Part shown: one piece after another, positions 1 through 64,000 of the stretch
Layout of the letters: each line of letters starts with the position of its first letter
How positions within the stretch are numbered: the first letter of the stretch is position 1
Sequence record: PP400780
DNA from: Escherichia phage FL18
Length of the DNA: 64,000 nt
Strand: one strand, 5' to 3'
The notes under the pieces: generated by a model
Seen by the model: the letters and a program-made list of their open reading frames with translations, nothing else
What the model was told of the DNA's origin: nothing
Database searches by the model: none
Made by a program: the position numbers and the translations under genes

Positions 1-232
1 AAACTCGTCCAGAAGTAGTATTAATTGCATAAGATTTACCCCAAGCAGCCTTAAGATTAAGACCATCAGCCGCGTCATAAGTTTTCCATGCGCCAGCGGC
101 ATAAGGAACTTCACCATCACCTAATTCATAATAGATTTCGTCAAAGTTCTCATTTATTTTTTCACCACCTCGACGAAGGTAATCGCCTTGTCCGTCATCA
201 ACGACGTTACCAATTTTAATATTTTGTTTCAT
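1..232 (-). CDS. 10: baseplate wedge/tail pin protein gp10, N-terminal part (continues beyond window)
   Basis: Minus-strand ATG at 230-232 overlapping gp9 stop; ORF open to window edge; synteny downstream of gene 9; N-terminus resembles gp9 N-terminus. Confidence 0.55.
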   Translation of the reverse strand, partial: MKQNIKIGNVVDDGQGDYLRRGGEKINENFDEIYYELGDGEVPYAAGAWKTYDAADGLNLKAAWGKSYAINTTSGRV

Positions 233-1104
233 TATTGAGCGACCCCAATTTTCTGAGTTGAGATAATTTTAACTGCCGAACGTAATCCAATAATATCGGA
301 TGTAATCGTCATAGTAGCAAAGTTGTTAATAATACTAAAGCTAATATTAGCAATCTCGTCGGTTTCATCTACATTACCAACTCGCATTACTGCAAATTCG
401 GTAGAAAGAACTTCTGAGTTAATTGTATCTATTAGAATATTTATTTCGCATGTTTTTATTTTTCTACCGTCCGCGGATTGGCATGTAACAAGCAATTTAG
501 CCATGTTATAATCTGTGCGATAAAACAGAGGAATAGAAACTGTGTTTCCTGTAAGACTCCAAGTCCCATCGACAGGAGATTCTTTCTGCCCAAACATGTT
601 ATCAGTAGAATAATTCCATACTGAAGTTGTCCCATTAAGTTCAACACAACGAAGAACAACATGTGTATAAGGGGTGGAAATAACAAGATTATTAAGAACA
701 CCTTTAATCGAACCATCGGTTACTTGGATACTTAAAGGATTGTTAACAGAAATAGACCCATTAGAGTTTATGAATTCTACAGAGTCACCTAATTCAGGAC
801 GGTCAATAATAACAATCACACCGCCATCAGAAGCATCAATATCATGCATAGTGCCTGGTTTAATAGGAGTTTGATAATCAACCGCCTTTCCTTTTTGATA
901 ATAACCTGTGGCATGAATAGTTTGACCTGTAGGTCCGGTTCCATCTGCTACAGCCATTTTACGTTGATCGCCAAATGCATTGTAAATAGCGTTGATATCG
1001 TCATTTATTTTATTACCACCGTCGAATAAGATATCACCTGTTGAGGCATTACCAATTTCGCCGGTATCGATTAATTGTTTAGGAGTTTGCTTAAAAAATG
1101 CCAT
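232..1104 (-). CDS. 9: baseplate wedge tail fiber connector gp9
   Basis: 290 aa ORF (T4 gp9 288 aa); position between gene 8 and gene 10. Confidence 0.7.
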   Translation of the reverse strand: MAFFKQTPKQLIDTGEIGNASTGDILFDGGNKINDDINAIYNAFGDQRKMAVADGTGPTGQTIHATGYYQKGKAVDYQTPIKPGTMHDIDASDGGVIVIIDRPELGDSVEFINSNGSISVNNPLSIQVTDGSIKGVLNNLVISTPYTHVVLRCVELNGTTSVWNYSTDNMFGQKESPVDGTWSLTGNTVSIPLFYRTDYNMAKLLVTCQSADGRKIKTCEINILIDTINSEVLSTEFAVMRVGNVDETDEIANISFSIINNFATMTITSDIIGLRSAVKIISTQKIGVAQ

Positions 1105-1139
1105 AATTCTGCCTTTTGTTGTCTGATATTATTATATTC

Positions 1140-1147
1140 TATTTATA
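1140..1147 (-). promoter_or_regulatory. T4-type late promoter TATAAATA upstream of gene 9
   Basis: tatttata on plus strand = TATAAATA on minus strand, intergenic 8-9. Confidence 0.4.
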
Positions 1148-1158
1148 GATACAAAAAT

Positions 1159-1176
1159 GGGAGCCCGAAGGCTCCC
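1159..1176 (-). terminator. stable hairpin (UUCG tetraloop on minus-strand transcript) after gene 8
   Basis: palindrome gggagcc-cgaa-ggctccc. Confidence 0.4.
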
Positions 1177-1179
1177 TAA

Positions 1180-2184
1180 TTAAAACATAAACAAAATGTT
1201 AATTTCTTCTGTTTGGTCCATTGCCATAATAACAGGTGGTCGGTTTTCCATATAAATCATTTCACCAGAATGACGTTGCAGATCTCTAGGGTCGTAATAA
1301 TCCTTTTCTGCTTTAACATTAGGGTCATTTGGATTTTTCTTAGCTTCTAACGGGTTTGCGATAATTGATATCTGTCTAAAACCCTTGTTACCAGGCAAAG
1401 CTGCCTCAGGGAAATAAACAGAATCAAAATATGCTTTAAACCGCATCGTATTAGCTTTAACACGGTAAATCAAACCGTAGTCATCTTGTTTCCAAGTTAA
1501 GTTATTTTCATATCCCCAACGGGTGGGGTCTTCTTTAATTTCTTCCGGCCATGGAACTACAAGATATTCATTAGTGCAACGGTTAATTGACACATCGGCA
1601 GGAATCTCATAAAGATATTCCCAAATATATCCATCACCGGTTTCGATAACCCCATTAGCATCGCCTCTGCCTTCAGGAGGAGACATAGAACGAACAGACG
1701 GAGTCCATTTACCACCCAATTTAAGACATTCATCTTTATTATCTAAAGATTCTATTGAACAGAGCCCTACGTCAGGGACATCTAAACAACGGTAAATTAA
1801 CCAACCAGCTCCAACTTCTGTCGCGTTGTACGGAGCAGTATTACATGCGACTATATCGTTAATTCTAAACGTGTAAGGGTCTGGATATCGCACATCTCCC
1901 CAATCACGTCTAGGAATAACAGAATCTAACATTGAAGGTAAAACTTTAACGGTACCCATCATATGGGTCCACATATCAGTAACACCAAGAATAGAATCTG
2001 TAGGATAAGGTGGGGCGAAGCCCACCTCATTTTCATTTGACGCCCAAGGCTCTGAACGTCCAAACGTAATATAAATGGAGTTCTTATCATCTCCATCCCC
2101 AACTGAATTGTAAAAATTCAGCATTTTCTCTGTTCTAAATTTTGATGTAACTATTGCACGATAGATAACACTTGAATCATTCAT
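1180..2184 (-). CDS. 8: baseplate wedge subunit gp8
   Basis: 334 aa ORF, same length as T4 gp8; synteny. Confidence 0.75.
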   Translation of the reverse strand: MNDSSVIYRAIVTSKFRTEKMLNFYNSVGDGDDKNSIYITFGRSEPWASNENEVGFAPPYPTDSILGVTDMWTHMMGTVKVLPSMLDSVIPRRDWGDVRYPDPYTFRINDIVACNTAPYNATEVGAGWLIYRCLDVPDVGLCSIESLDNKDECLKLGGKWTPSVRSMSPPEGRGDANGVIETGDGYIWEYLYEIPADVSINRCTNEYLVVPWPEEIKEDPTRWGYENNLTWKQDDYGLIYRVKANTMRFKAYFDSVYFPEAALPGNKGFRQISIIANPLEAKKNPNDPNVKAEKDYYDPRDLQRHSGEMIYMENRPPVIMAMDQTEEINILFMF

Positions 2185-5100
2185 CTAATTTAACCTGTGG
2201 TGGATTCACGGGGTCTCTTGGATTTCCTACATTATCGATTAACCGTTGTTCAACCAAATCTCTAAATCTAGAGAATGTTGTTCCGGACGCATCAAATAAT
2301 GGGCTCATCAGTTTACGTCGTTCCGATGGAAGTTGACCTTGAAATATGGAGTTATTGTTTTCAGCGTTATAATCTTCAGGCAATGGATAATCTTGATCAG
2401 CCATAGGGCCTATTTCATATATCGCTTTACCTGTAATAGGGTCAAACTCAACATTTCCTTGTGGGTCTAATTTAGCCACTCGGTCGGCATATTTAGTCGG
2501 TAATCCAGAATCCCACTTATAGTTTTTGTATTTATTAATAATGGTTTCAACATGTTTAAGTGTTAATCCGGTGTTAATAAACATTGTGAGAAGGGTAATT
2601 GCGATAAATCCAAATCCAACCGGATGAACAAAACGTAATACGTCTGATTTCCAACGAGATGATGGAAGTTTAGATTTAATCTTCATTACGTAGTATGCTC
2701 TACCACGATTTATGTAATCGATGTTGTTCTGAGAAAGCTCTTTACCTTTAATACCACGAACAATTTCACCTTCAAACCCAGGGAGTCTTTCAGCTTTAAC
2801 TTCCTGTCCTTGGATTAAACGTCCTAAGAGGTTGTGAATTGTTACAGTCCATTGTAATTTACCTTTAGAGTAACTTCTCTCGATATACGTCACATTACAA
2901 CGTCCTGTAGCGGTGTATATGGTTTGTCCGACCAAATCTTCTGTCAACGAATCAGATTCAATGATGATATCATATTCGGTCCCGGAACTAGATTCAATTT
3001 CAATTTCAACATCTTCATTATAAAGCACTTTAAACAAGAATTTATATGATGCTTCAGTTCCTTTAGTTGAATAGAAGTCATAACTTCTTGATTCAAAGAA
3101 ACGAGACACTAAATCGCGTTTTTCGGCGTTTAAGTAAATGTTTCGTTTATAAATCTCAGACCATAAATATTCCCACGCATGTTCTTCTCGCGGATATTGA
3201 TTTTTAATAAGATTCAAAAGGTTATTATAATGGGTCCCATAACCGTCAGAAAGATACTGAATATAAGCCTCGCAGAATGCTTCGAAGTTTGTATTATCTA
3301 AAAGATAAGACTCCGGCATCATTGTAGTGAGCAATGGTCGTAAATCTGGGTCTGCAATACCGTTCTCTTCTACAGGAGTCCATGTGGTATCTTTTTCTTG
3401 GTTTTGTAACGATGCTGTTAAGAATATATTAGTAGGCTTCCAAATTATAGAAACATTATCTCTAACACGATAACTAAAATCATAATAAGAAATAATCTCA
3501 CCTGATGATTTATAGAAAATCATGCCGGATGCATATTTTTTAAATCCGGTGAAATCTACGTTAGGCATCACTATTGTACAGTCACCGTCCTTCCAATATT
3601 CATGAACTTCACGGTCTGAAGAACTAAGTGGATGATTCTCAATAACCTTAGTGTAAAGTAAATCAGAATAAATTACAACGGCCTTGTCTGAGTTATTAAT
3701 CCAACATCGAGTACCAGACTTTCTAGAATAACTAAAGAATGGCTCAGCATAGTATTCCATCGGTTGAGGAGTGAACGATTCCCATTGAGAGTCTTCAGTT
3801 GAAATAAATGCCATCATATGATAATGTTTATCAGCCAACCATTCGCGAGGATACTCATATTTAACAGCCCCGATTAAACCGTACTTGACTTGTGTTTTTT
3901 GGTCATCAACAATATCTGATTCTAAAAATTTAAAATTACTAGATGAAATAGATAACTCAACACCATCAGTAGACATACTGGTGTACCCAGGTTCAATACG
4001 ACGGCGTTCTTCTTCAGTATTACCAAACACACGTTTAAATGTGCCGGCATCATGGTCTAGAACGTAAACACCCTTATCAGCAGAATCAACAATAGGAGTG
4101 GTCCTCGGGTCGTCATTAAGATTAACAACTTCACCGATAATCAGTGCAAATATTTTACCACCGACAGAATCCATTTTATAGCAAACTGCCTTAGGGTTAC
4201 CTGTGATGTTAAATGTTTCTTGTTCAAACAAACGTTCGGAATATGTCGGAGATAACGGGTCTGAATCAATAGGGGCATTACTAGTTTTAATAAAACGAAC
4301 TTTATCTCGAGCAGCAACGTATACATAATCGTCATTGCAAACGATAGCTTCTGCAATACGTGATACGTTAGCAGGTAATGATGCGTAGTTACCAAATATT
4401 TCTACATCAAATCCTAAATTTAATTGGTCACCAATTTTAGCAAATGTTATATCTTGAGAACTAAATCTCACATCATCAGCAGACCATCGAACGTCTGTTG
4501 ATTTACGACCGTAAAATAATTTATCGTACCCAAGAACATACGTGGTGTAATCTGTCTGGTAATACACTGTTCTTGATACAGGATACCCTACACGGTCATT
4601 AAACAATTTAACCGATTTCCAGGTTTGTCCCTTATCATTAGAGACTTTAACCACAGGCTGATACCGTTCAAACAAATAAAGAATTCCTTCGGATTCCATC
4701 AAATAAACACGGTTTATATCATGACACACTTGTTGAATCGAACCTTGAATTTCATGATACTCATTTTCGCCAATAATGAAATTTTTAATAGATGAAATAT
4801 CCGCATAAGCAGGGCTAAATTGGAACGATTCATTCATTAGAGCTGCCATTATAGTGTCGTTATTAAAATCGACATAAGCCATGTTGTTATTTGTAAATTT
4901 TTCTCTAATAAAAGTGTTAGCCAATTGCATTTCAATCATATGTTGAAATGTATACGCGTTAGTCTGAAATGATTCAAATATTTCGGTATATACCCAATCG
5001 GATCTCTCGAAGCCTTCGGCGGCAGTTGATACACGAATAATATAAGAAGTTAACGGGTCTAAGCTACTTTCGAACCAGTTGCTATTAGGAGTATATCCTA

Positions 5101-5275
5101 AATTTATCCATCTGTAGCTGGCAGTGGGAATAATTCCCCCATCTGCCGTTTTAGTCTCAGCGATTTCTACGAAATAGTAGAAATTAGCACCAACGTCATC
5201 CCAGCGTATTTGAACTTGGTTAGCGGACAACTTGGATATTCTGAGACTTGTGACTGCTGGCGCTTTTACTGTCAT
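2177..5275 (-). CDS. 7: baseplate wedge initiator gp7
   Basis: 1032 aa ORF, same length as T4 gp7; synteny. Confidence 0.8.
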   Translation of the reverse strand: MTVKAPAVTSLRISKLSANQVQIRWDDVGANFYYFVEIAETKTADGGIIPTASYRWINLGYTPNSNWFESSLDPLTSYIIRVSTAAEGFERSDWVYTEIFESFQTNAYTFQHMIEMQLANTFIREKFTNNNMAYVDFNNDTIMAALMNESFQFSPAYADISSIKNFIIGENEYHEIQGSIQQVCHDINRVYLMESEGILYLFERYQPVVKVSNDKGQTWKSVKLFNDRVGYPVSRTVYYQTDYTTYVLGYDKLFYGRKSTDVRWSADDVRFSSQDITFAKIGDQLNLGFDVEIFGNYASLPANVSRIAEAIVCNDDYVYVAARDKVRFIKTSNAPIDSDPLSPTYSERLFEQETFNITGNPKAVCYKMDSVGGKIFALIIGEVVNLNDDPRTTPIVDSADKGVYVLDHDAGTFKRVFGNTEEERRRIEPGYTSMSTDGVELSISSSNFKFLESDIVDDQKTQVKYGLIGAVKYEYPREWLADKHYHMMAFISTEDSQWESFTPQPMEYYAEPFFSYSRKSGTRCWINNSDKAVVIYSDLLYTKVIENHPLSSSDREVHEYWKDGDCTIVMPNVDFTGFKKYASGMIFYKSSGEIISYYDFSYRVRDNVSIIWKPTNIFLTASLQNQEKDTTWTPVEENGIADPDLRPLLTTMMPESYLLDNTNFEAFCEAYIQYLSDGYGTHYNNLLNLIKNQYPREEHAWEYLWSEIYKRNIYLNAEKRDLVSRFFESRSYDFYSTKGTEASYKFLFKVLYNEDVEIEIESSSGTEYDIIIESDSLTEDLVGQTIYTATGRCNVTYIERSYSKGKLQWTVTIHNLLGRLIQGQEVKAERLPGFEGEIVRGIKGKELSQNNIDYINRGRAYYVMKIKSKLPSSRWKSDVLRFVHPVGFGFIAITLLTMFINTGLTLKHVETIINKYKNYKWDSGLPTKYADRVAKLDPQGNVEFDPITGKAIYEIGPMADQDYPLPEDYNAENNNSIFQGQLPSERRKLMSPLFDASGTTFSRFRDLVEQRLIDNVGNPRDPVNPPQVKLDE

Positions 5276-7245
5276 TGTGAAATAGGCTCCAAATCTATAG
5301 TTAAGTACTGAGGACGTAAGTCATTTTCGAATACGATTAAAGAACCATCCTTTGTAAAAATAATATCATCTGCAGGGTCAGAATAAAGTTCAATTGTTTG
5401 AACTTCAAAACGGTCTGAAGTGAGGTCAATTTTAGCAATGTTCCAATAAATCGAATCGGCAGGATAATTCACTTCACCAATTGAATAGTATTTGTTTCGT
5501 CCGTCAGTAACAGTAAGTTTATTAAAATCATTACCTGTATAAGGTTGTATATTTTCGTTTTCAACAACATCACCGTCCGCAAATGGACCAATAATAACTT
5601 GACCTATACCACGGTCATTACGGTCAGAAGATACTATGCGAACACCGTATTTAATAGTTTCGTTTGCATTTTCTGGATTAGGTCTGTGCGAATCAAACGA
5701 GAATATATTAGATTCCATCGATCTATCTTTAATCTGATTATTGTATTTAATACCGGCCTCAGGCGTTTTATAGAAGTTTTGTACTTCGCGAACCATTTGA
5801 ATAGTAGCTGAAGAACCAATAATAGAAATATCTGCATCATCGACATAAGTTAGCATTTTAGATTTTGCAAACGATGAGTTAAAAATTTCTACATCTTCAA
5901 TATAATAACGGTCAATTTTATTAATAATTTGCCCTTCAAGATATTGTTCTGATTCTTGGAGTTTATTCAACGCGTATGTAACTTTGATATTCATTTTGAT
6001 AAACAAATAATCAGGCGAAATAACAACAGGTGTAATAGTCCCTAAGTTATAATCATTCAAATAGTTTTTGATATCATCGCGTTGGACAGAAGTCAAGTAC
6101 AATCCAGATTTAGGCTTAGCAGCAATATATGCGTACCCTGGTTTAGATGAATCTGTGAATGTTTGAACCGCTTGAATAATAGAACCAAACCGCTCAGAGA
6201 CGAATGTGTCATAGTCGGAAGCGGTTACACAACGTTGTTGAGTTTCGCGTTTAATTGTGCCTAATTCGCGGATACGTTCAATATCTTCAGGGTCACCACC
6301 GCCGTCGGCCCCAACAAAGTCTGGGTTATTGCTAGGGTTCTCGTTAATATCGATTACCGTGATATTAACTAATGTATCAGCATAAGAAAATCCTACAGCA
6401 CCGTTAGCATCTGCGCCATTAGTAGAAATATACTCAATTACGATTTTAGAACCCTGAACAGGTTTAAGGCCACCAATATAGTTAGATGTTAACGCACCTT
6501 CTGATGTGTTAATAGAGATTTCGCCTTCACCAAAATAAAATTCAGTGTTCCCATCAACTGTTTCACGCATATAATAGATTGTTGACGTAGAACCAGCGTG
6601 AACCATCGACTTACGAGTCCAGTTAATCCATTCTGCTCCGTCAACATACAACTTAACCAAATTACGGTCAATATTCTTATCACGAATAATGATAGGTTTT
6701 AATCTATCAAATGTTAATTCAGTGCGAACAATACGTCCTTGAGCTAATCGAAGACGTGGAAAATATTGGTTATTTTTGTCTTTAACTACAATGACATCTT
6801 CAGTAGAAACAAAGTTATACGGGTTAACAGAAGTATCTTTAGCGTATGCTAAGAAACGAGTGCCACGTGGAATGGTGATATAGTTTCTATTTAATGCATC
6901 CGTACATGTGAGCATAATTTCTGTTTGTGCTGCTGATTTAGATGAAGGCAGATATCCGTTATCTTGAGCCGCTTGTACAACAGAACTACGCAAGTTTGCA
7001 GTACGCATAAAACTTTCATACACTGCACTATTACTGAACTGTTGGATGTAAAGAGTGTTATATGCTAAAAGGTCGCACAATACGTTTAAACGCGAACCTT
7101 CAAAATCATAATCAAGAAATTCGTTCTGTCCATTGAGCCATTCAATAATGTTTTGTTTGATTTCGGCAAATGTACCCCCGATAAAAATCTCGGGAATAGC
7201 ATTCGCTGTTCGGGCTAATTGATAATTTACAGGAGTGTTTGCCAT
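5272..7245 (-). CDS. 6: baseplate wedge subunit gp6
   Basis: ORF track gives 676 aa; start moved to internal MANTPVNYQ (about 657 aa; T4 gp6 660 aa). Confidence 0.8.
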   Translation of the reverse strand: MANTPVNYQLARTANAIPEIFIGGTFAEIKQNIIEWLNGQNEFLDYDFEGSRLNVLCDLLAYNTLYIQQFSNSAVYESFMRTANLRSSVVQAAQDNGYLPSSKSAAQTEIMLTCTDALNRNYITIPRGTRFLAYAKDTSVNPYNFVSTEDVIVVKDKNNQYFPRLRLAQGRIVRTELTFDRLKPIIIRDKNIDRNLVKLYVDGAEWINWTRKSMVHAGSTSTIYYMRETVDGNTEFYFGEGEISINTSEGALTSNYIGGLKPVQGSKIVIEYISTNGADANGAVGFSYADTLVNITVIDINENPSNNPDFVGADGGGDPEDIERIRELGTIKRETQQRCVTASDYDTFVSERFGSIIQAVQTFTDSSKPGYAYIAAKPKSGLYLTSVQRDDIKNYLNDYNLGTITPVVISPDYLFIKMNIKVTYALNKLQESEQYLEGQIINKIDRYYIEDVEIFNSSFAKSKMLTYVDDADISIIGSSATIQMVREVQNFYKTPEAGIKYNNQIKDRSMESNIFSFDSHRPNPENANETIKYGVRIVSSDRNDRGIGQVIIGPFADGDVVENENIQPYTGNDFNKLTVTDGRNKYYSIGEVNYPADSIYWNIAKIDLTSDRFEVQTIELYSDPADDIIFTKDGSLIVFENDLRPQYLTIDLEPISQ

Positions 7246-7253
7246 TTTAATTC

Positions 7254-7553
7254 CTATTTTATAAAGACTTTTGACGAGGCCTGAGAAACAGTATCCCCGC
7301 ATGAAATTGGGTCAGCCATTTGAACGGCCTTTTTACCGGTGACGTATACTTTAGATGTACGAGGTTCAGTAACACCTCCATGAGTCTCGTATGGTTTTTT
7401 AATTTCTGTATGAGGTGTTATTTGGTCTCCTGCCACAAGAACAGGAATACCGCCGGTGAACACTTTAGATTGGGAAGCATTTATTACAGTAGGAGGCCAT
7501 GCTTCATGACCTGTTGTAACGCACTTGTCGTAACTTAAGCCAGACATTTTCAC
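7254..7553 (-). CDS. 5.4: PAAR-repeat baseplate spike tip protein (gp5.4-like)
   Basis: 99 aa ORF between gene 5.1 and gene 6 (T4 gp5.4 97 aa). Confidence 0.55.
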
Positions 7554-8065
7554 GGCCTCTCATAAACATAGTTTCGTAATTGATGAGCCCATTTGCTCCA
7601 ATTTCCTACTATAGTTTTTGTATAAACCTTAGTAAGAGTTTTTTGTACTGGAGCCGGTGGAGGTTCTGTACCAGAGTCACTTCTAGAACCGCCTGATGAA
7701 CTTTCTTCTTGGTGGTTATAAATCATTTCAACCGTATAACTAAACACTTTACGAAGATTCTGAGGAGCTCTCCACAAATATAACTGTGTGGATTCATCTT
7801 TTGGTAAATCATCCCATGAAGATGCGGTTTCAAAATCATCATTTAATCGGTACTTCAATGCATCTGAAGAAAAGCTAAACACACTTTCATATGTTCCATA
7901 TAAACGATTACCATCTACCGTAATGCCTTGTGTCGGTTCATAATCTGTTATATTTATTGACACTAAAGTTTCGGTTGTTTCTAACTGTGGAGTAAAAAGG
8001 ACGTCAATAGACGCCCCTTCCATGTCTTCTCCTAAGTCGGTATTTAAAGGAAGTATTTGTGCCAT
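7550..8065 (-). CDS. hypothetical protein, gene 5.1 position
   Basis: 171 aa ORF directly downstream of gene 5. Confidence 0.45.
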
Positions 8066-8068
8066 ATA

Positions 8069-9802
8069 TTACCCAATATCAATACGAGATCCGTCAACAG
8101 TGTATTGTCCTGAAGCTACTGAGCTCATTGTAGACATTGTTTCTGCCCAATCCCCGGCAACAGTCATATCAACATTACCATTAACAGTCCATTTAACGTT
8201 TCCGTTGACGGTGTAATCATGATTCCCTTCGACCTGAGTTTTAGCATCACCTTTAACAAGAATATCTGCATTTCCGTCAACAACTATTTTGATATTACCC
8301 TTAACGTAAAGAGTTCCATCGCCTTCAACAGTTTTAGATTGGTTACCACGAATAAAGATTGTGTCATTGCCGTCTATTTGATGGAGACGGTCTGCCATGT
8401 TATAATATATTTCATTAGCACCAACGTTAACAAGCTTATCGCCAGAAATCAAAAAGTTCCCATCGCCATTAGTGATGTCAAAAAGGTCTTCTACAGTTTT
8501 ACGAGTACGACGCCCGGATGGAGAAACTTCCTCATATGACCCTGTTGGATGAACTAAGCGATAACGTTCATTACCTGGAGTATCGTCAAATTCTTGGATA
8601 TGACCACTTTCTGTTTCCATAGCATGAACATATGGGTACTCACCACGATAACTTGATTCCGGTTCTTTAAAAAGGATGCGTGAATCTAATGGAACAGGAG
8701 GACCAGCCGGGTCTTCTGAATCGGTATTTCTAGTAACTAAATCGGCACCAACTCCTGGTGAAGGCGGTGTTTTAACAGGAACACCGTATGATTCCATGTT
8801 ACCGGTTAAAATAATTGTTGTTACGCGTGAAGCGCGTCCTTTAGTCTGTTGGAACCATAATGAATCGCGTCCAGATTTGTATGCAGTTTTCCAATCGCCT
8901 GTGGCCATTGCTTTAAGCATAGTATTGAATTTTGCTACACCGCCAACGCCCATCTGGAAGCACATGTTTTCTAATGCCATTTGGCGAGATCTGTTCATTT
9001 TAGCATAAACAGGACCCACTTTAGAATTAGAACGAATGTCTTTCTGCATCTTAGCAAGGTCTTTCTCAAATAATGCTGTTGCTTCTTCTAATGTAATAGT
9101 TCCCGGATTTCCTGTTACTTCACGCCCTACTTGATCAGATAACAATTTATTAATTCGAGACATATCTCTGGTCTTTTCCATTACGATAAGGTGTCCAATA
9201 CCTACTGTAGGATATCCGAGATGGTCCCAATACACTTTATCACGAAGACCTTCGTCACGACGTAACATTTCTGTTATTGTAAAATTAGGGTCATCATCTT
9301 CTGGAATATTTGCTAAATCTGTATCGTCTGGGTTTATACCATAATCCAAGTTGTTATCTTGAATTACGTTAGAGTTCGAATAATAACCAGCTTCACCACC
9401 TTGGTTTAATACGTTCGTATCATTACCTAAACGTCGCGGATACTGGCCTGTCGGGTCTGAAAAACCTTCAAGTCTATTAGGCTTTTCACGTACTATTCCG
9501 CCGTATGTACCAAGTACAATCCCGTTTGTTTTCCATTTGTCTAAGAAATGACCATATACTCGAGTTCCTTCAACAGGACCTGTAACAGAACCACCAATAC
9601 CTGACATTGATGCAGACGTAATAGGTTGAATAACAGTCATCCATGGAAGTTTTTCTGTAGGAATACCTTGTACGTCACCTTGTGCTCTCTGCGCCGGATG
9701 AAGACCAACGACTCGAACTCGAACTCGCCCTTGTTTTAATGGGTCCATTCTGTCCTCGACAACACCCACGAACCAATTAAGGCTACTGCTAATCATTTCC
9801 AT
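8069..9802 (-). CDS. 5: baseplate hub/central spike with tail lysozyme domain gp5
   Basis: 577 aa (T4 575); internal T4-lysozyme-like domain (GIGHL...TGNPG...MCFQMGVGGVAKF); C-terminal VxGN beta-helix repeats. Confidence 0.85.
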   Translation of the reverse strand: MEMISSSLNWFVGVVEDRMDPLKQGRVRVRVVGLHPAQRAQGDVQGIPTEKLPWMTVIQPITSASMSGIGGSVTGPVEGTRVYGHFLDKWKTNGIVLGTYGGIVREKPNRLEGFSDPTGQYPRRLGNDTNVLNQGGEAGYYSNSNVIQDNNLDYGINPDDTDLANIPEDDDPNFTITEMLRRDEGLRDKVYWDHLGYPTVGIGHLIVMEKTRDMSRINKLLSDQVGREVTGNPGTITLEEATALFEKDLAKMQKDIRSNSKVGPVYAKMNRSRQMALENMCFQMGVGGVAKFNTMLKAMATGDWKTAYKSGRDSLWFQQTKGRASRVTTIILTGNMESYGVPVKTPPSPGVGADLVTRNTDSEDPAGPPVPLDSRILFKEPESSYRGEYPYVHAMETESGHIQEFDDTPGNERYRLVHPTGSYEEVSPSGRRTRKTVEDLFDITNGDGNFLISGDKLVNVGANEIYYNMADRLHQIDGNDTIFIRGNQSKTVEGDGTLYVKGNIKIVVDGNADILVKGDAKTQVEGNHDYTVNGNVKWTVNGNVDMTVAGDWAETMSTMSSVASGQYTVDGSRIDIG

Positions 9803-10377
9803 TATGCAATCTCCATCTCACGAATCAAATCAGTAATAAACGAGTTTATATCTTCTTTTGCAACAATTTTTATTTTACGAAGTTTTTCGTTATCTAATAC
9901 AGCCGCTTCATAAATATCTACTGCAGCTAAAGGTCCTTTATATTGCGGATACTTACGAGCTTCATCACCTTTATCGTACCACACTAAAGGCTCGTCTGGA
10001 TATGAAACTAAATTGTAAAATTTCTCACGGTTCTCGTTAATATGATAAAGAATTTGGTCGCCGCCAGCATTAGCATATTTCTGAATAGAAGCTTGATACG
10101 CTGCTTCCTGAGATGTAATCCAACCATAATACGGATCATAGTTGTCATTACACATCAAAAGGACCCAGTATAATTGAGGGTTGCCATAAATGATATTCGC
10201 TAGTTCTTCAGGACGCGGAGAGCCTTTAATATAATAAGAACGTAATCTATAATTGGCAGCAACACGCTTAAAGTACTCTTTATAGTTACGAAATATGTCT
10301 GTCATAGGAATAGTAGGTGCATTCTTATCAACTGTTTTAGCACTATATCCTATTGGGTCGAAGAATGTAAATAACAA
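9802..10377 (-). CDS. 53: baseplate wedge subunit gp53
   Basis: 191 aa ORF upstream of gene 5; synteny. Confidence 0.6.
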   Translation of the reverse strand: MLFTFFDPIGYSAKTVDKNAPTIPMTDIFRNYKEYFKRVAANYRLRSYYIKGSPRPEELANIIYGNPQLYWVLLMCNDNYDPYYGWITSQEAAYQASIQKYANAGGDQILYHINENREKFYNLVSYPDEPLVWYDKGDEARKYPQYKGPLAAVDIYEAAVLDNEKLRKIKIVAKEDINSFITDLIREMEIA

Positions 10378-10404
10378 GATAGTCTCCTTCCAATATGAAA
10401 TTGG

Positions 10405-10412
10405 TATAAATA
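10405..10412 (+). promoter_or_regulatory. late promoter TATAAATA for gene 4
   Basis: exact TATAAATA 27 nt upstream of AAGGAGG-ATG of gene 4. Confidence 0.5.
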
Positions 10413-10419
10413 ATAATAC

Positions 10420-10427
10420 TATTTATA
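10420..10427 (-). promoter_or_regulatory. late promoter TATAAATA for gene 53 (divergent)
   Basis: tatttata on plus strand, upstream of minus-strand gp53 start. Confidence 0.45.
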
Positions 10428-10438
10428 AGGAGGACAAC

Positions 10439-10888
10439 ATGGCCTACTCTGGTAAATGGGTCCCAAAAAATTTAAAAAAATACCGTGGAGACCATACCAA
10501 AATAACGTATCGTTCAAACTGGGAAAAATTCTTTTTCGAATGGTTGGATAAAAATCCAGAAATTATTGCATGGGGTAGTGAAACAGCAGTAATTCCATAT
10601 TTCTGTAACGCAGAAGGTAAGAAACGTCGATACTATATGGACATATGGATGAAAGATGCATCAGGTCAAGAGTTCTTTGTAGAAATAAAACCAAAGAAAG
10701 AAACTCAGCCACCTATTAAACCGGTGAATCTTACAACTGCGGCTAAGAAACGTTATATGAATGAAATCTACACGTGGTCTGTGAACTGTGACAAATGGAA
10801 AGCTGCCTCAGCTGTTGCTGAAAAGAGAAATATAAAATTTCGAGTTCTAACCGAAGACGGACTTAGAAAACTCGGATACAAGGGGTAA
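10439..10888 (+). CDS. 4: head completion protein gp4
   Basis: ATG at 10439 after AAGGAGG; 149 aa (T4 150); ORF track start 10295 is an upstream extension. Confidence 0.6.
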
Positions 10889-10890
10889 TT

Positions 10891-11712
10891 ATGAGCATAT
10901 TCCAAATTATATCTGAAGGCGTACAAGCCCCTAAGATTGCTCAGTCTATGAATGAAAGAAAATGGATTGAGATAGGATTAGAATACAGGAAAGCTAAAGA
11001 GAAAGGAATCACTGCAAAAGCATTTGCAGAATCAAAAGGAATAAAATACTCGTCGTTTACATCTGCAATGTCTAGATATGCATCATCTATTAAGACTGCA
11101 CAGAAAATTGAAACGCTTGAATCTAAACCTAAAAATAAACTCAATAAGCAAGAACGTCAACTTCTGATGATAAACTCGTTTCGCAGTTCAATACGAGAAA
11201 AGATTAGAAATGAAGGCGCAGCAGTAAACAACAAATCATCTAAGTGGTTTGTTGAAACAATTAAAAAAAGTGTAAAAGGTCATAAAGTAGTCAAGCCTAC
11301 GCCAGGCAAAATTTATACTTACGTGTATGATGCTAAACACAAAGATACTCTACCATATTGGGACAGATATCCTTTGATTATTTATTTAGGATTAGGTAAA
11401 CATAATTTGATGTATGGGTTAAACTTGCACTATATCCCACCTAAAGCACGTCAACAGTTTCTTGAAGAATTGCTGAAGCAATATGCTAGCACAACTACTA
11501 TTACTAATAACACAAAGTTGAAGATAGACTGGAGCAAGGTGAAAGGATTTCAAGGTGCTGACAAAATGATTAAAGCATACCTGCCAGGCCACATTAGAGG
11601 AACAATAACAGAAATAGCTCCTAAAGACTGGGCTAACATAATCATGTTACCTACTCAGCAGTTTATGTCAAAAGGAAAACGTTTCTCTGCGAATACTGTT
11701 TGGAAATCTTAA
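10891..11712 (+). CDS. 2: DNA end protector protein gp2
   Basis: 273 aa (T4 274); synteny. Confidence 0.6.
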
Positions 11713-11814
11713 TTCTATTCTCTTCCGTTCTTCTGATATTCTGTTGAACCGGATTAATGGAAGAGACCTAAAACCATTATACTGCATTTTTATTAAAGCG
11801 TTTTTGAGGTGCTT

Positions 11815-12399
11815 ATGACTCGTCCAGCGAGACAGATTTTTAACCAAACAAATATAACAAACTTTGTTGTGGATATCCCGGATAGTACACGAACTTCAGG
11901 TTTTGTGCTCAATGCCCAAACGGCACCGTTGCCAGGTGTGAGAATTCCTGTTGTTGAAACTGTGACAGGCACAATGGGGTTAGGACGTGCAATGCGTGCA
12001 GGCACCACATTTGAATATGACCCTTTTGTTGTACGATTTATAGTTGATGAAGACATGACGTCCTGGATGAACATGTATAAATGGATGCTCAGCACTAATA
12101 ACTATATAACCGGACATAATACGGCCCACTCCGATGGTCCTGAGTTTGTTACTTTGCACATTTTAAACAACAATAAGACTGAAGTAGTTTTGACGGCAAA
12201 TTTCTATAAACCATGGATTTCTGATTTGAGTGAAATTGAATTTAGTTACACTGAAGACTCTGACCCTGCCGTTACGTGCGTAGCAACTATTCACTACGCG
12301 TATATGACGATAGAAAAGGATGGCGAAGTCATTGTGTCTCAACAACCACGTCAAGCAGTCGAATCTAAATCCATTTCTAGACACCCTTCCTTGCGTTAA
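11815..12399 (+). CDS. 3: tail completion/sheath stabilizer gp3
   Basis: ATG 11815 after GAGG; ORF track start 11809 is GTG; synteny between 2 and 1. Confidence 0.5.
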   Translation: MTRPARQIFNQTNITNFVVDIPDSTRTSGFVLNAQTAPLPGVRIPVVETVTGTMGLGRAMRAGTTFEYDPFVVRFIVDEDMTSWMNMYKWMLSTNNYITGHNTAHSDGPEFVTLHILNNNKTEVVLTANFYKPWISDLSEIEFSYTEDSDPAVTCVATIHYAYMTIEKDGEVIVSQQPRQAVESKSISRHPSLR

Positions 12400-12452
12400 T
12401 CGCTTCTAGCTCCGTATGTTATAATCACTCATAAATTATATGAGGAAAACCT

Positions 12453-13187
12453 ATGGAGCTAATCTTTTTAAGTGGCATCAAACGTAGTGGTAAAGACACT
12501 ACTGCTGATTACATCAATTCAAACTTTAAATCCGTAAAATACCAATTGGCATATCCGATTAAAGACGCTCTAGCAATAGCCTGGGGACGTAAACATGCTG
12601 AAGATCCTGATGTATTCACAGAGTTGAAATACGAATACTTTGAAGGCATTGGATATGACCGTGAAACACCATTAAATCTCAATAAGTTGGATGTTATTGA
12701 ATTATTGGAAGAAGCGCTAATTTATTTACAAAGTCAATATTTACCAATTAATAATGTTAAAGTATTATCATCATTAGAAGGTGGGTATTCATATCTAGAT
12801 ATTAAACCATATGAAGCCCTGCGTGAAGCTATAAATAATATCAACGACACATGGTCAATCCGCCGTCTTATGCAAGCCCTCGGTACGGATGTTGTCGTTA
12901 ATTTATTTGACCGTATGTATTGGGTTAAACTTTTTGCATTAAACTATATGGATTATATTGGAAGTGATTTCGATTACTATGTTGTAACCGATACACGCCA
13001 AGTCCATGAAATGGAAACCGCTAGAGCGATGGGTGCTACAGTTATTCATGTGGTTCGCTCTGGTACGGAATCCACTGATAAACATATTACAGAAGCTGGG
13101 TTGCCTATTGAAGAAGGCGATTTAGTTATTACAAACGACGGCTCTTTAGAAGAGCTTTATTCTAAAATTGAAACAATCTTAAGGTAA
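12453..13187 (+). CDS. 1: deoxynucleoside monophosphate kinase gp1
   Basis: 244 aa; N-terminal P-loop-like LSGIKRSGKDT; synteny. Confidence 0.75.
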   Translation: MELIFLSGIKRSGKDTTADYINSNFKSVKYQLAYPIKDALAIAWGRKHAEDPDVFTELKYEYFEGIGYDRETPLNLNKLDVIELLEEALIYLQSQYLPINNVKVLSSLEGGYSYLDIKPYEALREAINNINDTWSIRRLMQALGTDVVVNLFDRMYWVKLFALNYMDYIGSDFDYYVVTDTRQVHEMETARAMGATVIHVVRSGTESTDKHITEAGLPIEEGDLVITNDGSLEELYSKIETILR

Positions 13188-13191
13188 TAAA

Positions 13192-13877
<686 letters not shown>

Positions 13878-13890
13878 TTTTCACAAAACA

Positions 13891-13925
13891 GTTTACATAA
13901 GGATGATGGTGTGTTACTATCATCC
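13891..13925 (+). promoter_or_regulatory. PeSL: early promoter (GTTTACA ... TACTAT) inside inverted repeat ggatgat/atcatcc
   Basis: seen in sequence; recurring element. Confidence 0.55.
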
Positions 13926-13954
13926 TATCAAATAAACAACCTCAAGGAAATAAA

Positions 13955-14266
13955 ATGAAAACCTATCAAGAATTCATCGCGGAAGCTACTAAAGCAGATA
14001 AAAATTTTGTTATTAACACTAACGGCCCGTTAGATGATGAATACGCTAATGCTATTATTAAGTCAATTTCTAATCAAGGCGTTGAAGTATCAAATTTCGA
14101 ATATAAGAAAAATGATACTTATATGGTAATTAGTATCAAAAAAGGTTCAAAGGCTAAAATTAAATCTGCATTTGGTGTTATGCGAGTCGACCAAATCGAT
14201 AACCACGATTTTTCACAAACAGGGGTTAAACGCCAAAATACCATTTCTTCTAAAGGCATAAAATAA
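13955..14266 (+). CDS. internal protein with capsid targeting sequence (ipI position)
   Basis: N-terminus MKTYQEFIAEA; 103 aa. Confidence 0.65.
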   Translation: MKTYQEFIAEATKADKNFVINTNGPLDDEYANAIIKSISNQGVEVSNFEYKKNDTYMVISIKKGSKAKIKSAFGVMRVDQIDNHDFSQTGVKRQNTISSKGIK

Positions 14267-14300
14267 TTTACAACACGATAGGACTATGTTATAGTAGTCC
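14266..14300 (+). promoter_or_regulatory. PeSL (core ggactatgttatagtagtcc)
   Basis: -35-like ATTTACA plus stem-loop with -10-like TATAGT. Confidence 0.5.
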
Positions 14301-14327
14301 TATCAAAACAACCAAATGGAACCTAAA

Positions 14328-14591
14328 ATGAAAACTTTCAACGAATTCATCTCAGAATCATCTGGTGTGAAAATTAACAAAGCGGTCAATCAGGTTATTG
14401 CTGATATTCTTAATTTGTATAACATTGACTTAACTCCGCATATCACGCTTGGTAACAAACGAAACTTTTTCGTATTTGACACATCCGAACTTGATGAAAA
14501 TCAGTTCAATAATATTCAACGTTTTGCTAATGATAAAGGTCTTCGACACGAGCCTGGTGGCTATAAAAAATACGCAATATATTTGAAATAA
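14328..14591 (+). CDS. internal-protein-like, CTS MKTFNEFISE
   Basis: start taken at second ATG to match CTS; 87 aa. Confidence 0.55.
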   Translation: MKTFNEFISESSGVKINKAVNQVIADILNLYNIDLTPHITLGNKRNFFVFDTSELDENQFNNIQRFANDKGLRHEPGGYKKYAIYLK

Positions 14592-14593
14592 AG

Positions 14594-14630
14594 GTATACA
14601 AGCCTATAGGGATATGTTATAGTAGTCCTA
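14594..14630 (+). promoter_or_regulatory. PeSL variant
   Basis: gtataca ... gggatatgttatagtagtccta. Confidence 0.45.
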
Positions 14631-14660
14631 TCAAAACAAATGAGTAAATGGAGAAATAAA

Positions 14661-14846
14661 ATGAAACGCGCTGAACTGATTCGTAATGTTGCTGTAGTAA
14701 TTGCTTCAATGGCTTTTAGTTTTTCGATGTTTGTAGGATTCATTTGCGGACTACTGACAACAACTGAAAATTCTATCTCATTGGTAGTAGCATTTCTAAT
14801 CGGTTTAATCGCTATCGTTATGGATAAAATTGCAAAAGGCGAGTAA
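14661..14846 (+). CDS. small membrane protein
   Basis: 61 aa, hydrophobic core; SD TGGAG upstream. Confidence 0.45.
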   Translation: MKRAELIRNVAVVIASMAFSFSMFVGFICGLLTTTENSISLVVAFLIGLIAIVMDKIAKGE

Positions 14847-14847
14847 A

Positions 14848-15210
14848 ATGAAATATCACGTATATGCGGATTTTGAAGCAAATCCTTCTAAAGACCCCGA
14901 TTGTCGTTTGATACGCAGACCATTTGATTCAGCAGCTCAAGCCTGGGCCTGGATTAAAACTTGTACTCCTTCTTACACTTTCTTTGAAGTGGTAGACGAT
15001 AACGGTGTTCTGCATCCAGAACCTACAGAAACTATTAATTTCCTTCTGTTTGCTGGTTATGACTGTTATCCTCTTGGTGGTATTGACGACCTTGTTGCTA
15101 CAGGAAAAACTTTTGAAGCTCTTCGCGAAATTTATAAAAACGCGGAAGAAAATTTTGACTGGTATCATATTGTTGATGCTCATACCTTTGAAATGGTGGA
15201 ACATTCATGA
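14848..15210 (+). CDS. hypothetical protein
   Basis: 120 aa ORF, start adjusted to ATG 14848 just after upstream stop. Confidence 0.45.
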   Translation: MKYHVYADFEANPSKDPDCRLIRRPFDSAAQAWAWIKTCTPSYTFFEVVDDNGVLHPEPTETINFLLFAGYDCYPLGGIDDLVATGKTFEALREIYKNAEENFDWYHIVDAHTFEMVEHS

Positions 15211-15491
15211 TTCTTTATGCTAAAGTATCGTCCATTGAGAACGGATATGAAAGCGACCAACGTGCAGCTAAAGCACTAGTTAATGACTACGGTATTCTGA
15301 CTATCTTTGAGGTTGAAAAGGTTTATATCGACCGTTCATCTTCGCAAGTTAAATTACTCTGTGAAGACGATAAATTTAACACAGTTAACTTTGATTTCTT
15401 TATTGAAACAGAAAAAGGCCCTCTTGAATATGACATTTTCAAGAATCCTTTAGGACTTGATTGCATTCAGAACACATACACAATATGGTGA
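15207..15491 (+). CDS. hypothetical protein
   Basis: 94 aa ORF, ATGA overlap with upstream gene. Confidence 0.45.
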   Translation: MILYAKVSSIENGYESDQRAAKALVNDYGILTIFEVEKVYIDRSSSQVKLLCEDDKFNTVNFDFFIETEKGPLEYDIFKNPLGLDCIQNTYTIW

Positions 15492-15522
15492 GAAATCGTT
15501 TTGCCAACTGTTAAAATGATTG

Positions 15523-15550
15523 ATTTGCTTTAAGAATTATGTGTTATTAT
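15523..15550 (+). promoter_or_regulatory. candidate middle promoter (MotA box TGCTTTA + TATTAT) upstream of tRNAs
   Basis: tgcttta at 15526-15532, 12 nt spacer, tattat. Confidence 0.4.
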
Positions 15551-15611
15551 TAATTCATACCCTCTATTACCAAAGGTACTCTAAAGTGCCTTTCATAATA
15601 GAAAGTTATTT

Positions 15612-15685
15612 AGGCCCTGTAGCTCAATGGTTAGCAGCAGTCCCCTCATAAGGGAAAGGTTACCAGTTCGAATCTGGTCTGGGTC
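15612..15685 (+). tRNA. tRNA with anticodon CAT (Ile2/Met-type), no encoded CCA
   Basis: manual cloverleaf: anticodon loop ctCATaa, T-arm accag-ttcgaat-ctggt; acceptor stem has one mismatch and one G-U, D-stem weak. Confidence 0.5.
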
Positions 15686-15691
15686 ATATAT

Positions 15692-15768
15692 TCGAGGCAT
15701 AGCTCAATTGTATAGAGCAACGGATTTCTAATCCGTAGGTTGAAGGTTAGAATCCTTCTGCCTCGACC
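15692..15768 (+). tRNA. tRNA-Arg (anticodon TCT), CCA encoded
   Basis: manual cloverleaf with perfect 7-bp acceptor stem cgaggca/tgcctcg, D gctc/gagc, anticodon loop ttTCTaa, T-arm gaagg-ttagaat-ccttc, CCA. Confidence 0.85.
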
Positions 15769-15769
15769 A

Positions 15770-16084
15770 AATAAGAAGCCGGGTCGCTACCGGTAAGTCG
15801 TCGGACTGATGTTCCCTGAGTAAGGACTGGTCTTAATAAATCTTTACGATTTGTTAATATCCCCTTACATCACAGCAGAAACGGCGCACCGAATTATCGA
15901 TTCGAGGAAATATCTTTGCCGTAAGCCGAGTAGCGTTTTTGACGGAACGTTCGGATATGGTCGAGATATGGCCTTTTAAAAATATTGAGTAGCGTCAACT
16001 GCTTAATAACCGGGTTCGAATCCCGGCGTTTCGTACAAACACTTGCCTTAGCAGGTGGGACCCCGACAAGGTTGCCGCAAGGCT
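15770..16084 (+). ncRNA. possible small stable RNA(s) co-transcribed with tRNAs
   Basis: no ORF; contains T-arm-like ccggg-ttcgaat-cccgg at 16009-16025; ends at intrinsic terminator; T4 is reported to carry small stable RNAs in its tRNA cluster. Confidence 0.3.
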
Positions 16085-16114
16085 TAGCCCCTTCCGAAAG
16101 GTTGGGGCTTTTTT
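16085..16114 (+). terminator. intrinsic terminator (agcccc..ggggct + T7), cassette copy 1
   Basis: hairpin with GAAA loop followed by T-run. Confidence 0.6.
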
Positions 16115-16115
16115 T

Positions 16116-16123
16116 GTATAAAT
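16116..16123 (+). promoter_or_regulatory. late promoter TATAAATA immediately after terminator
   Basis: exact TATAAATA. Confidence 0.45.
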
Positions 16124-16159
16124 ATAGTAAACAATAAACCTACTTTCTAAGGACCATCA

Positions 16160-16786
16160 ATGTATACTTTTAATGAATTTTTAGCCGAAACGGAAGTAAT
16201 CACCGAAGCCGGTGTACGTATGACAAAAGAGAAATGGCAAGCTGCTTACGATGCTATTTCTGGTACAAAAACTAGTACAGAGTTTTTCAAAAACGTTCAA
16301 GCCATGTACGGTATCGACACTTCCAGCCAAAAAGAATATTACAGAGCTTCTAAAGCATTCAAAGATATTGTTAGTGGTGGCGTTTCTGCTAAATCGGGTT
16401 CGCCTAAAGTAAAACCTGCTCCTACCATTTCTAAACCTGCGACCCCTAAAGCAATAGCAAAACCTGAGCCTAAGCCGGAAGTAAAAGCAACTCCTAAAGC
16501 TCCTGCTCTTAAGTTTGATACTTCTAGCCTGGAAAAAAAATATAAACAACTATCTTCGCTTGTTCGTGATATTGAATCCGATACATCTTCACTCGTTCGT
16601 GAATTCAATAGTCTTCGTAATGGCCAACATATCAACAACCTTGATACCCCAGACCTTTATCGTCTTTATTTGACTATCGAAGGTTTGAAGTACACTCAAC
16701 CACTTCACGATGAGATTAAAGAAAAACTTCGTCAGGCAGGTCGTTTGGCTGCTGACGCTGCTCAGTATGCAAAAACTCGTAAGTAA
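16160..16786 (+). CDS. internal-protein-like with CTS-like N-terminus and Pro/Lys-rich repeat region
   Basis: N-terminus MYTFNEFLAE; repeats PKVKPAPTISKPATPKAIAKPEPKPEVKATPKAP; 208 aa. Confidence 0.55.
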   Translation: MYTFNEFLAETEVITEAGVRMTKEKWQAAYDAISGTKTSTEFFKNVQAMYGIDTSSQKEYYRASKAFKDIVSGGVSAKSGSPKVKPAPTISKPATPKAIAKPEPKPEVKATPKAPALKFDTSSLEKKYKQLSSLVRDIESDTSSLVREFNSLRNGQHINNLDTPDLYRLYLTIEGLKYTQPLHDEIKEKLRQAGRLAADAAQYAKTRK

Positions 16787-16791
16787 AGAAT

Positions 16792-16807
16792 GGGGACTTC
16801 GGTCCCC
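16792..16807 (+). terminator. UUCG-tetraloop hairpin after ORF
   Basis: ggggac-ttcg-gtcccc, no T-run. Confidence 0.35.
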
Positions 16808-16838
16808 ATTAGGGGGTCTATAACTTTCTGAAAAAGTT

Positions 16839-16880
16839 GTTTACTTCTTCCCTAGATGTGTTACTATAGACCTATAAAAA
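16839..16880 (+). promoter_or_regulatory. PeSL (GTTTAC ... TGTTACTATAGACC)
   Basis: seen in sequence. Confidence 0.5.
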
Positions 16881-16895
16881 CATGAGGAAAATATT

Positions 16896-17201
16896 ATGAG
16901 TCTTTATACTGAACTGAATAAAAAATCTGAAGAATCTGCTGAAACTATTTTTAAAAACGTGCAAAAGCGTATTTTAGAAAAGATGTATAACGCTGCAGCT
17001 AAAGGTGAAAAATCTTGCCAGTTTCCGATTAGGTGTTCTTCAGATTTATGCGCAAATACTATTGAATGGCTGGAAAGTGAAGGTCTTACGGTAAAGAAAA
17101 ACCCGGCGACTTCTATTGACGGTGAATCATATATTAGTATTTCTTGGGATAAACCACGTATGAATGAAGGATACTACAAGTTGTTAAGTTGGAAAAATTA
17201 A
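16896..17201 (+). CDS. hypothetical protein
   Basis: 101 aa ORF after PeSL with SD GAGGA. Confidence 0.5.
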   Translation: MSLYTELNKKSEESAETIFKNVQKRILEKMYNAAAKGEKSCQFPIRCSSDLCANTIEWLESEGLTVKKNPATSIDGESYISISWDKPRMNEGYYKLLSWKN

Positions 17202-17210
17202 AAATAATGA

Positions 17211-17240
17211 TGTACAAGCACCAAGGATGGTGATACTATA
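17211..17240 (+). promoter_or_regulatory. PeSL-like early promoter (TGTACA ... TACTAT)
   Basis: 17 nt spacing. Confidence 0.4.
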
Positions 17241-17269
17241 GACTTATCAACTACAGAGGAGTAAACAAA

Positions 17270-17434
17270 ATGACTACTTTAATTATTTGGTTCGATGAAA
17301 ATGAAGAAACATACTGTGTGAATATTGGTGAAAGTCCAATGCCTGAATTTGAATCCTCGGATAAAAACTCTGTTGTATCTTGGGCTGAAGGTTATAAAGC
17401 CGCTAAAGGTGACGTTGAAATAATTTACATCTAA
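17270..17434 (+). CDS. small hypothetical protein (54 aa, below ORF-track cutoff)
   Basis: ATG after SD GAGGAG; translated by eye. Confidence 0.35.
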   Translation: MTTLIIWFDENEETYCVNIGESPMPEFESSDKNSVVSWAEGYKAAKGDVEIIYI

Positions 17435-17453
17435 GTACGTTTATGTTATAGTA
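17424..17453 (+). promoter_or_regulatory. PeSL-like early promoter
   Basis: atttaca ... tatgttatagta. Confidence 0.4.
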
Positions 17454-17481
17454 ATCACATCAAATCAAGAGGAGAAACAAA

Positions 17482-17709
17482 ATGGCTACAGTTAGTATTG
17501 ATGTCGTTGATTATGAATACACTGAAGAAGTTATTCGCAACCGTCACCCTGAAGTTCGTATCGATTCAGTCCAAGATTCCAAGTTTTGGACAACTGAGCT
17601 TAATCTGAGCGGTCCTTATGAAGCTGTTAAGAAGTTCATGGTTGAAGAATACTGCGAAGGCATGCACCCCGAAGACACCAAGTTTTATGTCAATTTGATT
17701 AAAAAATAA
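17482..17709 (+). CDS. hypothetical protein
   Basis: 75 aa ORF, SD AGAGGAG. Confidence 0.5.
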   Translation: MATVSIDVVDYEYTEEVIRNRHPEVRIDSVQDSKFWTTELNLSGPYEAVKKFMVEEYCEGMHPEDTKFYVNLIKK

Positions 17710-17779
17710 TTTACAAACTCTTGAGAGCAGAGTATAATGCTCTCGTTGGATAATAAACCACCAATTGAAAGGTAATAAT

Positions 17780-18373
17780 ATGAACACACTGAAGAAACTT
17801 GTTGAATTCATCCGCACTAAACTGGGTACTGCTATGGCTAAAAATCTGACTGTCGAAGAACAGTATAACGCAGCTGCAGATAAGTTGATCACCCAAATCA
17901 AAGAACTAAAAACGGCTTCTGTTAAATCTATTAATGAAGAAAAACGTATTCGCGAACTTGTTAATGAAAAGAACAAGCAAGCCGCTTCTAAGGAACGTGA
18001 AATTCGTAAGCTCCTGGCTGAAGGACAAGATGTTACTATGCATGCTAAGCTTGGTCTTCTGTATCGTCGAACCGCCGAACAACTTAATACAAAAGCTGAC
18101 GGGTATGCCGCTATGCGAATTGAAATTGCTCGTAAGGTGGTTGAACTTGATGATGCTCGTCAGAATCTGGCAATCAAACTCGAATACATTCGTGAAACTC
18201 GAGCAGCCAATGCCCTTGGTATCTCTACGGCCGATGATGTAATTGAAATCGCTGCACTGACTAAGGTTGATATCGAAGACACTCTGACTCGTGTTGAAAC
18301 GTTCAATGGCACTCCAGCTGGTGTTGAAACCACTTCTGCTGATGTACAAGAATATATTAACTCTTTGAAATAA
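17780..18373 (+). CDS. hypothetical coiled-coil protein
   Basis: 197 aa from ATG 17780; charged/helical composition. Confidence 0.5.
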
Positions 18374-18382
18374 AATAATACG

Positions 18383-18405
18383 GAGGACTCCGGTCCTCCT
18401 TTTGG
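18383..18405 (+). terminator. intrinsic terminator (ggaggac-tccg-gtcctcc + TTTT)
   Basis: seen in sequence. Confidence 0.55.
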
Positions 18406-18422
18406 ATAATAAAGGAGTTAAC

Positions 18423-19025
18423 ATGCGAAACCAAAATAATGATATTGACTCAATGTTCGAAGAGTTCCGAGATAAGGTAAATCCACCTACGTCTTTAGTT
18501 GATTCATTACGATATGTTGCAACTGGACGTAAATGGTACTGGTCGTCTTCTTATGAGACCACCGAGAAAACGGCTAGCCATAGCAGAAAATCTTTATTAG
18601 CCCCAGGTATTATGATTCATGATATCGGAGCTATTGCTAAACTAGTTGCAGACCATGATATTAGATTCACTGATTTCGTTGCTACTACATGGTCTGTTTG
18701 TTGTTTAAACACCGAATTGGAATATATCAGTGAACGTTCAGATGATTACATAGGCTTTAGAGACAAGCTTTTAAGGTCTAACATGTTTTATATTGATACA
18801 GAAGTTCTAGTCAATAATAAAAAATACTACTTCACTTTAATCGTCGATTCTGAAACTATGTATGAAGGCAAGCCTTTGCTTAAGAGAGTTGATGCTTTAA
18901 GTGCTATTGATGCGCTTTATGAAACTATGGTTGTTAGTCCTAATTTCACTAACAATTTAATCCTTGAGCAATTTATTATGGAATGTAGAGAATATGTCAA
19001 AGCCAACCCTGTACATGCCAATTAA
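18423..19025 (+). CDS. hypothetical protein (C-terminus contains FIMECR)
   Basis: 200 aa from ATG 18423 after AAAGGAG. Confidence 0.5.
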   Translation: MRNQNNDIDSMFEEFRDKVNPPTSLVDSLRYVATGRKWYWSSSYETTEKTASHSRKSLLAPGIMIHDIGAIAKLVADHDIRFTDFVATTWSVCCLNTELEYISERSDDYIGFRDKLLRSNMFYIDTEVLVNNKKYYFTLIVDSETMYEGKPLLKRVDALSAIDALYETMVVSPNFTNNLILEQFIMECREYVKANPVHAN

Positions 19026-19389
19026 GCCCTGGGCATACGAATACAAACGTAAATTAATCCCAAATGAAGTACTATTTGGCCCTATTTTAGCTTTAGCATT
19101 TTTAATCTTTATGATTATAGGAGCCGTTTTAGATTCTAGTGAAGTTATATCTTCTGATGCGGTGTTTTTACTTATTATACCTGGGTCGTTTATTGTGCCA
19201 TTTTTATTAATGCCTATTAACTGGGTGGGATATTGGTATCAAGGCCGTCATCACAGAGCTCGAGTTCGTGAGTGGAAAGTTCAGTGCGCAAAAGCCCAAG
19301 CTCAGTATGATGAAGCTGTTAAAAAGTATGAATATGAAGAAGCTATGGAATTCGTTAAGGAAATAAGATGCAAAAGCCTCAACTCTTAA
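19015..19389 (+). CDS. membrane protein
   Basis: hydrophobic segments; start uncertain (18994 or 19015). Confidence 0.4.
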   Translation: MPIKPWAYEYKRKLIPNEVLFGPILALAFLIFMIIGAVLDSSEVISSDAVFLLIIPGSFIVPFLLMPINWVGYWYQGRHHRARVREWKVQCAKAQAQYDEAVKKYEYEEAMEFVKEIRCKSLNS

Positions 19390-19727
19390 CCATATGGCCT
19401 TCTCTTGGTGAGAACATTCTAATTTTTATTATGAGTATTGGCATGGGATTTGCCTTTGGATTAGTTGGATTTCTTATTGACGGCGTTGTGTTAGGATTTA
19501 TAGGGAACACTGGTGGATTCACAGACCAATGGCAGGACTTACGGTATACCAAAGCCTTTGCATCCATCGCATCATTTTGTACTGTAGTCTATTTTTACTA
19601 CGATTTTATAAACCATAACAAGAAAAATAAAAAGGTTTACGCTTCTCAAATGATTAGTTATAATGAACTCCTAGCTAGACGTGAAAATGAAACAATCGAA
19701 AACTTTATTAAGGAATGTAGAAAATGA
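19368..19727 (+). CDS. membrane protein ending NFIKECRK
   Basis: 119 aa; SD AAGGA 7 nt upstream. Confidence 0.5.
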   Translation: MQKPQLLTIWPSLGENILIFIMSIGMGFAFGLVGFLIDGVVLGFIGNTGGFTDQWQDLRYTKAFASIASFCTVVYFYYDFINHNKKNKKVYASQMISYNELLARRENETIENFIKECRK

Positions 19728-20029
19728 GTAAGATTATTGAAATTAAAGTACCAGAGTTTAATGATGCCAAATCCGCTTCAGATGCAATTTATAAACTTCT
19801 GAATCAAGCTGAACGTATCGAAGAAGAAGCAACAAAGATCGCAGACCAATATGCCGTATCATTTTCTGTAGGTGATTATGGTAGCGGTCGTACTTATTAT
19901 CCTAAGGGTGAAATCGTATCCCAGTGGATGAAAAATGAAATTGAAAATAACGGTGGCTATGTTAAGCGTGAAGGTAATGGTTACGTTATTACTGAAGGTG
20001 CTTGGGTTTCGTCTTCTGCGTTGTGCTAA
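19724..20029 (+). CDS. small protein, WVSSSxxC-terminus family member 1
   Basis: 101 aa; ends GAWVSSSALC. Confidence 0.5.
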   Translation: MSKIIEIKVPEFNDAKSASDAIYKLLNQAERIEEEATKIADQYAVSFSVGDYGSGRTYYPKGEIVSQWMKNEIENNGGYVKREGNGYVITEGAWVSSSALC

Positions 20030-20038
20030 GGAATCATT

Positions 20039-20311
20039 ATGTCTAAAGAACAAACCGAACTGGCTGAAGCTGTAGCAAAAATCTATGCAGCTATTGAGGC
20101 TGCCAAAGAAATTGCTGATAAACAAAACACAACATTCGATTTGTACCCAGCTTATGGTATGGGTGGAACCTATCATTCACCAGGACATCTTAAAGCCGAT
20201 CTTGAACGTTGTACAAAAAACGGCTATGCTGAATGGGCTGACGTTTACCAATACGACTACAACCTGAGCCTCGAAACTGGTGGTTGGGTCGCATCTTCTC
20301 ACACTTGCTAA
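20039..20311 (+). CDS. small protein, WVSSSxxC-terminus family member 2
   Basis: 90 aa; ends GGWVASSHTC. Confidence 0.5.
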   Translation: MSKEQTELAEAVAKIYAAIEAAKEIADKQNTTFDLYPAYGMGGTYHSPGHLKADLERCTKNGYAEWADVYQYDYNLSLETGGWVASSHTC

Positions 20312-20320
20312 GGAAACAAT

Positions 20321-20518
20321 ATGTCTCGTGAATTAGATTGTGCTGTACGTACGGCAGTAGCTGCCCTGGAAAACCTGTTCCAAATTGCAACAGAAGAACG
20401 CGAAGAAGTTACATTATGGATTGAAGATAACGCAGGTCTGAATCTCCAGAACGCAATCTCATTATCAAATAATAGTATTACTGTTCAAGGCTGGGTATCA
20501 TCTAGTTATTCTTGCTAA
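20321..20518 (+). CDS. small protein, WVSSSxxC-terminus family member 3
   Basis: 65 aa; ends QGWVSSSYSC. Confidence 0.5.
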   Translation: MSRELDCAVRTAVAALENLFQIATEEREEVTLWIEDNAGLNLQNAISLSNNSITVQGWVSSSYSC

Positions 20519-20522
20519 AACA

Positions 20523-20560
20523 GTTTACAACAAGATAGGGCTATGTTATAGTAGTCCTAT
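20523..20560 (+). promoter_or_regulatory. PeSL
   Basis: GTTTACA + stem-loop tagggctatgttatagtagtcctat. Confidence 0.55.
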
Positions 20561-20580
20561 CAAATTAAATGGAGTCCACA

Positions 20581-20820
20581 ATGATTTATTACGAAAGTAT
20601 TGGAACCAAAGTGGTTGCTAAAACCATTACTCGTGAAAAGTTTGCAAAGATATTTGATATGCGTTATAAAAAATCTGAACACAAAGGCATCCGATTCGAA
20701 GATGCGCACTGTACAATTTGCCCTTATAATGAAGACATAAACGGTACAATCGTTCCATTGGTAGAAGCTTCACATGATGACCTTTGGGATGAATATAATA
20801 TCGCATGTCGTGAAATTTAA
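20581..20820 (+). CDS. hypothetical protein
   Basis: 79 aa from ATG 20581 after TGGAG. Confidence 0.45.
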   Translation: MIYYESIGTKVVAKTITREKFAKIFDMRYKKSEHKGIRFEDAHCTICPYNEDINGTIVPLVEASHDDLWDEYNIACREI

Positions 20821-20848
20821 GTTAATGAATTAATCCGAGGAAAATATT

Positions 20849-21805
20849 ATGATGTTAGTTATTGGTTCTCGTGCACTTCACTATCACGGTCTTATTGATT
20901 CTAGCGCTATCAAAAATAGTGATTGGGACTTTATTGCGGACCAAGGTTCTTGGAATGCATTCAAAAATCAAATGATGGGTGTATATGTCCACCAAGATAA
21001 CCATGATGTCCAAGTTTTCAAATGCTTCCATAATGGACGCGAAACTCATTTTGAAGCATATATTGTTCCGGCAATCACTAATGTCCGTGAATTAGTCGGT
21101 GAACTCACTCCTGAAGATTTCACGTCTTCTTATGACCTTTTAAAATACGCCAAGAAAAATTTGACTAAAGACCGTTTGAACGGGTTTTACTGGGCAACTC
21201 CTGAGATATGTCTTGCAATTAAGATGTCTCATCGTTTCAAGAAAAATAATCCATTCTTTTTAAAGACTATGAACCATATTCAGTATCTTCGTGGTAAAGG
21301 TGTTACACTGAACGATGAACTTACTGAAATTATGCTGAAACGCCAGAAAGAAACCTTGAACTATGCTCACCCGGTTCTTGACACTTCTAAAAGTGCGTTC
21401 TTTAAAGATGACATCTATACATATGACCATGATACTATTCATGAAGCCATTGCACTAACAGACCGTCCAGCGTATACATTTTATATGAAAGACGGTTCTG
21501 AAGTCATGACCTCACGAGAGAAGTTCGAATCGTTACCAGAAATGGTCAAATTGGCCGGTGTATATGAAGAATCATGTGTACTAGCATTAGAACGTTCTCA
21601 GATTCCTAATGACTTTAAAATTAACCCTGAAGCCAGTTTCATGATGGCATTGGAAAAGGTCTGTACAAGCATCACCTCCGGTTGGTTCCGTGAATACGCC
21701 TGGGAAAGCTACAGCAAAGTAGTAAGTATGTACCAAAGTTTAGGACATGACGATTACGTCAAACGTTTCAAACAAAATTTCCATATGGTAAAACCTTTCA
21801 AATAA
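20849..21805 (+). CDS. hypothetical protein (318 aa)
   Basis: long ORF with SD GAGGA; no motif recognised. Confidence 0.5.
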   Translation: MMLVIGSRALHYHGLIDSSAIKNSDWDFIADQGSWNAFKNQMMGVYVHQDNHDVQVFKCFHNGRETHFEAYIVPAITNVRELVGELTPEDFTSSYDLLKYAKKNLTKDRLNGFYWATPEICLAIKMSHRFKKNNPFFLKTMNHIQYLRGKGVTLNDELTEIMLKRQKETLNYAHPVLDTSKSAFFKDDIYTYDHDTIHEAIALTDRPAYTFYMKDGSEVMTSREKFESLPEMVKLAGVYEESCVLALERSQIPNDFKINPEASFMMALEKVCTSITSGWFREYAWESYSKVVSMYQSLGHDDYVKRFKQNFHMVKPFK

Positions 21806-21817
21806 TTTCGCAAAACT

Positions 21818-21854
21818 GTTTACACAATTATAGGACTATGTTATAGTAGTCCTA
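21818..21854 (+). promoter_or_regulatory. PeSL
   Basis: GTTTACA + taggactatgttatagtagtccta. Confidence 0.55.
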
Positions 21855-21875
21855 TTAAAACATGAGGAGAATATT

Positions 21876-22181
21876 ATGAAATTAGGCGAAACCAATCGAA
21901 TCGGTCTTTTTACAATATTTGCATCACCTTTTTACGTAGCTCTTTCTGTTGCAGTATTACAAAAGGCTTACAGTATGGATGGTGTTCCTGGTTTTGTATT
22001 CTTATCACCGTTTTTATTATTCGTCGGAGCTTTGTTATTATATGCCACGACTAGTTTCGACCATAACGTCTGGGTTAATTATAAATGTAAATTGTCTGAA
22101 GAAGAACACGCAGAAGCTCGTAAAAAAGCTATTGAATCTACCAATCTAGAAAATTTCATTAAAGAATGCCGAGGAAAATAA
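21876..22181 (+). CDS. membrane protein ending NFIKECRGK
   Basis: 101 aa, two hydrophobic helices. Confidence 0.5.
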   Translation: MKLGETNRIGLFTIFASPFYVALSVAVLQKAYSMDGVPGFVFLSPFLLFVGALLLYATTSFDHNVWVNYKCKLSEEEHAEARKKAIESTNLENFIKECRGK

Positions 22182-22182
22182 T

Positions 22183-22869
22183 ATGAATAGTTCTAAAGTG
22201 TTTAATAGTCAAGCTCGTGCAGTAGGTGGTTTTGCTCATGCGATTAAAAACGACCAGATTAAAAACGAGCCTATGTTCTTTAACTGCGATTTGAATTTTG
22301 CTTTTGATAATGGCGGTCCAATTACTCGTAGCTTTATCCAAAATCTCCCTGACGATTGGAAAGACTCGGATGTAGTATTTGATTCACGAGTCCACATGCT
22401 GATGCCTGGTTGGTACCCTGCTATCCCAGGTTATCACCATGACGATGTACCACGCCCGGATATTCCGGTTGGTCAACACTTTATTACTGCAGGACAACCT
22501 GACTATGACAATCCTCGCTATTTGTCTGAACATATTCTTGGTCTTGTTAACGCTGATGTGTGTCCTACTCATTTTGCAACAGGAACTGCAGAGTTCAGTC
22601 AGATTCCTGATGGTGAACTTATCTATCGCCAGTGGCACAAAGAAGTCCTCGAAAAAATCGAAAAAGGCGAACTAGAGAAATGGGAAGCTCCAGATCGTAC
22701 TCTTCTTCAGTTTGATTGGCAAACATGGCACACTGGTTCTCGTGCAATTAGTAACGGATGGCGTTGGTTCGGGCGTGTATCTCGTAATACAGACCGAGTT
22801 AAAAAGATTACCAATGAAATTCGTGTCAATGCCCAAGTTTATCTGGAATTCCCTATGGAAGGCTGGTAA
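22183..22869 (+). CDS. hypothetical protein (228 aa)
   Basis: ORF with SD; no motif recognised. Confidence 0.5.
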   Translation: MNSSKVFNSQARAVGGFAHAIKNDQIKNEPMFFNCDLNFAFDNGGPITRSFIQNLPDDWKDSDVVFDSRVHMLMPGWYPAIPGYHHDDVPRPDIPVGQHFITAGQPDYDNPRYLSEHILGLVNADVCPTHFATGTAEFSQIPDGELIYRQWHKEVLEKIEKGELEKWEAPDRTLLQFDWQTWHTGSRAISNGWRWFGRVSRNTDRVKKITNEIRVNAQVYLEFPMEGW

Positions 22870-23348
22870 TGATTAACAATAATATAGACGATGGCAACGA
22901 AGGTATTTCGTATTATTCAGTAGATTGGACAGGATGTCCATCCTACTTAGTGAAACATATTTGCCAAGAATTTAAAATCAACCAGCCAGCAGGTATTATC
23001 GTGAACAGATACATTAATGGATATCAACCTATGGATGAAGTAATACGAACAACTCAAGCTGAGCTTGAAAAGTTTTTCAATAAGTGCCAATGGATAACAG
23101 GATGGATTATATTTGTACCGTCAGTGTGGTTTTTTAGTACTAAAGTAAGTGCCTTTGCTATACTAGATATTATCGCTATCTTATTAGCATCTACTATCGT
23201 AAGTATAATTGGCGGTATAATTGGTGGAGGTACTGTAGGCATCATTATTAATCTTGTTAAAAGTAGTTTACAAGAACGTAAAGACAAGATAAAGGCCAAG
23301 AATAATGAAGTTGAACGTTTTATTACCGAATGCAGGAATTTGAGATGA
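22869..23348 (+). CDS. membrane protein ending RFITECRNLR
   Basis: 159 aa; Gly-rich TM segment IIGGIIGGGTVGIII. Confidence 0.5.
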   Translation: MINNNIDDGNEGISYYSVDWTGCPSYLVKHICQEFKINQPAGIIVNRYINGYQPMDEVIRTTQAELEKFFNKCQWITGWIIFVPSVWFFSTKVSAFAILDIIAILLASTIVSIIGGIIGGGTVGIIINLVKSSLQERKDKIKAKNNEVERFITECRNLR

Positions 23349-23581
23349 GTATAGCAATTTACATTAAATCAGAATCATGTGATAGTTATCTGTACACATA
23401 CGATAAAGATGTGTCAGAAGAAAAAATCAAAGACGATCTTAATATGGACCTTGATATGTTCTGTCCTATTGCAGATTACAAACTTGCGGTCTCTAATAGT
23501 GAAAGTCCATCTAAAGAAACGCGCATTGAAGAATTTATATCTGAACTAATGGCCAAATCATGGGACCGAGATGATGAGTAA
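23345..23581 (+). CDS. hypothetical protein
   Basis: 78 aa from ATG 23345. Confidence 0.4.
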   Translation: MSIAIYIKSESCDSYLYTYDKDVSEEKIKDDLNMDLDMFCPIADYKLAVSNSESPSKETRIEEFISELMAKSWDRDDE

Positions 23582-24029
23582 GAAAAATAAAGTGAAAGAA
23601 CTATCAGCCGGTATTATTTTCCTTACCGAAGATAAAGAATTATTCATGGGGCGTGTAACTGGTTCTCGTCATAAAGGTGCATTAGCTCATCGGTGGGATA
23701 TTCCTAAAGGCCGTGTCGAACCTGGCGAATCTCCTATTGAAGCCGCTATTCGTGAATGCGAAGAAGAAACTGGGTTTACACAATATGACCCTGCCTTCCT
23801 GAAAGACCTAGGTGAACATCATTACTCAGACAATAAGAATATTCATCTGTTCCTATATACCATCCCTGTAGAGCACGAGCAATTCAGAAACAGTGTTTGT
23901 AATTCATATCATACATTCCCAGACGGACGACAGATTCCTGAATTTGATGCATTCGCTTTAATTAAACCTTCTCAATGGGAATATGTAATGGGCAAATCAT
24001 TATATAAGGTGCTCACTACACTCCTATAA
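23571..24029 (+). CDS. nudE: Nudix hydrolase
   Basis: Nudix box GRVEPGESPIEAAIRECEEETGF; 152 aa; adjacent to lysozyme gene as in T4. Confidence 0.75.
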   Translation: MMSKKNKVKELSAGIIFLTEDKELFMGRVTGSRHKGALAHRWDIPKGRVEPGESPIEAAIRECEEETGFTQYDPAFLKDLGEHHYSDNKNIHLFLYTIPVEHEQFRNSVCNSYHTFPDGRQIPEFDAFALIKPSQWEYVMGKSLYKVLTTLL

Positions 24030-24063
24030 GTAATAAATACCTCCTATAAACGTGGGAGGTATT

Positions 24064-24552
24064 ATGAATATATTTGAAATGCTTCGTAATGACGAAGGTC
24101 TTAGACTGACTTTATACAAAGACACTGAAGGCTTTTGGACGATTGGCATAGGCCATTTGGTAACAAAGAACCCGTCTTTAGCCATAGCTAAAGCTGAACT
24201 TGACAGAATTATCGGACGTAAATGCAACGGTACAATTACCCTTGATGAGGCTGAAAAGCTATTTAATGAAGACGTTGATAAAGCCGTTCGCGGAATCTTG
24301 GGTAATGCTAAACTTAAACCGGTATATGATTCTTTAGATGCGGTTCGTCGATGTGCATTGGTCAATATGGTCTTCCAAATGGGTGTAGCAGGCGTCGCCG
24401 GTTTTACTAATTCTCTTCGTATGCTTCAACAGAAACGTTGGGACGAAGCGGCAGTAAATCTAGCCCAATCTAAATGGTATCGTCAGACACCTAATCGCGC
24501 GAAACGCGTAATCTCAACATTTAAAACAGGAACTTGGAAAGCGTATATATGA
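24064..24552 (+). CDS. e: endolysin (T4 lysozyme family)
   Basis: [15 protein letters not shown]...TIGIGHL...; length about 162 aa. Confidence 0.9.
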
Positions 24553-24830
24553 AAACATACAATGAATTTTTATCAGAATCTATTCTTAACGAAGCTACTG
24601 ACACATTTGCAACTAAGCTAGGTGCAGCTTTGGTTGAAGCCGAAAGTCTATTAGCACGTATTTCTGAACTTGCTAGTAAGATAGATACTCGCAAATTTGA
24701 ACGTACCAGCGATATCGCTAAGCTTGAAGCCTTGTTACGTATGTGCGATAAACCGGAAGAAATCGCTAAGAACGGCTCGCTGATGAAACAACGTCTTGAA
24801 AAATATATTTCAGGCGCTTCAGAAAAATAG
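24549..24830 (+). CDS. internal-protein-like, [13 protein letters not shown]
   Basis: ATGA overlap with e; 93 aa. Confidence 0.6.
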
Positions 24831-24832
24831 TT

Positions 24833-24884
24833 GTTTACTTCCTCCAAGGGTTTTGATACTATACATTCATCAACTACTTGGAGG
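24833..24884 (+). promoter_or_regulatory. PeSL (inverted repeat cctccaag/cttggagg around GATACTATA)
   Basis: seen in sequence. Confidence 0.5.
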
Positions 24885-24889
24885 AAATT

Positions 24890-24993
24890 ATGACCCGTCC
24901 GAAGCGTCCATTGCGATAAATCAAGCACGCTTAGATGAAAAAATTGCTCAACGTCCGACTTGGTACAAATACTTTGGTAAATCAATTTACTAA
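24890..24993 (+). pseudogene. denV: denV (endonuclease V) remnant: start codon plus frameshifted C-terminal about 31 codons
   Basis: ATG ACC CGT (MTR) then out-of-frame ...[30 protein letters not shown], matching recalled T4 EndoV C-terminus; about 100 internal codons absent. Confidence 0.6.
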
Positions 24994-24999
24994 GGAAAA

Positions 25000-25260
25000 A
25001 TGAAAATGTATCAAGAATTTATCGTTGAAGCAGATGCCAAAGGTCCTAAATTTAAAGTTAAAGCTTTCATTGGTGATGCGGAAGACTTTGGCTCATTAAA
25101 ACGTAATGGGTATTCTTTCTTAGGTGGCAATGGTAAAGAAATCAACACCTATGCAAAACGTAGTGAAATTGCTTATGTTGTAGCAAGTCCTAAAGTAGAT
25201 GTTGACGATATTGGATACGATTTTAACAACTTCGGAATTATTTCTGGCGGTAAAGCTTAA
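25000..25260 (+). CDS. internal-protein-like, CTS MKMYQEFIVE
   Basis: 86 aa. Confidence 0.55.
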   Translation: MKMYQEFIVEADAKGPKFKVKAFIGDAEDFGSLKRNGYSFLGGNGKEINTYAKRSEIAYVVASPKVDVDDIGYDFNNFGIISGGKA

Positions 25261-25263
25261 ATT

Positions 25264-25295
25264 GTTTACGCTTAAGTATTAATATGGTATATAAT
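25264..25295 (+). promoter_or_regulatory. early-type promoter (GTTTAC ... TATAAT)
   Basis: spacing about 20 nt, weaker match. Confidence 0.3.
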
Positions 25296-25325
25296 TACTC
25301 TATCAAAACAAACAAGGAAACAAAA

Positions 25326-25628
25326 ATGAAAACATATCAAGAATTTATTACTGAAGCGCGAGTGAGTGCAGGTAAATTAGAAGCCGCTATAAATAAAAAG
25401 GCCCATTCATTTCATGATTTGTCCGATAAAGACCGTAAGAAACTTGTAAGCCTTTATATTGACAAAGAGCGTATTCTCGCTCTTCCTGGCGCTAATGAAG
25501 GTAAACAGGCCAAGCCTTTGAATGCTGTCGAAAAGAAAATTGATAACTTTGCTTCTAAATTCGGTATGTCTATGGATGACCTTCAGCAAGCGGCTATCGA
25601 AGCAGCTAAAGTAATTAAAGGTAAATAA
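25326..25628 (+). CDS. internal-protein-like, CTS MKTYQEFITE
   Basis: 100 aa; SD AAGGA. Confidence 0.6.
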   Translation: MKTYQEFITEARVSAGKLEAAINKKAHSFHDLSDKDRKKLVSLYIDKERILALPGANEGKQAKPLNAVEKKIDNFASKFGMSMDDLQQAAIEAAKVIKGK

Positions 25629-25630
25629 CA

Positions 25631-25676
25631 GTTTACTTCTCCTAGAATTGTGATAGTATATTCATAATTCTAGGAG
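25631..25676 (+). promoter_or_regulatory. PeSL (11-bp inverted repeat ctcctagaatt/aattctaggag)
   Basis: GTTTAC then stem-loop containing GATAGTATA. Confidence 0.55.
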
Positions 25677-25739
25677 GGGTAAATACAGAAATGGACAATT
25701 CATGTGCCACGGAATGGCCCAACATAAAAGAGAAACTAA

Positions 25740-26279
25740 ATGAGAACATTTTTAACTGGACCTTATCTATCCCTGATGAATGCTTTTACACACCATTCTG
25801 ATGCTAGAGTAGAAGAAATTTGTAAGAACGGTTACGTCCCACCATTTGAAGACGTACTCAAGCAGTACTGTACACTTCGTTTAGACGGCGGCAGACAATC
25901 AGGTAAATCGACCGCAGTAACTAATTTTGCTGTTAATTGGCTGTATGATGGTGGAACAGTTATTGTTCTTTCTAATACTTCAGCTTATGCTAAAATTTCT
26001 GCTGGCAACATTAAAAAAGAATTTTCTCGTTATTCTAGCGATGATATTCGATTCCGTTTATTTACTGATTCTGTTCGTAGTTTTATTGGCAATGAAGGTT
26101 CTAAATTCCGTGGATTAACGCTTTCTCGTATTCTGTACATAATTGACGAGCCTATTAAAGCTCCTGATATGGATAAGATTTACAATGTCCATATTAAAAC
26201 AGCCCAACACTGTTGCAAAAGCAAATATTGCATCGGCGGTATTGCTCGTCCTCAATTTTTTGTGATTGGAATGCAATGA
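25740..26279 (+). CDS. small P-loop NTPase-like protein
   Basis: Walker A-like GGRQSGKST, Walker B-like ILYIIDEP; 179 aa. Confidence 0.45.
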   Translation: MRTFLTGPYLSLMNAFTHHSDARVEEICKNGYVPPFEDVLKQYCTLRLDGGRQSGKSTAVTNFAVNWLYDGGTVIVLSNTSAYAKISAGNIKKEFSRYSSDDIRFRLFTDSVRSFIGNEGSKFRGLTLSRILYIIDEPIKAPDMDKIYNVHIKTAQHCCKSKYCIGGIARPQFFVIGMQ

Positions 26280-26584
26280 TGACCACTATTGAAGTTTTTG
26301 AGTATTGTTATAACAGCCCAGTATGCAATAAAAGGGCTCTTGTAGAAAATTATGAGATTTACCATTTTAAACCTAAACGATATCGTTTGACTAAAGGACC
26401 GTTCGCAGGGCAGCAGGTTCTTTGTACTGCTCCTAATGCACGGTTGATGACTAGTATTCCGCATTTCAAAATGGAATTTATTGATGGGCCATTTAAGGGA
26501 TTAATCACTCAAAGTTTAATGGCGTTTAATTCCGACCCATTTTTGATTAAAGAAAAAACTTGGATAAATTTATTTTCTAATTGA
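26276..26584 (+). CDS. hypothetical protein
   Basis: ATGA overlap; about 102 aa. Confidence 0.4.
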   Translation: MMTTIEVFEYCYNSPVCNKRALVENYEIYHFKPKRYRLTKGPFAGQQVLCTAPNARLMTSIPHFKMEFIDGPFKGLITQSLMAFNSDPFLIKEKTWINLFSN

Positions 26585-26590
26585 GGTTAT

Positions 26591-26953
26591 ATGAAAGCAT
26601 ATCAAATTCTTGAAGGTGCACATAAAGGCACTATTTATTTTGAAGACGGTACTCAAGCCAGGATTATTGTCTCTAAGACTTTTAAAGAAGACTCTATTGT
26701 AGACCCGGAAATTTTCTACGGTTTGAAGGCCCGTGAAATTGAAATTGAACATCAACCTAAAGTTAAAATTGAAGGTGGTCAACATCTGAACGTTAACGTT
26801 CTGCGTCGTGAAACTCTTGAAGATGCAGTTAAGCATCCGGAAAAATATCCGCAGCTGACCATCCGTGTATCTGGTTATGCAGTTCGCTTTAACTCTCTGA
26901 CTCAGGAACAGCAGCGCGACGTTATCGCTCGTACCTTTACTGAGAGTCTATAA
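26591..26953 (+). CDS. autonomous glycyl radical cofactor (GrcA/YfiD-like)
   Basis: C-terminal about 64 aa nearly identical to recalled E. coli GrcA incl. glycyl-radical motif [13 protein letters not shown]; a T4 homologue (Y06I) is described in the literature. Confidence 0.8.
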
Positions 26954-27177
26954 TGGCTAAATTGATTATAGAAGGGTCTGAAGATGTTTTAAAATGTTTT
27001 GCCGCCTGGTTTAGTTGCTCAGGCGAGCAATCATTCACTGAAACATTTAGAATGGGTGATATTACTGGGAACTATCCGACAACTGATATCACTGTACGTG
27101 GATATGGTATTAATGAGCCTATCCAATTGGTCGAATATGACCTTGCCACTGATGAGGAAATTCCTTATGTCGATTGA
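26953..27177 (+). CDS. hypothetical protein
   Basis: 74 aa ORF, ATGA-type overlap. Confidence 0.4.
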   Translation: MAKLIIEGSEDVLKCFAAWFSCSGEQSFTETFRMGDITGNYPTTDITVRGYGINEPIQLVEYDLATDEEIPYVD

Positions 27178-27433
27178 AGACATCAAAGGCCACAAGCCGC
27201 ATACCAATGATAAAATTGGTAAAGTGAACGCTATTAAAGATGCTGAAGTCCGTCTTGGATTGTTGTTTGATGCTCTGATTGAAGAAGCATATATCTTGAA
27301 AGAAAATGAAACAGAGCAACAAACCAAAGAAGATATGGATGCAGTGCAGGCTCTTAAGTACGCTAAGCAACATCTAAAAGAAGCCAGCATGTGGGCATGT
27401 CGTGCAGTATTTCGACCTGAGGAAAAATACTAA
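27167..27433 (+). CDS. hypothetical protein
   Basis: 88 aa from internal ATG of ORF 26999..27433. Confidence 0.4.
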   Translation: MSIEDIKGHKPHTNDKIGKVNAIKDAEVRLGLLFDALIEEAYILKENETEQQTKEDMDAVQALKYAKQHLKEASMWACRAVFRPEEKY

Positions 27434-27648
27434 TGGCTTCTACTATTACTGGGTTATTGGACTTCCAAGAAAAGGTCAACAAAATTTGTAGTGAATACTT
27501 AAAGTATCTTGAAGAAGACCTTGAAGATTGTAAGGAAGAAGGCGAAGAAGACTATGCTGATCAGCGTCGACGCCAAATCGAAGAGATGAGGCGTTTCGCC
27601 AATATAGTATCTAAAGAATCTTGGGCTTTAACTCCATTTTATCAATAA
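27433..27648 (+). CDS. hypothetical acidic protein
   Basis: 71 aa. Confidence 0.4.
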   Translation: MASTITGLLDFQEKVNKICSEYLKYLEEDLEDCKEEGEEDYADQRRRQIEEMRRFANIVSKESWALTPFYQ

Positions 27649-27652
27649 AGTA

Positions 27653-27701
27653 GTTTACTTCTCCTCTAGTTGTGTTACTATAGACCTGTCAACTAGAGGA
27701 G
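27653..27701 (+). promoter_or_regulatory. PeSL (perfect 12-bp inverted repeat ctcctctagttg/caactagaggag)
   Basis: GTTTAC + TGTTACTATAG in loop; 3' arm supplies SD GAGGAG. Confidence 0.6.
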
Positions 27702-27709
27702 AAATCAAA

Positions 27710-28168
27710 ATGACTATCAATTCAGACGTTTTTATCCGCCGTAATAAACTCCGTCGAATCTTTGAAACGGAGTTCCGCAAAATAAATGCCGGTATAAAAG
27801 ATGCTGCAAAGTCTCTTGGACTACCAGGCTTTCATATCAAGTATTCTCAACATCTCTTAGATCGTGCCATCCAGAGAGAAATAGATGAGAATTACGTTTT
27901 TGAATTATTTCATAAAGTAAAAAATCATGTTAAAGAAGTTGCAGAATTTTTATCAATGCCGGCACGTCCAGATGTTGATGAAGATTTTGTCGAAGGTGTC
28001 GAATATCGCCCAGGCCGTTTAGAAATAACTGATGGAAATCTTTGGTTAGGACTTACAGTTTGTCGCGAAAATCCAGCATTCAAAATGAAGACTCTTCAAT
28101 GCAGAATGGCTATTATTAACAGTAAACGACTACCAGGAAAAGCTTCTAAAGCAGTGATTAAAATCTAG
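27710..28168 (+). CDS. hypothetical protein, possibly RegB endoribonuclease (position and size)
   Basis: 152 aa; location in tk-e interval; identity not verified. Confidence 0.35.
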   Translation: MTINSDVFIRRNKLRRIFETEFRKINAGIKDAAKSLGLPGFHIKYSQHLLDRAIQREIDENYVFELFHKVKNHVKEVAEFLSMPARPDVDEDFVEGVEYRPGRLEITDGNLWLGLTVCRENPAFKMKTLQCRMAIINSKRLPGKASKAVIKI

Positions 28169-28176
28169 AGGTAAAC

Positions 28177-28719
28177 ATGAGAAAAGCACTACTCGCTGGT
28201 CTATTTGCTCTTTCGTTATCAGCATATAGCTCCGAGCATACTTTTAGTAATGTCCAACTCGATAACTTGAATTATGCTTATCAGTTCGGGGAACAGTTTT
28301 CTAAGGACGGAAAATTTAAAACGCATGAAAATATGCATAAGAAAGGACTTGGATACATAATGGCCGCAATACTATGGCAAGAATCGTCTGCCGGTATTAA
28401 TCTTAAAGATAAGAAAGGTCACCATGTGTATGGAATGTTCCAAAATTATCTACCAACAATGAGGGCAAGAATTAACCAGCTTGGTTATAATATGACTGAT
28501 GCCCAAATTAAGAAAATGCTATCTAAGCGGTCTAATTCAGCCAGATGGGCTTATATCGAATTTTCTTATTGGTTAAATATACATAATGGGGATATAAGAA
28601 AAGCTATATCCTCATATAATGCAGGATGTAAGACAAGTGCTGGAAGTAAATATGCTTCTGAAGTCCTAGAAAAGGCTAATTACCTTAAATCAAATAAACT
28701 ACTGGAAATAAAAGAATGA
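28177..28719 (+). CDS. secreted lytic-transglycosylase-like protein
   Basis: N-terminal signal peptide; SLT-like motifs WQESS, GMFQ, SYNAG. Confidence 0.5.
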   Translation: MRKALLAGLFALSLSAYSSEHTFSNVQLDNLNYAYQFGEQFSKDGKFKTHENMHKKGLGYIMAAILWQESSAGINLKDKKGHHVYGMFQNYLPTMRARINQLGYNMTDAQIKKMLSKRSNSARWAYIEFSYWLNIHNGDIRKAISSYNAGCKTSAGSKYASEVLEKANYLKSNKLLEIKE

Positions 28720-29063
28720 CCAAAATGTTGGCTTTAATAGTTGGCTTGGTTTCATTTAACGCTCTTGCTAATACTACATATACTGATGTAACGGAGTATA
28801 CAAACAGAACGGCGTCTGATTATTGTGGTAAAAGTCGAGAGTGTAAAGTAGATTTTTCACAAAAATTGTTATATGCGTATAAAGACGGAGAAAAAGATGG
28901 GGCGTCTAGTAGGTTCAAGGCGTCTACTTTAATTAAAAGATACTATAAAAAATGGCAAATATTAGAATGCTCGGTGGCGGAACCTAAAGATAAGGCAGCA
29001 TGCAATTCTATGGTGGACCGTCTAGTTGACTCTTATACTAGAGGACTTGCAGCAAGTGATTAA
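28716..29063 (+). CDS. secreted hypothetical protein (vs position/size)
   Basis: 115 aa with signal-peptide-like N-terminus. Confidence 0.4.
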   Translation: MTKMLALIVGLVSFNALANTTYTDVTEYTNRTASDYCGKSRECKVDFSQKLLYAYKDGEKDGASSRFKASTLIKRYYKKWQILECSVAEPKDKAACNSMVDRLVDSYTRGLAASD

Positions 29064-29520
29064 AAACTATATCAAGGGCGATATTGTCGCCCTGTTTTCT
29101 AAAGGTAATAATATTGCTCACGGGTGTAATTGTTTTCATACAATGGGCGCTGGTGTGGCAGGACAATTAGCAAAGGCTTATCCAAAAATTCTGGAAGCCG
29201 ATAAACTTCAAACCGAATTCGGAGACAAGTCTAAACTCGGGACTTATTCGGTTTATGAAAAATATTTTAAGACCCATAAAGCTTATTGCTTTAATCTTTA
29301 TACACAGTTTGGGCCGGGACCTAATTTTGAGTACTCTGCTTTAATGAATTGTATAATAGAATTAAATGAATTCGGAAAGAATAAGATAACAAAGCCTGTA
29401 ATTTATATGCCAAGAATTGGTGCAGGTATTGGTGGTGGAAACTGGGATGTCATCGAAGAGATTTTAGATACGTATTCCACTAAACTAGAAATTGTGATTG
29501 TTGATTGGGAACCTAAATGA
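29056..29520 (+). CDS. macro-domain protein (ADP-ribose binding/hydrolase fold)
   Basis: GDI...AHGCNCFHTMGAGVAGQL and IGAGIGGG motifs; start codon uncertain (GTG 29056 or TTG 29026). Confidence 0.55.
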   Translation: MIKNYIKGDIVALFSKGNNIAHGCNCFHTMGAGVAGQLAKAYPKILEADKLQTEFGDKSKLGTYSVYEKYFKTHKAYCFNLYTQFGPGPNFEYSALMNCIIELNEFGKNKITKPVIYMPRIGAGIGGGNWDVIEEILDTYSTKLEIVIVDWEPK

Positions 29521-29699
29521 AATTAACTAAAGAAGAGAAAGCTAAACTGTTCGAACTTATCCATGACCTATTGGATGAACAAGCAGCCACCAATGCGTAC
29601 GATGAATATGCTCCTTTAACAGATGAAGAATATCACGCATTGATGGAATCATTTGACAGGAAAGAACAAGAACTCATTGACTACGTGAATTCACTATAA
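29517..29699 (+). CDS. hypothetical protein
   Basis: 60 aa. Confidence 0.4.
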   Translation: MKLTKEEKAKLFELIHDLLDEQAATNAYDEYAPLTDEEYHALMESFDRKEQELIDYVNSL

Positions 29700-29708
29700 G
29701 GGACTCTT

Positions 29709-30290
29709 ATGGCTAGTTTAATTTTTACATATGCCGCTATGAACGCTGGTAAGTCTGCTTCATTACTTACTGCCGCACATAACTATAAAGAACGTGGCAT
29801 GGGTGTATTAGTTCTTAAACCGGCTATTGATACTCGTGATTCAAAAGGTGAAATAGTCTCTCGTATTGGTATTCGTCAGGACGCCAATATAATTACAAAA
29901 GACATGGATATCTTTGAATTCTATAAATGGGCTGCAGCACAAAAGGATATTCACTGCGTATTTGTTGACGAAGCTCAGTTCTTAACTACTGAAAAGGTGT
30001 ATCAACTTAGTCGTATTGTTGACGTATACAATGTGCCGGTAATGGCATATGGACTACGAACAGATTTTAAAGGTAATCTATTTGAAGGTTCTCAAGCATT
30101 AATGGCTATTGCCGATAAGCTTGTTGAACTTAAAGGTGTCTGTCATTGCGGTAAAAAGGCCACAATGGTAGCTAGAGTCACGGAAGACGGACTTCCAATT
30201 ACAGATGGCAGTCAAATTGAAATTGGTGATACCGATAGATATGTGTCATTATGCCGGAAGCATTGGAACGATTTGACAGGGTTGTTATAA
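29709..30290 (+). CDS. tk: thymidine kinase
   Basis: P-loop AMNAGKSASL, zinc ribbon CHCGKKA...C; 193 aa. Confidence 0.85.
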   Translation: MASLIFTYAAMNAGKSASLLTAAHNYKERGMGVLVLKPAIDTRDSKGEIVSRIGIRQDANIITKDMDIFEFYKWAAAQKDIHCVFVDEAQFLTTEKVYQLSRIVDVYNVPVMAYGLRTDFKGNLFEGSQALMAIADKLVELKGVCHCGKKATMVARVTEDGLPITDGSQIEIGDTDRYVSLCRKHWNDLTGLL

Positions 30291-30293
30291 ATA
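30286..30293 (+). promoter_or_regulatory. late promoter TATAAATA
   Basis: exact match overlapping tk stop. Confidence 0.35.
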
Positions 30294-30317
30294 CTAATAT
30301 CTAACCAAGAGGTATAT

Positions 30318-30530
30318 ATGCAGCAATTAAACGAAAGACAACTTCGTAATCTTACTGTAACCCAATTGGATGAAATCCGAAGAGAATTAGGACATTCTAT
30401 TTCTCATTTAAACGAGGATATCCGTCAAACTGGTTCTAAAGCTGATTATACACGCAAGCGCAAGCTGGAAAAATACCTCACAGATGTTAAGGCCGTCCAA
30501 AGGCGAAAAATAAATACTGGCCAAAATTAA
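30318..30530 (+). CDS. hypothetical protein
   Basis: 70 aa, SD GAGG. Confidence 0.45.
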
Positions 30531-30542
30531 CAGGAGGCCTAT

Positions 30543-30845
30543 ATGGCCTTAAGAGCGATAGCTGTCATGGCGAGGCTGGGGTTTTTTGCAGCAACAACTC
30601 CTATCGTTGGTACTGCATATATCGACCCATATTTTGATAACTTTATGGAATCAGGGATTAAAAACGTATATACTTTGTTTGAAATTCAAAATGTCGAGAA
30701 TTCTGAAAAATTCTATAAGTATATGGCAAAGCATTACAAAAATAGCCCCTGTGATGATGCATTTGAATGTCATGAACAAGGCATAAAAACTGCCAGACAA
30801 TTTGCCGAGTTCATGAAAATAAAATTAGAGCCTACGTCTATCTAA
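30543..30845 (+). CDS. rI: lysis inhibition regulator RI
   Basis: 100 aa; N-terminal hydrophobic segment, DPYFDNFMESGI...CDDAFEC similar to recalled T4 RI. Confidence 0.7.
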   Translation: MALRAIAVMARLGFFAATTPIVGTAYIDPYFDNFMESGIKNVYTLFEIQNVENSEKFYKYMAKHYKNSPCDDAFECHEQGIKTARQFAEFMKIKLEPTSI

Positions 30846-30851
30846 TTTACT

Positions 30852-30880
30852 AGCCCCTTCCGAAAGGTTGGGGCTTTTTT
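30852..30880 (+). terminator. intrinsic terminator, cassette copy 2
   Basis: agccccttccgaaaggttggggct + T-run. Confidence 0.6.
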
Positions 30881-30881
30881 G

Positions 30882-30889
30882 TATAAATA
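30882..30889 (+). promoter_or_regulatory. late promoter TATAAATA after terminator
   Basis: exact match. Confidence 0.45.
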
Positions 30890-30913
30890 TCCTTGTAAAC
30901 TAAGAGAGGATAT

Positions 30914-31471
30914 ATGAAATTTTTAAAATATGTAAGTTGGGTTGTTCTTGTTCCTATAGATTGGATCGCAGCGATTTTAGCAATTATTCTAGCACCATTT
31001 GTAGTTCCATTCCATAGTGAAAAAACCGGTAAACTACCTTATGGCTTTGACTGGATGATGACTTACGATAATCCTATCGATGGTGACCGCGGCCATGTTG
31101 AACGTTGGTCTAAAATACGTAAAATTCCTGTTATAGGTAAATATGCTCAACGCGTAGCTTGGCTATGGCGCAACAAAGCATATAATTTTTCTTATCATGT
31201 TTTAGGTCGCGAAGCTTCATCAGAATGGCACTATAAAGGCAACGCCGAAACTAAATCTGGATCTCCTGATCCGGCACATCATGGATATCTTTTAGTTTGG
31301 AACGAGTCTGCATGGGGATTATTCGCTGCTATACCTTATCTTAAGGTTGGTGGTATTACATTTTATCTGCGTGTTTACTGTGGTTGGAAACTTAAGAGTC
31401 TTTTGAGTCGTCCTATTCCACGCGCAATGCTTTCATTCCATATCAACCCTTTACGATATTACAAAAACTAA
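30914..31471 (+). CDS. membrane protein
   Basis: 185 aa, N-terminal TM helix. Confidence 0.5.
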   Translation: MKFLKYVSWVVLVPIDWIAAILAIILAPFVVPFHSEKTGKLPYGFDWMMTYDNPIDGDRGHVERWSKIRKIPVIGKYAQRVAWLWRNKAYNFSYHVLGREASSEWHYKGNAETKSGSPDPAHHGYLLVWNESAWGLFAAIPYLKVGGITFYLRVYCGWKLKSLLSRPIPRAMLSFHINPLRYYKN

Positions 31472-31475
31472 TCAA

Positions 31476-31504
31476 AGCCCCTTCCGAAAGGTTGGGGCTT
31501 TTTT
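31476..31504 (+). terminator. intrinsic terminator, cassette copy 3
   Basis: same hairpin sequence + T-run. Confidence 0.6.
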
Positions 31505-31514
31505 GCATTTAGCA

Positions 31515-31565
31515 GTTTACTTCTCCTCAGGTTGTGTTATAGTAGACCTTACTTACTAGAGGAGA
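31515..31565 (+). promoter_or_regulatory. PeSL
   Basis: GTTTAC + tctcctc ... gaggaga inverted repeat. Confidence 0.5.
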
Positions 31566-31570
31566 ACGTT

Positions 31571-31750
31571 ATGTCACGTAAAGAAAAAATTTCTAAGTTA
31601 ATGTTTTTTATTGAAGAGTACGCTAACGCTGTATCCGATTGGGAAAATGCCCACGGGTGTGAAGACGGTGATATCGATATCAATAAGGCAATGAAAAAGA
31701 TGGCTGATACGCACACTGAATTGCAAATGTATGTTAACGAGATTATGTGA
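31571..31750 (+). CDS. hypothetical protein
   Basis: 59 aa. Confidence 0.4.
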   Translation: MSRKEKISKLMFFIEEYANAVSDWENAHGCEDGDIDINKAMKKMADTHTELQMYVNEIM

Positions 31751-31757
31751 GGATATT

Positions 31758-31964
31758 ATGCTTTACGATTATACTGGAAAATCTGAAGACGGTGTACTTG
31801 AACTTTTACCTGAAAGCGCTGAAGATGATGATATAGTGGTGATGTTTTGTAAAAATGGTCCTGGGGATAAGGGATGGATTTATCTTCGCCAAGAAAATGA
31901 CTTAATTGTTTTGGACCCTAAACAAGTTGAAGAACTTTATCAACATTTAAAATACAATCGGTAG
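31758..31964 (+). CDS. hypothetical protein
   Basis: 68 aa, SD GAGGA. Confidence 0.4.
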   Translation: MLYDYTGKSEDGVLELLPESAEDDDIVVMFCKNGPGDKGWIYLRQENDLIVLDPKQVEELYQHLKYNR

Positions 31965-32003
31965 TTTACATCTTGGTAGGACTACTATAACATAGTCCTA
32001 CCA
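31964..32003 (+). promoter_or_regulatory. PeSL with inverted core (ggtaggactactataacatagtcctacc)
   Basis: same stem as other copies but loop sequence is the reverse complement. Confidence 0.45.
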
Positions 32004-32021
32004 AAACAAATGGAGAACAAA

Positions 32022-32132
32022 ATGAAACTTTTGCTTATTGCTTATGTTATAGTACAATACAATTATCCAATGTTTACGTATAACATGGTAAATGGTGTAA
32101 TGAATCTTATTGAAGCGAGTATGGTAAAATGA
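32022..32132 (+). CDS. very small hydrophobic ORF (36 aa)
   Basis: SD TGGAG; low confidence. Confidence 0.25.
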   Translation: MKLLLIAYVIVQYNYPMFTYNMVNGVMNLIEASMVK

Positions 32133-32308
32133 CACGTGAACAAGCTAATAAATTGATGGACCTTATCCGTGACTTACGTGAAGCCGATTCAGATTTGAAT
32201 GATGTAGCTTATCATGCGGTAAATGATAACGGAGACTTTTATGAAAATCAGGTTGATGCTTGTCAGAATGATTTGGTGAATTTTGTTGAAACTTTAATTG
32301 GTGAATAA
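32129..32308 (+). CDS. small acidic protein (59 aa)
   Basis: ATGA overlap. Confidence 0.35.
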   Translation: MTREQANKLMDLIRDLREADSDLNDVAYHAVNDNGDFYENQVDACQNDLVNFVETLIGE

Positions 32309-32309
32309 T

Positions 32310-32840
32310 ATGAAAACTGTAATTGAAACGACTGAGTTGTTTGGTGATTTATGTATCGAAAAACGTGGTTATGCTTACGTTCTGACACAAGAAGATGATG
32401 CGGTTACTATTCTTCCTATGGAACTGGACAAGATTTTGAAACTCAATCCATCAGGCCATGCATCTGTAATTAACATTGGTGAAGACCTTCAAGTTCGTTT
32501 TTATCACGGACTTTATAGTGGGGTTAATATCGAAACCGAAGATGAATGTTTTTCTATTAATAATTGGAAAACATTTGTCACTAAGGTGAAAGAATTCATG
32601 GAATCTGAAACAGCCAAAAAGGCCAAACTTCAATGGGCTAAATGCCGTAATGCTTTTATTACAAATCAGGACCGCCCTGACTATACAACAGTCCTAGGCG
32701 TTAATCCTTCTTATGAAGATGGTGATGTCATAGTTATTCGCCAAATTGATGACCTTCGTCAACATATCATTACATTAGACAAAGATGAGGCAGTTGCTCT
32801 TAAAGCTTATCTCGATTCTATTATCCCGACTTTGAAATAA
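32310..32840 (+). CDS. hypothetical protein
   Basis: 176 aa. Confidence 0.5.
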   Translation: MKTVIETTELFGDLCIEKRGYAYVLTQEDDAVTILPMELDKILKLNPSGHASVINIGEDLQVRFYHGLYSGVNIETEDECFSINNWKTFVTKVKEFMESETAKKAKLQWAKCRNAFITNQDRPDYTTVLGVNPSYEDGDVIVIRQIDDLRQHIITLDKDEAVALKAYLDSIIPTLK

Positions 32841-32849
32841 GGAATTATT

Positions 32850-33323
32850 ATGATTATCAATGAAAACTCTTGGCACTTTAAAATTTATACCGCGTTTAAT
32901 AGTACATGGAATCGTCCGAAAACGTTGTGTGCTTATTTTTGGAAAACGTTAATCCCAGTATTGGCTGCTTCAATTATTGGATTTGCGATTTTAGCAGCAG
33001 TCACAATCATTGGCCAGGAAATTTTAACTAAATTCTTTGTTTTTAGCAGTCTATGGACATTAGTTCCGGCTTCAATTGGTGTAGGCATTTTAATGGTAGC
33101 AGTCATGGCTTTTATTGCTACCGGGTTGGTAATTGGTCCGTCTTGGTTGTTAGACAAATATAACGACAGAAAATATTATAAAGAAATTGAGCTCATTGCG
33201 CAAAACCAAGAACGAATTAAAAATGGACTTGAGCCTATTGAACGTAAGAAATCATTAATAGGTGAATACCTTAAAGCTCGTAAAGAAAAAGTCTGTCCTA
33301 CTCTTGAATATAAGGCTAAATGA
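32850..33323 (+). CDS. membrane protein
   Basis: 157 aa, two TM segments. Confidence 0.5.
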   Translation: MIINENSWHFKIYTAFNSTWNRPKTLCAYFWKTLIPVLAASIIGFAILAAVTIIGQEILTKFFVFSSLWTLVPASIGVGILMVAVMAFIATGLVIGPSWLLDKYNDRKYYKEIELIAQNQERIKNGLEPIERKKSLIGEYLKARKEKVCPTLEYKAK

Positions 33324-34309
33324 TGAAAACGATTGTTAAGTCTTACTTTGGTAGCCACCTTTATGGAACGTCTACTCCTGAATCTGACGTCGATTTTAAA
33401 GAAATTTATGTCCCTCATGCTCGTGATATCTTGACCGGTAACGTTAAAGAACATATGAGCAAGAACACGAATAACACATCTTCTAAGAACACAAAAGACG
33501 ATGTGGATCATGAGTTGTATAGTCTCAAATATTTCTTTAAACTAGCTGCGGATGGTGAAACCGTCGCATTAGATATGCTTCACACTCCACCAAGTCTAGT
33601 AGTTAAATCTGATTTGCCTGATGTATGGAAGTATATTCAAGATAACAGGTCTCGTTTCTATACTACTAACATGAAATCTTATTTAGGGTATGTCCGTAAG
33701 CAAGCTTCTAAATACGGTGTCAAGGGTTCTCGACTGGCTGTTCTTCGTCAAGCCCTTAAACGTTCTAATGAATGGGGACAATACTTTGATAATGGTGCAG
33801 TAATTCGTTTATCACATATGAAGAATGTTCTGCCTGTAGGTGAATTTGCTTCGTGGGTTGAAACCGAAAACGAGAAAACAGGTAAGCAAACATTCTATAA
33901 TCTGTTAGACCGTAAATTCCAAGATACGTTAACCAATAAAGAGTTCAATGCCATCCTGGTTAAACTGGAAGAGAACTATGGCGAACGTGCTCGTAAGGCA
34001 GAAGCCAACGAAGGTATTGACTGGAAAGCATTGAGTCATGCATGTCGTGGTGGACTTCAATTATTGGAAATTTACAAAACCGGCGACCTGGTTTACCCAC
34101 TTCAGGATGCTCCATTTATTCTCGATGTTAAGCTTGGTAAACATACGTTTAAAACTGTACAAGAATTCCTAGAAGATATCGTTGACCAAGTTGAACATGC
34201 GTCAGAACAAGCCGCTAAGAACGGTATGCAACAAAAAGTAGATATGAGTTTCTGGGATGACTTCCTTGAACAAGTCTACTTAGAAAACCACAATTCGTAC
34301 TATAAATGA
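33320..34309 (+). CDS. nucleotidyltransferase-fold protein (Pol-beta superfamily)
   Basis: motif GSHLYGTSTPESDVDF (GS-x10-DxD) and downstream acidic DHE; 329 aa. Confidence 0.5.
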   Translation: MMKTIVKSYFGSHLYGTSTPESDVDFKEIYVPHARDILTGNVKEHMSKNTNNTSSKNTKDDVDHELYSLKYFFKLAADGETVALDMLHTPPSLVVKSDLPDVWKYIQDNRSRFYTTNMKSYLGYVRKQASKYGVKGSRLAVLRQALKRSNEWGQYFDNGAVIRLSHMKNVLPVGEFASWVETENEKTGKQTFYNLLDRKFQDTLTNKEFNAILVKLEENYGERARKAEANEGIDWKALSHACRGGLQLLEIYKTGDLVYPLQDAPFILDVKLGKHTFKTVQEFLEDIVDQVEHASEQAAKNGMQQKVDMSFWDDFLEQVYLENHNSYYK

Positions 34310-34312
34310 TAA

Positions 34313-34329
34313 GGGCCTTCGGGCCCTTT
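34313..34329 (+). terminator. UUCG hairpin (gggcc-ttcg-ggccc + TTT)
   Basis: seen in sequence. Confidence 0.45.
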
Positions 34330-34357
34330 AGGGGGTCAAAATATTTTTAAAAAGTAG

Positions 34358-34390
34358 TGTACACGCTTTTAGGATATGTTATTATAGACC
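34358..34390 (+). promoter_or_regulatory. PeSL-like early promoter
   Basis: TGTACA ... TATGTTATTATAGACC. Confidence 0.45.
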
Positions 34391-34415
34391 TATCAAAACA
34401 AGAGGAGAAAACAAA

Positions 34416-34634
34416 ATGAAAACCAAAATGTTAGAAATGATTCGTGAAGCAGGTGATAAAGGTCTTATGGTTAACACTCGTGATGCAGACCAACGTCAAG
34501 CATTCGGTGAACTGAAAGCTAAAGGTCTAGTTAAAGCATCCTTAGGAATTGGTAATGCATTACGAGTCACCTTAACCCCAGCCGGTAAAGCAGTGTTCTT
34601 TCAACCTCTTACCAAAAAATCTCGTCGCAAATAA
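34416..34634 (+). CDS. small basic protein
   Basis: 72 aa. Confidence 0.45.
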   Translation: MKTKMLEMIREAGDKGLMVNTRDADQRQAFGELKAKGLVKASLGIGNALRVTLTPAGKAVFFQPLTKKSRRK

Positions 34635-34636
34635 TT

Positions 34637-34673
34637 GTTTACTTTTGCTTTAAACATGTTATTATAGACCTAT
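34637..34673 (+). promoter_or_regulatory. PeSL-like early promoter
   Basis: GTTTAC + TGCTTTA + CATGTTATTATAGACC. Confidence 0.45.
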
Positions 34674-34703
34674 CGAAACGAAATGAGTAAATTGGAGAAT
34701 AAA

Positions 34704-35684
34704 ATGTTCAACGTTCAAATCAAAAAAGGTATCTATCGTAATAACGAAATCTCTGGTTCTTATGTTGCCACAAAGACCTGGTTCCCGGCAAAGCTTAATC
34801 CTGAATGTTCCCACTTAGGTGATGGTAAAATTTTCGTTATGATTGATGGTTCTGAACGTGGAGTATGGGTCTTCAAATCAGACATCATAATGGAAGGAGT
34901 TGAGACATCGCCAGTTGCAGTTGTTGAAAGCACTGAAGATATGAAAACTCGTATCAACAAACGCTTTAAAGTAATGAACATGATGACGAATGGCATTATC
35001 GATGGCAAAATTCGTTCACTCATTATTTCAGGTGCAGCTGGTATTGGTAAGACGTATTCTCTGGATAAAGCACTTAATAATGCTAATGATAACGGTTTCA
35101 TCAAATACAAAAGCATTAATGGTAAAATCTCTGGTATTGGCCTTTACGAACAACTTTGGCCCAACCGTGATGCAGACAGCGTTCTCTTAATCGACGACGT
35201 TGACGTATTCTCAGATATGGACATCTTGAACCTTCTTAAAGCAGCATTAGATACCGGAGATAAACGCAAAGTTTGTTGGAGCACTGCGTCATCTTATCTC
35301 GACGATAAGGGTATTGATAAAGAATTTGAGTTTGAAGGTACTATCGTTTTCATTACAAACGTTGATATCGATAAAGAGTTAGAACGCGGTTCTAAACTTG
35401 CTCCACACCTTCAAGCTTTAGTATCTCGTTCAGTGTATCTCGACCTTGGAGTACACTCTAATGAAGAGATTATGGTTCGAGTTGAAGATGTAATATTATC
35501 TACTGACATGATGCAGAAACGTGGTCTGACGGATGCAGAAACGTATAAAGCATTGTCCTGGATGAAGGCTAACGTATCTCGTCTTCGCAATGTATCATTA
35601 CGTACGGCTCTTTATGTAGCAGATTTTATTTCAACTGATAAAGATGGTTGGGAAGAAATCTCGGAAGTTACTTTACTGAAATAA
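34704..35684 (+). CDS. AAA+/P-loop ATPase
   Basis: Walker A GAAGIGKT, Walker B LLIDDVD; 326 aa. Confidence 0.55.
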   Translation: MFNVQIKKGIYRNNEISGSYVATKTWFPAKLNPECSHLGDGKIFVMIDGSERGVWVFKSDIIMEGVETSPVAVVESTEDMKTRINKRFKVMNMMTNGIIDGKIRSLIISGAAGIGKTYSLDKALNNANDNGFIKYKSINGKISGIGLYEQLWPNRDADSVLLIDDVDVFSDMDILNLLKAALDTGDKRKVCWSTASSYLDDKGIDKEFEFEGTIVFITNVDIDKELERGSKLAPHLQALVSRSVYLDLGVHSNEEIMVRVEDVILSTDMMQKRGLTDAETYKALSWMKANVSRLRNVSLRTALYVADFISTDKDGWEEISEVTLLK

Positions 35685-35822
35685 GCTTATAGGAAGTTCT
35701 GAGGTAACAAAAGCCATAAAGATGAATAATCATATGGCTTACCTCAAAGAAGGACACCAGGAACCTACTGAGGGCATAGAAATATTTAAAAATAATGATG
35801 TACAAATCAAAGAGGATATGTT

Positions 35823-36110
35823 ATGGATTTTATGCAAAAAATTAAAGCCGCAGTCGAACTCTATGCTCATCGTATGGTTAGTTCTACAATGCAATATAGC
35901 GAGGAGGTTCGCCAGGACTCTTCCTTGAAAGGAAAAACTAAAGCCTTAATTACCTTAGATCGTTTGCAAAAGAATGCTATAGAGATGCTCCAGTACGACA
36001 AGGGTGTATATAAGAAAGAGCAGGAAGAGAAACTTAAATCTGAAAAATTACAAAAAATCCCGAAGTCTGTTTGGTTCAGTGGAAAAAATACCGAAAAAAG
36101 TTTCTTTTAG
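35823..36110 (+). CDS. hypothetical protein
   Basis: 95 aa; preferred over overlapping ORF 35722..35928. Confidence 0.4.
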   Translation: MDFMQKIKAAVELYAHRMVSSTMQYSEEVRQDSSLKGKTKALITLDRLQKNAIEMLQYDKGVYKKEQEEKLKSEKLQKIPKSVWFSGKNTEKSFF

Positions 36111-36112
36111 TT

Positions 36113-36146
36113 GTTTACAAGGTCTATGGTTATGTTATTATAGACC
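36113..36146 (+). promoter_or_regulatory. PeSL (ggtctat ... atagacc)
   Basis: GTTTAC + stem-loop with TATGTTATTATAG. Confidence 0.5.
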
Positions 36147-36168
36147 TATCAACTACTGGAGGTAAAAC

Positions 36169-36696
36169 ATGAACGCTAAAGATATTTTCAACCTGGTAAA
36201 TTATAACGACGGTAAATTTAAATCTGAAGCACAAAGTAAGTTCTTTAATGACATTGCTTATGGTAATGAGATTACCGTGGACGGAGGTCAGATTTTCAAA
36301 TCTCGCTGGAATTGGATTGTTATCATAGATTCAGTTGGAATTGTTGAAGTCTACAAAAACACTAACAAAAAACGTACATTATTCTGGTCTCGTGAAACTA
36401 ACGAGCAGTACAAAAAGGATAAAGCATCTCGTTTATCCAAAGTAACCCAGGAAGATATCGAGTTTATCAAGAAAGATATCGAGATGTACGAAAATTTAAT
36501 TGCTGAAGACCAGGCAGTACTCGATAAGTTTGATGAAATTAAAGCTTCTCGTGAAATCCCTGACTTCATGAAAGAAACAGTAAACGAACGATACGCTCTC
36601 ACTTCAGAACGTATTGCAAACTATACAAAACAGAAAGCAGAACGTATTAGTACTCTTCGGAAATTTGAAGAACGTTTAAAGACGGTTCACGCATAA
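36169..36696 (+). CDS. hypothetical protein
   Basis: 175 aa. Confidence 0.5.
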   Translation: MNAKDIFNLVNYNDGKFKSEAQSKFFNDIAYGNEITVDGGQIFKSRWNWIVIIDSVGIVEVYKNTNKKRTLFWSRETNEQYKKDKASRLSKVTQEDIEFIKKDIEMYENLIAEDQAVLDKFDEIKASREIPDFMKETVNERYALTSERIANYTKQKAERISTLRKFEERLKTVHA

Positions 36697-36698
36697 AC

Positions 36699-36723
36699 GC
36701 TTTACCCAAGGACGGGTTATAAT
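36699..36723 (+). promoter_or_regulatory. candidate middle promoter (GCTTTA + 13 nt + TATAAT)
   Basis: seen in sequence. Confidence 0.35.
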
Positions 36724-36758
36724 GGTTTTGAGTTCCAATTCAATCTGAGGAAATAGTT

Positions 36759-37754
36759 ATGAGCATTACATCTTATGCGGTAAAACATGAAATTAACGGT
36801 TTATGTGCTTCACAGATTAAAGTGTGGTTTAAAGACCATAATGATCGCAGAGCACTTAATTATGAACAAATTGCTATCCAAGTTCATCAATTACTGGTTA
36901 GTAAATTTGATTTTCATATGCCGTCTGAAATCTATACTAATCTACCGCGAGCGCTTATTAAAGCGTGTAAAGGTTATGGAAAATCAATGGCTGATGGAAT
37001 CTTCAGCGCGCTGAATAAACTTAACGTTCTGTCGATGATTAACTCTAACAATATCCTGCGTAATTTAGGACGTACTGATTTGTTCGGTCGTGAACAGGGT
37101 AAAATGCCTTTGAAATGGATTGTTGCTCATCTTAACGAGAACCAAACACGTTTTCTGGCTGTATCAGCACGTTTACAAATGGGCCTAGATCGTCAGATGA
37201 ACTTTAAAACTCATCCACGTTATTCAGGTTCAACAGACTTTTATAAATGTGAGCTTCAAAAGGTCGGTGGCAAAACTGTCTTAGTAGTTCGTGTAACTTT
37301 TGAAGGACGACGTCAAGGATATTTTAACCTAATTGGCTCTGGTCTTAAACATTGCGGATTTATCGACGAAGTTGATATCAAGCGAGACGGCATTGGATAT
37401 CGTATTGGATATGTTTGTACTCTTAAAGAAGAGATTTTAGGCCCGATCCCAGGACTAAAAGACGTTAGATATAAAGACGAGCTCGTTGAAGAAATAAAAG
37501 AAGTTGAATATGATATCAACCAAGAAGATGCTCTTAAAGACCTTATTGATGAACTAAACCAAGACGTTATTCCGGTTCAGAAATTTGAATCAAAACATGC
37601 TGAGCAAATCAAATACTTTGAAGCTTTGATTAACGAACTTAATGTAACTATTCAACAGACTGACGATGAAATCTCACGATTAGCAGGCTTAAACGGTAAA
37701 AATAAAACAGAACGAGCTAATCTTATTCAAGTAGTAAAACTTCTTAAGGAATGA
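36759..37754 (+). CDS. hypothetical protein with C-terminal coiled coil
   Basis: 331 aa. Confidence 0.5.
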   Translation: MSITSYAVKHEINGLCASQIKVWFKDHNDRRALNYEQIAIQVHQLLVSKFDFHMPSEIYTNLPRALIKACKGYGKSMADGIFSALNKLNVLSMINSNNILRNLGRTDLFGREQGKMPLKWIVAHLNENQTRFLAVSARLQMGLDRQMNFKTHPRYSGSTDFYKCELQKVGGKTVLVVRVTFEGRRQGYFNLIGSGLKHCGFIDEVDIKRDGIGYRIGYVCTLKEEILGPIPGLKDVRYKDELVEEIKEVEYDINQEDALKDLIDELNQDVIPVQKFESKHAEQIKYFEALINELNVTIQQTDDEISRLAGLNGKNKTERANLIQVVKLLKE

Positions 37755-37783
37755 TGTACAACCAAGGATGGTTGGAGTATAAT
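37755..37783 (+). promoter_or_regulatory. early promoter (TGTACA 17 nt TATAAT)
   Basis: seen in sequence. Confidence 0.4.
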
Positions 37784-37811
37784 GAATCTATCTTAACGAG
37801 AGGAAAATATT

Positions 37812-38765
37812 ATGACACGTTCACATTACATTGATTATTTTGCAGGTCTTATCGCTAACGTTCATGCCCAACGTGCTTCTGGTTCATTAGGATTTGATGT
37901 TCCACACCGAGTTGTAGTAAGTGGTATTCTTCGCGATTTTGGTACATACACAGGCCAAGAAAATCATATCTGTAAAGATACTCAGAATGCGTATTCTCAT
38001 TCATTAGGGACACTGCTTCAATGGTTCAAACGTTCTCGTTTATTATCTTCGACTGTAGCTCGCGATAACATTAAAAACTTTATGAAGCCGAGCTTTATTA
38101 AATCTGCGACATCTAAAACCGATTTGGTTGAATTCACTATTGTTAATGATGTTAAAAAGACTCATTTGGCTGATTGGTTATCTACCATTCCTGAAACTAA
38201 ATTTGCTGATAAATTTGCTTGTGAATTCAATAACCAAGTGAATATGCTTTTTAAACATTCTCGTAAATTATTTACAGGTGGCGATGGTCGTACAAATAAA
38301 GTTCATGCTAAAGATTGGGTTACTGCAGTATTCAAACCAACCGGTAATGGTAACGCATCATTGTCAATTGATATCCAGGTTCCTTATTACTACTCACGTA
38401 ATCTCGGTACCATGAAAGCCGAAGAAATTAATAAGCGCAACAAAACCGTTCGTTCGCTGTCTTATAAACTTTGTACGATGTTACAGATTATGGATGTTGT
38501 TGAAATGTTCGACGAAACCGAAGATAACGGTTCAATGTTATTCAGTTCTAATATTCGAATTAAGCTGAAGAACCCTAATACATATAAACCTAAGCCTATT
38601 AAAGAACCTAAAGTAGAAAAAGTTGATAACTTAAGAGAAGAACGCGAATATCTCAAATCTCGTCTGAAAGAAGTCGAAGCCCAGATTGCAGAACAGACTA
38701 AATCGTTAAAAGCTCTGAATGCGAAAGCGGATGGTTTACGAAATGCCATTGAGGTATTGAAATGA
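37812..38765 (+). CDS. hypothetical protein with C-terminal coiled coil
   Basis: 317 aa. Confidence 0.5.
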   Translation: MTRSHYIDYFAGLIANVHAQRASGSLGFDVPHRVVVSGILRDFGTYTGQENHICKDTQNAYSHSLGTLLQWFKRSRLLSSTVARDNIKNFMKPSFIKSATSKTDLVEFTIVNDVKKTHLADWLSTIPETKFADKFACEFNNQVNMLFKHSRKLFTGGDGRTNKVHAKDWVTAVFKPTGNGNASLSIDIQVPYYYSRNLGTMKAEEINKRNKTVRSLSYKLCTMLQIMDVVEMFDETEDNGSMLFSSNIRIKLKNPNTYKPKPIKEPKVEKVDNLREEREYLKSRLKEVEAQIAEQTKSLKALNAKADGLRNAIEVLK

Positions 38766-39076
38766 AAAAGCGTCTATTAGAAGACATTGCAGCTTCAAGT
38801 AATTCCAGTTTAATTAAAATTATTATGGCCGGTGAAGAAGACGATCTGGAAATGCGCGGAAAGATTCATGGTTGTGATGATTATAGCAGCCCTATTAATT
38901 GGAATTCTGTAATGGTCATGGTTGAACGCCGCGAACGTGCTTCTAAAAACGTTCCTAATTGCCCTGAATGTGGAACTGAACAGGTGCAATTGGTCCATTG
39001 GCAGACTAATAATCTTCGTTATAAATGTCGCCATTGTAAACACCGATTTGACCGAGAAGAAAATGACCAAGCGTAA
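38762..39076 (+). CDS. zinc-ribbon protein
   Basis: CPECG...CRHCKH; 104 aa. Confidence 0.5.
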
Positions 39077-39221
39077 AGAATATATGGAGACTGCTGAAAA
39101 GGCAGTCCGTGAATTAGCAATAGCTTATTATAATGAACATGGTAAATTTCCTGATAGATACAGCGTGCTTAAATCAGCTTTAACTCGTTCATATAAAAAA
39201 TATGCTATCAGAAGTAAGTGA
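39063..39221 (+). CDS. small hypothetical protein (52 aa)
   Basis: ATG within end of previous gene. Confidence 0.3.
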
Positions 39222-39307
39222 TATTATATACAAACATAAAGAACAAACGGGCCAAAGTCTTGATTACGACGAGACTTTTAAACAAGTACTAGGAATTAAG
39301 GAATAAT

Positions 39308-39571
39308 ATGTTTAAAGTATATGGTTATGATAGCAACATCCATAAATGTGTGTATTGCGATAATGCAAAACGTCTTTTGACCGTGAAGAAACAGCCATTT
39401 GAATTTATCAATATTATGCCGGAAAAAGGTGTTTTTGATGATGAGAAAATTGCTGAGCTTCTGACTAAACTAGGTCGTGATACTCAAATCGGCTTGACAA
39501 TGCCTCAGGTATTTGCTCCTGATGGAAGTCATATTGGTGGATTTGACCAACTGCGAGAATATTTTAAATGA
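39308..39571 (+). CDS. nrdC: glutaredoxin/thioredoxin (NrdC)
   Basis: 87 aa; CVYC active site; sequence matches recalled T4 thioredoxin. Confidence 0.85.
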   Translation: MFKVYGYDSNIHKCVYCDNAKRLLTVKKQPFEFINIMPEKGVFDDEKIAELLTKLGRDTQIGLTMPQVFAPDGSHIGGFDQLREYFK

Positions 39572-39903
39572 ACGATATTGATTTTGCCAAAGCATATAAA
39601 TTTGTAGCAACTCTTCTCGGCCCTGACGCTCCTACTAAGCTTGAAGTTTTAAATTCGATTCCGACTTCATTGGTTCGAGATGCTGAAATATGGACATGGG
39701 ACGACCCAGCTGTTTGTGAAGACCTGTACATTCTGATGAATGACATGATGGTTAAAAAGCCTGAAACAATGGTTACTATTACTGTTGAAGAATATAATCG
39801 CCTACAAGCCATCGAAGAGCTTCTGTGGAATGTTGAATCTGATTTGCCATCTGGGCTAGAATCCTGGGTTGATTATGAAGAGCTCAATAAGCTCCGCGGT
39901 TAA
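39568..39903 (+). CDS. hypothetical protein
   Basis: 111 aa. Confidence 0.5.
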   Translation: MNDIDFAKAYKFVATLLGPDAPTKLEVLNSIPTSLVRDAEIWTWDDPAVCEDLYILMNDMMVKKPETMVTITVEEYNRLQAIEELLWNVESDLPSGLESWVDYEELNKLRG

Positions 39904-39952
39904 ACCGTGGTATTCGGCTCGACTGTCTCCCATCGAGCCAGACGTCGAAACA

Positions 39953-39982
39953 GTTTACAACGACGAAGAAACATGTTATGAT
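39953..39982 (+). promoter_or_regulatory. early-type promoter (GTTTACA ... TATGAT)
   Basis: seen in sequence. Confidence 0.35.
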
Positions 39983-40031
39983 GAGCCTTCAATAAATGAA
40001 TTAATTGATATGGAAATGGGAAGAGATTATT

Positions 40032-40202
40032 ATGCAAGTTAAATTATTGTACCGTTTATTAAAAAATGGCAAGCATGATTGGTATTTGCTTATTAAAACC
40101 GATCAGAATTTTTTCTCCGGACACCCATTTACAGTTCGTCCTACTAAACGTCAGCTTCGCAAAGCTAAACGTTCTCATCGTAACTTTTATAACGTTTACT
40201 AA
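40032..40202 (+). CDS. small basic protein
   Basis: 56 aa from ATG 40032. Confidence 0.35.
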   Translation: MQVKLLYRLLKNGKHDWYLLIKTDQNFFSGHPFTVRPTKRQLRKAKRSHRNFYNVY

Positions 40203-40204
40203 AT

Positions 40205-40212
40205 TATAAATA
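40205..40212 (+). promoter_or_regulatory. late promoter TATAAATA upstream of gene 49
   Basis: exact match 30 nt upstream of gene 49 ATG, followed by hairpin. Confidence 0.45.
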
Positions 40213-40241
40213 CCCTTATCTATTTAAGGTAAGGGTTTATC

Positions 40242-40715
40242 ATGTTATTATCAGGCGCAAAATATAAAGAAGAAAAACAAAAATTTTATGATGCACAGAA
40301 TGGTAAGTGTCCTATTTGCCACCGTGAATTAGACCCTGATGTTCAAGGTAACCATCTTGACCACGACCACGAATTAAACGGGCCAAAAGCCGGTAGAGTT
40401 CGTGGATTACTCTGTAATCTGTGCAACGCAGCAGAAGGTCAAATGAAGCATAAGTTCAACCGTTCCGGTCTTAAAGGACGTGGTGTCGACTACCTCGAAT
40501 GGCTTGAAGCTCTTCTTGTTTATTTGAAACAAGATTATTCTGATAATAATATCCATCCTAATTTTGTTCCAGACAAAACTAAAGAGTTCTCAAGACTAGG
40601 TAAAGAGGAAATGATGGCTGAGATGCTTCAAAGAGGATTTGAATATAATGAATCTGACACCAAAACACAGTTAATAACTTCATTTAAGAAGCAGCTTAGA
40701 AAGAGTTTAAAATGA
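40242..40715 (+). CDS. 49: endonuclease VII (Holliday junction resolvase)
   Basis: 157 aa; zinc motif CPIC...C..C and HLDHDHE; strong similarity to recalled T4 gp49. Confidence 0.85.
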   Translation: MLLSGAKYKEEKQKFYDAQNGKCPICHRELDPDVQGNHLDHDHELNGPKAGRVRGLLCNLCNAAEGQMKHKFNRSGLKGRGVDYLEWLEALLVYLKQDYSDNNIHPNFVPDKTKEFSRLGKEEMMAEMLQRGFEYNESDTKTQLITSFKKQLRKSLK

Positions 40716-41380
40716 ATGTAGTATATAAACTATCATTTATTAGTAGAATTAATGCTAAAACCCCGCCATATTATTATATTGGAAGTAAAACCAATTGCAC
40801 TTTTGACGGAACGAATATTATTGATAAAAATGGTAAATTTTATTATTCGTCTTCGTCATCTTCCGAATTTCAAAAAGCTTTGTTGAAAGAAACACCGAAA
40901 GTTGAAATATTATATTTTCAATTAGTCGGAGATGAACAAATAACTAGCATTGAAGCTGAATTTCAAAAGAATATAGAAAAAGATATATGGAATAAAGAGT
41001 ATTTTAATTTAGCATATGCTAATGGTCAATTTACAACGTACGGTGTTTCTCCTTCTAAAGAAACTAGAGAAAAGCAATCAATAACCATGATTAAAAGAAA
41101 TCGTAATAAAGGTAAAAATCATGGATTTTATGGAAAGCATCATACTAATTTAGCCAGAAAGAAAATATCAGAAGCTTCTAAAAAATACTGGAAAGAAAAT
41201 CCACATCATGGATTTTCGCACACAAAGGAAGCTAAAATTAAAATTGGAATTTCATCTTCTATCAGGCATAAAGGAAGTGGAAATCCGATGTACGGCGTAA
41301 AACCTTGGAAAACTCCTAGCGTTGTTCCATGGAATTTAGGTAAAATGAAAGAAATGGTAAAACGAGTAAAACATGCATAG
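40712..41380 (+). CDS. GIY-YIG family endonuclease (short form)
   Basis: VYKL...YYYIGSK plus NUMOD3-like GKNHGFYGKHHT motifs; 222 aa. Confidence 0.55.
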   Translation: MNVVYKLSFISRINAKTPPYYYIGSKTNCTFDGTNIIDKNGKFYYSSSSSSEFQKALLKETPKVEILYFQLVGDEQITSIEAEFQKNIEKDIWNKEYFNLAYANGQFTTYGVSPSKETREKQSITMIKRNRNKGKNHGFYGKHHTNLARKKISEASKKYWKENPHHGFSHTKEAKIKIGISSSIRHKGSGNPMYGVKPWKTPSVVPWNLGKMKEMVKRVKHA

Positions 41381-42203
41381 GTATTATATAATTTATAAAA
41401 TAACAAATATAATTAATTCAAAGGAATATATCGGTGCGCATAGCACCGATAACATAAATGATGGTTATATGGGATCAGGAACATTGATTCGTGCCGCTTT
41501 ATTAAAATATGGTAGAAAAAATTTTAATAAAGAAATTTTACATGTTTTTGATAATGAAAAACAAATGTATGATAAAGAAGCTGAACTCGTAACCGAAGAG
41601 TATTGTCTAAAAGAAAATACATATAATATTAAACCTGGTGGAAAAGGTGGAACTGCCTATGAACAGACACTTGAACATCGCCGCAAAAATAGTTTAGCAA
41701 ATAAAGGTAAAAAGAGAACAGAAGAAACTAAAATAGCTATTTCACGTGCTTTAAAGAAATATAAACGTACGCCAGAGCATCAAGCAAATTTAAATAAAGC
41801 CGTAAGCATAGCTATGAAGCGAAAAGATGTTAGAAGTAAATTAGCTGGAGAGCGGTCTGAGAAAGATAAATTACCTATATCAAACGGTGTTAAAAAATAT
41901 TACAATTCTTTGAGTGAAGAAGAACGCGAACTTCATCGCAAGCGAATTATTGAAGGTAAAAAGAATTCTCCCATGTCATTGGAATCTAGACAAAAGCTTT
42001 CAAAAGCTTTAAAAGGACTTCAAGTTGGTTCAAAAAATCCAATGTATGGAAAAATTTCTCCAACTAGCAAAACCGTTTCAGTTGACGGTATTAAATATGA
42101 TTCAATTAAAAAGTGCTCAAATGCCATAAAAGTTTCTAGACATCTTATACTAAAACGCTGTAATTCTACTGATGAAGCTTGGAAAAATTGGATATTATTA
42201 TGA
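41373..42203 (+). CDS. GIY-YIG homing endonuclease
   Basis: YIIYKITN...EYIGAH...GSG, three NUMOD3-like repeats, C-terminal HTH; 276 aa. Confidence 0.65.
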   Translation: MHRYYIIYKITNIINSKEYIGAHSTDNINDGYMGSGTLIRAALLKYGRKNFNKEILHVFDNEKQMYDKEAELVTEEYCLKENTYNIKPGGKGGTAYEQTLEHRRKNSLANKGKKRTEETKIAISRALKKYKRTPEHQANLNKAVSIAMKRKDVRSKLAGERSEKDKLPISNGVKKYYNSLSEEERELHRKRIIEGKKNSPMSLESRQKLSKALKGLQVGSKNPMYGKISPTSKTVSVDGIKYDSIKKCSNAIKVSRHLILKRCNSTDEAWKNWILL

Positions 42204-42670
42204 ATTATGACAGAATATACCCGTGTTGCTTTGTGAATGGCCCTGGATGCAGGGTCGTTCTTTTCGTTACAGGTTGTTTGCATAAATGCGAAGGGTGTTA
42301 TAATAAATCAACATGGAATGCTAGAAATGGTGTTCCATTCACTGGTGAAACACTAGAACAATTAATTGAATGTTTGAATAATGATTATATAGAAGGATTG
42401 ACTATAACCGGAGGTGACCCTCTTTATCCTGATAACAGAGACGTGATTCACTCTGTGGTTCAAACTATTAAAAATCTTTATCCCAATAAAAGCATTTGGT
42501 TGTGGACAGGATATAAGTTTGAAGATATTAAACAACTAGAAATGCTTAAATATGTTGATGTTATTATTGATGGGAAGTATGAGAAAAATCTTCCGACTAA
42601 AAAGCTGTGGCGAGGATCAGATAATCAGCGACTTTGGTCAAATACCGATGTGGTGTGGAAACATGATTAA
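42203..42670 (+). CDS. nrdG: anaerobic ribonucleotide reductase activating protein (radical SAM)
   Basis: CLHKCEGCYN cluster; 155 aa. Confidence 0.75.
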   Translation, partial: NYDRIYPCCFVNGPGCRVVLFVTGCLHKCEGCYNKSTWNARNGVPFTGETLEQLIECLNNDYIEGLTITGGDPLYPDNRDVIHSVVQTIKNLYPNKSIWLWTGYKFEDIKQLEMLKYVDVIIDGKYEKNLPTKKLWRGSDNQRLWSNTDVVWKHD

Positions 42671-42785
42671 ATTGAATTATATTATGGATACTATAAATGA
42701 TATGATTTTTCATTTTGGTCCAGAATTTTATTCGCAGTATAGTTTAGTGCTTATCAATGCTTGGTTAATCAATTAAGGGTAAAAT

Positions 42786-43001
42786 ATGTATAAATTTCGT
42801 AAAGGTTTAGCTGATTTTCTTACAACTGTAACATTCTTTCTGTTTATGGCAGTTGGAGCTATTTTCCTTATTCCTTTTATTGCTATATTTTTCGTGATTA
42901 GTTTGATTTCTCCAGAAAAAGGACTATCTTCTAGTGAGTTCAATGAGCGTCTGGATAAAATTACTAACAAGCTGAATGCGGTTCTTGATAAAAAGGATTA
43001 A
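42786..43001 (+). CDS. small membrane protein
   Basis: 71 aa, TM helix. Confidence 0.45.
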   Translation: MYKFRKGLADFLTTVTFFLFMAVGAIFLIPFIAIFFVISLISPEKGLSSSEFNERLDKITNKLNAVLDKKD

Positions 43002-43003
43002 TT

Positions 43004-43315
43004 ATGATTAGTTTTGAGCGGTATGTAGTAGAGAGTTGGAATGGTTTTGATATGTTCGGTAATGACTATTATTTCTATGAATGTAGTCTGAACCCAAGCT
43101 TCTGGGCTGGACGTGAACAAGACCTCGAAGAAATCAACGCTCGTGCCGATTTGTTAGGTGAACTGCCTACGGTTTATTTTACCTTTGATGAATCCGGCTT
43201 CGTTATCCAGGTTTATTTTCCTGAAGAAAACTCTGGTGAGGATTCTGTTAATCCTCCTTATTGGGCTTACCAAGGAATTATTTCTCGTGGAACAAAACTC
43301 GAACTTAAAGAATAA
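43004..43315 (+). CDS. hypothetical protein
   Basis: 103 aa. Confidence 0.45.
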   Translation: MISFERYVVESWNGFDMFGNDYYFYECSLNPSFWAGREQDLEEINARADLLGELPTVYFTFDESGFVIQVYFPEENSGEDSVNPPYWAYQGIISRGTKLELKE

Positions 43316-43610
43316 GATTGAAGTCTATGGAATTCCAGATGAAGTAGGTCGTTGTCCTGGATGTCAATCAGTTACAAAACTTCTAAAGGAGCTCAATGCT
43401 CCTTTTACTTTCTATAAAGTTCTTACAAATAATGGTAAGATTGAGTATGATCGTCCACTGATTGTATCTCTTGCTAAACGCGCTGGATTCACATCTCTTA
43501 ACATTCGTTATCCAGTCATTTTCATTAATGATTCTAGACAAAAGAATATTAAACACTTCAAAGAAACTCTCATTTCACTTGGATATGATAGAGATATCAT
43601 AGAAGATTAA
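43277..43610 (+). CDS. glutaredoxin-like protein (CPGC), start codon uncertain
   Basis: KIEVYGIPDEVGRCPGCQ resembles NrdC fold; no in-frame ATG near the domain start. Confidence 0.4.
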
Positions 43611-43614
43611 GACG

Positions 43615-43634
43615 GGCCCTCTGGGCCTTTCTTT
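43615..43634 (+). terminator. hairpin ggccc-tct-gggcc + T-rich
   Basis: seen in sequence. Confidence 0.4.
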
Positions 43635-43708
43635 CTCACATTCTGTATATTACCATTCTAAGCTATCGTTCCTTTCTTATCATTCCCTAAAATATTTTTC
43701 ACAAAGTT

Positions 43709-43738
43709 GTTTACAACGAGCTCAAACCGTGGTATTAT
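43709..43738 (+). promoter_or_regulatory. early promoter (GTTTACA 17 nt TATTAT)
   Basis: seen in sequence. Confidence 0.45.
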
Positions 43739-43768
43739 TAACATATGAATTGCCTTTGAGGATTTGAT

Positions 43769-43951
43769 ATGGTTGTGGTTGATAAAGAAATTAAAAAGGG
43801 ACAGTATTATCTTATTAATGGTAATGCTGTTCGCGTTACCTACGTAAATGGTTATGATGTTTATTATCTTATACTTAAGTTACATAAACACATGATTTGT
43901 GACCGTGCTGTATTTAGTTCAGTTGCTAAGGAAATTAAACTCCATGGGTAA
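43769..43951 (+). CDS. hypothetical protein
   Basis: 60 aa. Confidence 0.4.
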   Translation: MVVVDKEIKKGQYYLINGNAVRVTYVNGYDVYYLILKLHKHMICDRAVFSSVAKEIKLHG

Positions 43952-44237
43952 AACGTATCGTCGTAAAGACTTAAAAGTGCGTGATTATGACTATTTCGGA
44001 AAGCGTAAAGCTCCTGACGGTGTAAGTCATAAAGATATGGTTGAAAACATTTTTCGCTCAGATAAATGGCGTAGAATGAAAGGTATTGATTCAGAAGTTA
44101 AAGATGAGTTAAATCGTCAATTACGCGGTGAAGTAAGAAAGTTGAAAAAATCAGTTTACATTGACGATGATTTTGATTATAATACTTCTCAACGAGTTGC
44201 TAAACGTAAATCAAACGAGTGTTATCGTTACAGCTGA
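43944..44237 (+). CDS. basic hypothetical protein
   Basis: 97 aa from ATG 43944. Confidence 0.4.
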   Translation: MGKTYRRKDLKVRDYDYFGKRKAPDGVSHKDMVENIFRSDKWRRMKGIDSEVKDELNRQLRGEVRKLKKSVYIDDDFDYNTSQRVAKRKSNECYRYS

Positions 44238-44244
44238 GGAAAAT

Positions 44245-44376
44245 ATGAATATCAAACGCATGCTTTTTAAGCAAGGGCTATATACTTTAAATGTTACTCC
44301 AAAAGGCGATACAACTAAGTGGTCAGTAAATGACTGGATTAAATTTATTGATGAAAACGGTAATTGGGAAATTTAA
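44245..44376 (+). CDS. small hypothetical protein (43 aa)
   Basis: SD GAGGA. Confidence 0.3.
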   Translation: MNIKRMLFKQGLYTLNVTPKGDTTKWSVNDWIKFIDENGNWEI

Positions 44377-44577
44377 ATGAATCCTGAATCTAAATTATCG
44401 CAGCGAATTGCTGAAGAACGCGCCAAATTTTTCCAGAACATGAAACACAATGGTATTGAGGATGAAGTTTTTCTAAATTGGTTCTGGAATAATAAGTATG
44501 CAGCATGTGAAGGAGCTTTGTCATTGTCAGTCGCAATGATGTACGAAGGCTGGAAGGGTGCCAAAAAGTTTAGCTAA
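44377..44577 (+). CDS. hypothetical protein
   Basis: 66 aa. Confidence 0.4.
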   Translation: MNPESKLSQRIAEERAKFFQNMKHNGIEDEVFLNWFWNNKYAACEGALSLSVAMMYEGWKGAKKFS

Positions 44578-44595
44578 GGGCTTCGGCCCTTTTTG
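44578..44595 (+). terminator. intrinsic terminator (gggc-ttcg-gccc + TTTTT)
   Basis: seen in sequence. Confidence 0.55.
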
Positions 44596-44630
44596 GATAA
44601 TAAAATTTTTAACGTAATTGAGGATAATGT

Positions 44631-44957
44631 ATGACTATTCAAATTAAAAACGCCATCAATTCTTACGCATATGATAAAGTAGTTTCTTTGCTAGAAAAAG
44701 GCGATATTGTAACTCCTCAAATTTTGGATAAATGGGAAAAAGAGCTTCATCAAATGATGAAACAGAATGATCAGAAGATTGGACGCAACACTGTACGTGA
44801 ATTGTTGGTTCAATATATCTTGTCAGAATTTGATGTTAAAGCTTTTGGTGTAGAATCTAAAGCTTATCAAAAGCATGAAATTTCCGATAAAACTATTCGT
44901 CGCATGAAAAATCAACGCAAGAAAAAAATTGCAGACCTGAAAATTACTAAGGTATAA
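44631..44957 (+). CDS. hypothetical protein
   Basis: 108 aa. Confidence 0.5.
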   Translation: MTIQIKNAINSYAYDKVVSLLEKGDIVTPQILDKWEKELHQMMKQNDQKIGRNTVRELLVQYILSEFDVKAFGVESKAYQKHEISDKTIRRMKNQRKKKIADLKITKV

Positions 44958-44959
44958 TT

Positions 44960-45175
44960 ATGAACGAAGCTCTTATTAACGATTTGCGTCTTGCTGGATA
45001 TGAAGTAAATACAAATGGCATTGGTTTAACTCAAATTGAAGGAAACGGATTCATCCTTGAGTATGAATTTAGCCAATGGTGGTTATATGCCAATTACGGC
45101 GAATTGATTGAATATGTTGACCAATTTGATTCACTAGATGCAGCTCTTGAAGCGGCTAAGTTGATGAATGTATGA
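44960..45175 (+). CDS. hypothetical protein
   Basis: 71 aa. Confidence 0.45.
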   Translation: MNEALINDLRLAGYEVNTNGIGLTQIEGNGFILEYEFSQWWLYANYGELIEYVDQFDSLDAALEAAKLMNV

Positions 45176-45441
45176 AATTTATTAATATTTCTATTACTAT
45201 TGAAAATTATGGCATTTTCTATGTTGACCAATACATGAAAATTTCATTTTTCCCAAATAAGACTGGTGTTGGATATTGGGAAAGTCATGTTTCTGAATTA
45301 AATGAAAGTGAATATGTTAGCACACATGAAAAGTTTTTAGACTTTTTATATCATGCAGATTTAACTAGTCATTATATAGATATTCATGAATTTAAAAAGA
45401 TGATGGAGAAAGTGTTCCAAGCATACTGTTTACTTAGATAA
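45172..45441 (+). CDS. hypothetical protein
   Basis: 89 aa. Confidence 0.45.
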   Translation: MKFINISITIENYGIFYVDQYMKISFFPNKTGVGYWESHVSELNESEYVSTHEKFLDFLYHADLTSHYIDIHEFKKMMEKVFQAYCLLR

Positions 45442-45453
45442 CTGATATCCTCT

Positions 45454-45489
45454 ATGCTTTAAGATAGATCTTCAAATATTATGATATAA
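45454..45489 (+). promoter_or_regulatory. possible middle promoter (TGCTTTA, TATTAT/TATAAT) upstream of gene 55
   Basis: spacing non-ideal. Confidence 0.25.
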
Positions 45490-45519
45490 TAGATCTATGA
45501 ATTGAGCTAAGAGGTGAAA

Positions 45520-46077
45520 ATGTCAGAAACTAAGCCTAAATATAATTACGTAAACAATAAAGAGCTTTTACAAGCTATTATTGATTGGAAAACAGAATTA
45601 GCAAATAATAAAGACCCAAATAAAGTAGTTCGTCAGAATGATACTATCGGATTAGCCATTATGCTTATTGCAGAAGGCTTATCTAAACGTTTCAACTTTT
45701 CAGGATACACCCAGTCTTGGAAACAAGAGATGATTGCAGATGGGATTGAAGCCTCTATTAAGGGACTTCATAATTTCGACGAAACTAAGTACAATAACCC
45801 GCATGCATACATAACTCGAGCTTGTTTTAATGCTTTTGTCCAACGTATCAAAAAAGAACGTAAGGAAGTTGCAAAGAAATATAGTTACTTCGTTCATAAT
45901 GTCTACGACAGTCATGACGATGATATGGTAGCGTTGGTAGATGAAACGTTTATTCAAGACATCTACGATAAAATGACGCATTATGAAGAATCCGCTTATA
46001 AAGCTCCTGGGGCTGAAAAGAAGGAAGTTGTTAGCGATTCGCCTAGTTTGGATTTTTTATATGAGGACGACAATTGA
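45520..46077 (+). CDS. 55: late-transcription sigma factor gp55
   Basis: 185 aa, same length as T4 gp55; synteny. Confidence 0.75.
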
Positions 46078-46276
46078 CATCTCTAACTACTTAGAAGAAC
46101 CTTTTGACGAAGCAATCCCTTATTTGGTAAAACTGTTGGGTCGAGAATTTAAAATTAATTTTGACATCGACCCTTTGAACCCACATGACGTGTCATTTTC
46201 GATAAATGGGACTCCAGTTGAGTACGAGTTCCGTATTGAAGAGGACGGACGTTTTTATTTTAATTTAATGAGATAA
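46061..46276 (+). CDS. hypothetical protein
   Basis: 71 aa from internal ATG. Confidence 0.35.
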
Positions 46277-46277
46277 T

Positions 46278-46601
46278 ATGACTACCGAGATTATTGAAAA
46301 TAAAGAAGCAGAAGATGCAGTAGCTAAAATGCTACAAGAAATCCAAAAGAAAAATGAAGCTGAAGCACGTAAAAAATCCGAAAAGATTCTTAAAAAGAAT
46401 CGTTTTGAACTAAACCGTCTTTATGCTCATGCTCAAGAAGCAGCAATTCAAAACAACTTCGAAGCTTACGAATATGCTATTAAGAAATCTCGGGATATTC
46501 TACGACAACCATATAATGACAAGTTAATTAAAATCCAGTGGGTTACTACTCGTCAGGCTATTGAGGACATCATTAATGGCGCTAGTTCAAACAAAGTTTA
46601 A
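46278..46601 (+). CDS. hypothetical protein
   Basis: 107 aa. Confidence 0.45.
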   Translation: MTTEIIENKEAEDAVAKMLQEIQKKNEAEARKKSEKILKKNRFELNRLYAHAQEAAIQNNFEAYEYAIKKSRDILRQPYNDKLIKIQWVTTRQAIEDIINGASSNKV

Positions 46602-46782
46602 ACGTCTGAAGCTGAACGCAGGGTTCACCCTTAAATTGGGAGGTCCTCTTTGTGTTAAAATTTCTGAAAAGGAATATCACGACGGTTCTATTACAGAAAT
46701 TTGTCCGCCTATTGTAAAGGCACACCCAAAACAACTCGTGTGGGTTGATTCATTTCAAGTTAAGAAATGGTGGAAACGATGA
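46576..46782 (+). CDS. hypothetical protein
   Basis: 68 aa. Confidence 0.4.
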   Translation: MALVQTKFKRLKLNAGFTLKLGGPLCVKISEKEYHDGSITEICPPIVKAHPKQLVWVDSFQVKKWWKR

Positions 46783-46821
46783 GAGAAATTGATTTAGGCA
46801 TTTTCTGAGAGGTGCTTATGC

Positions 46822-46995
46822 ATGACGAACATCCCGACTTCTGAAAATTTCGATAAAATCCGTAAAGGCAAAGCAGAAAGAATGAGACGTTTTAAAGAGT
46901 CTTATGATAAAGCTAAAGCCGAAGGAACTATTACATACAAGCCCATTCGATTTAAAAGTTCAAATGAGCCTCTGTACGGTGTACTATGTGGATAG
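46822..46995 (+). CDS. small basic protein (57 aa)
   Basis: SD GAGGTG; below ORF-track cutoff. Confidence 0.35.
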   Translation: MTNIPTSENFDKIRKGKAERMRRFKESYDKAKAEGTITYKPIRFKSSNEPLYGVLCG

Positions 46996-47018
46996 GAACT
47001 CTTCGGAGTTCCTTTTTT
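46996..47018 (+). terminator. intrinsic terminator (aggaactc-ttcg-gagttcct + T6)
   Basis: seen in sequence. Confidence 0.6.
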
Positions 47019-47041
47019 GCTTTATAAACGGATGATAGAAT
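47018..47041 (+). promoter_or_regulatory. candidate middle promoter (TGCTTTA + 11 nt + TAGAAT) for gene 47
   Basis: seen in sequence. Confidence 0.4.
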
Positions 47042-47064
47042 GAATTAACTAATGAGGAAATAAT

Positions 47065-48084
47065 ATGAAAATTTTGCACTTAGGCGACTTCCATATCGGA
47101 GTCAAACAAGACGACCCATGGGTTCAAGATATTCAACGTGATGGTATTCGACAAGCAATTGAATACTCTAAGAAACACGGGATTAAAACTTGGATTCAGT
47201 ACGGTGATTGGTTTGACGTCCGTAAAGCAATAACACATCGTACAATGGAATTCAATCGTGAAATCGTTGATATGATTTCTAAAGCAGGCATTCACGTTCA
47301 TGTCACGATAGGAAACCATGACATGGCGTTTAAGAATACAATAACACCTAACACTGTTTCTGAATTGTTAACTCAATTTGAAAACTTTACTATTTACGAG
47401 CATCCGACTACTGTAGATTTTGACGGATGTCTGATTGATATCGTTCCATGGATGTGTGAAGAAAATACAGGTGAAATCTTAGAGCACATCAAGACTTCTT
47501 CTGCCGCATATTGTGTTGGGCACTGGGAACTGAATGGCTTTTATTTCTATAAAGGGATGAAGTCTCATGGGCTTGAACCTGATTTCTTAAAGACCTATAA
47601 ACAAGTCTGGTCTGGCCACTTCCATACAATCTCTGAAGCTGCTAACGTCAAATATATTGGGACACCATGGACCCTTACTGCAGGTGATGAGAACGACCCT
47701 CGCGGATTCTGGGTATTTGACACTGATGTTGAACGTATGGAATTTATTCCTAATGAAACAACATGGCATCGACGAATCACTTATCCATTTAAAGGCAAAA
47801 TCAATTATTCTGATTATACTAATCTAGCCGTACGTGTTATAGTATCAGAAATTGATTCAGAGTTGACTAAGTTTGAATCTGAACTTGAAAAAGTAGTTCA
47901 CTCTCTTCGTATGGTTTCTAAAGTTGATAACAGTGTTGAATCTGATGACGACCAGGAAATCGAGATTAAATCACTTCAAGATATCATTAAAGAATATATT
48001 GACGCGATTCCAGATATCTCAGACGAAGACAGAGAAGCGCTGGTCAAATATTCCAACGAACTTTATATTGAGGCGACACAATGA
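47065..48084 (+). CDS. 47: recombination endonuclease subunit gp47 (Mre11-like)
   Basis: 339 aa; phosphoesterase motifs HLGDFH, GNHD. Confidence 0.85.
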   Translation: MKILHLGDFHIGVKQDDPWVQDIQRDGIRQAIEYSKKHGIKTWIQYGDWFDVRKAITHRTMEFNREIVDMISKAGIHVHVTIGNHDMAFKNTITPNTVSELLTQFENFTIYEHPTTVDFDGCLIDIVPWMCEENTGEILEHIKTSSAAYCVGHWELNGFYFYKGMKSHGLEPDFLKTYKQVWSGHFHTISEAANVKYIGTPWTLTAGDENDPRGFWVFDTDVERMEFIPNETTWHRRITYPFKGKINYSDYTNLAVRVIVSEIDSELTKFESELEKVVHSLRMVSKVDNSVESDDDQEIEIKSLQDIIKEYIDAIPDISDEDREALVKYSNELYIEATQ

Positions 48085-48338
48085 CTTTAGATGAATTTAA
48101 TAATGCTGGTCTTGGGCTTGAAGTTGAAATAGACGTTAAAGATGATGATGGATTCGAGAACACTATCAAGTATTGGATTGAACCATTACGTGTTGAAGGC
48201 AATGAAGTTAAAGCAGTTCATGTCTGCACCGACTGGGCTATTGAATTTAGCTTTAATATAATGGACAACGATACTCCCGGCTCTATTCTTAAAATGGCTG
48301 AAGCGTGTATTGAGGATGCGTATAATGACGAAGACTGA
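48081..48338 (+). CDS. hypothetical protein
   Basis: 85 aa. Confidence 0.45.
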   Translation: MTLDEFNNAGLGLEVEIDVKDDDGFENTIKYWIEPLRVEGNEVKAVHVCTDWAIEFSFNIMDNDTPGSILKMAEACIEDAYNDED

Positions 48339-48564
48339 TTATGAAATCCATCGTCATGAATTTAGTATTGGTGACGGTTATATTGGTATCGTTGAATGGA
48401 CTGAGAATTACGAGGAATCAACTCCTCGTTTCTTTGGAACAATGTATGTTACCTGTGAGTACGCACCAGGTGTTGTTATGTATGCAGAACTAGATGAATA
48501 TTTTGCTGATAGGGATGACATGTTAAAATATGTAGAGGACTTCATTCGAAGAGAATACATATGA
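48310..48564 (+). CDS. hypothetical protein
   Basis: 84 aa. Confidence 0.45.
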   Translation: MRMRIMTKTDYEIHRHEFSIGDGYIGIVEWTENYEESTPRFFGTMYVTCEYAPGVVMYAELDEYFADRDDMLKYVEDFIRREYI

Positions 48565-50249
48565 AATCATTTAAATTAAATCGTGTTCGTTATCAAAACA
48601 TCATGTCGGTAGGTGGGAATCCTATTGATATCCAATTAGATAAAGTCCAAAAGACATTAATCACCGGTAAAAATGGCGGCGGTAAATCTACGATGTTAGA
48701 AGCCGTTACTTTCGGACTTTTCGGTAAACCATTTCGTGATGTTAAGAAAGGACAAATCATTAATAGCACGAACAAGAAAGAGCTCTTAGTTGAGCTTTGG
48801 ATGGAATTCGATGATAAAAAATACTTCATTAAACGTGGCCAAAAGCCCAATATTTTCGAAATCTCCGTTGACGGTGTTCGTCTCGATGAATCTGCCAGCA
48901 GTCGTGACTTCCAAGAAGAATTTGAACGTAGCATCGGAATGTCATACGCGTCTTTTAAACAGATCGTTGTGCTTGGGACGGCAGGGTATACCCCTTTCAT
49001 GGCTCTTAGCACCCCTGCTCGTAGAAAACTTGTCGAAGACCTTTTAGAAGTCGGCACACTCGCTGAAATGGATAAAATCAATAAGTCTCAAGTTCGCGAA
49101 CTTAATTCTCAGGGACAAGTTCTTGATGCCAAGAAAGATGGTGTTATCCAACAAATTAAGATTTATAACGAGAATATCGAACGTCAAAAGAAATTATCTG
49201 GTGATAATGTAGCGCGTCTACAGAATATGTATGACGACCTAGCCAAAGAAGCTCGTTCATTAAAAGCAGAAATCGAAGAAGCTAATGAGCGACTACTTAA
49301 TATCGTTCTTGATGAAGACCCTACTGAGGCATTCAACAAGATAGGACAAGAAGCATTCTTGATTAAATCTAAAATCGACTCATACAACAAAGTTATTAAG
49401 ATGTATCATGACGGTGGCACATGTCCTACTTGTGCATCACAATTGCACCAGGGTGACCCTATTGTCTCTAAGATTACCGATAAGCTTCATGAATGTAATC
49501 ACTCATTCGAGCAACTTACCTGTCACAGAGATAATCTGAGTGTCCTAGTTGATGAATATAGAGCTAATGTTAAGACTAAGCAGGACCTTGCATCTGATAT
49601 TCGTACCAAGAAACAAGCAATGATTGCCACTATTGATAAAGCTAAGAAAGTTAAAGCTGCAATAGAACAAGCCTCGGCGGAATTTATCGACCATGCTGAT
49701 GAGGTAGCTTTGCTTCAAAAAGAACTTGATAAAATCATTAAAACAAAATCAGATATCGTTCTTGAAAAATATCATCGTGGTATTATCACAGATATGTTAA
49801 AAGATTCTGGTATTAAAGGTGCTATCATTAAAAAATATGTGCCTCTGTTTAATAAGCAGATTAACCATTATCTTAAAATCATGGAAGCCGATTACGTGTT
49901 TTCTATTGACGAAGAATTCAATGAATCTATAAAATCACGTGGCCGTGAAGAGTTCAGTTATGCTTCATTTAGTCAAGGTGAAAAGGCACGTATCGATATC
50001 GCATTGTTGTTTACATGGCGAGATATTGCTGAAAAGGTTTCTGGTGTTAAAATCAACACTCTAATTCTTGATGAGGTTTTTGATGGTGCTGTCGATTCTG
50101 AGGCTGTTAAGGCTATAGATACCATCCTTGGTAGTTTACAAAATACTAACGTGTTCATTATCTCTCATCGAGACCATGACCCTCAACGTTATGGACAACA
50201 TCTTCAAATGAGCAAAGTTGGACGATTTACTGTGATGACTGTCTCATAA
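48561..50249 (+). CDS. 46: recombination endonuclease subunit gp46 (Rad50-like ATPase)
   Basis: 562 aa; Walker A GKNGGGKST, central coiled coil, CPTC zinc hook, C-terminal signature region. Confidence 0.85.
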   Translation: MKSFKLNRVRYQNIMSVGGNPIDIQLDKVQKTLITGKNGGGKSTMLEAVTFGLFGKPFRDVKKGQIINSTNKKELLVELWMEFDDKKYFIKRGQKPNIFEISVDGVRLDESASSRDFQEEFERSIGMSYASFKQIVVLGTAGYTPFMALSTPARRKLVEDLLEVGTLAEMDKINKSQVRELNSQGQVLDAKKDGVIQQIKIYNENIERQKKLSGDNVARLQNMYDDLAKEARSLKAEIEEANERLLNIVLDEDPTEAFNKIGQEAFLIKSKIDSYNKVIKMYHDGGTCPTCASQLHQGDPIVSKITDKLHECNHSFEQLTCHRDNLSVLVDEYRANVKTKQDLASDIRTKKQAMIATIDKAKKVKAAIEQASAEFIDHADEVALLQKELDKIIKTKSDIVLEKYHRGIITDMLKDSGIKGAIIKKYVPLFNKQINHYLKIMEADYVFSIDEEFNESIKSRGREEFSYASFSQGEKARIDIALLFTWRDIAEKVSGVKINTLILDEVFDGAVDSEAVKAIDTILGSLQNTNVFIISHRDHDPQRYGQHLQMSKVGRFTVMTVS

Positions 50250-50251
50250 AC

Positions 50252-50284
50252 GCTTTAACATGATGTGGTTATAATGACCACATC
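50252..50284 (+). promoter_or_regulatory. PeSL-like promoter (GCTTTA, TATAAT in loop of gatgtggt/accacatc)
   Basis: seen in sequence. Confidence 0.45.
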
Positions 50285-50303
50285 AAATTAAATGGAGAAC
50301 AAC

Positions 50304-50492
50304 ATGGAGTATTCAACCGGTCAACATCTTCTTGTTGTCCCTGAAATTAAAAAATATGTTTTGACCAATACGTTTTCAGGTGAAGAACATATTGTTACTG
50401 AACAAATGCTCAAATCTGCTTTTAAAGATGAGTATAATAAAATAATGTCTAATCGCAATTCCGCATGGACAGTTACCGACTTCTACGAATAA
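50304..50492 (+). CDS. hypothetical protein
   Basis: 62 aa. Confidence 0.45.
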   Translation: MEYSTGQHLLVVPEIKKYVLTNTFSGEEHIVTEQMLKSAFKDEYNKIMSNRNSAWTVTDFYE

Positions 50493-50504
50493 GAGAGAAA
50501 TAAT

Positions 50505-50921
50505 ATGTTTACTACTGTTAAAGGTTTCACTGCTGCTGATCTGAAAGTTACTTCTATCCGTACTGACGCTAACCCACATAACCATAATCGTGTTCGTAAA
50601 GCATGGGTCCTGCATTGTGATGAAGCAAGTGCTAAAAAACTCCAATCTTTGCCACAAGAAACTCGTTTTATGATTTATGGTTTTATTGATAACGATGTAT
50701 CTGATATGTGGATTCATCTGATGCGTAAGCACTATAAAGATTCTATCGAAGCAGGTGCTAAAATCGTTCTTGATAAAGACGGTTCTGAGCGTCTGGAAGA
50801 TTTCTACTGTGTTGATGCCGACGAACAACTAATTGCAGCTGGCGAAATTGTTGCTTCTAAAATTCCAGAATATATTGAATCACTGCCTGAAGCTATTAAA
50901 AAGCAGATGGTTGCTGCTTGA
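50505..50921 (+). CDS. hypothetical protein (rpbA position)
   Basis: 138 aa between 46 and 45. Confidence 0.4.
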   Translation: MFTTVKGFTAADLKVTSIRTDANPHNHNRVRKAWVLHCDEASAKKLQSLPQETRFMIYGFIDNDVSDMWIHLMRKHYKDSIEAGAKIVLDKDGSERLEDFYCVDADEQLIAAGEIVASKIPEYIESLPEAIKKQMVAA

Positions 50922-51451
50922 TAATTATGAATTTAATATATCTTATAACCTTTTATAATCGTGAGATTAAAAATGAATACCCGTGTTATTATATAGGTTC
51001 TAAAGTTTCGTGTCATTTTAATGGAAAGGATATTATTGAAGATTCTACCGGTAAAATATATACCGGTAGTGTTAATTCCTCGTATTCTCCTTTATATAAC
51101 AGATTAATAGACCAAGGCGAATATTCTGTAAAAATTTTAGGCGAAACCACATTAGACCCTAGAAGAATAGAAAGACTATTCCAACTCAATGTTAAAGCCG
51201 TTTCAAATGAAAAATATTTTAATAAGGCTTATGCTAACGAGAAGTCTAGAATATCAGCTAAAGGATATGCACCGTATAAAAATTTAAAAACAGGCAAAAT
51301 AGTAAAACTTTCTAAAAACGAAATAAACGAAGATTACGTCGGTGTTAGAAAAAATTGCAAATTGTCGGAGAATCATTTAAACGCAATTAGAGAATTTCAA
51401 AAAAACATATTGGACCAAAGAACGAAGAGAGAAAGTTTCTATTCGTTCTAA
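50918..51451 (+). CDS. GIY-YIG-like endonuclease N-terminal fragment
   Basis: IYLITF...YYIGSK; paralogous to ORF 40712. Confidence 0.45.
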   Translation: MIIMNLIYLITFYNREIKNEYPCYYIGSKVSCHFNGKDIIEDSTGKIYTGSVNSSYSPLYNRLIDQGEYSVKILGETTLDPRRIERLFQLNVKAVSNEKYFNKAYANEKSRISAKGYAPYKNLKTGKIVKLSKNEINEDYVGVRKNCKLSENHLNAIREFQKNILDQRTKRESFYSF

Positions 51452-51455
51452 AAAA

Positions 51456-51818
51456 ATGTTTAACGATAGAGATTTTGCTTTAAAATTTAAAGATATAATG
51501 AATTCTCCTAATGTTAAAGATAAAATAAAAATATCTAAAACATTGTATTGGTCTAAACCTGAAAATAGAGCAAAGGCCTCTATCGCAGCTTCGAAAAGAA
51601 ATGCAACCAAAGAATTTAAGGATAAATTCAGAAAATCTAAAGCTAGAGGTACATGGATATTTCATGAACAAAAATTAAAGGAATTGTGGATTGCTTTAGG
51701 AAAACCAAGTTATATTACATTTAGAAAACATGCAATTCAGCATGGTTTTAATGATGAATCATACCAAGGTGCTATCCGGTCTTGGACAAATTATTATGCT
51801 AATAGGAAACCTAAATGA
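51456..51818 (+). CDS. endonuclease C-terminal DNA-binding-like fragment
   Basis: basic NUMOD-like region in a different frame directly after the 50918 ORF; possible split or decaying homing endonuclease gene. Confidence 0.35.
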   Translation: MFNDRDFALKFKDIMNSPNVKDKIKISKTLYWSKPENRAKASIAASKRNATKEFKDKFRKSKARGTWIFHEQKLKELWIALGKPSYITFRKHAIQHGFNDESYQGAIRSWTNYYANRKPK

Positions 51819-52501
51819 AACTTAGCCGTGAAACCGTAAATATTCTGAAAAACTTCGCTTCTATTAACTCTGGCATTCTGCTGAGTCAAGGTAAATTTAT
51901 TATGACTCGTGCAGTTAATGGCACCACTTATGCGGAAGCAAATATCTCTGATGAAATTGATTTTGACGTAGCACTTTATGATTTGAATAGCTTCTTAAGC
52001 ATTTTGAGTCTAGTGTCTGATGATGCTGAAATTTCAATGCACACTGATGGCAATATTAAAATTGCAGATACACGTTCCACAGTTTATTGGCCTGCCGCTG
52101 ACAAGAGCACCATTGTTTTTCCTAATAAGCCAATTCAATTCCCAGTGGCTTCTGTGATTACTGAAATTAAAGCTGAAGACCTTCAACAATTGCTTCGAGT
52201 TTCACGTGGACTTCAGATTGATACAATTGCTATTACAAATAAAGATGGTAAAATTGTTATCAATGGCTATAATAAAGTTGAAGATTCCGGACTAACTCGT
52301 CCTAAGTATTCTTTGACTCTTACTGATTATGACGGTTCTAATAACTTTAACTTCGTAATCAATATGGCTAATATGAAAATCCAGCCAGGTAACTATAAAG
52401 TAATGTTGTGGGGAGCTGGTGATAAAGTTGCAGCTAAGTTTGAAAGCTCTCAAGTAAGTTATGTTATTGCGATGGAAGCCGATTCTACTCACGACTTCTA
52501 A
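51815..52501 (+). CDS. 45: sliding clamp gp45
   Basis: 228 aa, same length as T4 gp45; synteny with 44/62. Confidence 0.85.
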   Translation: MKLSRETVNILKNFASINSGILLSQGKFIMTRAVNGTTYAEANISDEIDFDVALYDLNSFLSILSLVSDDAEISMHTDGNIKIADTRSTVYWPAADKSTIVFPNKPIQFPVASVITEIKAEDLQQLLRVSRGLQIDTIAITNKDGKIVINGYNKVEDSGLTRPKYSLTLTDYDGSNNFNFVINMANMKIQPGNYKVMLWGAGDKVAAKFESSQVSYVIAMEADSTHDF

Positions 52502-52507
52502 GTCAAA

Positions 52508-52531
52508 GCTTTACGTTTATTGTGATACGAT
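52508..52531 (+). promoter_or_regulatory. candidate middle promoter (GCTTTA + 12 nt + TACGAT) for gene 44
   Basis: seen in sequence. Confidence 0.3.
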
Positions 52532-52576
52532 TATGGAGGAGAAATCCTCCAGTTTAATGATAATGAGGAAAATTAC

Positions 52577-53539
52577 ATGATTACTATCAATTCCAAAGAA
52601 CACATTCTAGAACAGAAATATCGTCCTTCTTCCATTGACGAATGTATTCTGCCTGCGTATGACCATGAAACATTCAAGTCTTTAGTATCTAAAGGAAAAC
52701 TTCCTCATATTATTTTGCACTCTCCATCTCCTGGTACCGGTAAAACAACCGTAGCAAAAGCATTATGTAATGATATCAATGCCGAAATGATGTTCGTCAA
52801 CGGTTCTGATTGTAAGATTGATTTTGTGCGTGGTCCATTAACTGCATTCGCTCGTTCAGTCTCAATGGAAGGCAAGCCTAAAGTTATTGTTATTGATGAA
52901 TTTGACCGTAGTGGCCTCGCCGAATCACAACGGCACCTTCGTACATTCATGGAAGAATTCTCTAGTAACTGTTCTATTATTATTACTGCCAACAACATCG
53001 ATGGAATTATTGAACCATTACGTAGTCGTTGTCGAGTTATCGAATTCGGACGTCCAACCGAAGAAGATAAAATCTCAATGATGAAGAAAATGATTCATCG
53101 TATGGTTGAAATCTGTAAGAACGAAAATATCGAAATCGCTGATATGAAAGTTGTTGCAGCTCTGGTTAAAAAGAACTTCCCAGACTTTCGTCGTACAATT
53201 GGTCAATTAGACCAGTACTCGTCTAAAGGTGTTCTTGATGCGGGTATTTTGTCTATCGTAACTAATGACCGTGGCACAGTCTCTGATGTTATCGAAGCAA
53301 TGAAGAACAAAGATATCAAACAGCTTCGTGCATTAGCTCCAAAATATGCCGCTGATTATTCATGGTTCATCGATAAATTAGTTTCAGAATGTTATGACCA
53401 AGTTGCGCCTGGTAAAAGTATTATTTCGCTTTACGAAATTGCAGGTGAAAATAATAAGTTTCATGGACTAGCTAGTAATATTGAATTACATGTTATGTAT
53501 ATGCTTCTTCAACTGACTTGTGAATTGACTTGGAAATAA
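52577..53539 (+). CDS. 44: clamp loader large subunit gp44 (AAA+)
   Basis: 320 aa; Walker [11 protein letters not shown], Walker B VIVIDEFD. Confidence 0.85.
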
Positions 53540-53540
53540 T

Positions 53541-54104
53541 ATGAACTTATTTGATGATGACGTCCAGCTTAACGAGCACCAAATTGCATGGAAGTCTAAC
53601 GACGCTGATGCGATTCAAAAATGTGCTGACATGTTTAAAGAAAAACCTGAGAATGAATTCTTTAAAATCATTAATGCTATTAATGAAAAGAAATCTATGT
53701 CAATTGCTCAGGTCGACTACTCAAAATTTATGGTTGAGAACTCATTATCCCAGTTCCCAGAATGTATGCCAGCCGTTTACATGATGAACTTAGTCGGTTC
53801 TGAATTAAGTGATGAAGCGCACTTCAACTATATGATGGCGGCAATTCCACGTGGCCGACGATTCTCTAAATGGGCTAAACTAGTCGAAGACACTTCAGAG
53901 TTACTAGTTATCAAACTGTTGATGAAACATTACACAATCAACATGAATGATGCTACCGAGTATAAGCGGCTCCTTGAAAAAAATAACAAGTTGCCAATAG
54001 TCCTTAAAGAACTGAAGGCCATGGTCACTGATGAGTTTCTCAAAGAAGTTACAAAAAATGTGAAAGAACAAAAACAATTTAAAAAATTAGCATTGGAATG
54101 GTAA
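53541..54104 (+). CDS. 62: clamp loader small subunit gp62
   Basis: 187 aa, same length as T4 gp62. Confidence 0.8.
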
Positions 54105-54106
54105 AA

Positions 54107-54475
54107 ATGATCGAAATTAAATTGAAGAACCCCGAAGATTTTCTGAAAGTCAAAGAGACTCTGACCCGTATGGGCATCGCTAATAACAAGGATAAAGTTC
54201 TTTATCAGTCCTGTCATATCCTCCAAAAGCAAGGTAAATATTACATCGTCCACTTTAAAGAAATGCTGCGTATGGACGGACGTCAGGTTGATATTGATGG
54301 TGAAGACTATCAGCGACGTGATTCGATTGCTCAGTTGCTTGAAGACTGGGGCTTGATTGTTATTGAAGACTCTGCTCGTGAAGATCTGTTTGGCCTGACT
54401 AATAACTTCCGTGTTATCTCTTTTAAACAGAAAGATGACTGGACTTTGAAAGCAAAATATACAATTGGTAATTAA
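54107..54475 (+). CDS. regA: translational repressor RegA
   Basis: 122 aa; MIEIKLKNPEDFLKVKETLTRMGIANNKDKVLYQSCHILQK similar to recalled T4 RegA. Confidence 0.85.
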   Translation: MIEIKLKNPEDFLKVKETLTRMGIANNKDKVLYQSCHILQKQGKYYIVHFKEMLRMDGRQVDIDGEDYQRRDSIAQLLEDWGLIVIEDSAREDLFGLTNNFRVISFKQKDDWTLKAKYTIGN

Positions 54476-54481
54476 AGCAAT

Positions 54482-54495
54482 GGGACTTCGGTCCC
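54482..54495 (+). terminator. UUCG hairpin (gggac-ttcg-gtccc) between regA and 43
   Basis: no T-run; could be stabiliser or part of a gene 43 translational operator. Confidence 0.35.
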
Positions 54496-54556
54496 ATTTG
54501 GAGTATAATAAGTTCATCAACAAACAAAAGACAATAACTCGTCTAAAGGAAATTAA

Positions 54557-57268
54557 ATGAAAGAATTTTACTTAACGGTTGAACAGATTGGTGATTCAAT
54601 TTTTGAACGTTACATCGATTCTAATGGCCGTGAACGTACTCGTGAAGTAGAATATAAACCATCACTGTTTGCTCATTGTCCAGAAAGTCAGGCTACGAAA
54701 TATTTCGATATCTACGGTAAGCCGTGTACTCGTAAGTTGTTCGCTAATATGCGTGATGCCTCCCAATGGATTAAACGCATGGAAGATATCGGACTTGAAG
54801 CACTTGGCATGGACGATTTCAAATTGGCGTATTTGTCTGACACTTATAACTATGAAATCAAATACGACCATACAAAAATTCGTGTGGCTAACTTCGACAT
54901 CGAAGTAACATCTCCGGATGGGTTCCCTGAGCCATCACAAGCAAAACATCCGATTGATGCTATCACCCATTATGACTCAATTGACGACAGGTTCTACGTA
55001 TTTGATCTATTGAATTCTCCATATGGTAATGTAGAAGAATGGTCTATTGAAATCGCTGCTAAGCTTCAAGAACAAGGCGGTGATGAAGTTCCATCTGAAA
55101 TTATCGATAAAATCATTTATATGCCGTTCGATAACGAAAAAGAATTGTTGATGGAATATCTCAACTTCTGGCAACAGAAAACTCCTGTCATTTTGACTGG
55201 ATGGAACGTTGAGTCATTCGATATTCCATATGTGTATAACCGAATCAAGAATATTTTTGGCGAATCTACTGCGAAACGTTTATCACCGCATCGTAAAACT
55301 CGTGTTAAAGTTATCGAAAACATGTATGGTTCTCGTGAAATCATTACATTGTTCGGTATCTCTGTTCTTGATTACATTGACCTTTACAAAAAATTCTCTT
55401 TTACCAATCAACCGTCGTATTCTCTGGATTACATTTCAGAATTTGAATTGAACGTTGGTAAACTGAAATATGATGGCCCTATTTCTAAGCTTCGTGAAAG
55501 CAATCACCAACGATATATAAGCTATAACATCATCGACGTGTATCGTGTATTGCAAATTGATGCTAAGCGTCAGTTCATCAACTTGAGTTTGGACATGGGT
55601 TATTATGCTAAGATACAGATTCAATCTGTGTTTAGCCCAATTAAAACATGGGATGCTATTATTTTTAATAGCCTTAAAGAGCAGAACAAGGTGATTCCAC
55701 AAGGTCGTTCTCACCCGGTTCAACCTTATCCCGGCGCTTTTGTTAAGGAACCTATTCCAAATCGATACAAATATGTAATGAGTTTCGACCTTACATCTCT
55801 GTATCCAAGTATTATTCGCCAAGTGAATATTAGCCCGGAAACAATAGCAGGAACGTTTAAAGTAGCTCCATTGCATGATTATATTAACGCAATCGCTGAA
55901 CGTCCTTCAGATGTGTACAGTTGCTCTCCTAACGGCATGATGTATTATAAAGACCGTGATGGTGTAGTTCCAACTGAAATCACTAAGGTCTTTAATCAAC
56001 GTAAAGAACATAAAGGTTACATGCTTGCAGCTCAACGTAATGGTGAAATAATTAAAGAGGCATTGCATAATCCTAATCTTTCTGTTGACGAACCATTAGA
56101 TGTTGATTATCGTTTCGACTTCAGCGATGAGATTAAAGAAAAGATTAAAAAGTTGTCTGCTAAATCTCTTAATGAAATGTTGTTTAGAGCTCAACGTACT
56201 GAAGTTGCAGGTATGACTGCACAAATTAACCGTAAATTGCTTATCAACTCGCTTTATGGTGCACTTGGAAACGTTTGGTTCCGTTATTACGATTTGCGTA
56301 ATGCAACTGCAATCACAACATTCGGGCAAATGGCTTTACAGTGGATTGAACGTAAAGTTAATGAATATCTGAATGAAGTTTGTGGTACAGAAGGTGAAGC
56401 TTTCGTTCTATATGGTGATACAGACTCCATTTATGTATCTGCAGATAAAATTATTGATAAGGTTGGTGAATCTAAATTCCGTGATACCAACCATTGGGTA
56501 GACTTCTTAGATAAGTTTGCACGTGAACGTATGGAACCTGCTATTGATAGAGGTTTCCGTGAAATGTGCGAATACATGAACAATAAACAACACTTAATGT
56601 TCATGGACCGAGAAGCTATCGCTGGGCCTCCGCTTGGTTCTAAAGGTATTGGCGGATTTTGGACTGGTAAGAAACGTTATGCATTAAACGTGTGGGATAT
56701 GGAAGGTACTCGTTACGCTGAGCCTAAACTCAAAATCATGGGTCTAGAAACTCAGAAATCTTCGACCCCTAAAGCAGTACAGAAAGCTCTTAAAGAATGT
56801 ATTCGTCGTATGCTTCAAGAAGGTGAAGAATCATTACAAGAATATTTTAAAGAGTTTGAAAAAGAATTCCGTCAATTGAATTATATTAGCATCGCGTCGG
56901 TATCTTCTGCGAATAACATTGCTAAATATGACGTAGGTGGATTCCCTGGTCCTAAATGCCCGTTCCATATTCGTGGAATTCTGACATATAACCGAGCTAT
57001 CAAAGGTAATATCGATGCACCACAAGTTGTAGAAGGTGAAAAAGTATATGTTCTGCCTTTACGTGAAGGAAACCCATTCGGTGATAAATGTATCGCATGG
57101 CCTTCTGGTACTGAAATCACAGATTTAATTAAAGACGATGTACTTCATTGGATGGACTACACTGTTCTCCTTGAGAAGACATTTATTAAACCACTTGAAG
57201 GATTCACATCAGCAGCGAAACTCGATTATGAGAAGAAAGCATCTCTGTTCGATATGTTCGATTTTTGA
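54557..57268 (+). CDS. 43: DNA polymerase gp43 (family B)
   Basis: 903 aa; exonuclease FDIE, polymerase YGDTDS and KxxxNSxYG motifs; length and N-terminus as recalled for RB69 gp43. Confidence 0.95.
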   Translation: MKEFYLTVEQIGDSIFERYIDSNGRERTREVEYKPSLFAHCPESQATKYFDIYGKPCTRKLFANMRDASQWIKRMEDIGLEALGMDDFKLAYLSDTYNYEIKYDHTKIRVANFDIEVTSPDGFPEPSQAKHPIDAITHYDSIDDRFYVFDLLNSPYGNVEEWSIEIAAKLQEQGGDEVPSEIIDKIIYMPFDNEKELLMEYLNFWQQKTPVILTGWNVESFDIPYVYNRIKNIFGESTAKRLSPHRKTRVKVIENMYGSREIITLFGISVLDYIDLYKKFSFTNQPSYSLDYISEFELNVGKLKYDGPISKLRESNHQRYISYNIIDVYRVLQIDAKRQFINLSLDMGYYAKIQIQSVFSPIKTWDAIIFNSLKEQNKVIPQGRSHPVQPYPGAFVKEPIPNRYKYVMSFDLTSLYPSIIRQVNISPETIAGTFKVAPLHDYINAIAERPSDVYSCSPNGMMYYKDRDGVVPTEITKVFNQRKEHKGYMLAAQRNGEIIKEALHNPNLSVDEPLDVDYRFDFSDEIKEKIKKLSAKSLNEMLFRAQRTEVAGMTAQINRKLLINSLYGALGNVWFRYYDLRNATAITTFGQMALQWIERKVNEYLNEVCGTEGEAFVLYGDTDSIYVSADKIIDKVGESKFRDTNHWVDFLDKFARERMEPAIDRGFREMCEYMNNKQHLMFMDREAIAGPPLGSKGIGGFWTGKKRYALNVWDMEGTRYAEPKLKIMGLETQKSSTPKAVQKALKECIRRMLQEGEESLQEYFKEFEKEFRQLNYISIASVSSANNIAKYDVGGFPGPKCPFHIRGILTYNRAIKGNIDAPQVVEGEKVYVLPLREGNPFGDKCIAWPSGTEITDLIKDDVLHWMDYTVLLEKTFIKPLEGFTSAAKLDYEKKASLFDMFDF

Positions 57269-57308
57269 TATAATGTCATGGACGGTAAACTAATTAAATG
57301 AGAGAAAT

Positions 57309-57944
57309 ATGAAAACTACTCCTATTACTATCGCTATTGACGCAATCATAAAACAAGCTTCTTCTTTGGCCGCTATGGCCAAAGTAATTAGTCAAAACCC
57401 TGCTCGTTATAATGCTATTCTAGAAACTCTTCGACGCCCTGGACTTAGTAATTATGAAAGCCGGGTAATTATTACAGGTGTTGGTAAGAATGCTAATATC
57501 GCAACTAAAGCTTCCGAGACATTTGCTTCACTAGGTATTCCTAGCATGTATTTGAACACTGGGCATTATTCTCACGGTGATGCAGGATTCATTGCGCCTA
57601 ATGATGTGTTGATTCATATTAGTCGTTCTGGTAAGACTGAAGAAATGATAGGTGTTGCTAAACATCTTCGTATGATTCGTCCTCAGGTTAAACAGATTCT
57701 GTTACATTGTAACCCAGACATTCCACAAGAATACGAAGCTCTTTTTGATTATACGTTCTGTACTGGCATCGCGGTAGAGGTTGATGAGAATTCTCTGGCT
57801 CCGACTATGTCCACTACATTGTTGTTAGCGCTTATCGATACGTTTGCTATCAACCTTTCGTCTGAACGTGGATTTACCTCTAATGATTTCCTTAAGTTCC
57901 ATCCAGGCGGTGCACTAGGTGCCATGTTACGAGGCGAACAATGA
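57309..57944 (+). CDS. SIS-domain sugar-phosphate isomerase (arabinose-5-phosphate isomerase KdsD/GutQ-like, no CBS domains)
   Basis: ITGVGKN, HGDAGF, SRSGKTEE, LAPTMSTT, FHPGGALG motifs; 211 aa. Confidence 0.7.
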   Translation: MKTTPITIAIDAIIKQASSLAAMAKVISQNPARYNAILETLRRPGLSNYESRVIITGVGKNANIATKASETFASLGIPSMYLNTGHYSHGDAGFIAPNDVLIHISRSGKTEEMIGVAKHLRMIRPQVKQILLHCNPDIPQEYEALFDYTFCTGIAVEVDENSLAPTMSTTLLLALIDTFAINLSSERGFTSNDFLKFHPGGALGAMLRGEQ

Positions 57945-58084
57945 AAGCAATAACAATAGGACTTTTACTATTGATGCTTGTCATGACTATCTACTGGAGC
58001 TTAACGGCTCCGGTAATGATTCCAACACTTGTAATTGGATGGATTATGATTGGACTACAAGCAAAGTATGAATGCTTTAACTAG
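57941..58084 (+). CDS. small membrane protein (47 aa)
   Basis: ATGA overlap; hydrophobic. Confidence 0.3.
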   Translation: MKAITIGLLLLMLVMTIYWSLTAPVMIPTLVIGWIMIGLQAKYECFN

Positions 58085-58125
58085 AATAGTGTACAATACT
58101 CCTACTTACCAATGAGGACTTTAAC

Positions 58126-59811
58126 ATGAAAAAAGCTGTTATTCTTGGTGCTGGACTGGCAACTCGTTTGTATCCAATAACGCATCATATTCCTAAGGTG
58201 CTTGTTAACTATAAACAAGATACTATTCTGAGCAATTTGTATACAATTTATTCTGACCTTGGCGCAGATGAAATTATTGTAGTAGTTCATTCAAAATTTG
58301 CTGAAACTGTTCGAGCTTATTGTGAACAAGAAGGGTTCAATGTGACTATTCGTACAGTTGATGAAGCGTATGGTTCTGCTTATGCTCTTGCTAAATTACA
58401 CAAAGATTTAGACGGCCATAATGTAATTGTTAACTGGTGTGATATTATTCCTGATTTTGGTTCATGGTCTTGGAATGTTAACGCAATCTATGTTAAGGGT
58501 GACGAATGTCGATATAATTTCGACGGTGAAAATATCACTAACGTAGGTTCAACAGGTGGTAATGTTGTAGGAATTTATCAGTTCAAAGACTGGGAATTCT
58601 ATATGGGTTCTACTGATGAGGAAATTCATGAATACTGCAAAGGACGTGATTTCGTAGAATTCCTTTACGGCAGCGCATTCAATAAATCAGAGCTTATGAA
58701 TCTAATTGATTTAGGTGATATGCCTAAACTTGAAAAAGCTCATGAAGTTCGTGAACTTAATCGTAGTTTTAATGCAGTTGAAATTGGTGAAGAAACTGTA
58801 ACTAAATTCGCATTAACCGAACAGGGTCGAGCTCTTCAGAAAGATGAGATTTCGTGGTATCTTAAAGTGAAATCAGATTCAGTTCCTCAGTTAGTTTCTG
58901 TTAATGAAAATAACTTTGAAATGGAACGCATTAAAGGTAAGCCTGCATTTGAATATATTAAATCCAAATCAAGTCTTGCTCGTCCACAAATTGTTGATGC
59001 AATTTTAGATGCACTGAAATTCAGCACAGACACTTATTTTGTAAGTCCTGAAACTGTTCGTCGTGATTTCACTAAAGAATTCTATACGAAAGTTATTGAT
59101 CGTTGTGAAAGCATTCAACCATTGATTGATTCATTTGGTAAAATCACACATGTGAACTACACTAAGATTGGACGTCTGAAGCCAATGCTGAAACAAGCTT
59201 TAGAACACCTCATTCGTTATCATAACCGTTCTCAGGGACAGTACTCTGTTATTCACGGTGACCCGAACTTCAGTAATACTATGATTACTGATAATGGCGA
59301 AGTCAAGTTTATCGACCCTCGTGGATATTTTGGTGAAACCAAGATTTACGGGCCAAAATTGTACGATGAAGCTAAAGTGCTTTATGCTGTTTCAGGTTAT
59401 GATGAATTCAATGCTAATCCGACCTGGGGGCAGTTTACTATTGATGAAACAACTTGTAATGTGACTATTAACATCAATCCATTAGTTTACAAATATAGAA
59501 AGATGAGTTCGTTTAACGAGTATCATCATTTGGCAGTGGCAATTATCTGGATTGCATTAGGCGGTTATTTCAAGAATAATCCACTTAAAGCGGTAGCCGC
59601 ATATTATAAAGGTATGGAACTTCTGACTAAGCAATTACGTAACATGGGCCGTGTACTTCAGGACGGCTCTATTAGTTATGACGTAGCAGAACCTGTAACG
59701 GCTACTCTGATTACAAAAAATCCTGGTAAATGGGTACTAACTGATAAAGAAACTGGTGTTTCCTATCGTCCAATCGGTGGCGATATCACTCATCAATGGG
59801 AACGAATCTAA
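58126..59811 (+). CDS. bifunctional sugar-1-phosphate nucleotidyltransferase / sugar kinase
   Basis: N-terminal GAGLATRLYPITHHIPKVLV (NTP-transferase signature); C-terminal HGDPNFSN and FIDPRG (APH/choline-kinase-like catalytic motifs); 561 aa. Confidence 0.65.
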   Translation: MKKAVILGAGLATRLYPITHHIPKVLVNYKQDTILSNLYTIYSDLGADEIIVVVHSKFAETVRAYCEQEGFNVTIRTVDEAYGSAYALAKLHKDLDGHNVIVNWCDIIPDFGSWSWNVNAIYVKGDECRYNFDGENITNVGSTGGNVVGIYQFKDWEFYMGSTDEEIHEYCKGRDFVEFLYGSAFNKSELMNLIDLGDMPKLEKAHEVRELNRSFNAVEIGEETVTKFALTEQGRALQKDEISWYLKVKSDSVPQLVSVNENNFEMERIKGKPAFEYIKSKSSLARPQIVDAILDALKFSTDTYFVSPETVRRDFTKEFYTKVIDRCESIQPLIDSFGKITHVNYTKIGRLKPMLKQALEHLIRYHNRSQGQYSVIHGDPNFSNTMITDNGEVKFIDPRGYFGETKIYGPKLYDEAKVLYAVSGYDEFNANPTWGQFTIDETTCNVTININPLVYKYRKMSSFNEYHHLAVAIIWIALGGYFKNNPLKAVAAYYKGMELLTKQLRNMGRVLQDGSISYDVAEPVTATLITKNPGKWVLTDKETGVSYRPIGGDITHQWERI

Positions 59812-60197
59812 TGCACCGTGTAGAAAACATGCTTAATCTTTGTTTTGATGTCGATGATTGTATAACAGAGTGGAATAACAATCGTGATTACGTGAACTTC
59901 AAACCTGACGTCGAAATGGTGTCTGCCATTAATGCCCTGTATGATGCAGGGCATACCATAACGCTTTACACTGCTCGCGGTATGAAGTCAGTAGGTCCTG
60001 GACGTATAGCAATTGACATTCTCCCAAGTCTGATTCAGAACTTGGAAAACATTGGTTTGAAGTACCATAATTTGCTAACACATAAACCAGTATATGATTG
60101 GATTATCGACGACAAAGCTATGCGTCCTGACGAATTCAAAGCTCTTATGAATAAAGGCGAATTCGAAACATTTAAATCGTATAAACCGAATCTATAA
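59811..60197 (+). CDS. HAD-superfamily phosphatase-like protein
   Basis: motif I FDVDDCIT; 128 aa. Confidence 0.5.
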   Translation: MHRVENMLNLCFDVDDCITEWNNNRDYVNFKPDVEMVSAINALYDAGHTITLYTARGMKSVGPGRIAIDILPSLIQNLENIGLKYHNLLTHKPVYDWIIDDKAMRPDEFKALMNKGEFETFKSYKPNL

Positions 60198-60253
60198 TAA
60201 TTTAAGTAAGACCTGCAAAAACCATCGCGTCAATTAACGTGAGATGCAAAAAA

Positions 60254-61414
60254 ATGAATACTTTTAAAATTGGAACGAATTTTGATTTAGCTCTTCTTGA
60301 TAAAATCGTAGAGCTCAATAAAACTTATCCTAATAGCTTGATAAACGAAGTATACGGCTCTACAAGAGAAATGGCTTTTGTAGCAGCCAGACCTGATTTT
60401 AGGCTTCCTGACGTTGACAAAAAGATGTTAGAAGATTACGTTAAACGTTGTAACGAATTAGGTATTTGCTTTAACTATACACTCAACACGATAAATCCTG
60501 GTTCAAAAAGAGAACTAGTTGAGTGGAAGAAGAAAGCTATTCAGGATTATGTTCAGTATCTTTGGTCAATAGGTGTATGGCGTATTACTATCGCTAACCC
60601 TGTTGTTATGGAAATTGTTCGTGAAGTCAATAAAGACATTGAGATTGAAGTTTCAACAATTCTACATGTCGATGCTGTAACTCAAATCAAATACTTGCAT
60701 GACCAGTATAATATCAAAAAGGTCTGCTGTGGAATTCATAAGAACCGTTCAGTTTCTTTCCTGAAGCGTGCAGCAGAGTTTTGCAATAAGAACAATATAA
60801 TATTTGAAGTTCTTGTAAATGAGTTCTGTTCTAATGCTGGTAAAGGGTATACAACACATTGTAGCTATCGTGACTCTTGCTATATTTTCCATAGTACTGA
60901 TGTTACAGCTGATGATGCTAAATCCTTAAACGGATATCCTATGCAGCACTGTATTAAAGCTCGTGATACAGACCCATTTAACTGGTTGAGAACTCGTTTT
61001 GTTCGTCCTCAAGATTTGAAACTTTATAATGATATTGGTATCACTCAATTCAAAGTTTCAGGACGTACAGGTAGCACAGACTACATTTTGAAAGTTCTTG
61101 AAGCATACGCTTCTGAAAAGTTTGAAGGTAATTTGTTAGAACTGTGGAAGCCTTTAGAGACTATTTTCACTCTTGAAAACGAAACTGAGTTTTCACATAC
61201 AGTAAATATTGAAACCTCTTTGTTAGATGGCTTTTTAGAAAAAAGGTGGTTCAGACATCCAGATTTCGATTGTGCTAATGAAATCTGCGGGACGACGTGT
61301 ACATATTGTGAAAGATATTATAAACGTCAATTATCTAAAAACGGGTTAGCAGAAAACTCTATATCTATTATTGATATAACTAACTCTGATGACGCTTTGA
61401 GGTACCCGGAATGA
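60254..61414 (+). CDS. cysteine-rich hypothetical protein
   Basis: 386 aa; C-terminal CANEICGTTCTYCERYY cluster; function not recognised. Confidence 0.5.
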   Translation: MNTFKIGTNFDLALLDKIVELNKTYPNSLINEVYGSTREMAFVAARPDFRLPDVDKKMLEDYVKRCNELGICFNYTLNTINPGSKRELVEWKKKAIQDYVQYLWSIGVWRITIANPVVMEIVREVNKDIEIEVSTILHVDAVTQIKYLHDQYNIKKVCCGIHKNRSVSFLKRAAEFCNKNNIIFEVLVNEFCSNAGKGYTTHCSYRDSCYIFHSTDVTADDAKSLNGYPMQHCIKARDTDPFNWLRTRFVRPQDLKLYNDIGITQFKVSGRTGSTDYILKVLEAYASEKFEGNLLELWKPLETIFTLENETEFSHTVNIETSLLDGFLEKRWFRHPDFDCANEICGTTCTYCERYYKRQLSKNGLAENSISIIDITNSDDALRYPE

Positions 61415-61650
61415 TTTCTAGAAAAACTTTTAATCACCAACTTAATGAAGAGATTTTGACTACGAAACTGAACACTAACGAACAAATTCTTAAAAAGGCC
61501 CTTATGGGCCTGTTTGAAACCAAAGCGGCTAAAGTGATTAAAGGACCTGTTCAATTAGAATATTACGCTGATACATTTCTTCATAGTGTTCTTGGAAGTA
61601 TCGATGCTGAAGCTTTACGTTATATCAACATTGCCAAGAAATTCAAATAA
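61411..61650 (+). CDS. hypothetical protein
   Basis: 79 aa. Confidence 0.45.
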   Translation: MISRKTFNHQLNEEILTTKLNTNEQILKKALMGLFETKAAKVIKGPVQLEYYADTFLHSVLGSIDAEALRYINIAKKFK

Positions 61651-61673
61651 GCTTTACGAATTGAGTATATAAT
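61651..61673 (+). promoter_or_regulatory. candidate middle promoter (GCTTTA + 11 nt + TATAAT)
   Basis: seen in sequence. Confidence 0.35.
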
Positions 61674-61692
61674 AAATTGTATTGAGGTAAAC

Positions 61693-62409
61693 ATGGGGAA
61701 ACATAACACAATGAAATATATCAAAGCCGCAGATTTTCAAACCGCATTTAAAGCAGTCAATCGTGAAATTTTAGAAAACCCGGAATTCGTAACTGATTCT
61801 CGTATTGGACGTTGTAATGAAATTGGGTCTATGACAGTAGTTGTTGACACTCCATCATCATTCAAAATGACTGACCCACGTATTAACCGCATCTCTTATG
61901 AATATGCCGAAGACTTCTGGAAGTTTATGATTTCTGGTGGTACCAACGCAGAAGAAGCGTTTAAGGCATATCCTAATGTCGCTAAATTTATTTCTAAACC
62001 AAAATCAGATGTTTTGCCGGCGAACTTCAATACTTTCTATGGTCCTCGCATTGCGGCCCAATTACCAGCTCTTCTAAAAGAACTTAAAGAGAAGCCTAAC
62101 TCTCGAAGAGTTGTGTTCCAAATTCTAGAAAGTTCTGATCAGGCTTTGCTTGATTCGGATGAAACGCTTGAATATCCATGTACTGACTCAGTGACTTATT
62201 ATATTCGTGATGGTAAGCTTTATACCCACTGTCATATGCGTTCTCAGAACTGTGCTGTTGTTATGCAGTTGGATTTTTATCTCCAAGGAAAATTACTTCA
62301 TTATATCGCTAACGAATGCGGTGTAGAAGTTGGTGATTATACTCATACCATGGTAAGTGCCCATGTGTTTGAACGTGATTTTGATTATGTTAAAGGATTC
62401 CTTGACTAA
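61693..62409 (+). CDS. 42: thymidylate-synthase-family pyrimidine hydroxymethylase (gene 42-like dCMP hydroxymethylase, divergent)
   Basis: NSRRVVF, YPCTDSV (catalytic Cys), HMRSQN...QLDFY; synteny before uvsX; 238 aa. Confidence 0.55.
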   Translation: MGKHNTMKYIKAADFQTAFKAVNREILENPEFVTDSRIGRCNEIGSMTVVVDTPSSFKMTDPRINRISYEYAEDFWKFMISGGTNAEEAFKAYPNVAKFISKPKSDVLPANFNTFYGPRIAAQLPALLKELKEKPNSRRVVFQILESSDQALLDSDETLEYPCTDSVTYYIRDGKLYTHCHMRSQNCAVVMQLDFYLQGKLLHYIANECGVEVGDYTHTMVSAHVFERDFDYVKGFLD

Positions 62410-63308
62410 TGGCTATTTTCCGCGTACCAATCTTGAGTATGCGGTCTTATGAAACTGGACAGTATGCTATCCTTAAGGATGGCAACTTCCAACTTCATTT
62501 GCACCGTGCTAATCCGGGTGATGTGATTACATATCCACGTAATGCATCTGATATTAAAGAATGCGAACGTCTTTTCCCAGAATTTAAGTTTGTTCCATTA
62601 TGGTATAAAGATAACGCTTATAACACTCGTAAATATTTCTGGTCTGAAAATGAATTTGTGGTTGATTCATTAATTGCTTATTATGATTGCGATTTTCTAA
62701 TCACAGATATAACTGGATATGACGGCGCTTTTGATGTAGAATTCAATTTCAATATCACTGCAGACCCTAATAAACCACGTTTTTATATTGACGAATTCTT
62801 AAAAACCGACATGTTGTCGGTTAATCGTTCAATCCAAACAACTGTGTTGAATGAACGTCAAAAAGAAGTGCTGGTTAACGCAGGTGCAGATGGTAATAAG
62901 ATTATCGTAACGCAGAAAGTTATACGTCCTTCCATCATGCAGCGTCTTGTAGGTGATTTGGCTCCTATTTATCTAGATGGTATTTTTCATCCATTTCGAA
63001 TTAGTGACCCGTGCTATCGTTTTGAACAAGTGGTTGAATGTGCAATTCAATTAGGTCAACCGCTTTATATAACCGATCCAAATAATAGCTTTGACAGAAA
63101 TAAGTATCCTGAAGAAGCGTTGATTCGAATTTTTAAACCAACTAAAACTGAGTACTATCAAATTCTTAAAGGACGTCCGAAGATTCAATATTTCGAAAAT
63201 CCTGAAGAGGTATTTCATCCAGGTCTTGGTGAGTTCATCTACTTTAATGCTTTAATTTCTTCACCGTATAATATACCTAAATATGAAGATGTCGTAATCG
63301 AGGAATAA
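62409..63308 (+). CDS. hypothetical protein at beta-glucosyltransferase position
   Basis: 299 aa; no resemblance to recalled T4 beta-gt. Confidence 0.45.
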   Translation: MAIFRVPILSMRSYETGQYAILKDGNFQLHLHRANPGDVITYPRNASDIKECERLFPEFKFVPLWYKDNAYNTRKYFWSENEFVVDSLIAYYDCDFLITDITGYDGAFDVEFNFNITADPNKPRFYIDEFLKTDMLSVNRSIQTTVLNERQKEVLVNAGADGNKIIVTQKVIRPSIMQRLVGDLAPIYLDGIFHPFRISDPCYRFEQVVECAIQLGQPLYITDPNNSFDRNKYPEEALIRIFKPTKTEYYQILKGRPKIQYFENPEEVFHPGLGEFIYFNALISSPYNIPKYEDVVIEE

Positions 63309-63309
63309 A

Positions 63310-63858
63310 ATGGCTAAAATTATTTTAGTAGATGGCCCGGATAATGCTGGTAAAACAACTTTCATTAATGACATAATGGAAATTAGTGAAAGATATGTAA
63401 AAATTGATTTCCCTAAACGAACAGTTGATGGACGTTTCGATGTTAAGTCTCGAAATGAAGTTGGCTGTTTTGAAACGATGTTGAATTATTTAGACCCTAC
63501 TAAGATTTATCTGTTAGACCGTGGATATATTAGTAACTGGGTTTACGGACGTATTCGACAAGATGCGGACTCGGTTCTTGACGTTTATGAACAGGATTAT
63601 ATTCGTCTTTGCCAAAACCATGATGTGTTCACAATTATTTTAACACGTAACGAAATGACTGAAAGTTTTGAAGACGACCTTATTACTTTGTCTTCATTCG
63701 GTTTTAATACAGTCATTTCACATTTTGAAGAGTTTGCAATTCATAACAAAATCCAAACGTATCAATTACTTAATCATGATGGTGCTAACAAAGTTATAGG
63801 ATTTAATGCAAGCGAACGTAATGGTTTGATTACAGAAATCATCAAATGGGCTCGTTAA
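63310..63858 (+). CDS. P-loop nucleotide kinase (thymidylate/dNMP kinase-like)
   Basis: LVDGPDNAGKTT and DRGYIS motifs; 182 aa. Confidence 0.55.
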   Translation: MAKIILVDGPDNAGKTTFINDIMEISERYVKIDFPKRTVDGRFDVKSRNEVGCFETMLNYLDPTKIYLLDRGYISNWVYGRIRQDADSVLDVYEQDYIRLCQNHDVFTIILTRNEMTESFEDDLITLSSFGFNTVISHFEEFAIHNKIQTYQLLNHDGANKVIGFNASERNGLITEIIKWAR

Positions 63859-63956
63859 GAGCCATTTAAAGTTTTAAATGCTGTATAACCCTTAGTATAT
63901 AATCATCTTATCTTTTAAACATGAGTAAAATATAATGATGCCTATGGAAAAAATAC

Positions 63957-64000
63957 AATGTCTGATTTAAAATCTCGTCTGATTAAAGCTTCTACTTCTA
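63957..64000 (+). CDS. uvsX: recombinase UvsX, first codons (continues beyond window)
   Basis: MSDLKSRLIKASTS matches recalled T4 UvsX N-terminus. Confidence 0.7.

Follow-up and report, generated by a model that had tools for sequence, protein, structure and literature searches.

The gene at 16160..16786 on the + strand of the window (the whole 64,000-nucleotide stretch of Escherichia phage FL18, record PP400780, that was analysed here) encodes a 208-aa member of the family phrog_2280 and is probably a new, unannotated member of the polymorphic class of internal proteins (IPs) that carry a capsid targeting sequence (CTS). We lean slightly towards a reading in which, with all of the proposed steps taken as a whole, its product is a late-expressed, non-essential, T4-type internal protein that is packaged and injected. 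The course that we infer runs through late transcription, packaging, cleavage, DNA contact, injection and an effector role. Expression from its own late promoter would place the protein in the cell during prohead assembly, where its first ten residues, MYTFNEFLAE, would serve as the CTS and dock it to the scaffolding core. The prohead protease gp21 would then cleave behind Glu10 and probably also at VITE|A, behind Glu16, leaving in the head a basic product of ~21 kDa (pI about 9.7, net charge +13) whose Lys/Pro/Ala linker, which resembles histone H1 tails in composition, would lie on the packed DNA. At infection the protein would be ejected together with the DNA, and its C-terminal domain, perhaps along with the N-terminal one, might interact with a factor of the host or with the ends of the entering DNA; a counter-defence role like that of IPI* is the most plausible.

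An earlier note on this DNA had given the same ORF, and its coordinates and length agree exactly with ours. What that note observed is confirmed; its interpretation as a whole, that of an injected, extended or disordered protein with a capsid-targeting N-terminus, a Pro/Lys repeat region and a C-terminal helical domain, is partly supported. The ORF begins with ATG, and the N-terminus of its product, read from the window sequence, is MYTFNEFLAETEVITEAG. A Shine-Dalgarno sequence, AAGGA, lies 6 nt before the start codon (16149..16153, +), and the encoded protein has a mass of 23.2 kDa and a pI of 9.5. We rejected the reading that this is not a gene because the ORF, the promoter and the ribosome-binding site are all conserved across genera.

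An AlphaFold2 model built on a 10-sequence alignment (mean pLDDT 71) had helices at residues 23-72 (pLDDT 76-86) and a set of three helices at 122-206 (pLDDT 83-89), whereas the leader (residues 1-18) was unstructured and residues 74-112 were disordered, both with pLDDT below 50. The disorder and the C-terminal helical domain that had been proposed from the sequence are both predicted by this model. The earlier note had missed the N-terminal helical domain (residues 17-73; 16208..16378, +), which has three helices, is conserved in the family alignment A1 and is of the type that we call A (RMTK..W...YGIDTSSQKEYYK..AFK). It is followed by a disordered, basic, Pro/Ala/Lys-rich linker (residues 74-118; 16379..16513, +) containing 10 P, 8 A and 10 K, with a net charge of +8 and three [ST]PK motifs; the best P/A/K segment is at residues 82-116, PKVKPAPTISKPATPKAIAKPEPKPEVKATPKAPA. 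The bias towards Pro and Lys that had been noted is real, but it is one of composition: Tandem Repeats Finder found no tandem repeat at the DNA level, so the linker is a low-complexity region and not a true repeat. The remainder of the protein is a C-terminal three-helix domain (residues 119-208; 16514..16783, +), which holds most of the invariant columns of alignment A1 and is the best-conserved part of the protein, with the pattern FDTS..KKY.QL..L..IE..T..LVRE...LRNGQH.NNL.TPDLY.LYL.IE.L.YTQP. This domain is nearly neutral (net +2). The protein computes to a pI of 9.5-9.7 and a net charge of +9 to +13, and with the first 16 residues taken off, to 21.3 kDa, a pI of 9.7 and a net charge of +13. 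Fold searches returned generic helical-bundle matches with no informative fold, and Pfam, NCBIfam, PADLOC and a PDB sequence profile search returned nothing specific on the function of either domain.

The CTS of T4, which forms the N-terminus of IPII and IPIII, is MKTYQEFIAE (PMC8442874). Its residues 4 and 7 are mainly needed for targeting and residues 8 and 10 for processing, its ten residues alone are enough to load foreign proteins into the head, and the propeptides of T4 IPs are 10-19 residues long (PMC9026906). The FL18 leader (residues 1-10; 16160..16189, +), already put forward as capsid-targeting, fits the T4 CTS at all four mapped positions (Phe4, which is aromatic, Phe7, Leu8 and Glu10), while residue 2 is Tyr vs. 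Lys in T4. The leader ends in an L/I-x-E motif, L8-A9-E10, with a predicted first gp21 cleavage after Glu10. It is followed by TEVITE (residues 11-16; 16190..16207, +), which ends in a second predicted gp21 site, I14-T15-E16|A17, and would give Ala17 as the mature N-terminus. This second cleavage-type site (VITE|A, residues 13-17) had previously been overlooked; the T4 IPI propeptide has a similar end, ...STITE|A.

We searched the six-frame translation of the window with a loose CTS pattern and obtained 5 matches, whereas 100 shuffles gave a mean of 0.01. Each match was located at the N-terminus of a + strand ORF (13955, 14316 from its Met5, 16160, 24549 and 25326). ORFs 13955 and 14316 match PHROG 'internal head protein' families, and ORFs 24549 and 25326 have IPII-like N-termini and occupy the IPII/IPIII position; by sequence, the four other ORFs are of the internal-protein type. 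As called, ORF 14316..14591 starts MEPKMKTFNEFISE, and its CTS is N-terminal only from the second ATG at 14328, which is probably the true start.

A CTS-type decapeptide is kept in the 17 family N-termini that were compared, 15 of which also carry an [LIVF]-x-E-[AS] second site. In alignment A1, Glu16 is invariant, and Glu10 and Ala17 are nearly so. Members that are only 30-46% identical still have the leader and the second site, as do those with an exchanged N- or C-domain, which argues for selection on the leader itself. Past the leader, the likeness to known IPs ends. In agreement with the earlier statement that the protein has no obvious counterpart among the classical T4 internal proteins, hhalign of the family against the IP ORFs of the window and T4 IPIII aligned only the first 18-25 residues, and homology to the bodies of IPII-like proteins, IPIII-like proteins and T4 IPIII was rejected since the alignments stop at residues 18-25. 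With the window's own IP ORF 24549, the leader is shared and nothing aligns further, and no IP PHROG matched the FL18 protein at E values up to 1.

Membership in phrog_2280, a widespread modular family that the earlier note did not recognize, is based on a match with an E value of 8.2e-58 (residues 1-203 on profile positions 1-178 of 178). The family has no assigned function in PHROGs; it is also matched by proteins of wV7 and PG7, gp153 of fHe-Yen9-01, RB69ORF149c and the VMC04 and PKO111 proteins. An exhaustive HMMER profile search of 1.84 billion representative proteins found only 13 representatives, all of them small proteins of phrog_2280, and proteins of this family were found in T4-like phages only. 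The FL18 protein is 98-99% identical in other Mosigviruses and 60-68% identical in Dhakavirus. By tblastn against phage genomes, its type was present in 143 records of Mosig-, Dhaka-, Winkler-, Karam- and Tegunavirus. A first variant, which differs from the FL18 protein in its C-domain while sharing its leader, N-domain and linker, gave matches in 180 records; 58 of these, including Jiaodavirus, cover most of the variant, and the others, mostly genes of the FL18 type, match its N-terminal part only. A second variant, with the C-domain type unchanged and another N-domain, matched 558 records (474 over most of its length), including many Tequatroviruses, e.g., wV7 and RB32. All three types match phrog_2280, and in every record listed the members are annotated as hypothetical and none as an internal protein.

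Domain exchange is a feature of the family: the type A N-domain is replaced by a different domain in wV7, fHeYen901_153, P0025 and P0027. What persists down to ~30% identity and across such exchanges is the leader, the second site (in nearly all members) and the P/A/K linker. The linker varies in sequence and in length (7-44 aa) but is always positive (net +1 to +9), and the family proteins are all net basic (+4 to +14). In the literature, no paper on the gene or on phrog_2280 was found under its accession, locus tag or family name. Several individual members are of note in their own right. fHe-Yen9-01 carries tandem phrog_2280 paralogues, gp154 and gp153 (4001-4570 and 4580-5116 of L003), each with its own CTS-like leader and with differing N-domains. 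RB69ORF149c (MKTYAEFLTEA..., 146 aa; 9429-9991 of L006, minus strand) is a family member whose match ends at about position 121 of 178 of the profile, and the overlapping ORF148c resembles the remainder in another frame; this split could mean that the gene is a frameshifted pseudogene, that the sequence contains an error or that the frameshift is programmed. Upstream of the Jiaodavirus member, a short ORF (MKVYAVVKNNWNCEYGYEEY...; 3561-3734 of the ValerieMcCarty04 locus, L009) is annotated 'vertex head subunit'. Its PKO111 counterpart (723-1235 of L005) carries a fused gp24-like N-terminus and comes immediately after gene 23, an arrangement that looks like the result of misassembly or misannotation.

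The window is from a T4-like coliphage of the genus Mosigvirus, with 96-97% nucleotide identity to JK42, moskry, HX01 and JS09. Upstream of the gene the order is 57B, the IP-type ORFs 13955 and 14316, tRNA.4, tRNA.3, tRNA.2, tRNA-Met, tRNA-Arg, rnaD and rnaC; downstream it is an RB69ORF146c-like gene, frd.3, e.6 and e.5. The gene therefore occupies a slot after tRNA-Met/tRNA-Arg/rnaD/rnaC and before the e.8/e.6 block, in a variable region that adjoins the ipI locus. The two tRNA genes lie at 15613-15769, directly followed by a homologue of the T4 stable RNA rnaD (15771-15890; 87.6% identical to T4) and then by a homologue of the T4 stable RNA rnaC (15897-16035; 98.6% identical). An Rfam search of the surroundings returned the two tRNAs only, Rfam having no model for rnaD or rnaC. 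The small ORFs 15851..15979 and 15985..16137 overlap these two homologues and are almost certainly not genes. In JS09, RB69 and most close relatives, an RB69ORF150c-like gene of ~345 bp (6280-6624 of L001; 10421-10765 of L006) sits between tRNA-Arg and rnaD. It is missing from the window at about 15769/15771, so megablast matches fall into two pieces, with ~350 extra bases in the relatives.

An exact T4 late (gp55-dependent) promoter box, TATAAATA, is located 35 nt before the ATG (16117..16124, +). Since this motif is not enriched in the AT-rich window (9 observed vs. 8.8 expected), the argument for a promoter rests on its conserved position: in JS09, JS98, fHe-Yen9-01, PG7, wV7 and ValerieMcCarty04, the homologue has the same box 27-40 nt before it, always following a stem-loop and with flanks that have otherwise diverged, and the box is present upstream of the gene in seven genera. 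Late expression from this box is the reading that its position suggests. The box is preceded by a conserved spacer after rnaC (16036..16116, +), the left boundary of the cassette, in which a stem-loop at 16086-16109 (AGCCCCTTCC-GAAA-GGTTGGGGCT) and a T-run at 16110-16115 likely form the terminator of the tRNA/rnaD/rnaC unit. The first 78 nt of the spacer are 92-97% identical in RB69 and T4 and ~95% identical in wV7. At the right boundary, a second stem-loop directly follows the stop codon (16789..16810, +; AATGGGGAC-TTCG-GTCCCCATT, 9 pairs, 5 G-C), and the next gene, 16896..17201, has a T4 early-type promoter (GTTTAC, 17 nt, TACTAT; 16839..16867, +) that we read from the sequence. Similar hairpins are present 3' of the gene in JS09 and JS98, as is the same early-promoter arrangement. 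The downstream stem-loop and the early-type promoter of the next gene together predict that the FL18 gene is a self-contained, monocistronic late unit.

Variable genes of T4-type phages are known to be bounded by a stem-loop plus an early promoter and to be gained and lost as cassettes (PMC2839356). In wV7, the gene is flanked by two copies of a terminator element, TTAGCCCC..GAAAGGTTGGGGCTTTTTGG, whereas T4 has a single copy (7831-7908 of L007) followed by the sequence that comes after the second copy in wV7, and has neither TATAAATA nor the gene at this slot. One copy in T4 vs. two flanking copies in wV7 indicates that the promoter and the ORF were gained or lost together between direct repeats; the T4 state, with one copy and no gene, is as expected from recombination between such repeats. 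Terminator-like elements, TTAGCCCC..GAAAGGTTGGGGCTTTTT, flank the cassettes in this slot at 2873-2965 and 3479-3509 in wV7 (L008) and at 4266-4360 and 4939-4972 in JS98 (L002). As judged from its distribution, the gene is dispensable, as IPs are, because T4 has no copy, the RB69 copy appears to be split (ORF149c, ORF148c) and ValerieMcCarty01 retains a remnant of 151 nt.

The classical IP-type genes of the window (13955, 14328, 24549 and 25326) have no TATAAATA upstream. Three of the four have early-type promoters (GTTTAC/TTTACA, ~17 nt, TACTAT/TATAAT-like), and the remaining one, 24549, is located directly after the lysozyme gene and has no separate promoter. One copy of TATAAATA occurs at 25388, inside ORF 25326.

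The sole relevant virion proteome that we found is that of Klebsiella phage ValerieMcCarty04, a Jiaodavirus, from a single CsCl-purified preparation (PMC13119998); Supplementary Data S2 of that paper gives peptide rows by protein in genome order. The family member in this phage, VMC04_131 (WKM80661), has TATAAATA and agrees with the FL18 protein in its N-domain and linker but not in its C-domain; its leader, MKFKDFLTEE, is shorter by one residue. It was represented by 0 peptide rows in ValerieMcCarty04 virions, S2 passing from WKM80658 to WKM80662, while the classical IPs WKM80648 and WKM80649 had 26 and 66 rows, respectively. A CTS-bearing ORF in the ipI slot, WKM80674, had 1 row, which was spurious (non-matching). 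The latter protein (127 aa; 17897-18280 of L010, minus strand) is annotated as hypothetical and adjoins 57B. Two of the four CTS-bearing ValerieMcCarty04 proteins were therefore abundant in virions and two were unseen, which lowers our confidence that a CTS-like leader guarantees packaging. We consider that the absence of WKM80661 weakens the packaging claim for the FL18 protein without refuting it, because the variant differs in leader spacing and in its C-domain and because a single preparation was analysed. It is on account of this proteome that we favour packaging and injection only slightly.

Other sources were of less help. The literature searched yielded no virion proteome of a Mosig-, Dhaka-, Karam- or Winklervirus member, and the AV110 paper deals with early genes only, inferred by T4 homology. 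The ValerieMcCarty03 supplement text that was searched contains no 'internal virion protein' rows and no sign of the locus. As this phage is also not among the records that match the gene, ValerieMcCarty04 alone is informative.

The lack of peptides from the Jiaodavirus member in purified virions in which two IPs are abundant would also be explained if the protein were a late cytoplasmic one that is never packaged and that acts in the infected cell, e.g., in assembly, lysis timing or exclusion, its leader being a relic of cassette exchange or serving another purpose. A late promoter tells of timing and not of destination, and the protein has no homology to IP bodies, both of which accord with a cytoplasmic protein. 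We nevertheless regard such a protein as rather unlikely: a relic should decay, yet the leader and both cleavage motifs have been kept over divergence to ~30% identity and over domain swaps, and since the ten-residue CTS alone packages foreign proteins in T4 (PMC9026906), a late protein that bears a CTS should enter proheads.

Alternatively, the protein could reach the prohead and still be missing from virions if it were a transient core component that docks on the scaffold, undergoes gp21 cleavage and leaves the head before DNA packaging or in its course, without being injected. The CTS, the late promoter and the absence from the one virion proteome would fit this explanation, as would the helical character of the AlphaFold2 model, since scaffold proteins are helical as well. 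However, only the two N-terminal L/I-x-E sites are conserved in the family, and I-K-E at residues 186-188 is not conserved in homologues, so the ~21 kDa body would survive gp21, as that of IPIII does. Moreover, the gene is situated between the tRNA genes and e.8 and not in the head-gene cluster, and, as its absence from T4 indicates, it is dispensable, unlike gp22, gp67 and gp68. On these grounds we rejected assignment to the prohead scaffold/core proteins, and we consider a transient core role unlikely.

If the protein is packaged and stays in the head, as we favour, it might act purely as a counter-ion that condenses DNA, in the manner of IPII and IPIII, with no specific host target. Its net charge of +13 after processing, the always positive, H1-like linker and the binding of T4 IPs to DNA at low salt (PMC9026906) would suit such a role. 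Against it, the best-conserved part of the protein is the nearly neutral C-domain and not the basic linker, whose length ranges from 7 to 44 residues, and domain swapping suggests specific partners. We infer from the conserved, nearly neutral C-domain and the swapping that a specific partner is favoured over a pure counter-ion role, which we think very unlikely.

A broader proposal, which we offer tentatively and regard as rather improbable, is that among injected T4-type internal proteins no unrecognised family is larger than phrog_2280. Its members would combine a CTS leader, exchangeable N- and C-domains and an H1-like, DNA-riding linker; the domains would be swapped between genera as counter-defence modules, and the proteins would enter the cell on the leading DNA. 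Several hundred sequenced Tevenvirinae genomes contain the family but T4 does not, which on this proposal would be why it was never studied. The internal proteins of T4 are the model for proteins that are injected ahead of phage gene expression, and to our knowledge, only IPI among them has a known role, that of an anti-restriction factor. With the same targeting leader, its wide spread and its absence from T4, phrog_2280 would add candidate injected effectors that have swappable domains and have not been studied. This bears on host range and, because candidates for therapy include many Mosig-, Dhaka-, Karam- and Jiaodaviruses, on which phages are chosen for treatment. phrog_2280 also offers a test of whether a CTS-like leader predicts packaging, and the ValerieMcCarty04 proteome suggests that it may not always do so. 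What sets the FL18 protein itself apart is mainly the breadth of its family, a modular build from two domains and the fact that T4 lacks it.

Among known systems, T4 IPI, which as IPI* inhibits the GmrSD type IV restriction enzyme, offers a close parallel. Like the FL18 protein, IPI has a CTS-type leader followed by a second site ending in ITE|A (MKTFKEFTSTTTPVSTITE|A in T4 IPI), and both proteins are basic and non-essential, with genes in the variable region that surrounds the tRNA cluster. The mature parts share no similarity, and the FL18 protein is twice as long and has two helical domains with a disordered linker. The FL18 gene also differs in having a TATAAATA of its own; of the window's IP genes, three have early-type promoters and 24549 has no separate one.

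T4 IPIII is close to the FL18 protein in size (193 vs. 208 aa), is basic and has a CTS leader, but hhalign aligned the two over residues 1-25 only, with a probability of 27%, and IPIII has no Pro/Lys linker and is encoded at another locus, denV-e. The basic character of the T4 IPs as a group has been described, as has their binding to DNA at low salt (PMC9026906). The linker itself recalls Pro/Lys-rich spacers such as the periplasmic spacer of TonB and the S/TPKK tails of H1-type proteins in its KP/PK dipeptides, positive charge and predicted extended, disordered state; this resemblance is compositional only, with three [ST]PK motifs in the FL18 protein. Assignment to the TonB family was rejected (E value 0.0064; 16.4 bits vs. 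a cut-off of 315).

A further comparison is with the polymorphic, CTS-bearing internal proteins of T-even phages, of which Repoila et al. in 1994 and Comeau et al. in 2007 reportedly described more than 30 variants. IPI belongs to these polymorphic injected proteins (PMC3012670). As in the FL18 gene, a diverse body follows a conserved CTS, stem-loops and promoters mark the boundaries, and the genes are gained and lost as cassettes (PMC2839356, PMC3012670). The FL18 gene differs in that its slot after rnaC is outside both classical IP loci and in that phrog_2280 is of unknown function in PHROGs, with none of its members called an internal protein in the records listed. Because polymorphic variants of this kind have been known since 1994, and number more than 30 (PMC2839356, PMC3012670), we place the FL18 protein in their class.

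Follow-up and report, generated by a model that had tools for sequence, protein, structure and literature searches.

A recurrent C-terminal protein motif in the gene block downstream of e.6 in T4-like phages

In an RB69-like T-even phage, a group of small early proteins, mostly membrane proteins, end in the same short motif, F-[IV]-x-x-C-[RK], which gene and protein comparisons show to be an old feature, conserved as protein, and which is restricted to the block just downstream of e.6 in T4-like phages. In the window, by which we mean the whole 64-kb stretch of DNA analysed here, the pattern FI.ECR occurs exactly four times among the 127,996 residues of the six-frame translation, against 0.033 expected from residue frequencies, and it was absent from 60 first-order Markov simulations of the window. 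All four copies lie on the plus strand, in annotated-type genes, no more than 4.4 kb apart and 1–11 residues from a stop codon, and the carriers are the RB69/T4 genes e.5, e.3, RB69ORF133c and e.2 (Table 1). The recurrence is genuine: the four ORF ends (19025, 19727, 22181 and 23348) and the C-terminal peptides reported in the initial annotation are all present as described. The coding sequence offered there as common to the motif, AAGGAATG.AGA, is not shared, since AAGGAATGTAGA is found in e.3 only and the other three genes have ATGGAATGTAGA, AAAGAATGCCGA and ACCGAATGCAGG. A fifth, degenerate copy, which had been missed, closes e.4 (...AMEFVKEIRCKSLNS); we place the start of this gene at 18994, and not at 19015 as implied by the RB69 record, because the N-terminus MSKPTLYMPIKP is conserved in T4 e.4.

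Table 1. Positions in the window of the genes, motif copies and regulatory sequences of the e.2–e.6 block (SD, Shine–Dalgarno sequence; spacing in nt)
Feature	Position	Strand	Description
Candidate sigma-70-type promoter upstream of e.6	17710..17738	+	TTTACA-17-TATAAT, 11/12; consensus match only
e.6 homologue	17780..18373	+	197 aa; conserved first gene of block; no motif, no Cys
Hairpin between e.6 and e.5	18382..18399	+	GC-rich, then T run (GGAGGACTCCGGTCCTCC TTTT)
e.5 homologue	18423..19025	+	200 aa, soluble; C-terminus ...LEQFIMECREYVKANPVHAN, stop
FIMECR of e.5	18972-18989	+	residues 184-189, within predicted helix 179-194
e.4 homologue	18994..19389	+	131 aa, two transmembrane segments; degenerate tail EFVKEIRCK
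FVKEIR of e.4	19351-19368	+	Cys displaced by +2
SD of e.3	19357-19361	+	AAGGA; K-E codons of e.4 tail; spacing 6
e.3 homologue	19368..19727	+	119 aa, two transmembrane segments; C-terminus ...IENFIKECRK, stop
FIKECR of e.3	19704-19721	+	
SD of gene after e.3	19710-19714	+	AAGGA; K-E codons of e.3
Start of gene after e.3	19724		ATG, 9 nt past AAGGA; ATGA overlap with e.3 stop
RB69ORF133c homologue	21876..22181	+	101 aa, two transmembrane segments; C-terminus ...LENFIKECRGK, stop
FIKECR of RB69ORF133c homologue	22155-22172	+	
SD of gene after RB69ORF133c homologue	22171-22175	+	GAGGA; spans R-G codons; ATG 22183; spacing 7
e.2 homologue	22869..23348	+	159 aa; N-terminal soluble domain, then transmembrane segments, then tail; C-terminus ...VERFITECRNLR, stop
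FITECR of e.2	23319-23336	+	
SD of gene after e.2	23334-23337	+	AGGA; R-N codons; spacing 7
Start of gene after e.2	23345		ATG; ATGA overlap with e.2 stop

Identity between the window and RB69 is 97%, with unchanged synteny, and the tailed genes are orthologues of T4 e.2–e.5 and RB69ORF133c, with nothing different in kind. The T4 proteins e.5 (..EKFVKECRE..), e.3 (..EFVIDCRKIK) and e.4 (..KFVKESRCK) bear the same tail at 37–47% overall identity to the window proteins. These genes are listed as 'conserved hypothetical, predicted membrane proteins'; PHROG, Pfam and NCBIfam returned no functional annotation for any of e.2–e.5 or RB69ORF133c, and we found no description of the shared tail. In some GenBank records (for example, JK45) e.4 is labelled a rhodanese-type sulfurtransferase, a class defined by a rhodanese domain with an active-site Cys loop; we reject this label for a 131-residue protein with two transmembrane segments and no functional match in Pfam, NCBIfam or PHROG.

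Across 16 T4-like loci from several genera we collected 45 distinct [FW][IVL]xxC[RK] tails, which are phylogenetically non-independent, so that statistics on them overstate the evidence. They are found in Dhakavirus, Gaprivervirus, Marfavirus, Moonvirus, Winklervirus and RB43, and also in five unclassified IMG/VR contigs (e.6 63–65% identical); in other genera a small soluble protein family of about 95 residues bears the tail as well. Carriers make up 46 of the 415 ORFs downstream of e.6, compared with none of 332 upstream and 1 of 352 on the other strand. Most of the 16 loci have three or four Cys-bearing tails, T4 has two (e.5 and e.3), RB43 has one and two loci have none. In every carrier family, conservation of the tail greatly exceeds that of the remainder. 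The information content of the tail is 4.05 bits for F, 3.25 for I/V, 4.32 for C, 3.88 for R/K and 1.9 for the hydrophobic position −3, and the Glu of the motif is variable across genera (Q, G, S, N or D).

The initial annotation had suggested either a shared 3′ module spread by recombination or translational coupling. The first view is incompatible, on its own terms, with similarity limited to the motif codons, and that is what alignment of the four gene ends and their flanks gave. Pairwise nucleotide identity was 0.56–0.94 within the 18 motif bases, and about background in the 45 nt on the 5′ side (0.29–0.47) and the 45 nt on the 3′ side (0.16–0.42). Within the motif, synonymous codons differ, with TTT or TTC for F, TGT or TGC for C, and AGA, AGA, CGA and AGG for R; among the 45 unique tails, F is TTT in 30 and TTC in 13, C is TGT in 30 and TGC in 15, close to genomic usage (0.54/0.46 and 0.65/0.35), and all six Arg codons are used. 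Background flanks together with free synonymous sites indicate selection at the protein level and, with the synonymous differences inside the motif, exclude a recent spread of the 3′ segment. Transfer of a 3′ gene segment, whether as such a recent mobile module or as ancient tail-end shuffling followed by divergence, would account for the cases (e.5, the small soluble family, the N-terminal domain of e.2) in which the bodies are unrelated and only the tail is held in common, and tandem genes ending in the same 18 bases could allow unequal exchange. With its recent form gone, the ancient form is indistinguishable from convergent gain of a five-residue motif, and we regard recombination as a doubtful explanation, though one that keeps some appreciable probability.

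At the protein level, the motif is best explained as the end of an amphipathic α-helix with the consensus [LIFV]-[ED]-x-F-[IV]-x-x-C-[RK]-(K/R), in which residues −3, 0, +1 and +4 make one hydrophobic face. The AF2 model of e.5 (pTM 0.70) places the motif in helix 179–194, with a mean pLDDT of 82 over the 10-residue block 181–190 that holds it. F184 and C188 are among the seven invariant columns of a nine-sequence alignment of the e.5 family, which otherwise diverges fast; the alignment includes Aeromonas-phage homologues (15–18% identity) in which the Cys is kept and the Arg is lost. Distant e.5 representatives retain F[IV]xECR, and the tail is kept in the family down to 15–20% overall identity. 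By the positive-inside rule, the tails would be cytoplasmic.

The near-invariant Cys in most lineages could mean chemistry (metal, redox or modification) and not packing. If the Cys, with the adjacent Arg, formed a metal or cluster ligand across tails, a redox switch or a modification target, this would suit its invariance in the e.5 alignment even where the Arg is lost and the several Cys-bearing tails of most loci; it is also present in 43 of 43 non-redundant strict tail segments, although by construction, as the pattern requires it. We consider such a site distinctly unlikely. In e.4-type tails and in the WSPA homologues of e.5 (..IIHQARTRV..), I, V, M, S or A takes the place of the Cys, with the helix otherwise kept, and for this reason we read the Cys as part of the buried face. 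Furthermore, no second conserved ligand residue was found in e.5, e.6 has no Cys to offer, and the probable cytoplasmic location speaks against disulfides.

The carriers had also been described as otherwise unrelated, which holds for e.5, sharing 10–12 tail columns and nothing more with the other carriers in hhalign comparisons, but not for e.3 and e.4, which are two-transmembrane paralogues (hhalign 85% over 59 columns comprising the second transmembrane segment and the tail), nor fully for e.2 and 133c, which are alike in build. The e.3 family matches a third two-transmembrane family at 56% over 104 columns, e.2 and e.3 reach 90% in a forced global alignment, with a local match of the tail alone, and 133c gives a weak match to phrog_2203, the e.2 profile, over the C-terminal half of the latter (E=0.0017), with a local hhalign match to the tail only. 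The membrane carriers share a common build, in which a short N-terminus with a KP motif is followed by two transmembrane segments, a charged helix and the tail. Local hhalign matches between e.5, e.2, 133c, the small soluble family and e.3 extend, at best, over 10–23 C-terminal columns, and profile–profile comparison found no similarity of e.5 or the small soluble family to the membrane carriers beyond the tail. The carriers thus appear partly related, with e.3 and e.4 as paralogues and the e.5 body separate. The long matches and the shared build would be expected if the motif had no role in itself and were simply what has survived best in a single diverged paralogue family of small membrane proteins. 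We give this little credence, as soluble e.5 and the soluble family of about 95 residues bear the tail without homology to the membrane proteins, and the tail outlasts the rest of each family, in e.5 down to 15–20% identity overall.

A degradation, processing or targeting signal, such as a tag for a host AAA+ protease or a signal related to the T4 capsid-targeting sequence, is very improbable. The extreme C-terminal position, the basic end and a superficial E-F-I-x-E likeness to the capsid-targeting sequence would fit, and the N-terminus of a T-even internal protein (locus L008) is the second-best non-training match of the tail HMM; however, that match reaches 5.1 bits where the best reversed-sequence control reaches 4.4, the Glu is not kept across genera, and heads do not package membrane proteins. 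The capsid-targeting sequence itself (N-terminal MKTYQEFIAE, cleaved after (L/I)xE) was ruled out, being N-terminal and without C-R, whereas the tail is C-terminal; the HMM scores and the variable Glu speak against it as well. We know of no degron with the F-[IV]-x-x-C-[RK] pattern.

The DNA encoding the motif carries a second layer of information. Motifs in the window end 2–10 nt ahead of the next start codon, and AAGGA, GAGGA and AGGA lie in or overlap the motif codons, with anti-SD complementarity 5–10 nt before a start that overlaps or abuts the stop; the e.5-to-e.4 SD is weak (TGGAA), and T4 has TTAAGGAA at the same place. As the initial annotation proposed, the motif codons also serve as the ribosome-binding region of the downstream gene, but this second role is not supported as an explanation of why the motif exists. 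In 31 of the 45 tails, the best SD lies wholly or partly within the 18 motif bases. When the next start is 0–4 nt away, the SD core occupies codons 3–4 in 14 of 19 tails, compared with 0 of the other 26; Arg is encoded by AGR in 14 of 16 tails with the start 5–16 nt away, compared with 1 of 9 at 20 nt or more. No fixed register of the SD relative to the motif was found in the window or across the 45 tails, and F, I/V, C and R are unchanged in every register, including next starts 20–82 nt away, which shows that they are selected as amino acids. These codon patterns show dual coding, in which the variable positions (K-E = AAGGAA) and the choice of AGR for Arg carry the SD of the next gene; with genes packed end to start, the SD appears to have been written into the free positions of the motif and the synonymous choice for Arg.

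That the RNA is what is conserved, with the motif a by-product of an initiation or coupling element for the downstream gene, has only a slight probability and as sole cause is largely refuted, even though codon choice tracks the SD window strongly: the SD shifts among genes (K-E codons, C-R codons or past the motif), tails with a start 20–80 nt away (e.5 homologues and the small soluble family) keep F, I/V, C and R with no SD in the motif, and the F and C third positions vary freely, TTT-ATT and TGY having no SD content. Tightly packed operons often place an SD within the last codons of the preceding gene (dual coding, translational coupling), and the genes here conform to this, with AAGGA, GAGGA or AGGA inside the upstream ORF 6–9 nt before the next ATG and with ATGA overlaps of stop and start; the difference is that here the SD occupies free positions of a conserved peptide motif and moves according to how far away the next start lies. 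The locus also offers a clean natural example of a ribosome-binding site fitted around such a motif.

The first gene of the block, e.6, models as a PspA/Vipp1-like helical hairpin protein of the ESCRT-III superfamily. Its AF2 helices (3–18, 25–80, 86–145, 151–161, 166–172 and 186–196) reproduce the PspA/Vipp1/IM30 architecture of an N-terminal amphipathic helix, a long α1–α2/3 hairpin, α4 and α5, and the top seven Foldseek matches are all Vipp1 (prob 1.00); PspA/Vipp1/IM30 family sequence models, including Pfam PspA_IM30, gave no significant match. On the basis of the model, a Psp-like role for e.6 seems plausible. Together, e.6 and e.5 form the conserved core pair of the block: 15 of the 16 loci have them side by side, among them Aeromonas phage, RB43 and Muldoonvirus loci that have no tailed membrane proteins. 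A metagenomic contig appears to repeat the arrangement, with an ORF of 196 residues, a candidate e.6 counterpart, ahead of two genes of e.5 size, one of which matches the e.5 family.

We propose, as an evenly balanced possibility, that the tail is a docking or assembly helix common to a module headed by e.6. Its carriers (soluble e.5; two-transmembrane e.4, e.3, e.2 and ORF133c; elsewhere the small soluble protein) are a set of early, non-essential T-even proteins from one block that always starts with e.6, and they would bind one shared site, be it part of the e.5 core, part of the e.6 polymer or part of one another. Such binding would hold the soluble pair e.6 and e.5 at the inner membrane, by analogy with the small membrane proteins PspB/PspC or LiaI, which anchor PspA-type proteins in bacteria. 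Both the docking function and the identity of the binding partner are inferred. In two genome-wide laboratory screens T4 tolerated the loss of each of e.2–e.6, which leaves the docking model without a phenotype to anchor it. Simple mimicry of the e.6 C-terminal helix is unsupported, as the tail profile does not detectably resemble that helix, which ranks 35 of 41 family C-termini.

Docking helices have precedents in the MIM1 element of ESCRT-III, which binds MIT domains, in the C-terminal tails through which T4 gp45 partners bind the clamp and in the C-terminal peptide of FtsZ, and the likeness lies in a short amphipathic C-terminal element on differing bodies that outlasts the rest of the protein. 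The MIM1 consensus, (D/E)xxLxxRLxxL(K/R), is found at the C-terminus of ESCRT-III proteins. We rejected the tail as a MIM1, as LxxRLxxL(K/R) differs from F-[IV]-x-x-C-[RK], the carriers are not the ESCRT-III-like protein and the tail is unlike the e.6 C-terminus; no MIT-like partner for it was found.

PspA-type proteins commonly act with small accessory membrane proteins (PMC7619361). The phage block resembles the Psp and Lia systems in that several small membrane proteins, their helical tails probably cytoplasmic, come after a PspA/Vipp1-like e.6, a likeness in build only, since e.2, e.3, e.4 and 133c match no PspB, PspC or LiaI family in Pfam or NCBIfam. It differs in being phage-encoded and early-expressed and in having an extra soluble tail-bearer, e.5. 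To our knowledge, the Cys-Arg tail shared by the partners has no counterpart in Psp proteins. A broader and improbable version of the docking proposal is that T-even phages encode their own Psp/ESCRT-III-like membrane system, in which e.6 would form the polymer and the tail would be a dedicated address tag by which e.5 and a changing two-transmembrane set dock at a single site, anchoring or regulating the system at the inner membrane in the early phase of infection.

The e.2–e.6 block is conserved over a large group of well-studied phages without an assigned function, and the shared tail is a cheap and concrete handle on it, offering a single peptide as bait and three sites for mutation. A link through the tail between the small membrane proteins and e.6, if real, would point to phage control of host membrane integrity early in infection; should the docking idea fail, the tail would still be a useful annotation marker for the block. 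Between e.6 and e.5, the GC-rich hairpin and its T run look like a terminator or attenuator. Beyond the candidate promoter upstream of e.6, further sigma-70-like consensus matches lie at 20524-20552 and 21819-21847.

The four C-terminal peptides listed in the initial annotation were recovered exactly as given, and the FI.ECR pattern that they share is found four times when the window is translated in all six frames, against 0.033 expected from composition and none in 60 Markov simulations. All four copies lie 1-11 residues from the stop codon of a real gene, and the end of e.4 holds a fifth, degenerate copy (EFVKEIRCKSLNS). Relaxing the pattern to F[IV]..C[RK] yields seven matches against about 3.2 expected, the three additional ones all in short or antisense ORFs. 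The ORF135c homolog, which ends ..EYNIACREI, is a near-miss and not a member, because the C-R is lost in its homologs (..NTYVAEI, ..NTYCYEI).

Positions 18000-24600 share 97% identity with Escherichia phage RB69 and with further Mosigvirus genomes, and the motif genes are flanked by e.6 on one side and nudE/e on the other, in a gene order identical to that of T4 (e.6-e.5-e.4-e.3-e.2-nudE-e). Pfam, PHROGs, NCBIfam and PADLOC provided no useful functional label for e.2-e.6 or the RB69ORF133c homolog (133c). Each of these genes in T4 tolerates disruption or knock-down: each is Non-essential in the HIDEN-SEQ supplement and 'Not Fit', with the function column 'UNKNOWN', in the CRISPRi-ART supplement. 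In the literature library available to us, which is incomplete, we found such essentiality tables and no paper on the shared tail or on the function of e.2-e.6.

Positions of the motif genes and neighbouring features, with the Shine-Dalgarno (SD) sequence supplied to the next gene
Feature	Position	Basis or form	SD of next gene	Codons carrying SD	Distance to next ATG
e.6	17780-18373
GC-rich hairpin between e.6 and e.5	18382-18399	perfect 7-bp, then TTTT
e.5 homolog	18423-19025	RB69 annotation	e.4: weak, TGGAA (T4: TTAAGGAA)		10 nt
e.4 homolog	18994-19389	RB69 annotation	e.3: AAGGA	K-E	6 nt
e.3 homolog	19368-19727	RB69 annotation	AAGGA	K-E	9 nt
Tandem gene 1	19724-20029	phrog_899; ends ..WVSSSALC
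Tandem gene 2	20039-20311	ends ..WVASSHTC
Tandem gene 3	20321-20518	ends ..WVSSSYSC
ORF135c homolog	20569-20820
DUF7277+DUF7275 protein	20849-21805	318 aa
RB69ORF133c homolog	21876-22181	RB69 annotation	GAGGA	R-G	7 nt
RB69ORF132c homolog	22183-22869	228 aa
e.2 homolog	22869-23348	RB69 annotation	AGGA	R-N	7 nt
RB69ORF130c homolog	23345-23581
Internal-head-protein-type gene 1	24534-24830
Internal-head-protein-type gene 2	25000-25260

The tails are also present in T4 (e.5 ..EKFVKECREYVKAITIPSK, e.3 ..KEFVIDCRKIK, e.4 ..MKFVKESRCKSQS), whose e.5, e.3 and e.4 proteins share an overall identity of only 37-47% with those of the window. We collected the genes that follow e.6 in Dhakavirus, Gaprivervirus, Marfavirus, Moonvirus, Winklervirus and Muldoonvirus, as well as in Pseudotevenvirus RB43, an Aeromonas phage and several IMG/VR contigs, and counted as a tail any [FW][IVL]xxC[RK] match at most 25 residues from the stop. 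Such tails end 46 of 415 same-strand ORFs downstream of e.6, none of 332 upstream and one of 352 on the opposite strand. Their consensus is [LIFV]-[ED]-x-F-[IV]-[K]-[EQG]-C-[RK]-[K], in which F, I/V, C and R/K each carry 3.3-4.3 bits and position -3 is hydrophobic; the -3, 0, +1, +4 spacing corresponds to one face of an α-helix. The Glu of the window's 'ECR' varies across genera. The tail is genuine and specific, and as a peptide motif it is deeply conserved.

Every motif gene abuts or overlaps its downstream neighbour, and the initial annotation had proposed that the motif's coding sequence also serves as the neighbour's ribosome-binding region. Among 45 distinct tails from 16 loci, codons 3-4 of the motif contain an SD core (K-E as AAGGAA, K-G as AAAGGA/G, E-E as GAGGAA) in 14 of 19 cases where the next start lies 0-4 nt past the motif and in 0 of 26 where it lies further away (Fisher P = 7e-8), and AGA or AGG encodes the Arg in 14 of 16 tails with a start 5-16 nt away and in one of nine at 20 nt or more (P = 3e-4; genomic AGR share, 16%); these P values are generous because the tail sequences are related, and the pattern is still plain. 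The free positions and synonymous choices of the motif serve to write the neighbour's SD. The proposal therefore describes the dual coding correctly but fails as the cause of the motif, because F, I/V, C and R stay fixed while the SD draws on what is free around them.

The initial annotation had also suggested a shared 3' module spread by recombination. When the four gene ends were aligned, pairwise identity outside the 18 motif bases was 0.16-0.47, around background for AT-rich DNA, and the motif codons themselves differ synonymously (F, TTT/TTC; C, TGT/TGC; R, AGA/AGA/CGA/AGG); across the 45 tails, the F and C codon pairs are used at about the genomic ratio and Arg appears in all six codons. 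Judged from these alignments, the motif is not a mobile DNA module; the lack of similarity beyond the motif codons is the outcome that the initial annotation had named as refuting its suggestion. A link to capsid-targeting sequences (EFIxE) was rejected, as the HMM similarity is about that of reversed-sequence controls and the E is not conserved.

BLAST clustering and hhalign sorted the carriers into several groups. The e.5 carriers are soluble proteins of 180-306 aa, with the RB69/T4 and Klebsiella/Serratia forms homologous at 97.8%, and a further soluble family of about 95 aa is absent from the window. The two-transmembrane carriers (88-140 aa) all share one build: a short N-terminus that in many cases contains a K-P motif, then two hydrophobic segments and a Lys/Arg-rich helix of 30-45 residues that leads into the tail. 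Here e.3 aligns with e.4 over 59 columns (85%) and with a third two-transmembrane family over 104 columns (56%); e.2 adds an N-terminal domain to the same build, and the C-terminal half of its profile weakly matches 133c. Where the bodies of two groups differ, their best local alignment is confined to the tail (10-23 columns). The earlier description of the carriers as otherwise unrelated is therefore apt for e.5 compared with all other carriers; it does not fit e.3 and e.4, whose alignment extends beyond the tail. Because basic residues follow the second segment and the loop between the segments is acidic, the positive-inside rule would place the membrane carriers' tails in the cytoplasm.

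In the RB69 record, e.4 begins at the ATG equivalent to 19015. This RB69-type annotation is probably seven codons too short, since reading from the upstream ATG at 18994 gives an N-terminus (MSKPTLYMPIKP..) conserved with the one annotated for T4 e.4 (MSKPSLYLPSKP..). Separately, e.4 is called 'sulfurtransferase' in the Shigella phage JK45 record (locus L025, 1127-1522), and the label is also found among features of phage records F27 and ESCO47; no family library supports this name for a two-transmembrane protein of 131 aa.

Across 15 aligned e.5-position proteins, conservation is most recognisable in the C-terminal FIxxCRxxVK stretch, and in a nine-sequence alignment that includes Aeromonas-phage homologs (15-18% identity), F184 and C188 are among only seven invariant columns. 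Word-indexed searches with e.5 returned 4 and 10 hits and a full HMMER scan 9; the full scan contributed four more remote representatives, all with F[IV]xECR, one of them directly after a second e.5-sized gene and a 196-aa ORF similar in size to e.6. Owing to this poor database reach, the alignment behind the structure prediction is shallow. The AF2 model (pLDDT 67, pTM 0.70) places the motif within a helix at 179-194, with a mean pLDDT of 82 over the ten-residue block 181-190 that holds it; no convincing structural relative of the modelled fold was found. Because Muldoonvirus WSPA e.5 homologs read ..IIHQARTRV.. (F to I, C to A) and the e.4 lineage has I, V, M or S at the Cys position, a buried small or hydrophobic helix position would fit the Cys better than an obligatory chemical group, without settling the matter.

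The best-conserved gene of the block is e.6, found in 1101 phage records that include Aeromonas, Serratia and RB43-type phages; 15 of the 16 loci have an e.5-type gene directly after it. A strong sigma-70-type promoter-like site lies upstream of e.6, and the hairpin behind the gene may set its level above that of the genes that follow. In the AF2 model of e.6 (39 sequences, pLDDT 75), a short helix at the N-terminus is followed by a long helical hairpin (25-80, 86-145) and more short helices. In a Foldseek search of the PDB, the best seven matches are all Vipp1 (probability 1.00, E 3e-3 to 2e-2). Next come archaeal CdvB2 and a further Vipp1 entry, 6zvr, from the study that assigned Vipp1 and PspA to the ESCRT-III superfamily. 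A profile search against PDB sequences also returned three Vipp1 proteins with collinear alignments, but at E 4.6-9.8, and JGI names one e.6 homolog 'phage shock protein A'. On balance, the model points to e.6 being a PspA/Vipp1 (ESCRT-III superfamily)-like protein, a reading we moderately favour; our incomplete literature library held no description of a phage PspA-like protein. Many GenBank records call e.6 'host specificity protein', a label for which no family-library support was found.

PspA-type proteins commonly work beside small membrane proteins encoded next to them (PMC7619361). The phage block has a similar layout: beside a helical polymer-type protein, here e.6, it encodes a soluble companion and small membrane proteins, whose set varies and whose long helices are predicted to be cytoplasmic. 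The tail is the sole feature common to this companion and the membrane proteins, and the simplest reading is that it may act as a shared docking helix that recognises one site in the module, with e.5, e.6 or other tails as candidate sites. We consider this a reasonable, testable inference and no more than that. Direct resemblance between the tail and the e.6 C-terminal helix was sought by profile comparison and not found; the e.6 C-terminus as the same motif, or as MIM-like, ranked 35 of 41.

Several neighbours merit separate mention. The three tandem small genes all end in another recurrent motif, W-V-[SA]-S-S-x-x-C-stop, and other T4-like phages have up to five genes of this type in the same place (..WVSSSMEC, ..WYSSSMQNC, ..WQPSSC). 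In all genera, RB69ORF130c-type proteins, encoded after e.2, have a conserved C-terminal pattern of their own (..EEFISELMAKSWDRDDE, ..IMQDIFKQSWERDDG, ..IMEDLHSESWESRDE), unrelated to the FIxxCR tail. The RB69ORF132c homolog (..HHDDVPRPDIP..NEIRVNAQVYLEFPMEGW) is nearly identical across genera and the DUF7277+DUF7275 protein is strongly conserved; T4 lacks both. The two internal-head-protein-type genes have capsid-targeting leaders (MKMYQEFIVEA.. in the second), and the first is reachable only via an internal ATG of a listed TTG ORF. Finally, e.2 is intact (162 aa) in other Tequatrovirus genomes, and in the T4 reference (NC_000866; e.2 and the 160-nt 'gap' before nudE span 3492-3961) it is only 102 aa long because an A-run has lost 1 nt. 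About 80 nt past this deletion, a 1-nt insertion restores the frame, so that the tail ..MFIEMPWRLRRQQKIFDEKKYAQNLNNFITECRKLK* is still readable in the 'gap', which is annotated as intergenic; the T4 stock carries a real lesion here, or the sequence contains an error.

Follow-up and report, generated by a model that had tools for sequence, protein, structure and literature searches.

Three consecutive small genes on the forward strand of Escherichia phage FL18 (sequence record PP400780) encode proteins with nearly the same last residues, the final one being a cysteine placed directly before the stop codon. This raises the question of what such an ending does, and whether it is maintained in the protein or in the DNA. 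The whole stretch analysed, hereafter called the window, is 64,000 nucleotides long. The coordinates and lengths previously reported for the three ORFs were found to be exact, as was their W-V-[SA]-S-S-x-x-C-stop ending, with TAA directly after the terminal Cys codon in each (Table 1). The junctions between the stop codons of ORF1 and ORF2 and the next ATG were also confirmed: both read TGC TAA GGA AnC AnT ATG, the ATG lying nine bases past the stop codon. At both places, the Shine-Dalgarno sequence overlaps the stop codon, which is the usual arrangement for translational coupling.

Table 1. Positions of the features discussed, numbered from the first letter of the window.
Feature	Position	Strand	Description
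ORF1	19724..20029	+	101 aa; ends ...EGAWVSSSALC-stop; phrog_899, family HMM E 1.9e-26
ORF1 tail codons W-V-S-S-S-A-L-C	20003..20026	+	ORF-end scan, codon counts
ORF2	20039..20311	+	90 aa; ends ...TGGWVASSHTC-stop; phrog_899, family HMM E 1e-25
ORF2 tail codons W-V-A-S-S-H-T-C	20285..20308	+	ORF-end scan, codon counts
ORF3	20321..20518	+	65 aa; ends ...VQGWVSSSYSC-stop; phrog_4882
ORF3 tail codons W-V-S-S-S-Y-S-C	20492..20515	+	ORF-end scan, codon counts
Promoter-like site TTTACA-17-TATAGT with TG extension	20524..20552	+	consensus match only
Intervening ORF	20569..20820	+	83 aa; RB69ORF135c, phrog_3723
Partner gene	20849..21805	+	318 aa; RB69ORF134c, DUF7277 plus DUF7275

The region shares 98.5% identity with Mosigvirus phages such as vB_Eco_F27 and 98.2% with RB69; the window is that of an RB69-like Mosigvirus. 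The RB69 counterparts are RB69ORF137c for ORF2 and RB69ORF136c for ORF3, while ORF1 is the intact form of RB69ORF139c plus 138c. In RB69, the trio sits between e.3 and e.2 on the early-gene strand. In T4, e.3 abuts e.2, so that the block bearing the trio is absent at that site. The promoter-like site listed in Table 1 falls between ORF3 and the downstream genes, and a twin of it, likewise a consensus match only, is found at 21819-21847.

The preliminary description had regarded the bodies of the three proteins as unrelated, and this had to be abandoned for the first two. Both match phrog_899 among the PHROG profiles, where the function of this family is unassigned (E 2e-22 for ORF1 and 3.5e-19 for ORF2, covering only positions 134-221 of the 221-position profile). 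In addition, BLASTP aligns 57 of their residues, including a common YG-x-G-x-TY motif. ORF1 and ORF2 are therefore homologous, i.e., paralogues. Besides its tail AWVSSSALC, ORF1 has a long helix at the N-terminus, a loop reading GDYGSGRTYYP and a small beta sheet, and ORF2 has the corresponding AYGMGGTYHSP loop and the tail GWVASSHTC. For ORF3, the description stood, at the limit of detection. This protein matches phrog_4882 (E 1.7e-36; function also unassigned in PHROG), and when hhalign was used to compare a profile of its orthologues with one built from 38 sequences of the ORF1/2 family, the alignment (92% probability) was confined to the last 13 residues. ORF3 lacks the YGxGxTY loop, and its tail GWVSSSYSC is the sole part that it has in common with ORF1 and ORF2.

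An ending shared by neighbouring genes could be a scar in the DNA, left by a recombination junction or a duplication, or could reflect chance or a pattern of mis-called ORFs. In favour of an origin in the DNA, the stop/Shine-Dalgarno/start junctions of ORF1 and ORF2 are near-identical (TGCTAAGGAAnCAnTATGTCT). Against it, the synonymous positions of the three copies differ: Val is encoded by GTT, GTC and GTA, the position after it by TCG, GCA and TCA, and for one Ser two of the copies have TCT while the other has AGT. The same was observed on a larger scale in 121 distinct DNA versions of W-x-[SA]-S-x3-C-stop taken from the related loci that were fetched. At the three Ser positions, every one of the six Ser codons is found, TCN as well as AGY, all four Val codons occur, and the terminal Cys is encoded 79 times by TGC and 42 times by TGT. 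Because six Ser codons and both Cys codons are in use, the shared recombination junction suggested in the preliminary description is refuted, and the synonymous-site analysis that it had called for showed that synonymous sites are not equally conserved. The conservation of the tail thus acts on the protein. As for chance, a six-frame scan of all 64 kb found a terminal W-x-[SAT]-S-S in these three ORFs only. The rough expectation, computed with the window's own amino-acid frequencies, is about 8e-9 per ORF end and about 4e-6 over the 523 ORFs of the window. Moreover, the ending defines a family of 185 diverged clusters (see below). The ending shared by the trio is therefore real, and the readings by DNA scar, chance or mis-called ORFs retain practically no probability. 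An internal KWYWSSSYE in e.5 (18402-19025) resembles the motif; it was rejected, its spacing being different and its position non-terminal.

Relatives of the small proteins were found in number once profiles were used, an alignment-based search retrieving 65 and a single-sequence search six. The search for other ORFs with this C-terminus, proposed earlier, was run as a HMMER profile scan of 1.84 billion representative proteins and gave 185 clusters at E<=1e-3, the profile reaching the last residue. Nearly all members are 64-175 aa long, and the last position of the profile is the last residue of the protein. The family definition used comprises a length of 60-175 aa, last residues W-x-[SA]-S-(S)-x-x-C and a DUF7275 gene on the same strand within a few kb, and the trio shows all of these. 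Among 189 members, the terminal residue is exactly Cys in 180, the median pI is 4.4, and the terminal Cys is the only Cys in 85. With one Cys alone, neither a disulfide within the protein nor a zinc site can be formed, so that this residue must act between molecules. From the N-terminus, the consensus runs from a helix ending in (E)A(E)xIAD to G(D/A)YG(S/M)G(R/G)TYYP, then through a variable acidic/aromatic linker to G-x-W-[VILM]-[SA]-S-S-x-x-C. Both family alignments show no variation at the Trp, at two of the Ser and at the terminal Cys. The alignment of ORF1/2-type proteins without ORF3 is also invariant at Y52, G53, G55 and Y58, and nearly so at T57. In the other alignment, of 36 sequences with ORF3 among them, these five loop residues are only nearly invariant, because ORF3 has no such loop.

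In the AlphaFold2 model of ORF1 (pLDDT 90.5), a long helix (residues 15-43) packs against a small sheet whose last strand (residues 93-96) contains W94-S96, and the final residues form a short turn. Hence, part of the tail motif may be structural, the Trp and Val being placed in a predicted beta strand. No known fold was matched by the small proteins, Pfam, NCBIfam and PADLOC scans of ORF1-3 gave nothing above noise, and profile searches of PDB sequences with both families returned low-complexity helical matches only. When 185,579 species genomes of bacteria and archaea were scanned, only seven matches were obtained, all on metagenome-assembled contigs, five of which also bear Cys-tailed ORFs. 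At this search sensitivity, the Cys-tailed family and its module appear to be restricted to phages.

The feature that accompanies the small genes is a DUF7275 gene, homologues of which form 2774 clusters. In each of the three distant relatives looked up first, the small gene or genes are followed by DUF7275; non-T4-like contigs are among them, such as L008 with its fused primase-helicase. In the forward direction, DUF7275 was found on the same strand, about 0.2-2 kb off, in every small-protein locus with enough downstream DNA. It was missing only from L006, L009 and L043, truncated contigs that stop no more than a few hundred bases from the small genes. In the reverse direction, 70 of 80 viral DUF7275 loci, retrieved by patterns including KVC[TS]SITS, had 1-6 matches to the family HMM, all on the same strand as DUF7275 and all but one upstream of it, within about 3.9 kb. 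In five of the ten loci without a match, divergent ORFs ending in W-x-S-S-(x)-C lie upstream, and the Trp-Cys spacing varies across loci (WDSSSC, WVQSSC, WSSSNC). After dereplication to 51 enzyme groups below 80% identity, a small-family member was present between -4.5 and +2.5 kb in 48 groups. The runner-up neighbour family, found in 13 of the 51, is another Cys-ended small family, and each of the remaining families occurs in at most 11. Since no third neighbour family exceeds 13 of the 51 groups, the intervening 83-aa ORF is lineage-specific and lies outside the conserved module. The linkage spans Straboviridae, Phapecoctavirus, Otagovirus, Acinetobacter Twarogvirinae (Lazarusvirus), jumbo phages and non-T4-like metagenomic contigs. 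In Menderavirus the order is switched, with the small genes downstream of DUF7275, and ORF3-type proteins keep the linkage though only the tail is shared. One to six small genes together with a DUF7277-DUF7275 gene thus form a module conserved across phage families.

In the window, this partner gene starts 331 nt past ORF3 on the same strand. Its N-terminal domain carries the signature of Pol-beta nucleotidyltransferases (G6-S7 and D25-x-D27), which is present in all homologues compared, and E69 is invariant within type A, the subtype of the window. The C-terminal domain is helical and rich in invariant polar residues, among them Cys272 in KVCTSITSGWFR. With hG[GS], DxD/E, a third acidic residue and an alpha/beta nucleotidyltransferase fold, the protein has the defining features of the superfamily. 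It is, by signature and fold, a Pol-beta-fold nucleotidyltransferase, whose activity is predicted. Its fold is closest to those of the MenT/AbiEii toxins and the ANT/Lnu adenylyltransferases. The DUF1814/AbiEii profile gave no match to it, Pfam listing no family besides DUF7275 and DUF7277 when E values as high as 5 were allowed. A reading of DUF7275 as an HD domain, based on the invariant H128, H194-D195 and H198, was set aside as conjecture, neither Pfam nor PDB sequences supporting it.

The DUF7275 loci of Gordonia phage Smoothie, Arthrobacter phage Atuin, Vibrio phage K408 and KVP40 have no Cys-tailed proteins. Instead, they carry 1-4 tandem copies of another small family (phrog_13591, 18295, 8206 and 16046) with the motif GGEGxG...G[WY]Y[AS]S[WY]xG. 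The position of Cys272 is occupied by Ile in the homologues of all four, whereas the Cys is kept in five of five examined homologues with Cys-tailed partners. DSS3_PM1 departs from this pattern, the Cys being kept yet the partner being of the alternative type. Likewise, L064 and the L084/85/87/112 group have no small partner near DUF7275 despite Cys272. The invariance of Cys272 within the loci retrieved by pattern was rejected as evidence on grounds of ascertainment, the retrieval pattern itself containing this residue. In this small sample, the existence of two subtypes suggests that the DUF7275 enzyme generally needs a small partner, and the terminal Cys of the partner and Cys272 of the enzyme may be functionally coupled.

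The explanation that we favour, by a modest preference, is that the trio encodes phage-specific small acidic proteins whose Cys tail is selected at the protein level and which form a module with the nucleotidyltransferase, to which they would bind through the tail. Each small protein would bind the 318-aa enzyme and the enzyme would recognise the invariant tail. The tail is taken as the recognition or acceptor element because it is the sole feature common to ORF1/2-type and ORF3-type proteins. The lone terminal Cys may then pair with Cys272 of the enzyme through a disulfide or a shared metal. Host tRNA, a host defence or phage metabolism may be the biological target. A modification or targeting tag, as had been considered from the start, would fit the terminal position of the Cys (180 of 189), the tail-only sharing of ORF3 and the linkage to the nucleotidyltransferase. 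Tail-mediated binding could take two forms. In one, the small protein would regulate or plug the enzyme, as MenA1 does MenT1. In the other, a Ser of the tail, or a Tyr or Thr of the loop, would receive a nucleotide. Taken to its full extent, this second form would make the Cys-tailed proteins new substrates or carriers, whose Ser/Cys tail is covalently processed, e.g., nucleotidylylated, by a dedicated MenT-like nucleotidyltransferase, which we hold to be rather improbable. It has precedents in GlnD-PII and MNT-HEPN (type VII toxin-antitoxin), where a nucleotidyltransferase nucleotidylylates a small partner on Tyr. By analogy, the nearly invariant YG-x-G-x-TY(Y) loop of the ORF1/2-type proteins and the Ser-rich tails could accept a nucleotide, the small protein being the possible substrate. 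However, the small proteins are not homologous to PII or HEPN, the Tyr loop is missing from ORF3-type proteins, and the Rx4-6H motif of HEPN is absent, ORF1 having no His and ORF2 and ORF3 no R-x4-6-H. Another resemblance is to ThiS and MoaD, which are ubiquitin-like and end in -GG, and to Pup, which ends in -GGQ/E. These too are small proteins defined by a motif at the extreme C-terminus and genetically tied to one dedicated enzyme, but the proteins described here end in Cys, match no fold, where the modifiers have a beta-grasp or Pup-type one, and are linked to an enzyme of nucleotidyltransferase fold instead of an E1-like or PafA-like one. If the substrate or carrier reading were true, it would amount to a new phage system of post-translational modification, a single enzyme charging arrays of diversified paralogues that act on host targets or defences.

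The pair could also resemble a toxin and its antitoxin, the MenT-like nucleotidyltransferase being toxic, e.g., towards host tRNA 3' ends at takeover, and the small acidic proteins inhibiting or timing it, with the tail blocking the active site. MenT/AbiEii with MenA/AbiEi is among the closest known systems, especially MenT1 with its short antitoxin: the short protein MenA1 controls MenT1 via its N-terminal helix (PMC10435456, PMC11375011). Several observations stand against this. The phage enzyme falls outside DUF1814/AbiEii by sequence and has an extra helical domain of about 200 residues (DUF7275). One to six diversified Cys-tailed paralogues accompany each enzyme, which is unusual for an antitoxin, where the known system has a single one. 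The small genes are downstream in Mendera, and a promoter-like site lies between the trio and the enzyme gene. The phage module also differs from the known system in occurring in lytic phage genomes only. A toxin-antitoxin-like pair is accordingly given as an unlikely reading, with some weight left to it; it is a specific sub-case of the favoured explanation. The arrays might otherwise be RiPP-like precursors, the Ser-Ser-x-x-Cys-COOH end being dehydrated, cyclised or decarboxylated to lanthionine or AviCys, giving a modified peptide. Epidermin-type AviCys formation uses S-x-x-C at a free C-terminus. The trio has this very spacing, in tandem arrays of precursor-like genes that vary in the middle and are constant at the end. 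Unlike such precursors with an unstructured leader and core, the small proteins are acidic and predicted to be folded, the ORF1 model being compact with part of the tail in a beta strand; their conserved residues are spread over the body and the W-to-C spacing varies. No dehydratase, cyclase, LanD-type flavoprotein decarboxylase, radical-SAM or YcaO family was found among the called genes and neighbour clusters, DUF7275 being the only conserved neighbour. The RiPP-like reading is thus less likely than the substrate or regulator model, and very unlikely in itself. Lastly, the small proteins might act alone as host-takeover or anti-defence binders, the Cys binding a metal or a host target or bridging subunits, and the enzyme gene being a syntenic passenger. 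As early-region, small, acidic and diversifying accessory proteins, they are typical of phage-host interface genes, and their lone terminal Cys must act between molecules. A passenger would, however, hardly explain a linkage that persists from one phage family to another despite changes in spacing and even in gene order, while no other neighbour is conserved. Furthermore, an unrelated small family replaces the Cys-tailed one beside the enzyme subtype lacking Cys272, which argues that the enzyme needs a small partner. Action without the enzyme is for these reasons regarded as unlikely.

No described function and no relative with a solved structure was found for the small proteins or for the DUF7277-DUF7275 enzyme. 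The searched literature contained no paper on these small genes, under their RB69 ORF names or PHROG identifiers, or on DUF7275/7277. The pairing of RB69 with "nucleotidyltransferase" that it does contain concerns a different gene, gp52:53. Modules made of a nucleotidyltransferase and a small partner are of a known kind; what is new here is the family of the partner together with the motif at its end, and the linkage points to a phage system of two parts that has not been described. A MenT-like action of the enzyme on tRNA, or a modification of the small proteins by it, would represent a new mechanism of host takeover or counter-defence, and if the tail is a recognition tag, it would be a new short motif directing proteins to a nucleotidyltransferase. 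The strict linkage between the enzyme and the small-protein array makes the hypothesis genetically testable in RB69. This model phage is among the carriers of DUF7275, which was found in 733 of about 50,700 deposited phage genomes, including those of therapeutic-candidate phages of E. coli, Klebsiella, Acinetobacter, Pseudomonas and Stenotrophomonas.

The DUF7275 enzyme subtype in which Cys272 is missing is accompanied by a different tandem small-protein family (phrog_13591, 18295, 8206 and 16046), which carries the motif GGEGxG...G[WY]Y[AS]S[WY]xG and was found in actinophages and in Vibrio phages, KVP40 among the latter. Within the Cys-tailed family, some members repeat a tail-like element internally, in the acidic linker (W-x-S-S-G-C, W-E-S-S-S-E-G-W...), whereas in a few neighbours the motif survives only inside the protein, as W-x-x-S-G-x-C, and the terminal cysteine is absent (e.g., ...SLWEASGSCSEWEE...GWNI).

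In the window, the two promoter-like sites are identical to each other. Because they bracket the enzyme gene together with the 83-aa ORF before it, these two genes would, judging from sequence, constitute a single early transcription unit apart from the trio of Cys-tailed genes. As for the gene surroundings, Gordonia phage Smoothie and Arthrobacter phage Atuin both have the DUF7275 gene within or next to their tRNA gene cluster, and in the window two tRNA genes precede the trio by about 4 kb. Since the enzyme fold is MenT-like, a tRNA connection is of interest and may exist, the nearness to tRNA genes being possibly a coincidence. Anti-defence or repair genes, among them those encoding a Gad2-domain protein, Rnl1 with PNK, and NAMPT/NAD-salvage functions, were also observed near the module on distant contigs; none of these neighbours was conserved across the module-bearing groups.

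Features of the module and its surroundings (L, phage loci or contigs fetched for comparison; P, members of the Cys-tailed family)
Feature	Locus	Position	Remark
GGEGxG-motif small genes	L124	4600-5800	
GGEGxG-motif small genes	L125	4621-6043	
GGEGxG-motif small gene(s)	L136	4620-4985	
GGEGxG-motif small gene(s)	L139	3360-3656	
GGEGxG-motif small gene(s)	L135	5217-5609	
Tail repeat or internal motif only	P0119, P0121, P0166, P0178		
Tail repeat or internal motif only	L126	2737-3150	
Tail repeat or internal motif only	L127	3413-3631	
Promoter-like site	window	20524-20552	TTTACA-17 nt-TG-TATAGT; directly before 83-aa ORF
Promoter-like site	window	21819-21847	TTTACA-17 nt-TG-TATAGT; directly after enzyme gene
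tRNA-cluster region at DUF7275 locus	L124	5850-8066	
tRNA-cluster regions at DUF7275 locus	L125	3151-3806, 6082-6155	
tRNA-Met, tRNA-Arg	window	15613-15769	
Anti-defence/repair neighbours	L003	105-1220, 2689-5478	
Anti-defence/repair neighbours	L008	6323-7990	
Anti-defence/repair neighbours	L136	216-3169	
e.4	window	18964-19389	...EFVKEIRCK
e.4 homologue, phage F27	L002	2695-3090	
e.3	window	19368-19727	...IENFIKECRK
RB69ORF133c, 101-aa ORF after enzyme gene	window	21876-22181	...LENFIKECRGK
ORF1	window	19724-20029	WVSSSALC
ORF1 counterpart, RB69 AY303349	L001	5425-5731	WVSSPALC

The module is itself flanked by another common C-terminal motif, shared by e.3 and RB69ORF133c and, more loosely, by e.4. 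Similar endings (NFISRCR, NFIRMCRK, EFITECRGK) occur in ORFs of one comparison locus (L064), and all these proteins seem to be paralogues of one another, each a small predicted membrane protein. The homologue of e.4, itself a predicted small membrane protein, is labelled “sulfurtransferase” in several GenBank records (phages F27, JK36, JK42 and JK45), a name for which no support was found in this analysis. Finally, the first gene of the trio is a single unbroken 101-aa ORF with the ending WVSSSALC in the window and in most relatives; its counterpart in the RB69 reference is broken into ORF139c/138c (71 and 33 aa), a split that suggests either a frameshift or a sequencing error in the old record or a true pseudogene.

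Follow-up and report, generated by a model that had tools for sequence, protein, structure and literature searches.

A denV remnant in a Mosigvirus genome, very probably a pseudogene formed by deletion between short direct repeats

Gene content of the locus

The window analysed here, that is, the whole stretch of 64,000 nucleotides from Escherichia phage FL18 (PP400780), comes from a phage of T-even type in Mosigvirus, the RB69-like genus, and over the interval 24000-26300 it shares 99.9% identity with Escherichia phage JM17 (PP400779.1), a close relative whose genome is distinct. According to the list of open reading frames and to the annotation of relatives, this part of the window carries, all on the + strand, nudE (23571-24029), the lysozyme gene e (24064-24552), a first small gene homologous to RB69 ORF127c (24549..24830), a promoter and stem-loop element (24833..24889), a remnant of denV (24890-24993), a second small gene homologous to RB69 ORF125c (25000..25260), a homologue of ipII (25326-25628), and vs.8 (25740-26279). 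Several other stretches of the window (16113-16833, 18993-19704, 30879-31476, 41319-42200 and 43608-45455) have either no megablast match longer than 300 bp in JM17 or one of only 92-95% identity, and the same applies to 31476-34307 and 42200-43608, the rest being about 99% identical; these divergent stretches are likely to be cassette replacements, or differences in the presence or absence of homing endonucleases.

Both small genes resemble genes for internal head proteins, the name used in RefSeq for the ORF127c-type gene in Shf125875 and Lutter and for the orthologue of the ORF125c-type gene. The ORF127c-type product starts with a ten-residue sequence resembling the capsid-targeting motif of T4 internal proteins, and neither type of gene has a match in Pfam. 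The ORF125c-type gene, whose product starts with MKMYQEFIVE, begins 6 nt past the denV stop codon, and is thus presumably still transcribed from the promoter retained in front of the remnant. It is intact in the window (86 aa), and in JM10, G2133 and Lutter its reading frame is shifted or divided by the insertion of 2 nt or the loss of 1 nt around the position corresponding to 25143-25155; the small genes of this cassette are repeatedly broken. Farther downstream, the region of the ipII-type gene (25314-25660) is 93.7% identical to T4 ipII while its neighbours reach only 72-82%, and looks like a second small cassette that different genera have in common.

The element in front of denV is of the PeSL type, combining an early promoter with a stem-loop, and was delimited by its fit to a published consensus, by RNA folding, and by the record of Lutter in RefSeq, where the corresponding element is annotated as 'promoter'. 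It is composed of a -35 box TTTACT (24834-24839), a 17-nt spacer and a -10 box TACTAT (24857-24862), with a TG at 24854-55, and conforms to the consensus TTTACW-N17-TAYWAT of T4/PST-type PeSL promoters (Comeau et al. 2014, PMC4122927). The promoter is enclosed by the arms of a perfect 10-bp inverted repeat (TTCCTCCAAG at 24839-24848 and CTTGGAGGAA at 24877-24886), the 3' arm of which includes the Shine-Dalgarno sequence GGAGG (24880-24884). The stable stem-loop associated with such promoters is present as well: the predicted RNA fold has an energy of -20.7 kcal/mol (z = -3.9), and none of 200 shuffled sequences folded as well. A generic sigma-70 scan did not flag this promoter, which matches only 8 of the 12 consensus positions. 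The placement of an ATG directly 3' of a PeSL, proposed in a preliminary description of this DNA that was made from the sequence alone, is thus borne out. In T4, a comparable element in the region of 65355-65420 precedes denV, GTTTAC...TGATACTAT, with CTCCTGTAG/CTACAGGAG as its inverted repeat; denV and its promoter/stem-loop travel together, although the position of the gene in the cassette array is different in T4.

Reading frames of the remnant

The start of denV is retained as ATG ACC CGT (M-T-R), at the head of a frameshifted mini-ORF (24890..24919, + strand) that translates to MTRPKRPLR*, nine codons followed by a stop. One frame over, 24895..24993 (+ strand) contains 32 denV codons, corresponding to DenV residues 106-137, followed by the original denV stop. 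Aligned with residues 106-137 of T4 EndoV (sequence taken from the T4 genome, NC_000866), 28 of these 32 residues are identical (E 3e-20), and when T4 EndoV was searched by tblastn against the whole 64-kb window, the remnant was found with an E value of 6e-17, the second-best match having an E value of 0.001. The C-terminal match is therefore far above chance, and the possibility that it might be spurious, named in the preliminary description, can be set aside. The same description had correctly read an M-T-R start with a stop seven codons later (the stop is the seventh codon after M-T-R) and a C-terminus related to T4 EndoV, and had counted 31 codons in the latter where translation gives 32. 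Both this homology and a genomic position equivalent to that of the gene in relatives place the remnant, by descent, in the denV/EndoV family.

A 310-bp deletion between two 13-bp repeats

Intact denV genes of 137 aa are found at the syntenic place, between the same two small internal-protein genes, in Shf125875 (Mosigvirus) and in G2133 and Lutter (both Tequatrovirus). A blastn alignment of the window with the intact allele of Shf125875 yields two colinear blocks of about 97% identity, separated by a gap of 310 bp in the subject and overlapping by 13 bases in the window (24886-24898). The missing part amounts to exactly 310 bp, or 103 1/3 codons, in agreement with the roughly 100 absent codons reported initially. 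As 310 equals 3 x 103 + 1, the deletion itself produces the frameshift: the term 'frameshifted remnant' used in the preliminary description holds insofar as the C-terminal codons are out of frame, but the frameshift is no separate lesion, a single 310-bp deletion accounting for both.

The endpoints of the deletion coincide with a pair of direct repeats, and the repeats and their 310-bp spacing were compared in G2133, Lutter and Shf125875. In G2133, the left copy (AATTATGACCCGT) spans the spacer of the ribosome site, the ATG and codons 2-3, and the right copy (AATTATGTCCCGT), located exactly 310 bp downstream, spans codons 103-107 (N103-Y-V-P-S107); the two copies are identical at 12 of 13 positions, with an exact stretch of 7 bases. 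The window has a single hybrid copy, AATTATGACCCGT (24886..24898, + strand), the junction being defined by the overlap of the blastn blocks and by the repeats of the intact alleles, and this copy is directly followed by the sequence found to the right of the second copy. The crossover can be placed after 24893, where the window has the A that marks the left copy, and before 24899, where bases peculiar to the right flank begin. This arrangement, with two copies in the parental allele and one in the product, is the textbook mark of a deletion between short direct repeats; all 13 phages that carry the junction have one copy left. In T4 denV there is no repeat of at least 7 nt between the start region and the rest of the gene, and the hazard of such a deletion is therefore specific to the RB69/G2133-type allele.

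It is thus very likely that 24890-24993 is a dead pseudogene of denV, the gene of T4-type endonuclease V, generated by a repeat-mediated deletion. The ancestor would have been an RB69/G2133-type allele with two near-identical 13-bp repeats 310 bp apart. Replication slippage or illegitimate recombination between these repeats, a mechanism suggested by the repeat architecture alone, would then have eliminated one repeat copy and everything in between, removing codons 4-105 and shifting the frame. Two other ways of reading the locus were rejected: a programmed frameshift or translational bypass, since the 102 missing codons, which include the catalytic domain, are not in the DNA at all, and an ancestral short form from which intact denV arose by insertion, as the remnant is an out-of-frame piece of a well-folded enzyme.

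Distribution of the allele and exchange between genera

A search with a junction-specific 66-mer retrieved exactly 15 records, corresponding to 13 phages: JM17, JM10, F27, G4498, G8, BF15, 235Ecol030PP, B1.1, Shinka, Phaginator, FL12, FL23 and FL44. Their countries of origin are Germany, Poland, Denmark and the USA, and the source, where one is recorded, is manure, pig faeces, a pig farm, sewage or wastewater (none is given for F27, Shinka and 235Ecol030PP, and FL23 and FL44 were left out of this compilation). In the records examined, again leaving out FL23 and FL44, three carriers belong to Mosigvirus and seven to Tequatrovirus. The PeSL/denV type of locus is found in 235 records in all, 15 of which have the deleted allele. 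Searches with a junction 30-mer gave one match in IMG/VR, which is probably the same genome as G8, and none in the metagenome contigs of JGI, neither of which provides a useful frequency.

How did the same remnant come to reside in two genera? A sliding identity profile against the Tequatrovirus carriers delimits a cassette of high identity of about 0.9 kb (24431..25330, + strand), which comprises the 3' end of e, ORF127c, the PeSL, the denV remnant and ORF125c, up to the next early promoter. Its left boundary lies inside e, and its right boundary is located at that promoter, at about 25280-25330. Within it, most 50-bp windows are 96-100% identical between the two sides and a few are 90-92% identical, and the interval 24549-25260 as a whole reaches 97.6-98.2%, whereas in nudE and the 5' part of e the window is only 69-73% identical to the Tequatrovirus carriers. 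In the latter phages, nudE and the 5' part of e are 94-95% identical to T4, and in G4498, G8 and Shinka the flanks share 94-97% identity with T4; G8 and Shinka are devoid of T4's own ipII-denV block, and G4498 is devoid of T4's denV. A cassette of about 98% identity inside flanks of about 70% identity is direct evidence of a recent exchange of small cassettes between genera: the stump-carrying cassette of about 0.9 kb moved by recombination between Mosigvirus and Tequatrovirus. As a neutral and easily recognised scar, the remnant can serve as a tracer of such recombination.

Whether the allele originated once is a different matter. At the diagnostic position of the repeat, the base is the A of the left copy in 12 of the 13 carriers and the T of the right copy in Shinka; a single origin is therefore not established. 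The T-type junction of Shinka could stem from an independent deletion with a different crossover, or from conversion by an intact allele. In the haplotype table there are at least four haplotypes of the remnant, including one with secondary decay, and the flanking haplotypes are mosaic.

As for the persistence of the allele, all carriers with a recorded source are from dark habitats, where denV would presumably be near neutral. Two further possibilities, which we regard as unlikely when taken together, are that the deleted allele is favoured by selection, or that the repeat pair is a recurrent deletion hotspot. In the first case, the loss of DenV might avoid the triggering of a host defence or the cost of nicking phage DNA, or the deletion might raise the expression of ORF125c, by bringing the strong PeSL promoter and the ribosome site to 80 nt upstream of this gene and so boosting an injected anti-defence protein; a favoured deletion would account for the occurrence of the stump cassette in two genera and in four or more countries. 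In the second case, the junctions of A-type and T-type would have arisen separately.

Loss of the catalytic domain and decay of the remnant

EndoV is a DNA glycosylase/AP lyase acting on pyrimidine dimers, and its catalysis involves the N-terminal amino group of Thr2 and Glu23, together with Arg residues within the first 30 positions. The Glu23 region lies inside the deleted 310 bp, and only M-T-R is left of the EndoV N-terminus. The intact DenV of Shf125875 matches the Pfam family Pyr_excise (PF03013) over aa 1-87 (E 3.5e-14), and the solved structures of EndoV, 2END and 1VAS, align with intact DenV over its full length. The 65-aa ORF that covers the remnant has no match in Pfam, and tblastn finds nothing in the window for EndoV aa 1-95; the remnant thus has neither the catalytic domain of PF03013 nor an uninterrupted ORF of about 137-138 aa. 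With the loss of the whole catalytic domain, the phage would be unable to make EndoV. The promoter, the Shine-Dalgarno sequence and the ATG are all retained; translation starting there can yield only MTRPKRPLR, a peptide of 9 residues, and the 32 C-terminal codons are out of frame and devoid of a start codon or ribosome site of their own.

The remnant is decaying further. JM10 and FL12 have an additional 1-bp deletion in its A-run, which breaks the remnant frame as well. Amino-acid-changing substitutions are found at positions that are invariant in the four intact alleles considered (T4, Shf125875, G2133 and Lutter): AGT>AAT (of the Ser-to-Asn type) at 24920 in the window, and GCT>GAT in other haplotypes.

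Could the remnant nevertheless have kept, or acquired, a function, either as a 9-codon uORF or leader for the downstream internal-protein gene, or as a short peptide with a new role, and so owe its maintenance to selection and not to drift? The identity of the promoter, Shine-Dalgarno sequence, ATG and mini-ORF in 12 of the 13 carriers, the occurrence of the allele in two genera and four countries, and the fact that the deletion retains a promoter that also serves ORF125c could be taken in this sense. However, the conservation of about 100 bp among sequences that are about 98% identical carries almost no information, Shinka alters codon 2 of the mini-ORF, the C-terminal frame, which lacks any means of being initiated, is frameshifted in JM10 and FL12, and the substitutions of the other haplotypes change amino acids. 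Moreover, an allele restricted to 15 of the 235 records of this locus type gives no sign of a sweep. We therefore hold a functional remnant to be very unlikely, and a dead pseudogene remains the preferred reading.

In the GenBank records of JM17 (12334-12474) and B1.1, a 46-aa 'endonuclease' CDS has been annotated over the remnant, with a TTG start inside the promoter. This CDS is an annotation artefact of homology-based naming, and should be corrected in both records.

Search for a second copy and predicted consequences for repair

The consequences of this loss would be different if a functional denV, or an unrelated gene for dimer repair, were located elsewhere in the genome and repair had been kept. 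The window represents 64 kb out of some 168 kb of genome, and T4 itself has denV at another position, after ipII, so that such a copy is conceivable; we nevertheless judge it highly improbable. The position of denV in T4 corresponds here to the interval between the end of the ipII homologue (25628) and the start of vs.8 (25740), which is only 111 nt long. Tblastn detects no second EndoV-like sequence within the 64-kb window, and in the complete genome of JM17 (168,588 bp) it matches only EndoV residues 102-137, at the remnant itself (E 4e-17), with nothing else significant. JM17, the nearest relative, is used here as a proxy for the genome beyond the window; it is about 99% identical to the window over 59 kb, apart from several divergent blocks. 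Record counts point in the same direction: full-length DenV retrieves 1119 records by tblastn (478 from Escherichia and 65 from Shigella) and its N-terminal 103 aa retrieve 1102 (464 and 64, respectively), and the N-terminal shortfall of 14 Escherichia records and one Shigella record is precisely the composition of the 15 records bearing the junction. This indicates, by arithmetic on record counts and not by a check of each genome, that none of these 15 records has the catalytic domain anywhere. An intact denV elsewhere, the finding that the preliminary description had named as contrary to its reading, was thus encountered neither in the 64-kb window nor in the complete JM17 genome.

Two records outside this set have partial matches to DenV, and may represent further, independently damaged denV alleles: OL964735.1 (labelled 'T4', 62524-62898) matches only over aa 13-137, and OM386662.1 (ESCO47, 29628-29732) only over aa 1-35.

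That the 310-bp gap could be an artefact of assembly or sequencing, such as a collapse between repeats, has a negligible probability, for although short direct repeats can in principle cause mis-assembly, a 13-bp repeat is far below the length of a sequencing read, and exactly this junction is shared by 13 phages that were isolated independently and come from several submissions, with at least four haplotypes of the remnant, one of them secondarily decayed.

The excision repair of the host is not known to act on T-even DNA, and UV sensitivity is higher in T2 and T6 than in T4, through the absence of the v (denV) function; this classical difference in UV sensitivity, ascribed to the u or v gene, reportedly goes back to the work of Streisinger in 1956 and of Harm in 1963. 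From its sequence, the phage studied here is predicted to be devoid of phage-encoded excision repair of UV pyrimidine dimers. By the same token, the 13 carriers, several of which are candidates for therapy or biocontrol, are predicted to be about as UV-sensitive as T2, and not as resistant as T4, a prediction that bears on UV-based handling and on environmental persistence.

Comparison with known systems

Taken together, the denV stump is a real and fairly ordinary natural gene loss. It traces a natural EndoV-null state among RB69-like and T4-like coliphages to an exactly defined molecular lesion, leaves the understanding of EndoV and of T-even genome evolution unchanged, and will be no surprise to specialists. 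No description of the allele was found in the literature searched, where the term denV collides with the abbreviation for dengue virus; absence there is no proof that no such description exists.

Compared with denV of T4 (NP_049733; structures 2END and 1VAS; PF03013), the stump shares M-T-R and codons 106-137, and has the same kind of early promoter and stem-loop in front, but it has lost codons 4-105, and with them the whole Pyr_excise domain, and what is left downstream is out of frame. Its position is also different, between two small internal-protein genes directly after e, whereas denV follows ipII in T4.

A state with a similar predicted outcome is that of T2, likewise a wild T-even phage without EndoV: in its genome (AP018813, 60000-68000), no EndoV-like sequence is found in the interval between e and regB, in line with the earlier remark that some T-even phages naturally lack the enzyme. 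In T2, however, the ipIII-ipII-denV block has been replaced by a single internal-protein gene of 474 nt and no stump is left, whereas here an internal deletion of 310 bp has kept the promoter, the start codon and the 3' end as a datable scar. It can be added that vs.8 is not annotated as a full ORF in T2, and that the ORF following ipIII in G4498 is also 474 nt long, the length of the T2 replacement gene.

Spontaneous deletions between short direct repeats are known in T4, from the literature on rII deletions, and the present case follows the same rule, with two short repeats in the parent and one copy in the product. Unlike the rII deletions, which are laboratory mutants, the denV stump is an allele of natural phages, among which it has persisted and spread.

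The last comparison concerns the modular shuffling mediated by PeSLs in the hyperplastic regions of T4-type phages (Arbiol et al. 2010, PMC2839356; Comeau et al. 2014, PMC4122927). The locus shares with it the setting, a hyperplastic internal-protein region made of small cassettes with PeSL promoters, and the occurrence of one cassette in different genera. In contrast, the 310-bp deletion did not run from PeSL to PeSL: it begins at the start codon, immediately past the stem-loop, and ends at a 13-bp repeat that lies within the coding sequence and has no relation to the PeSL.
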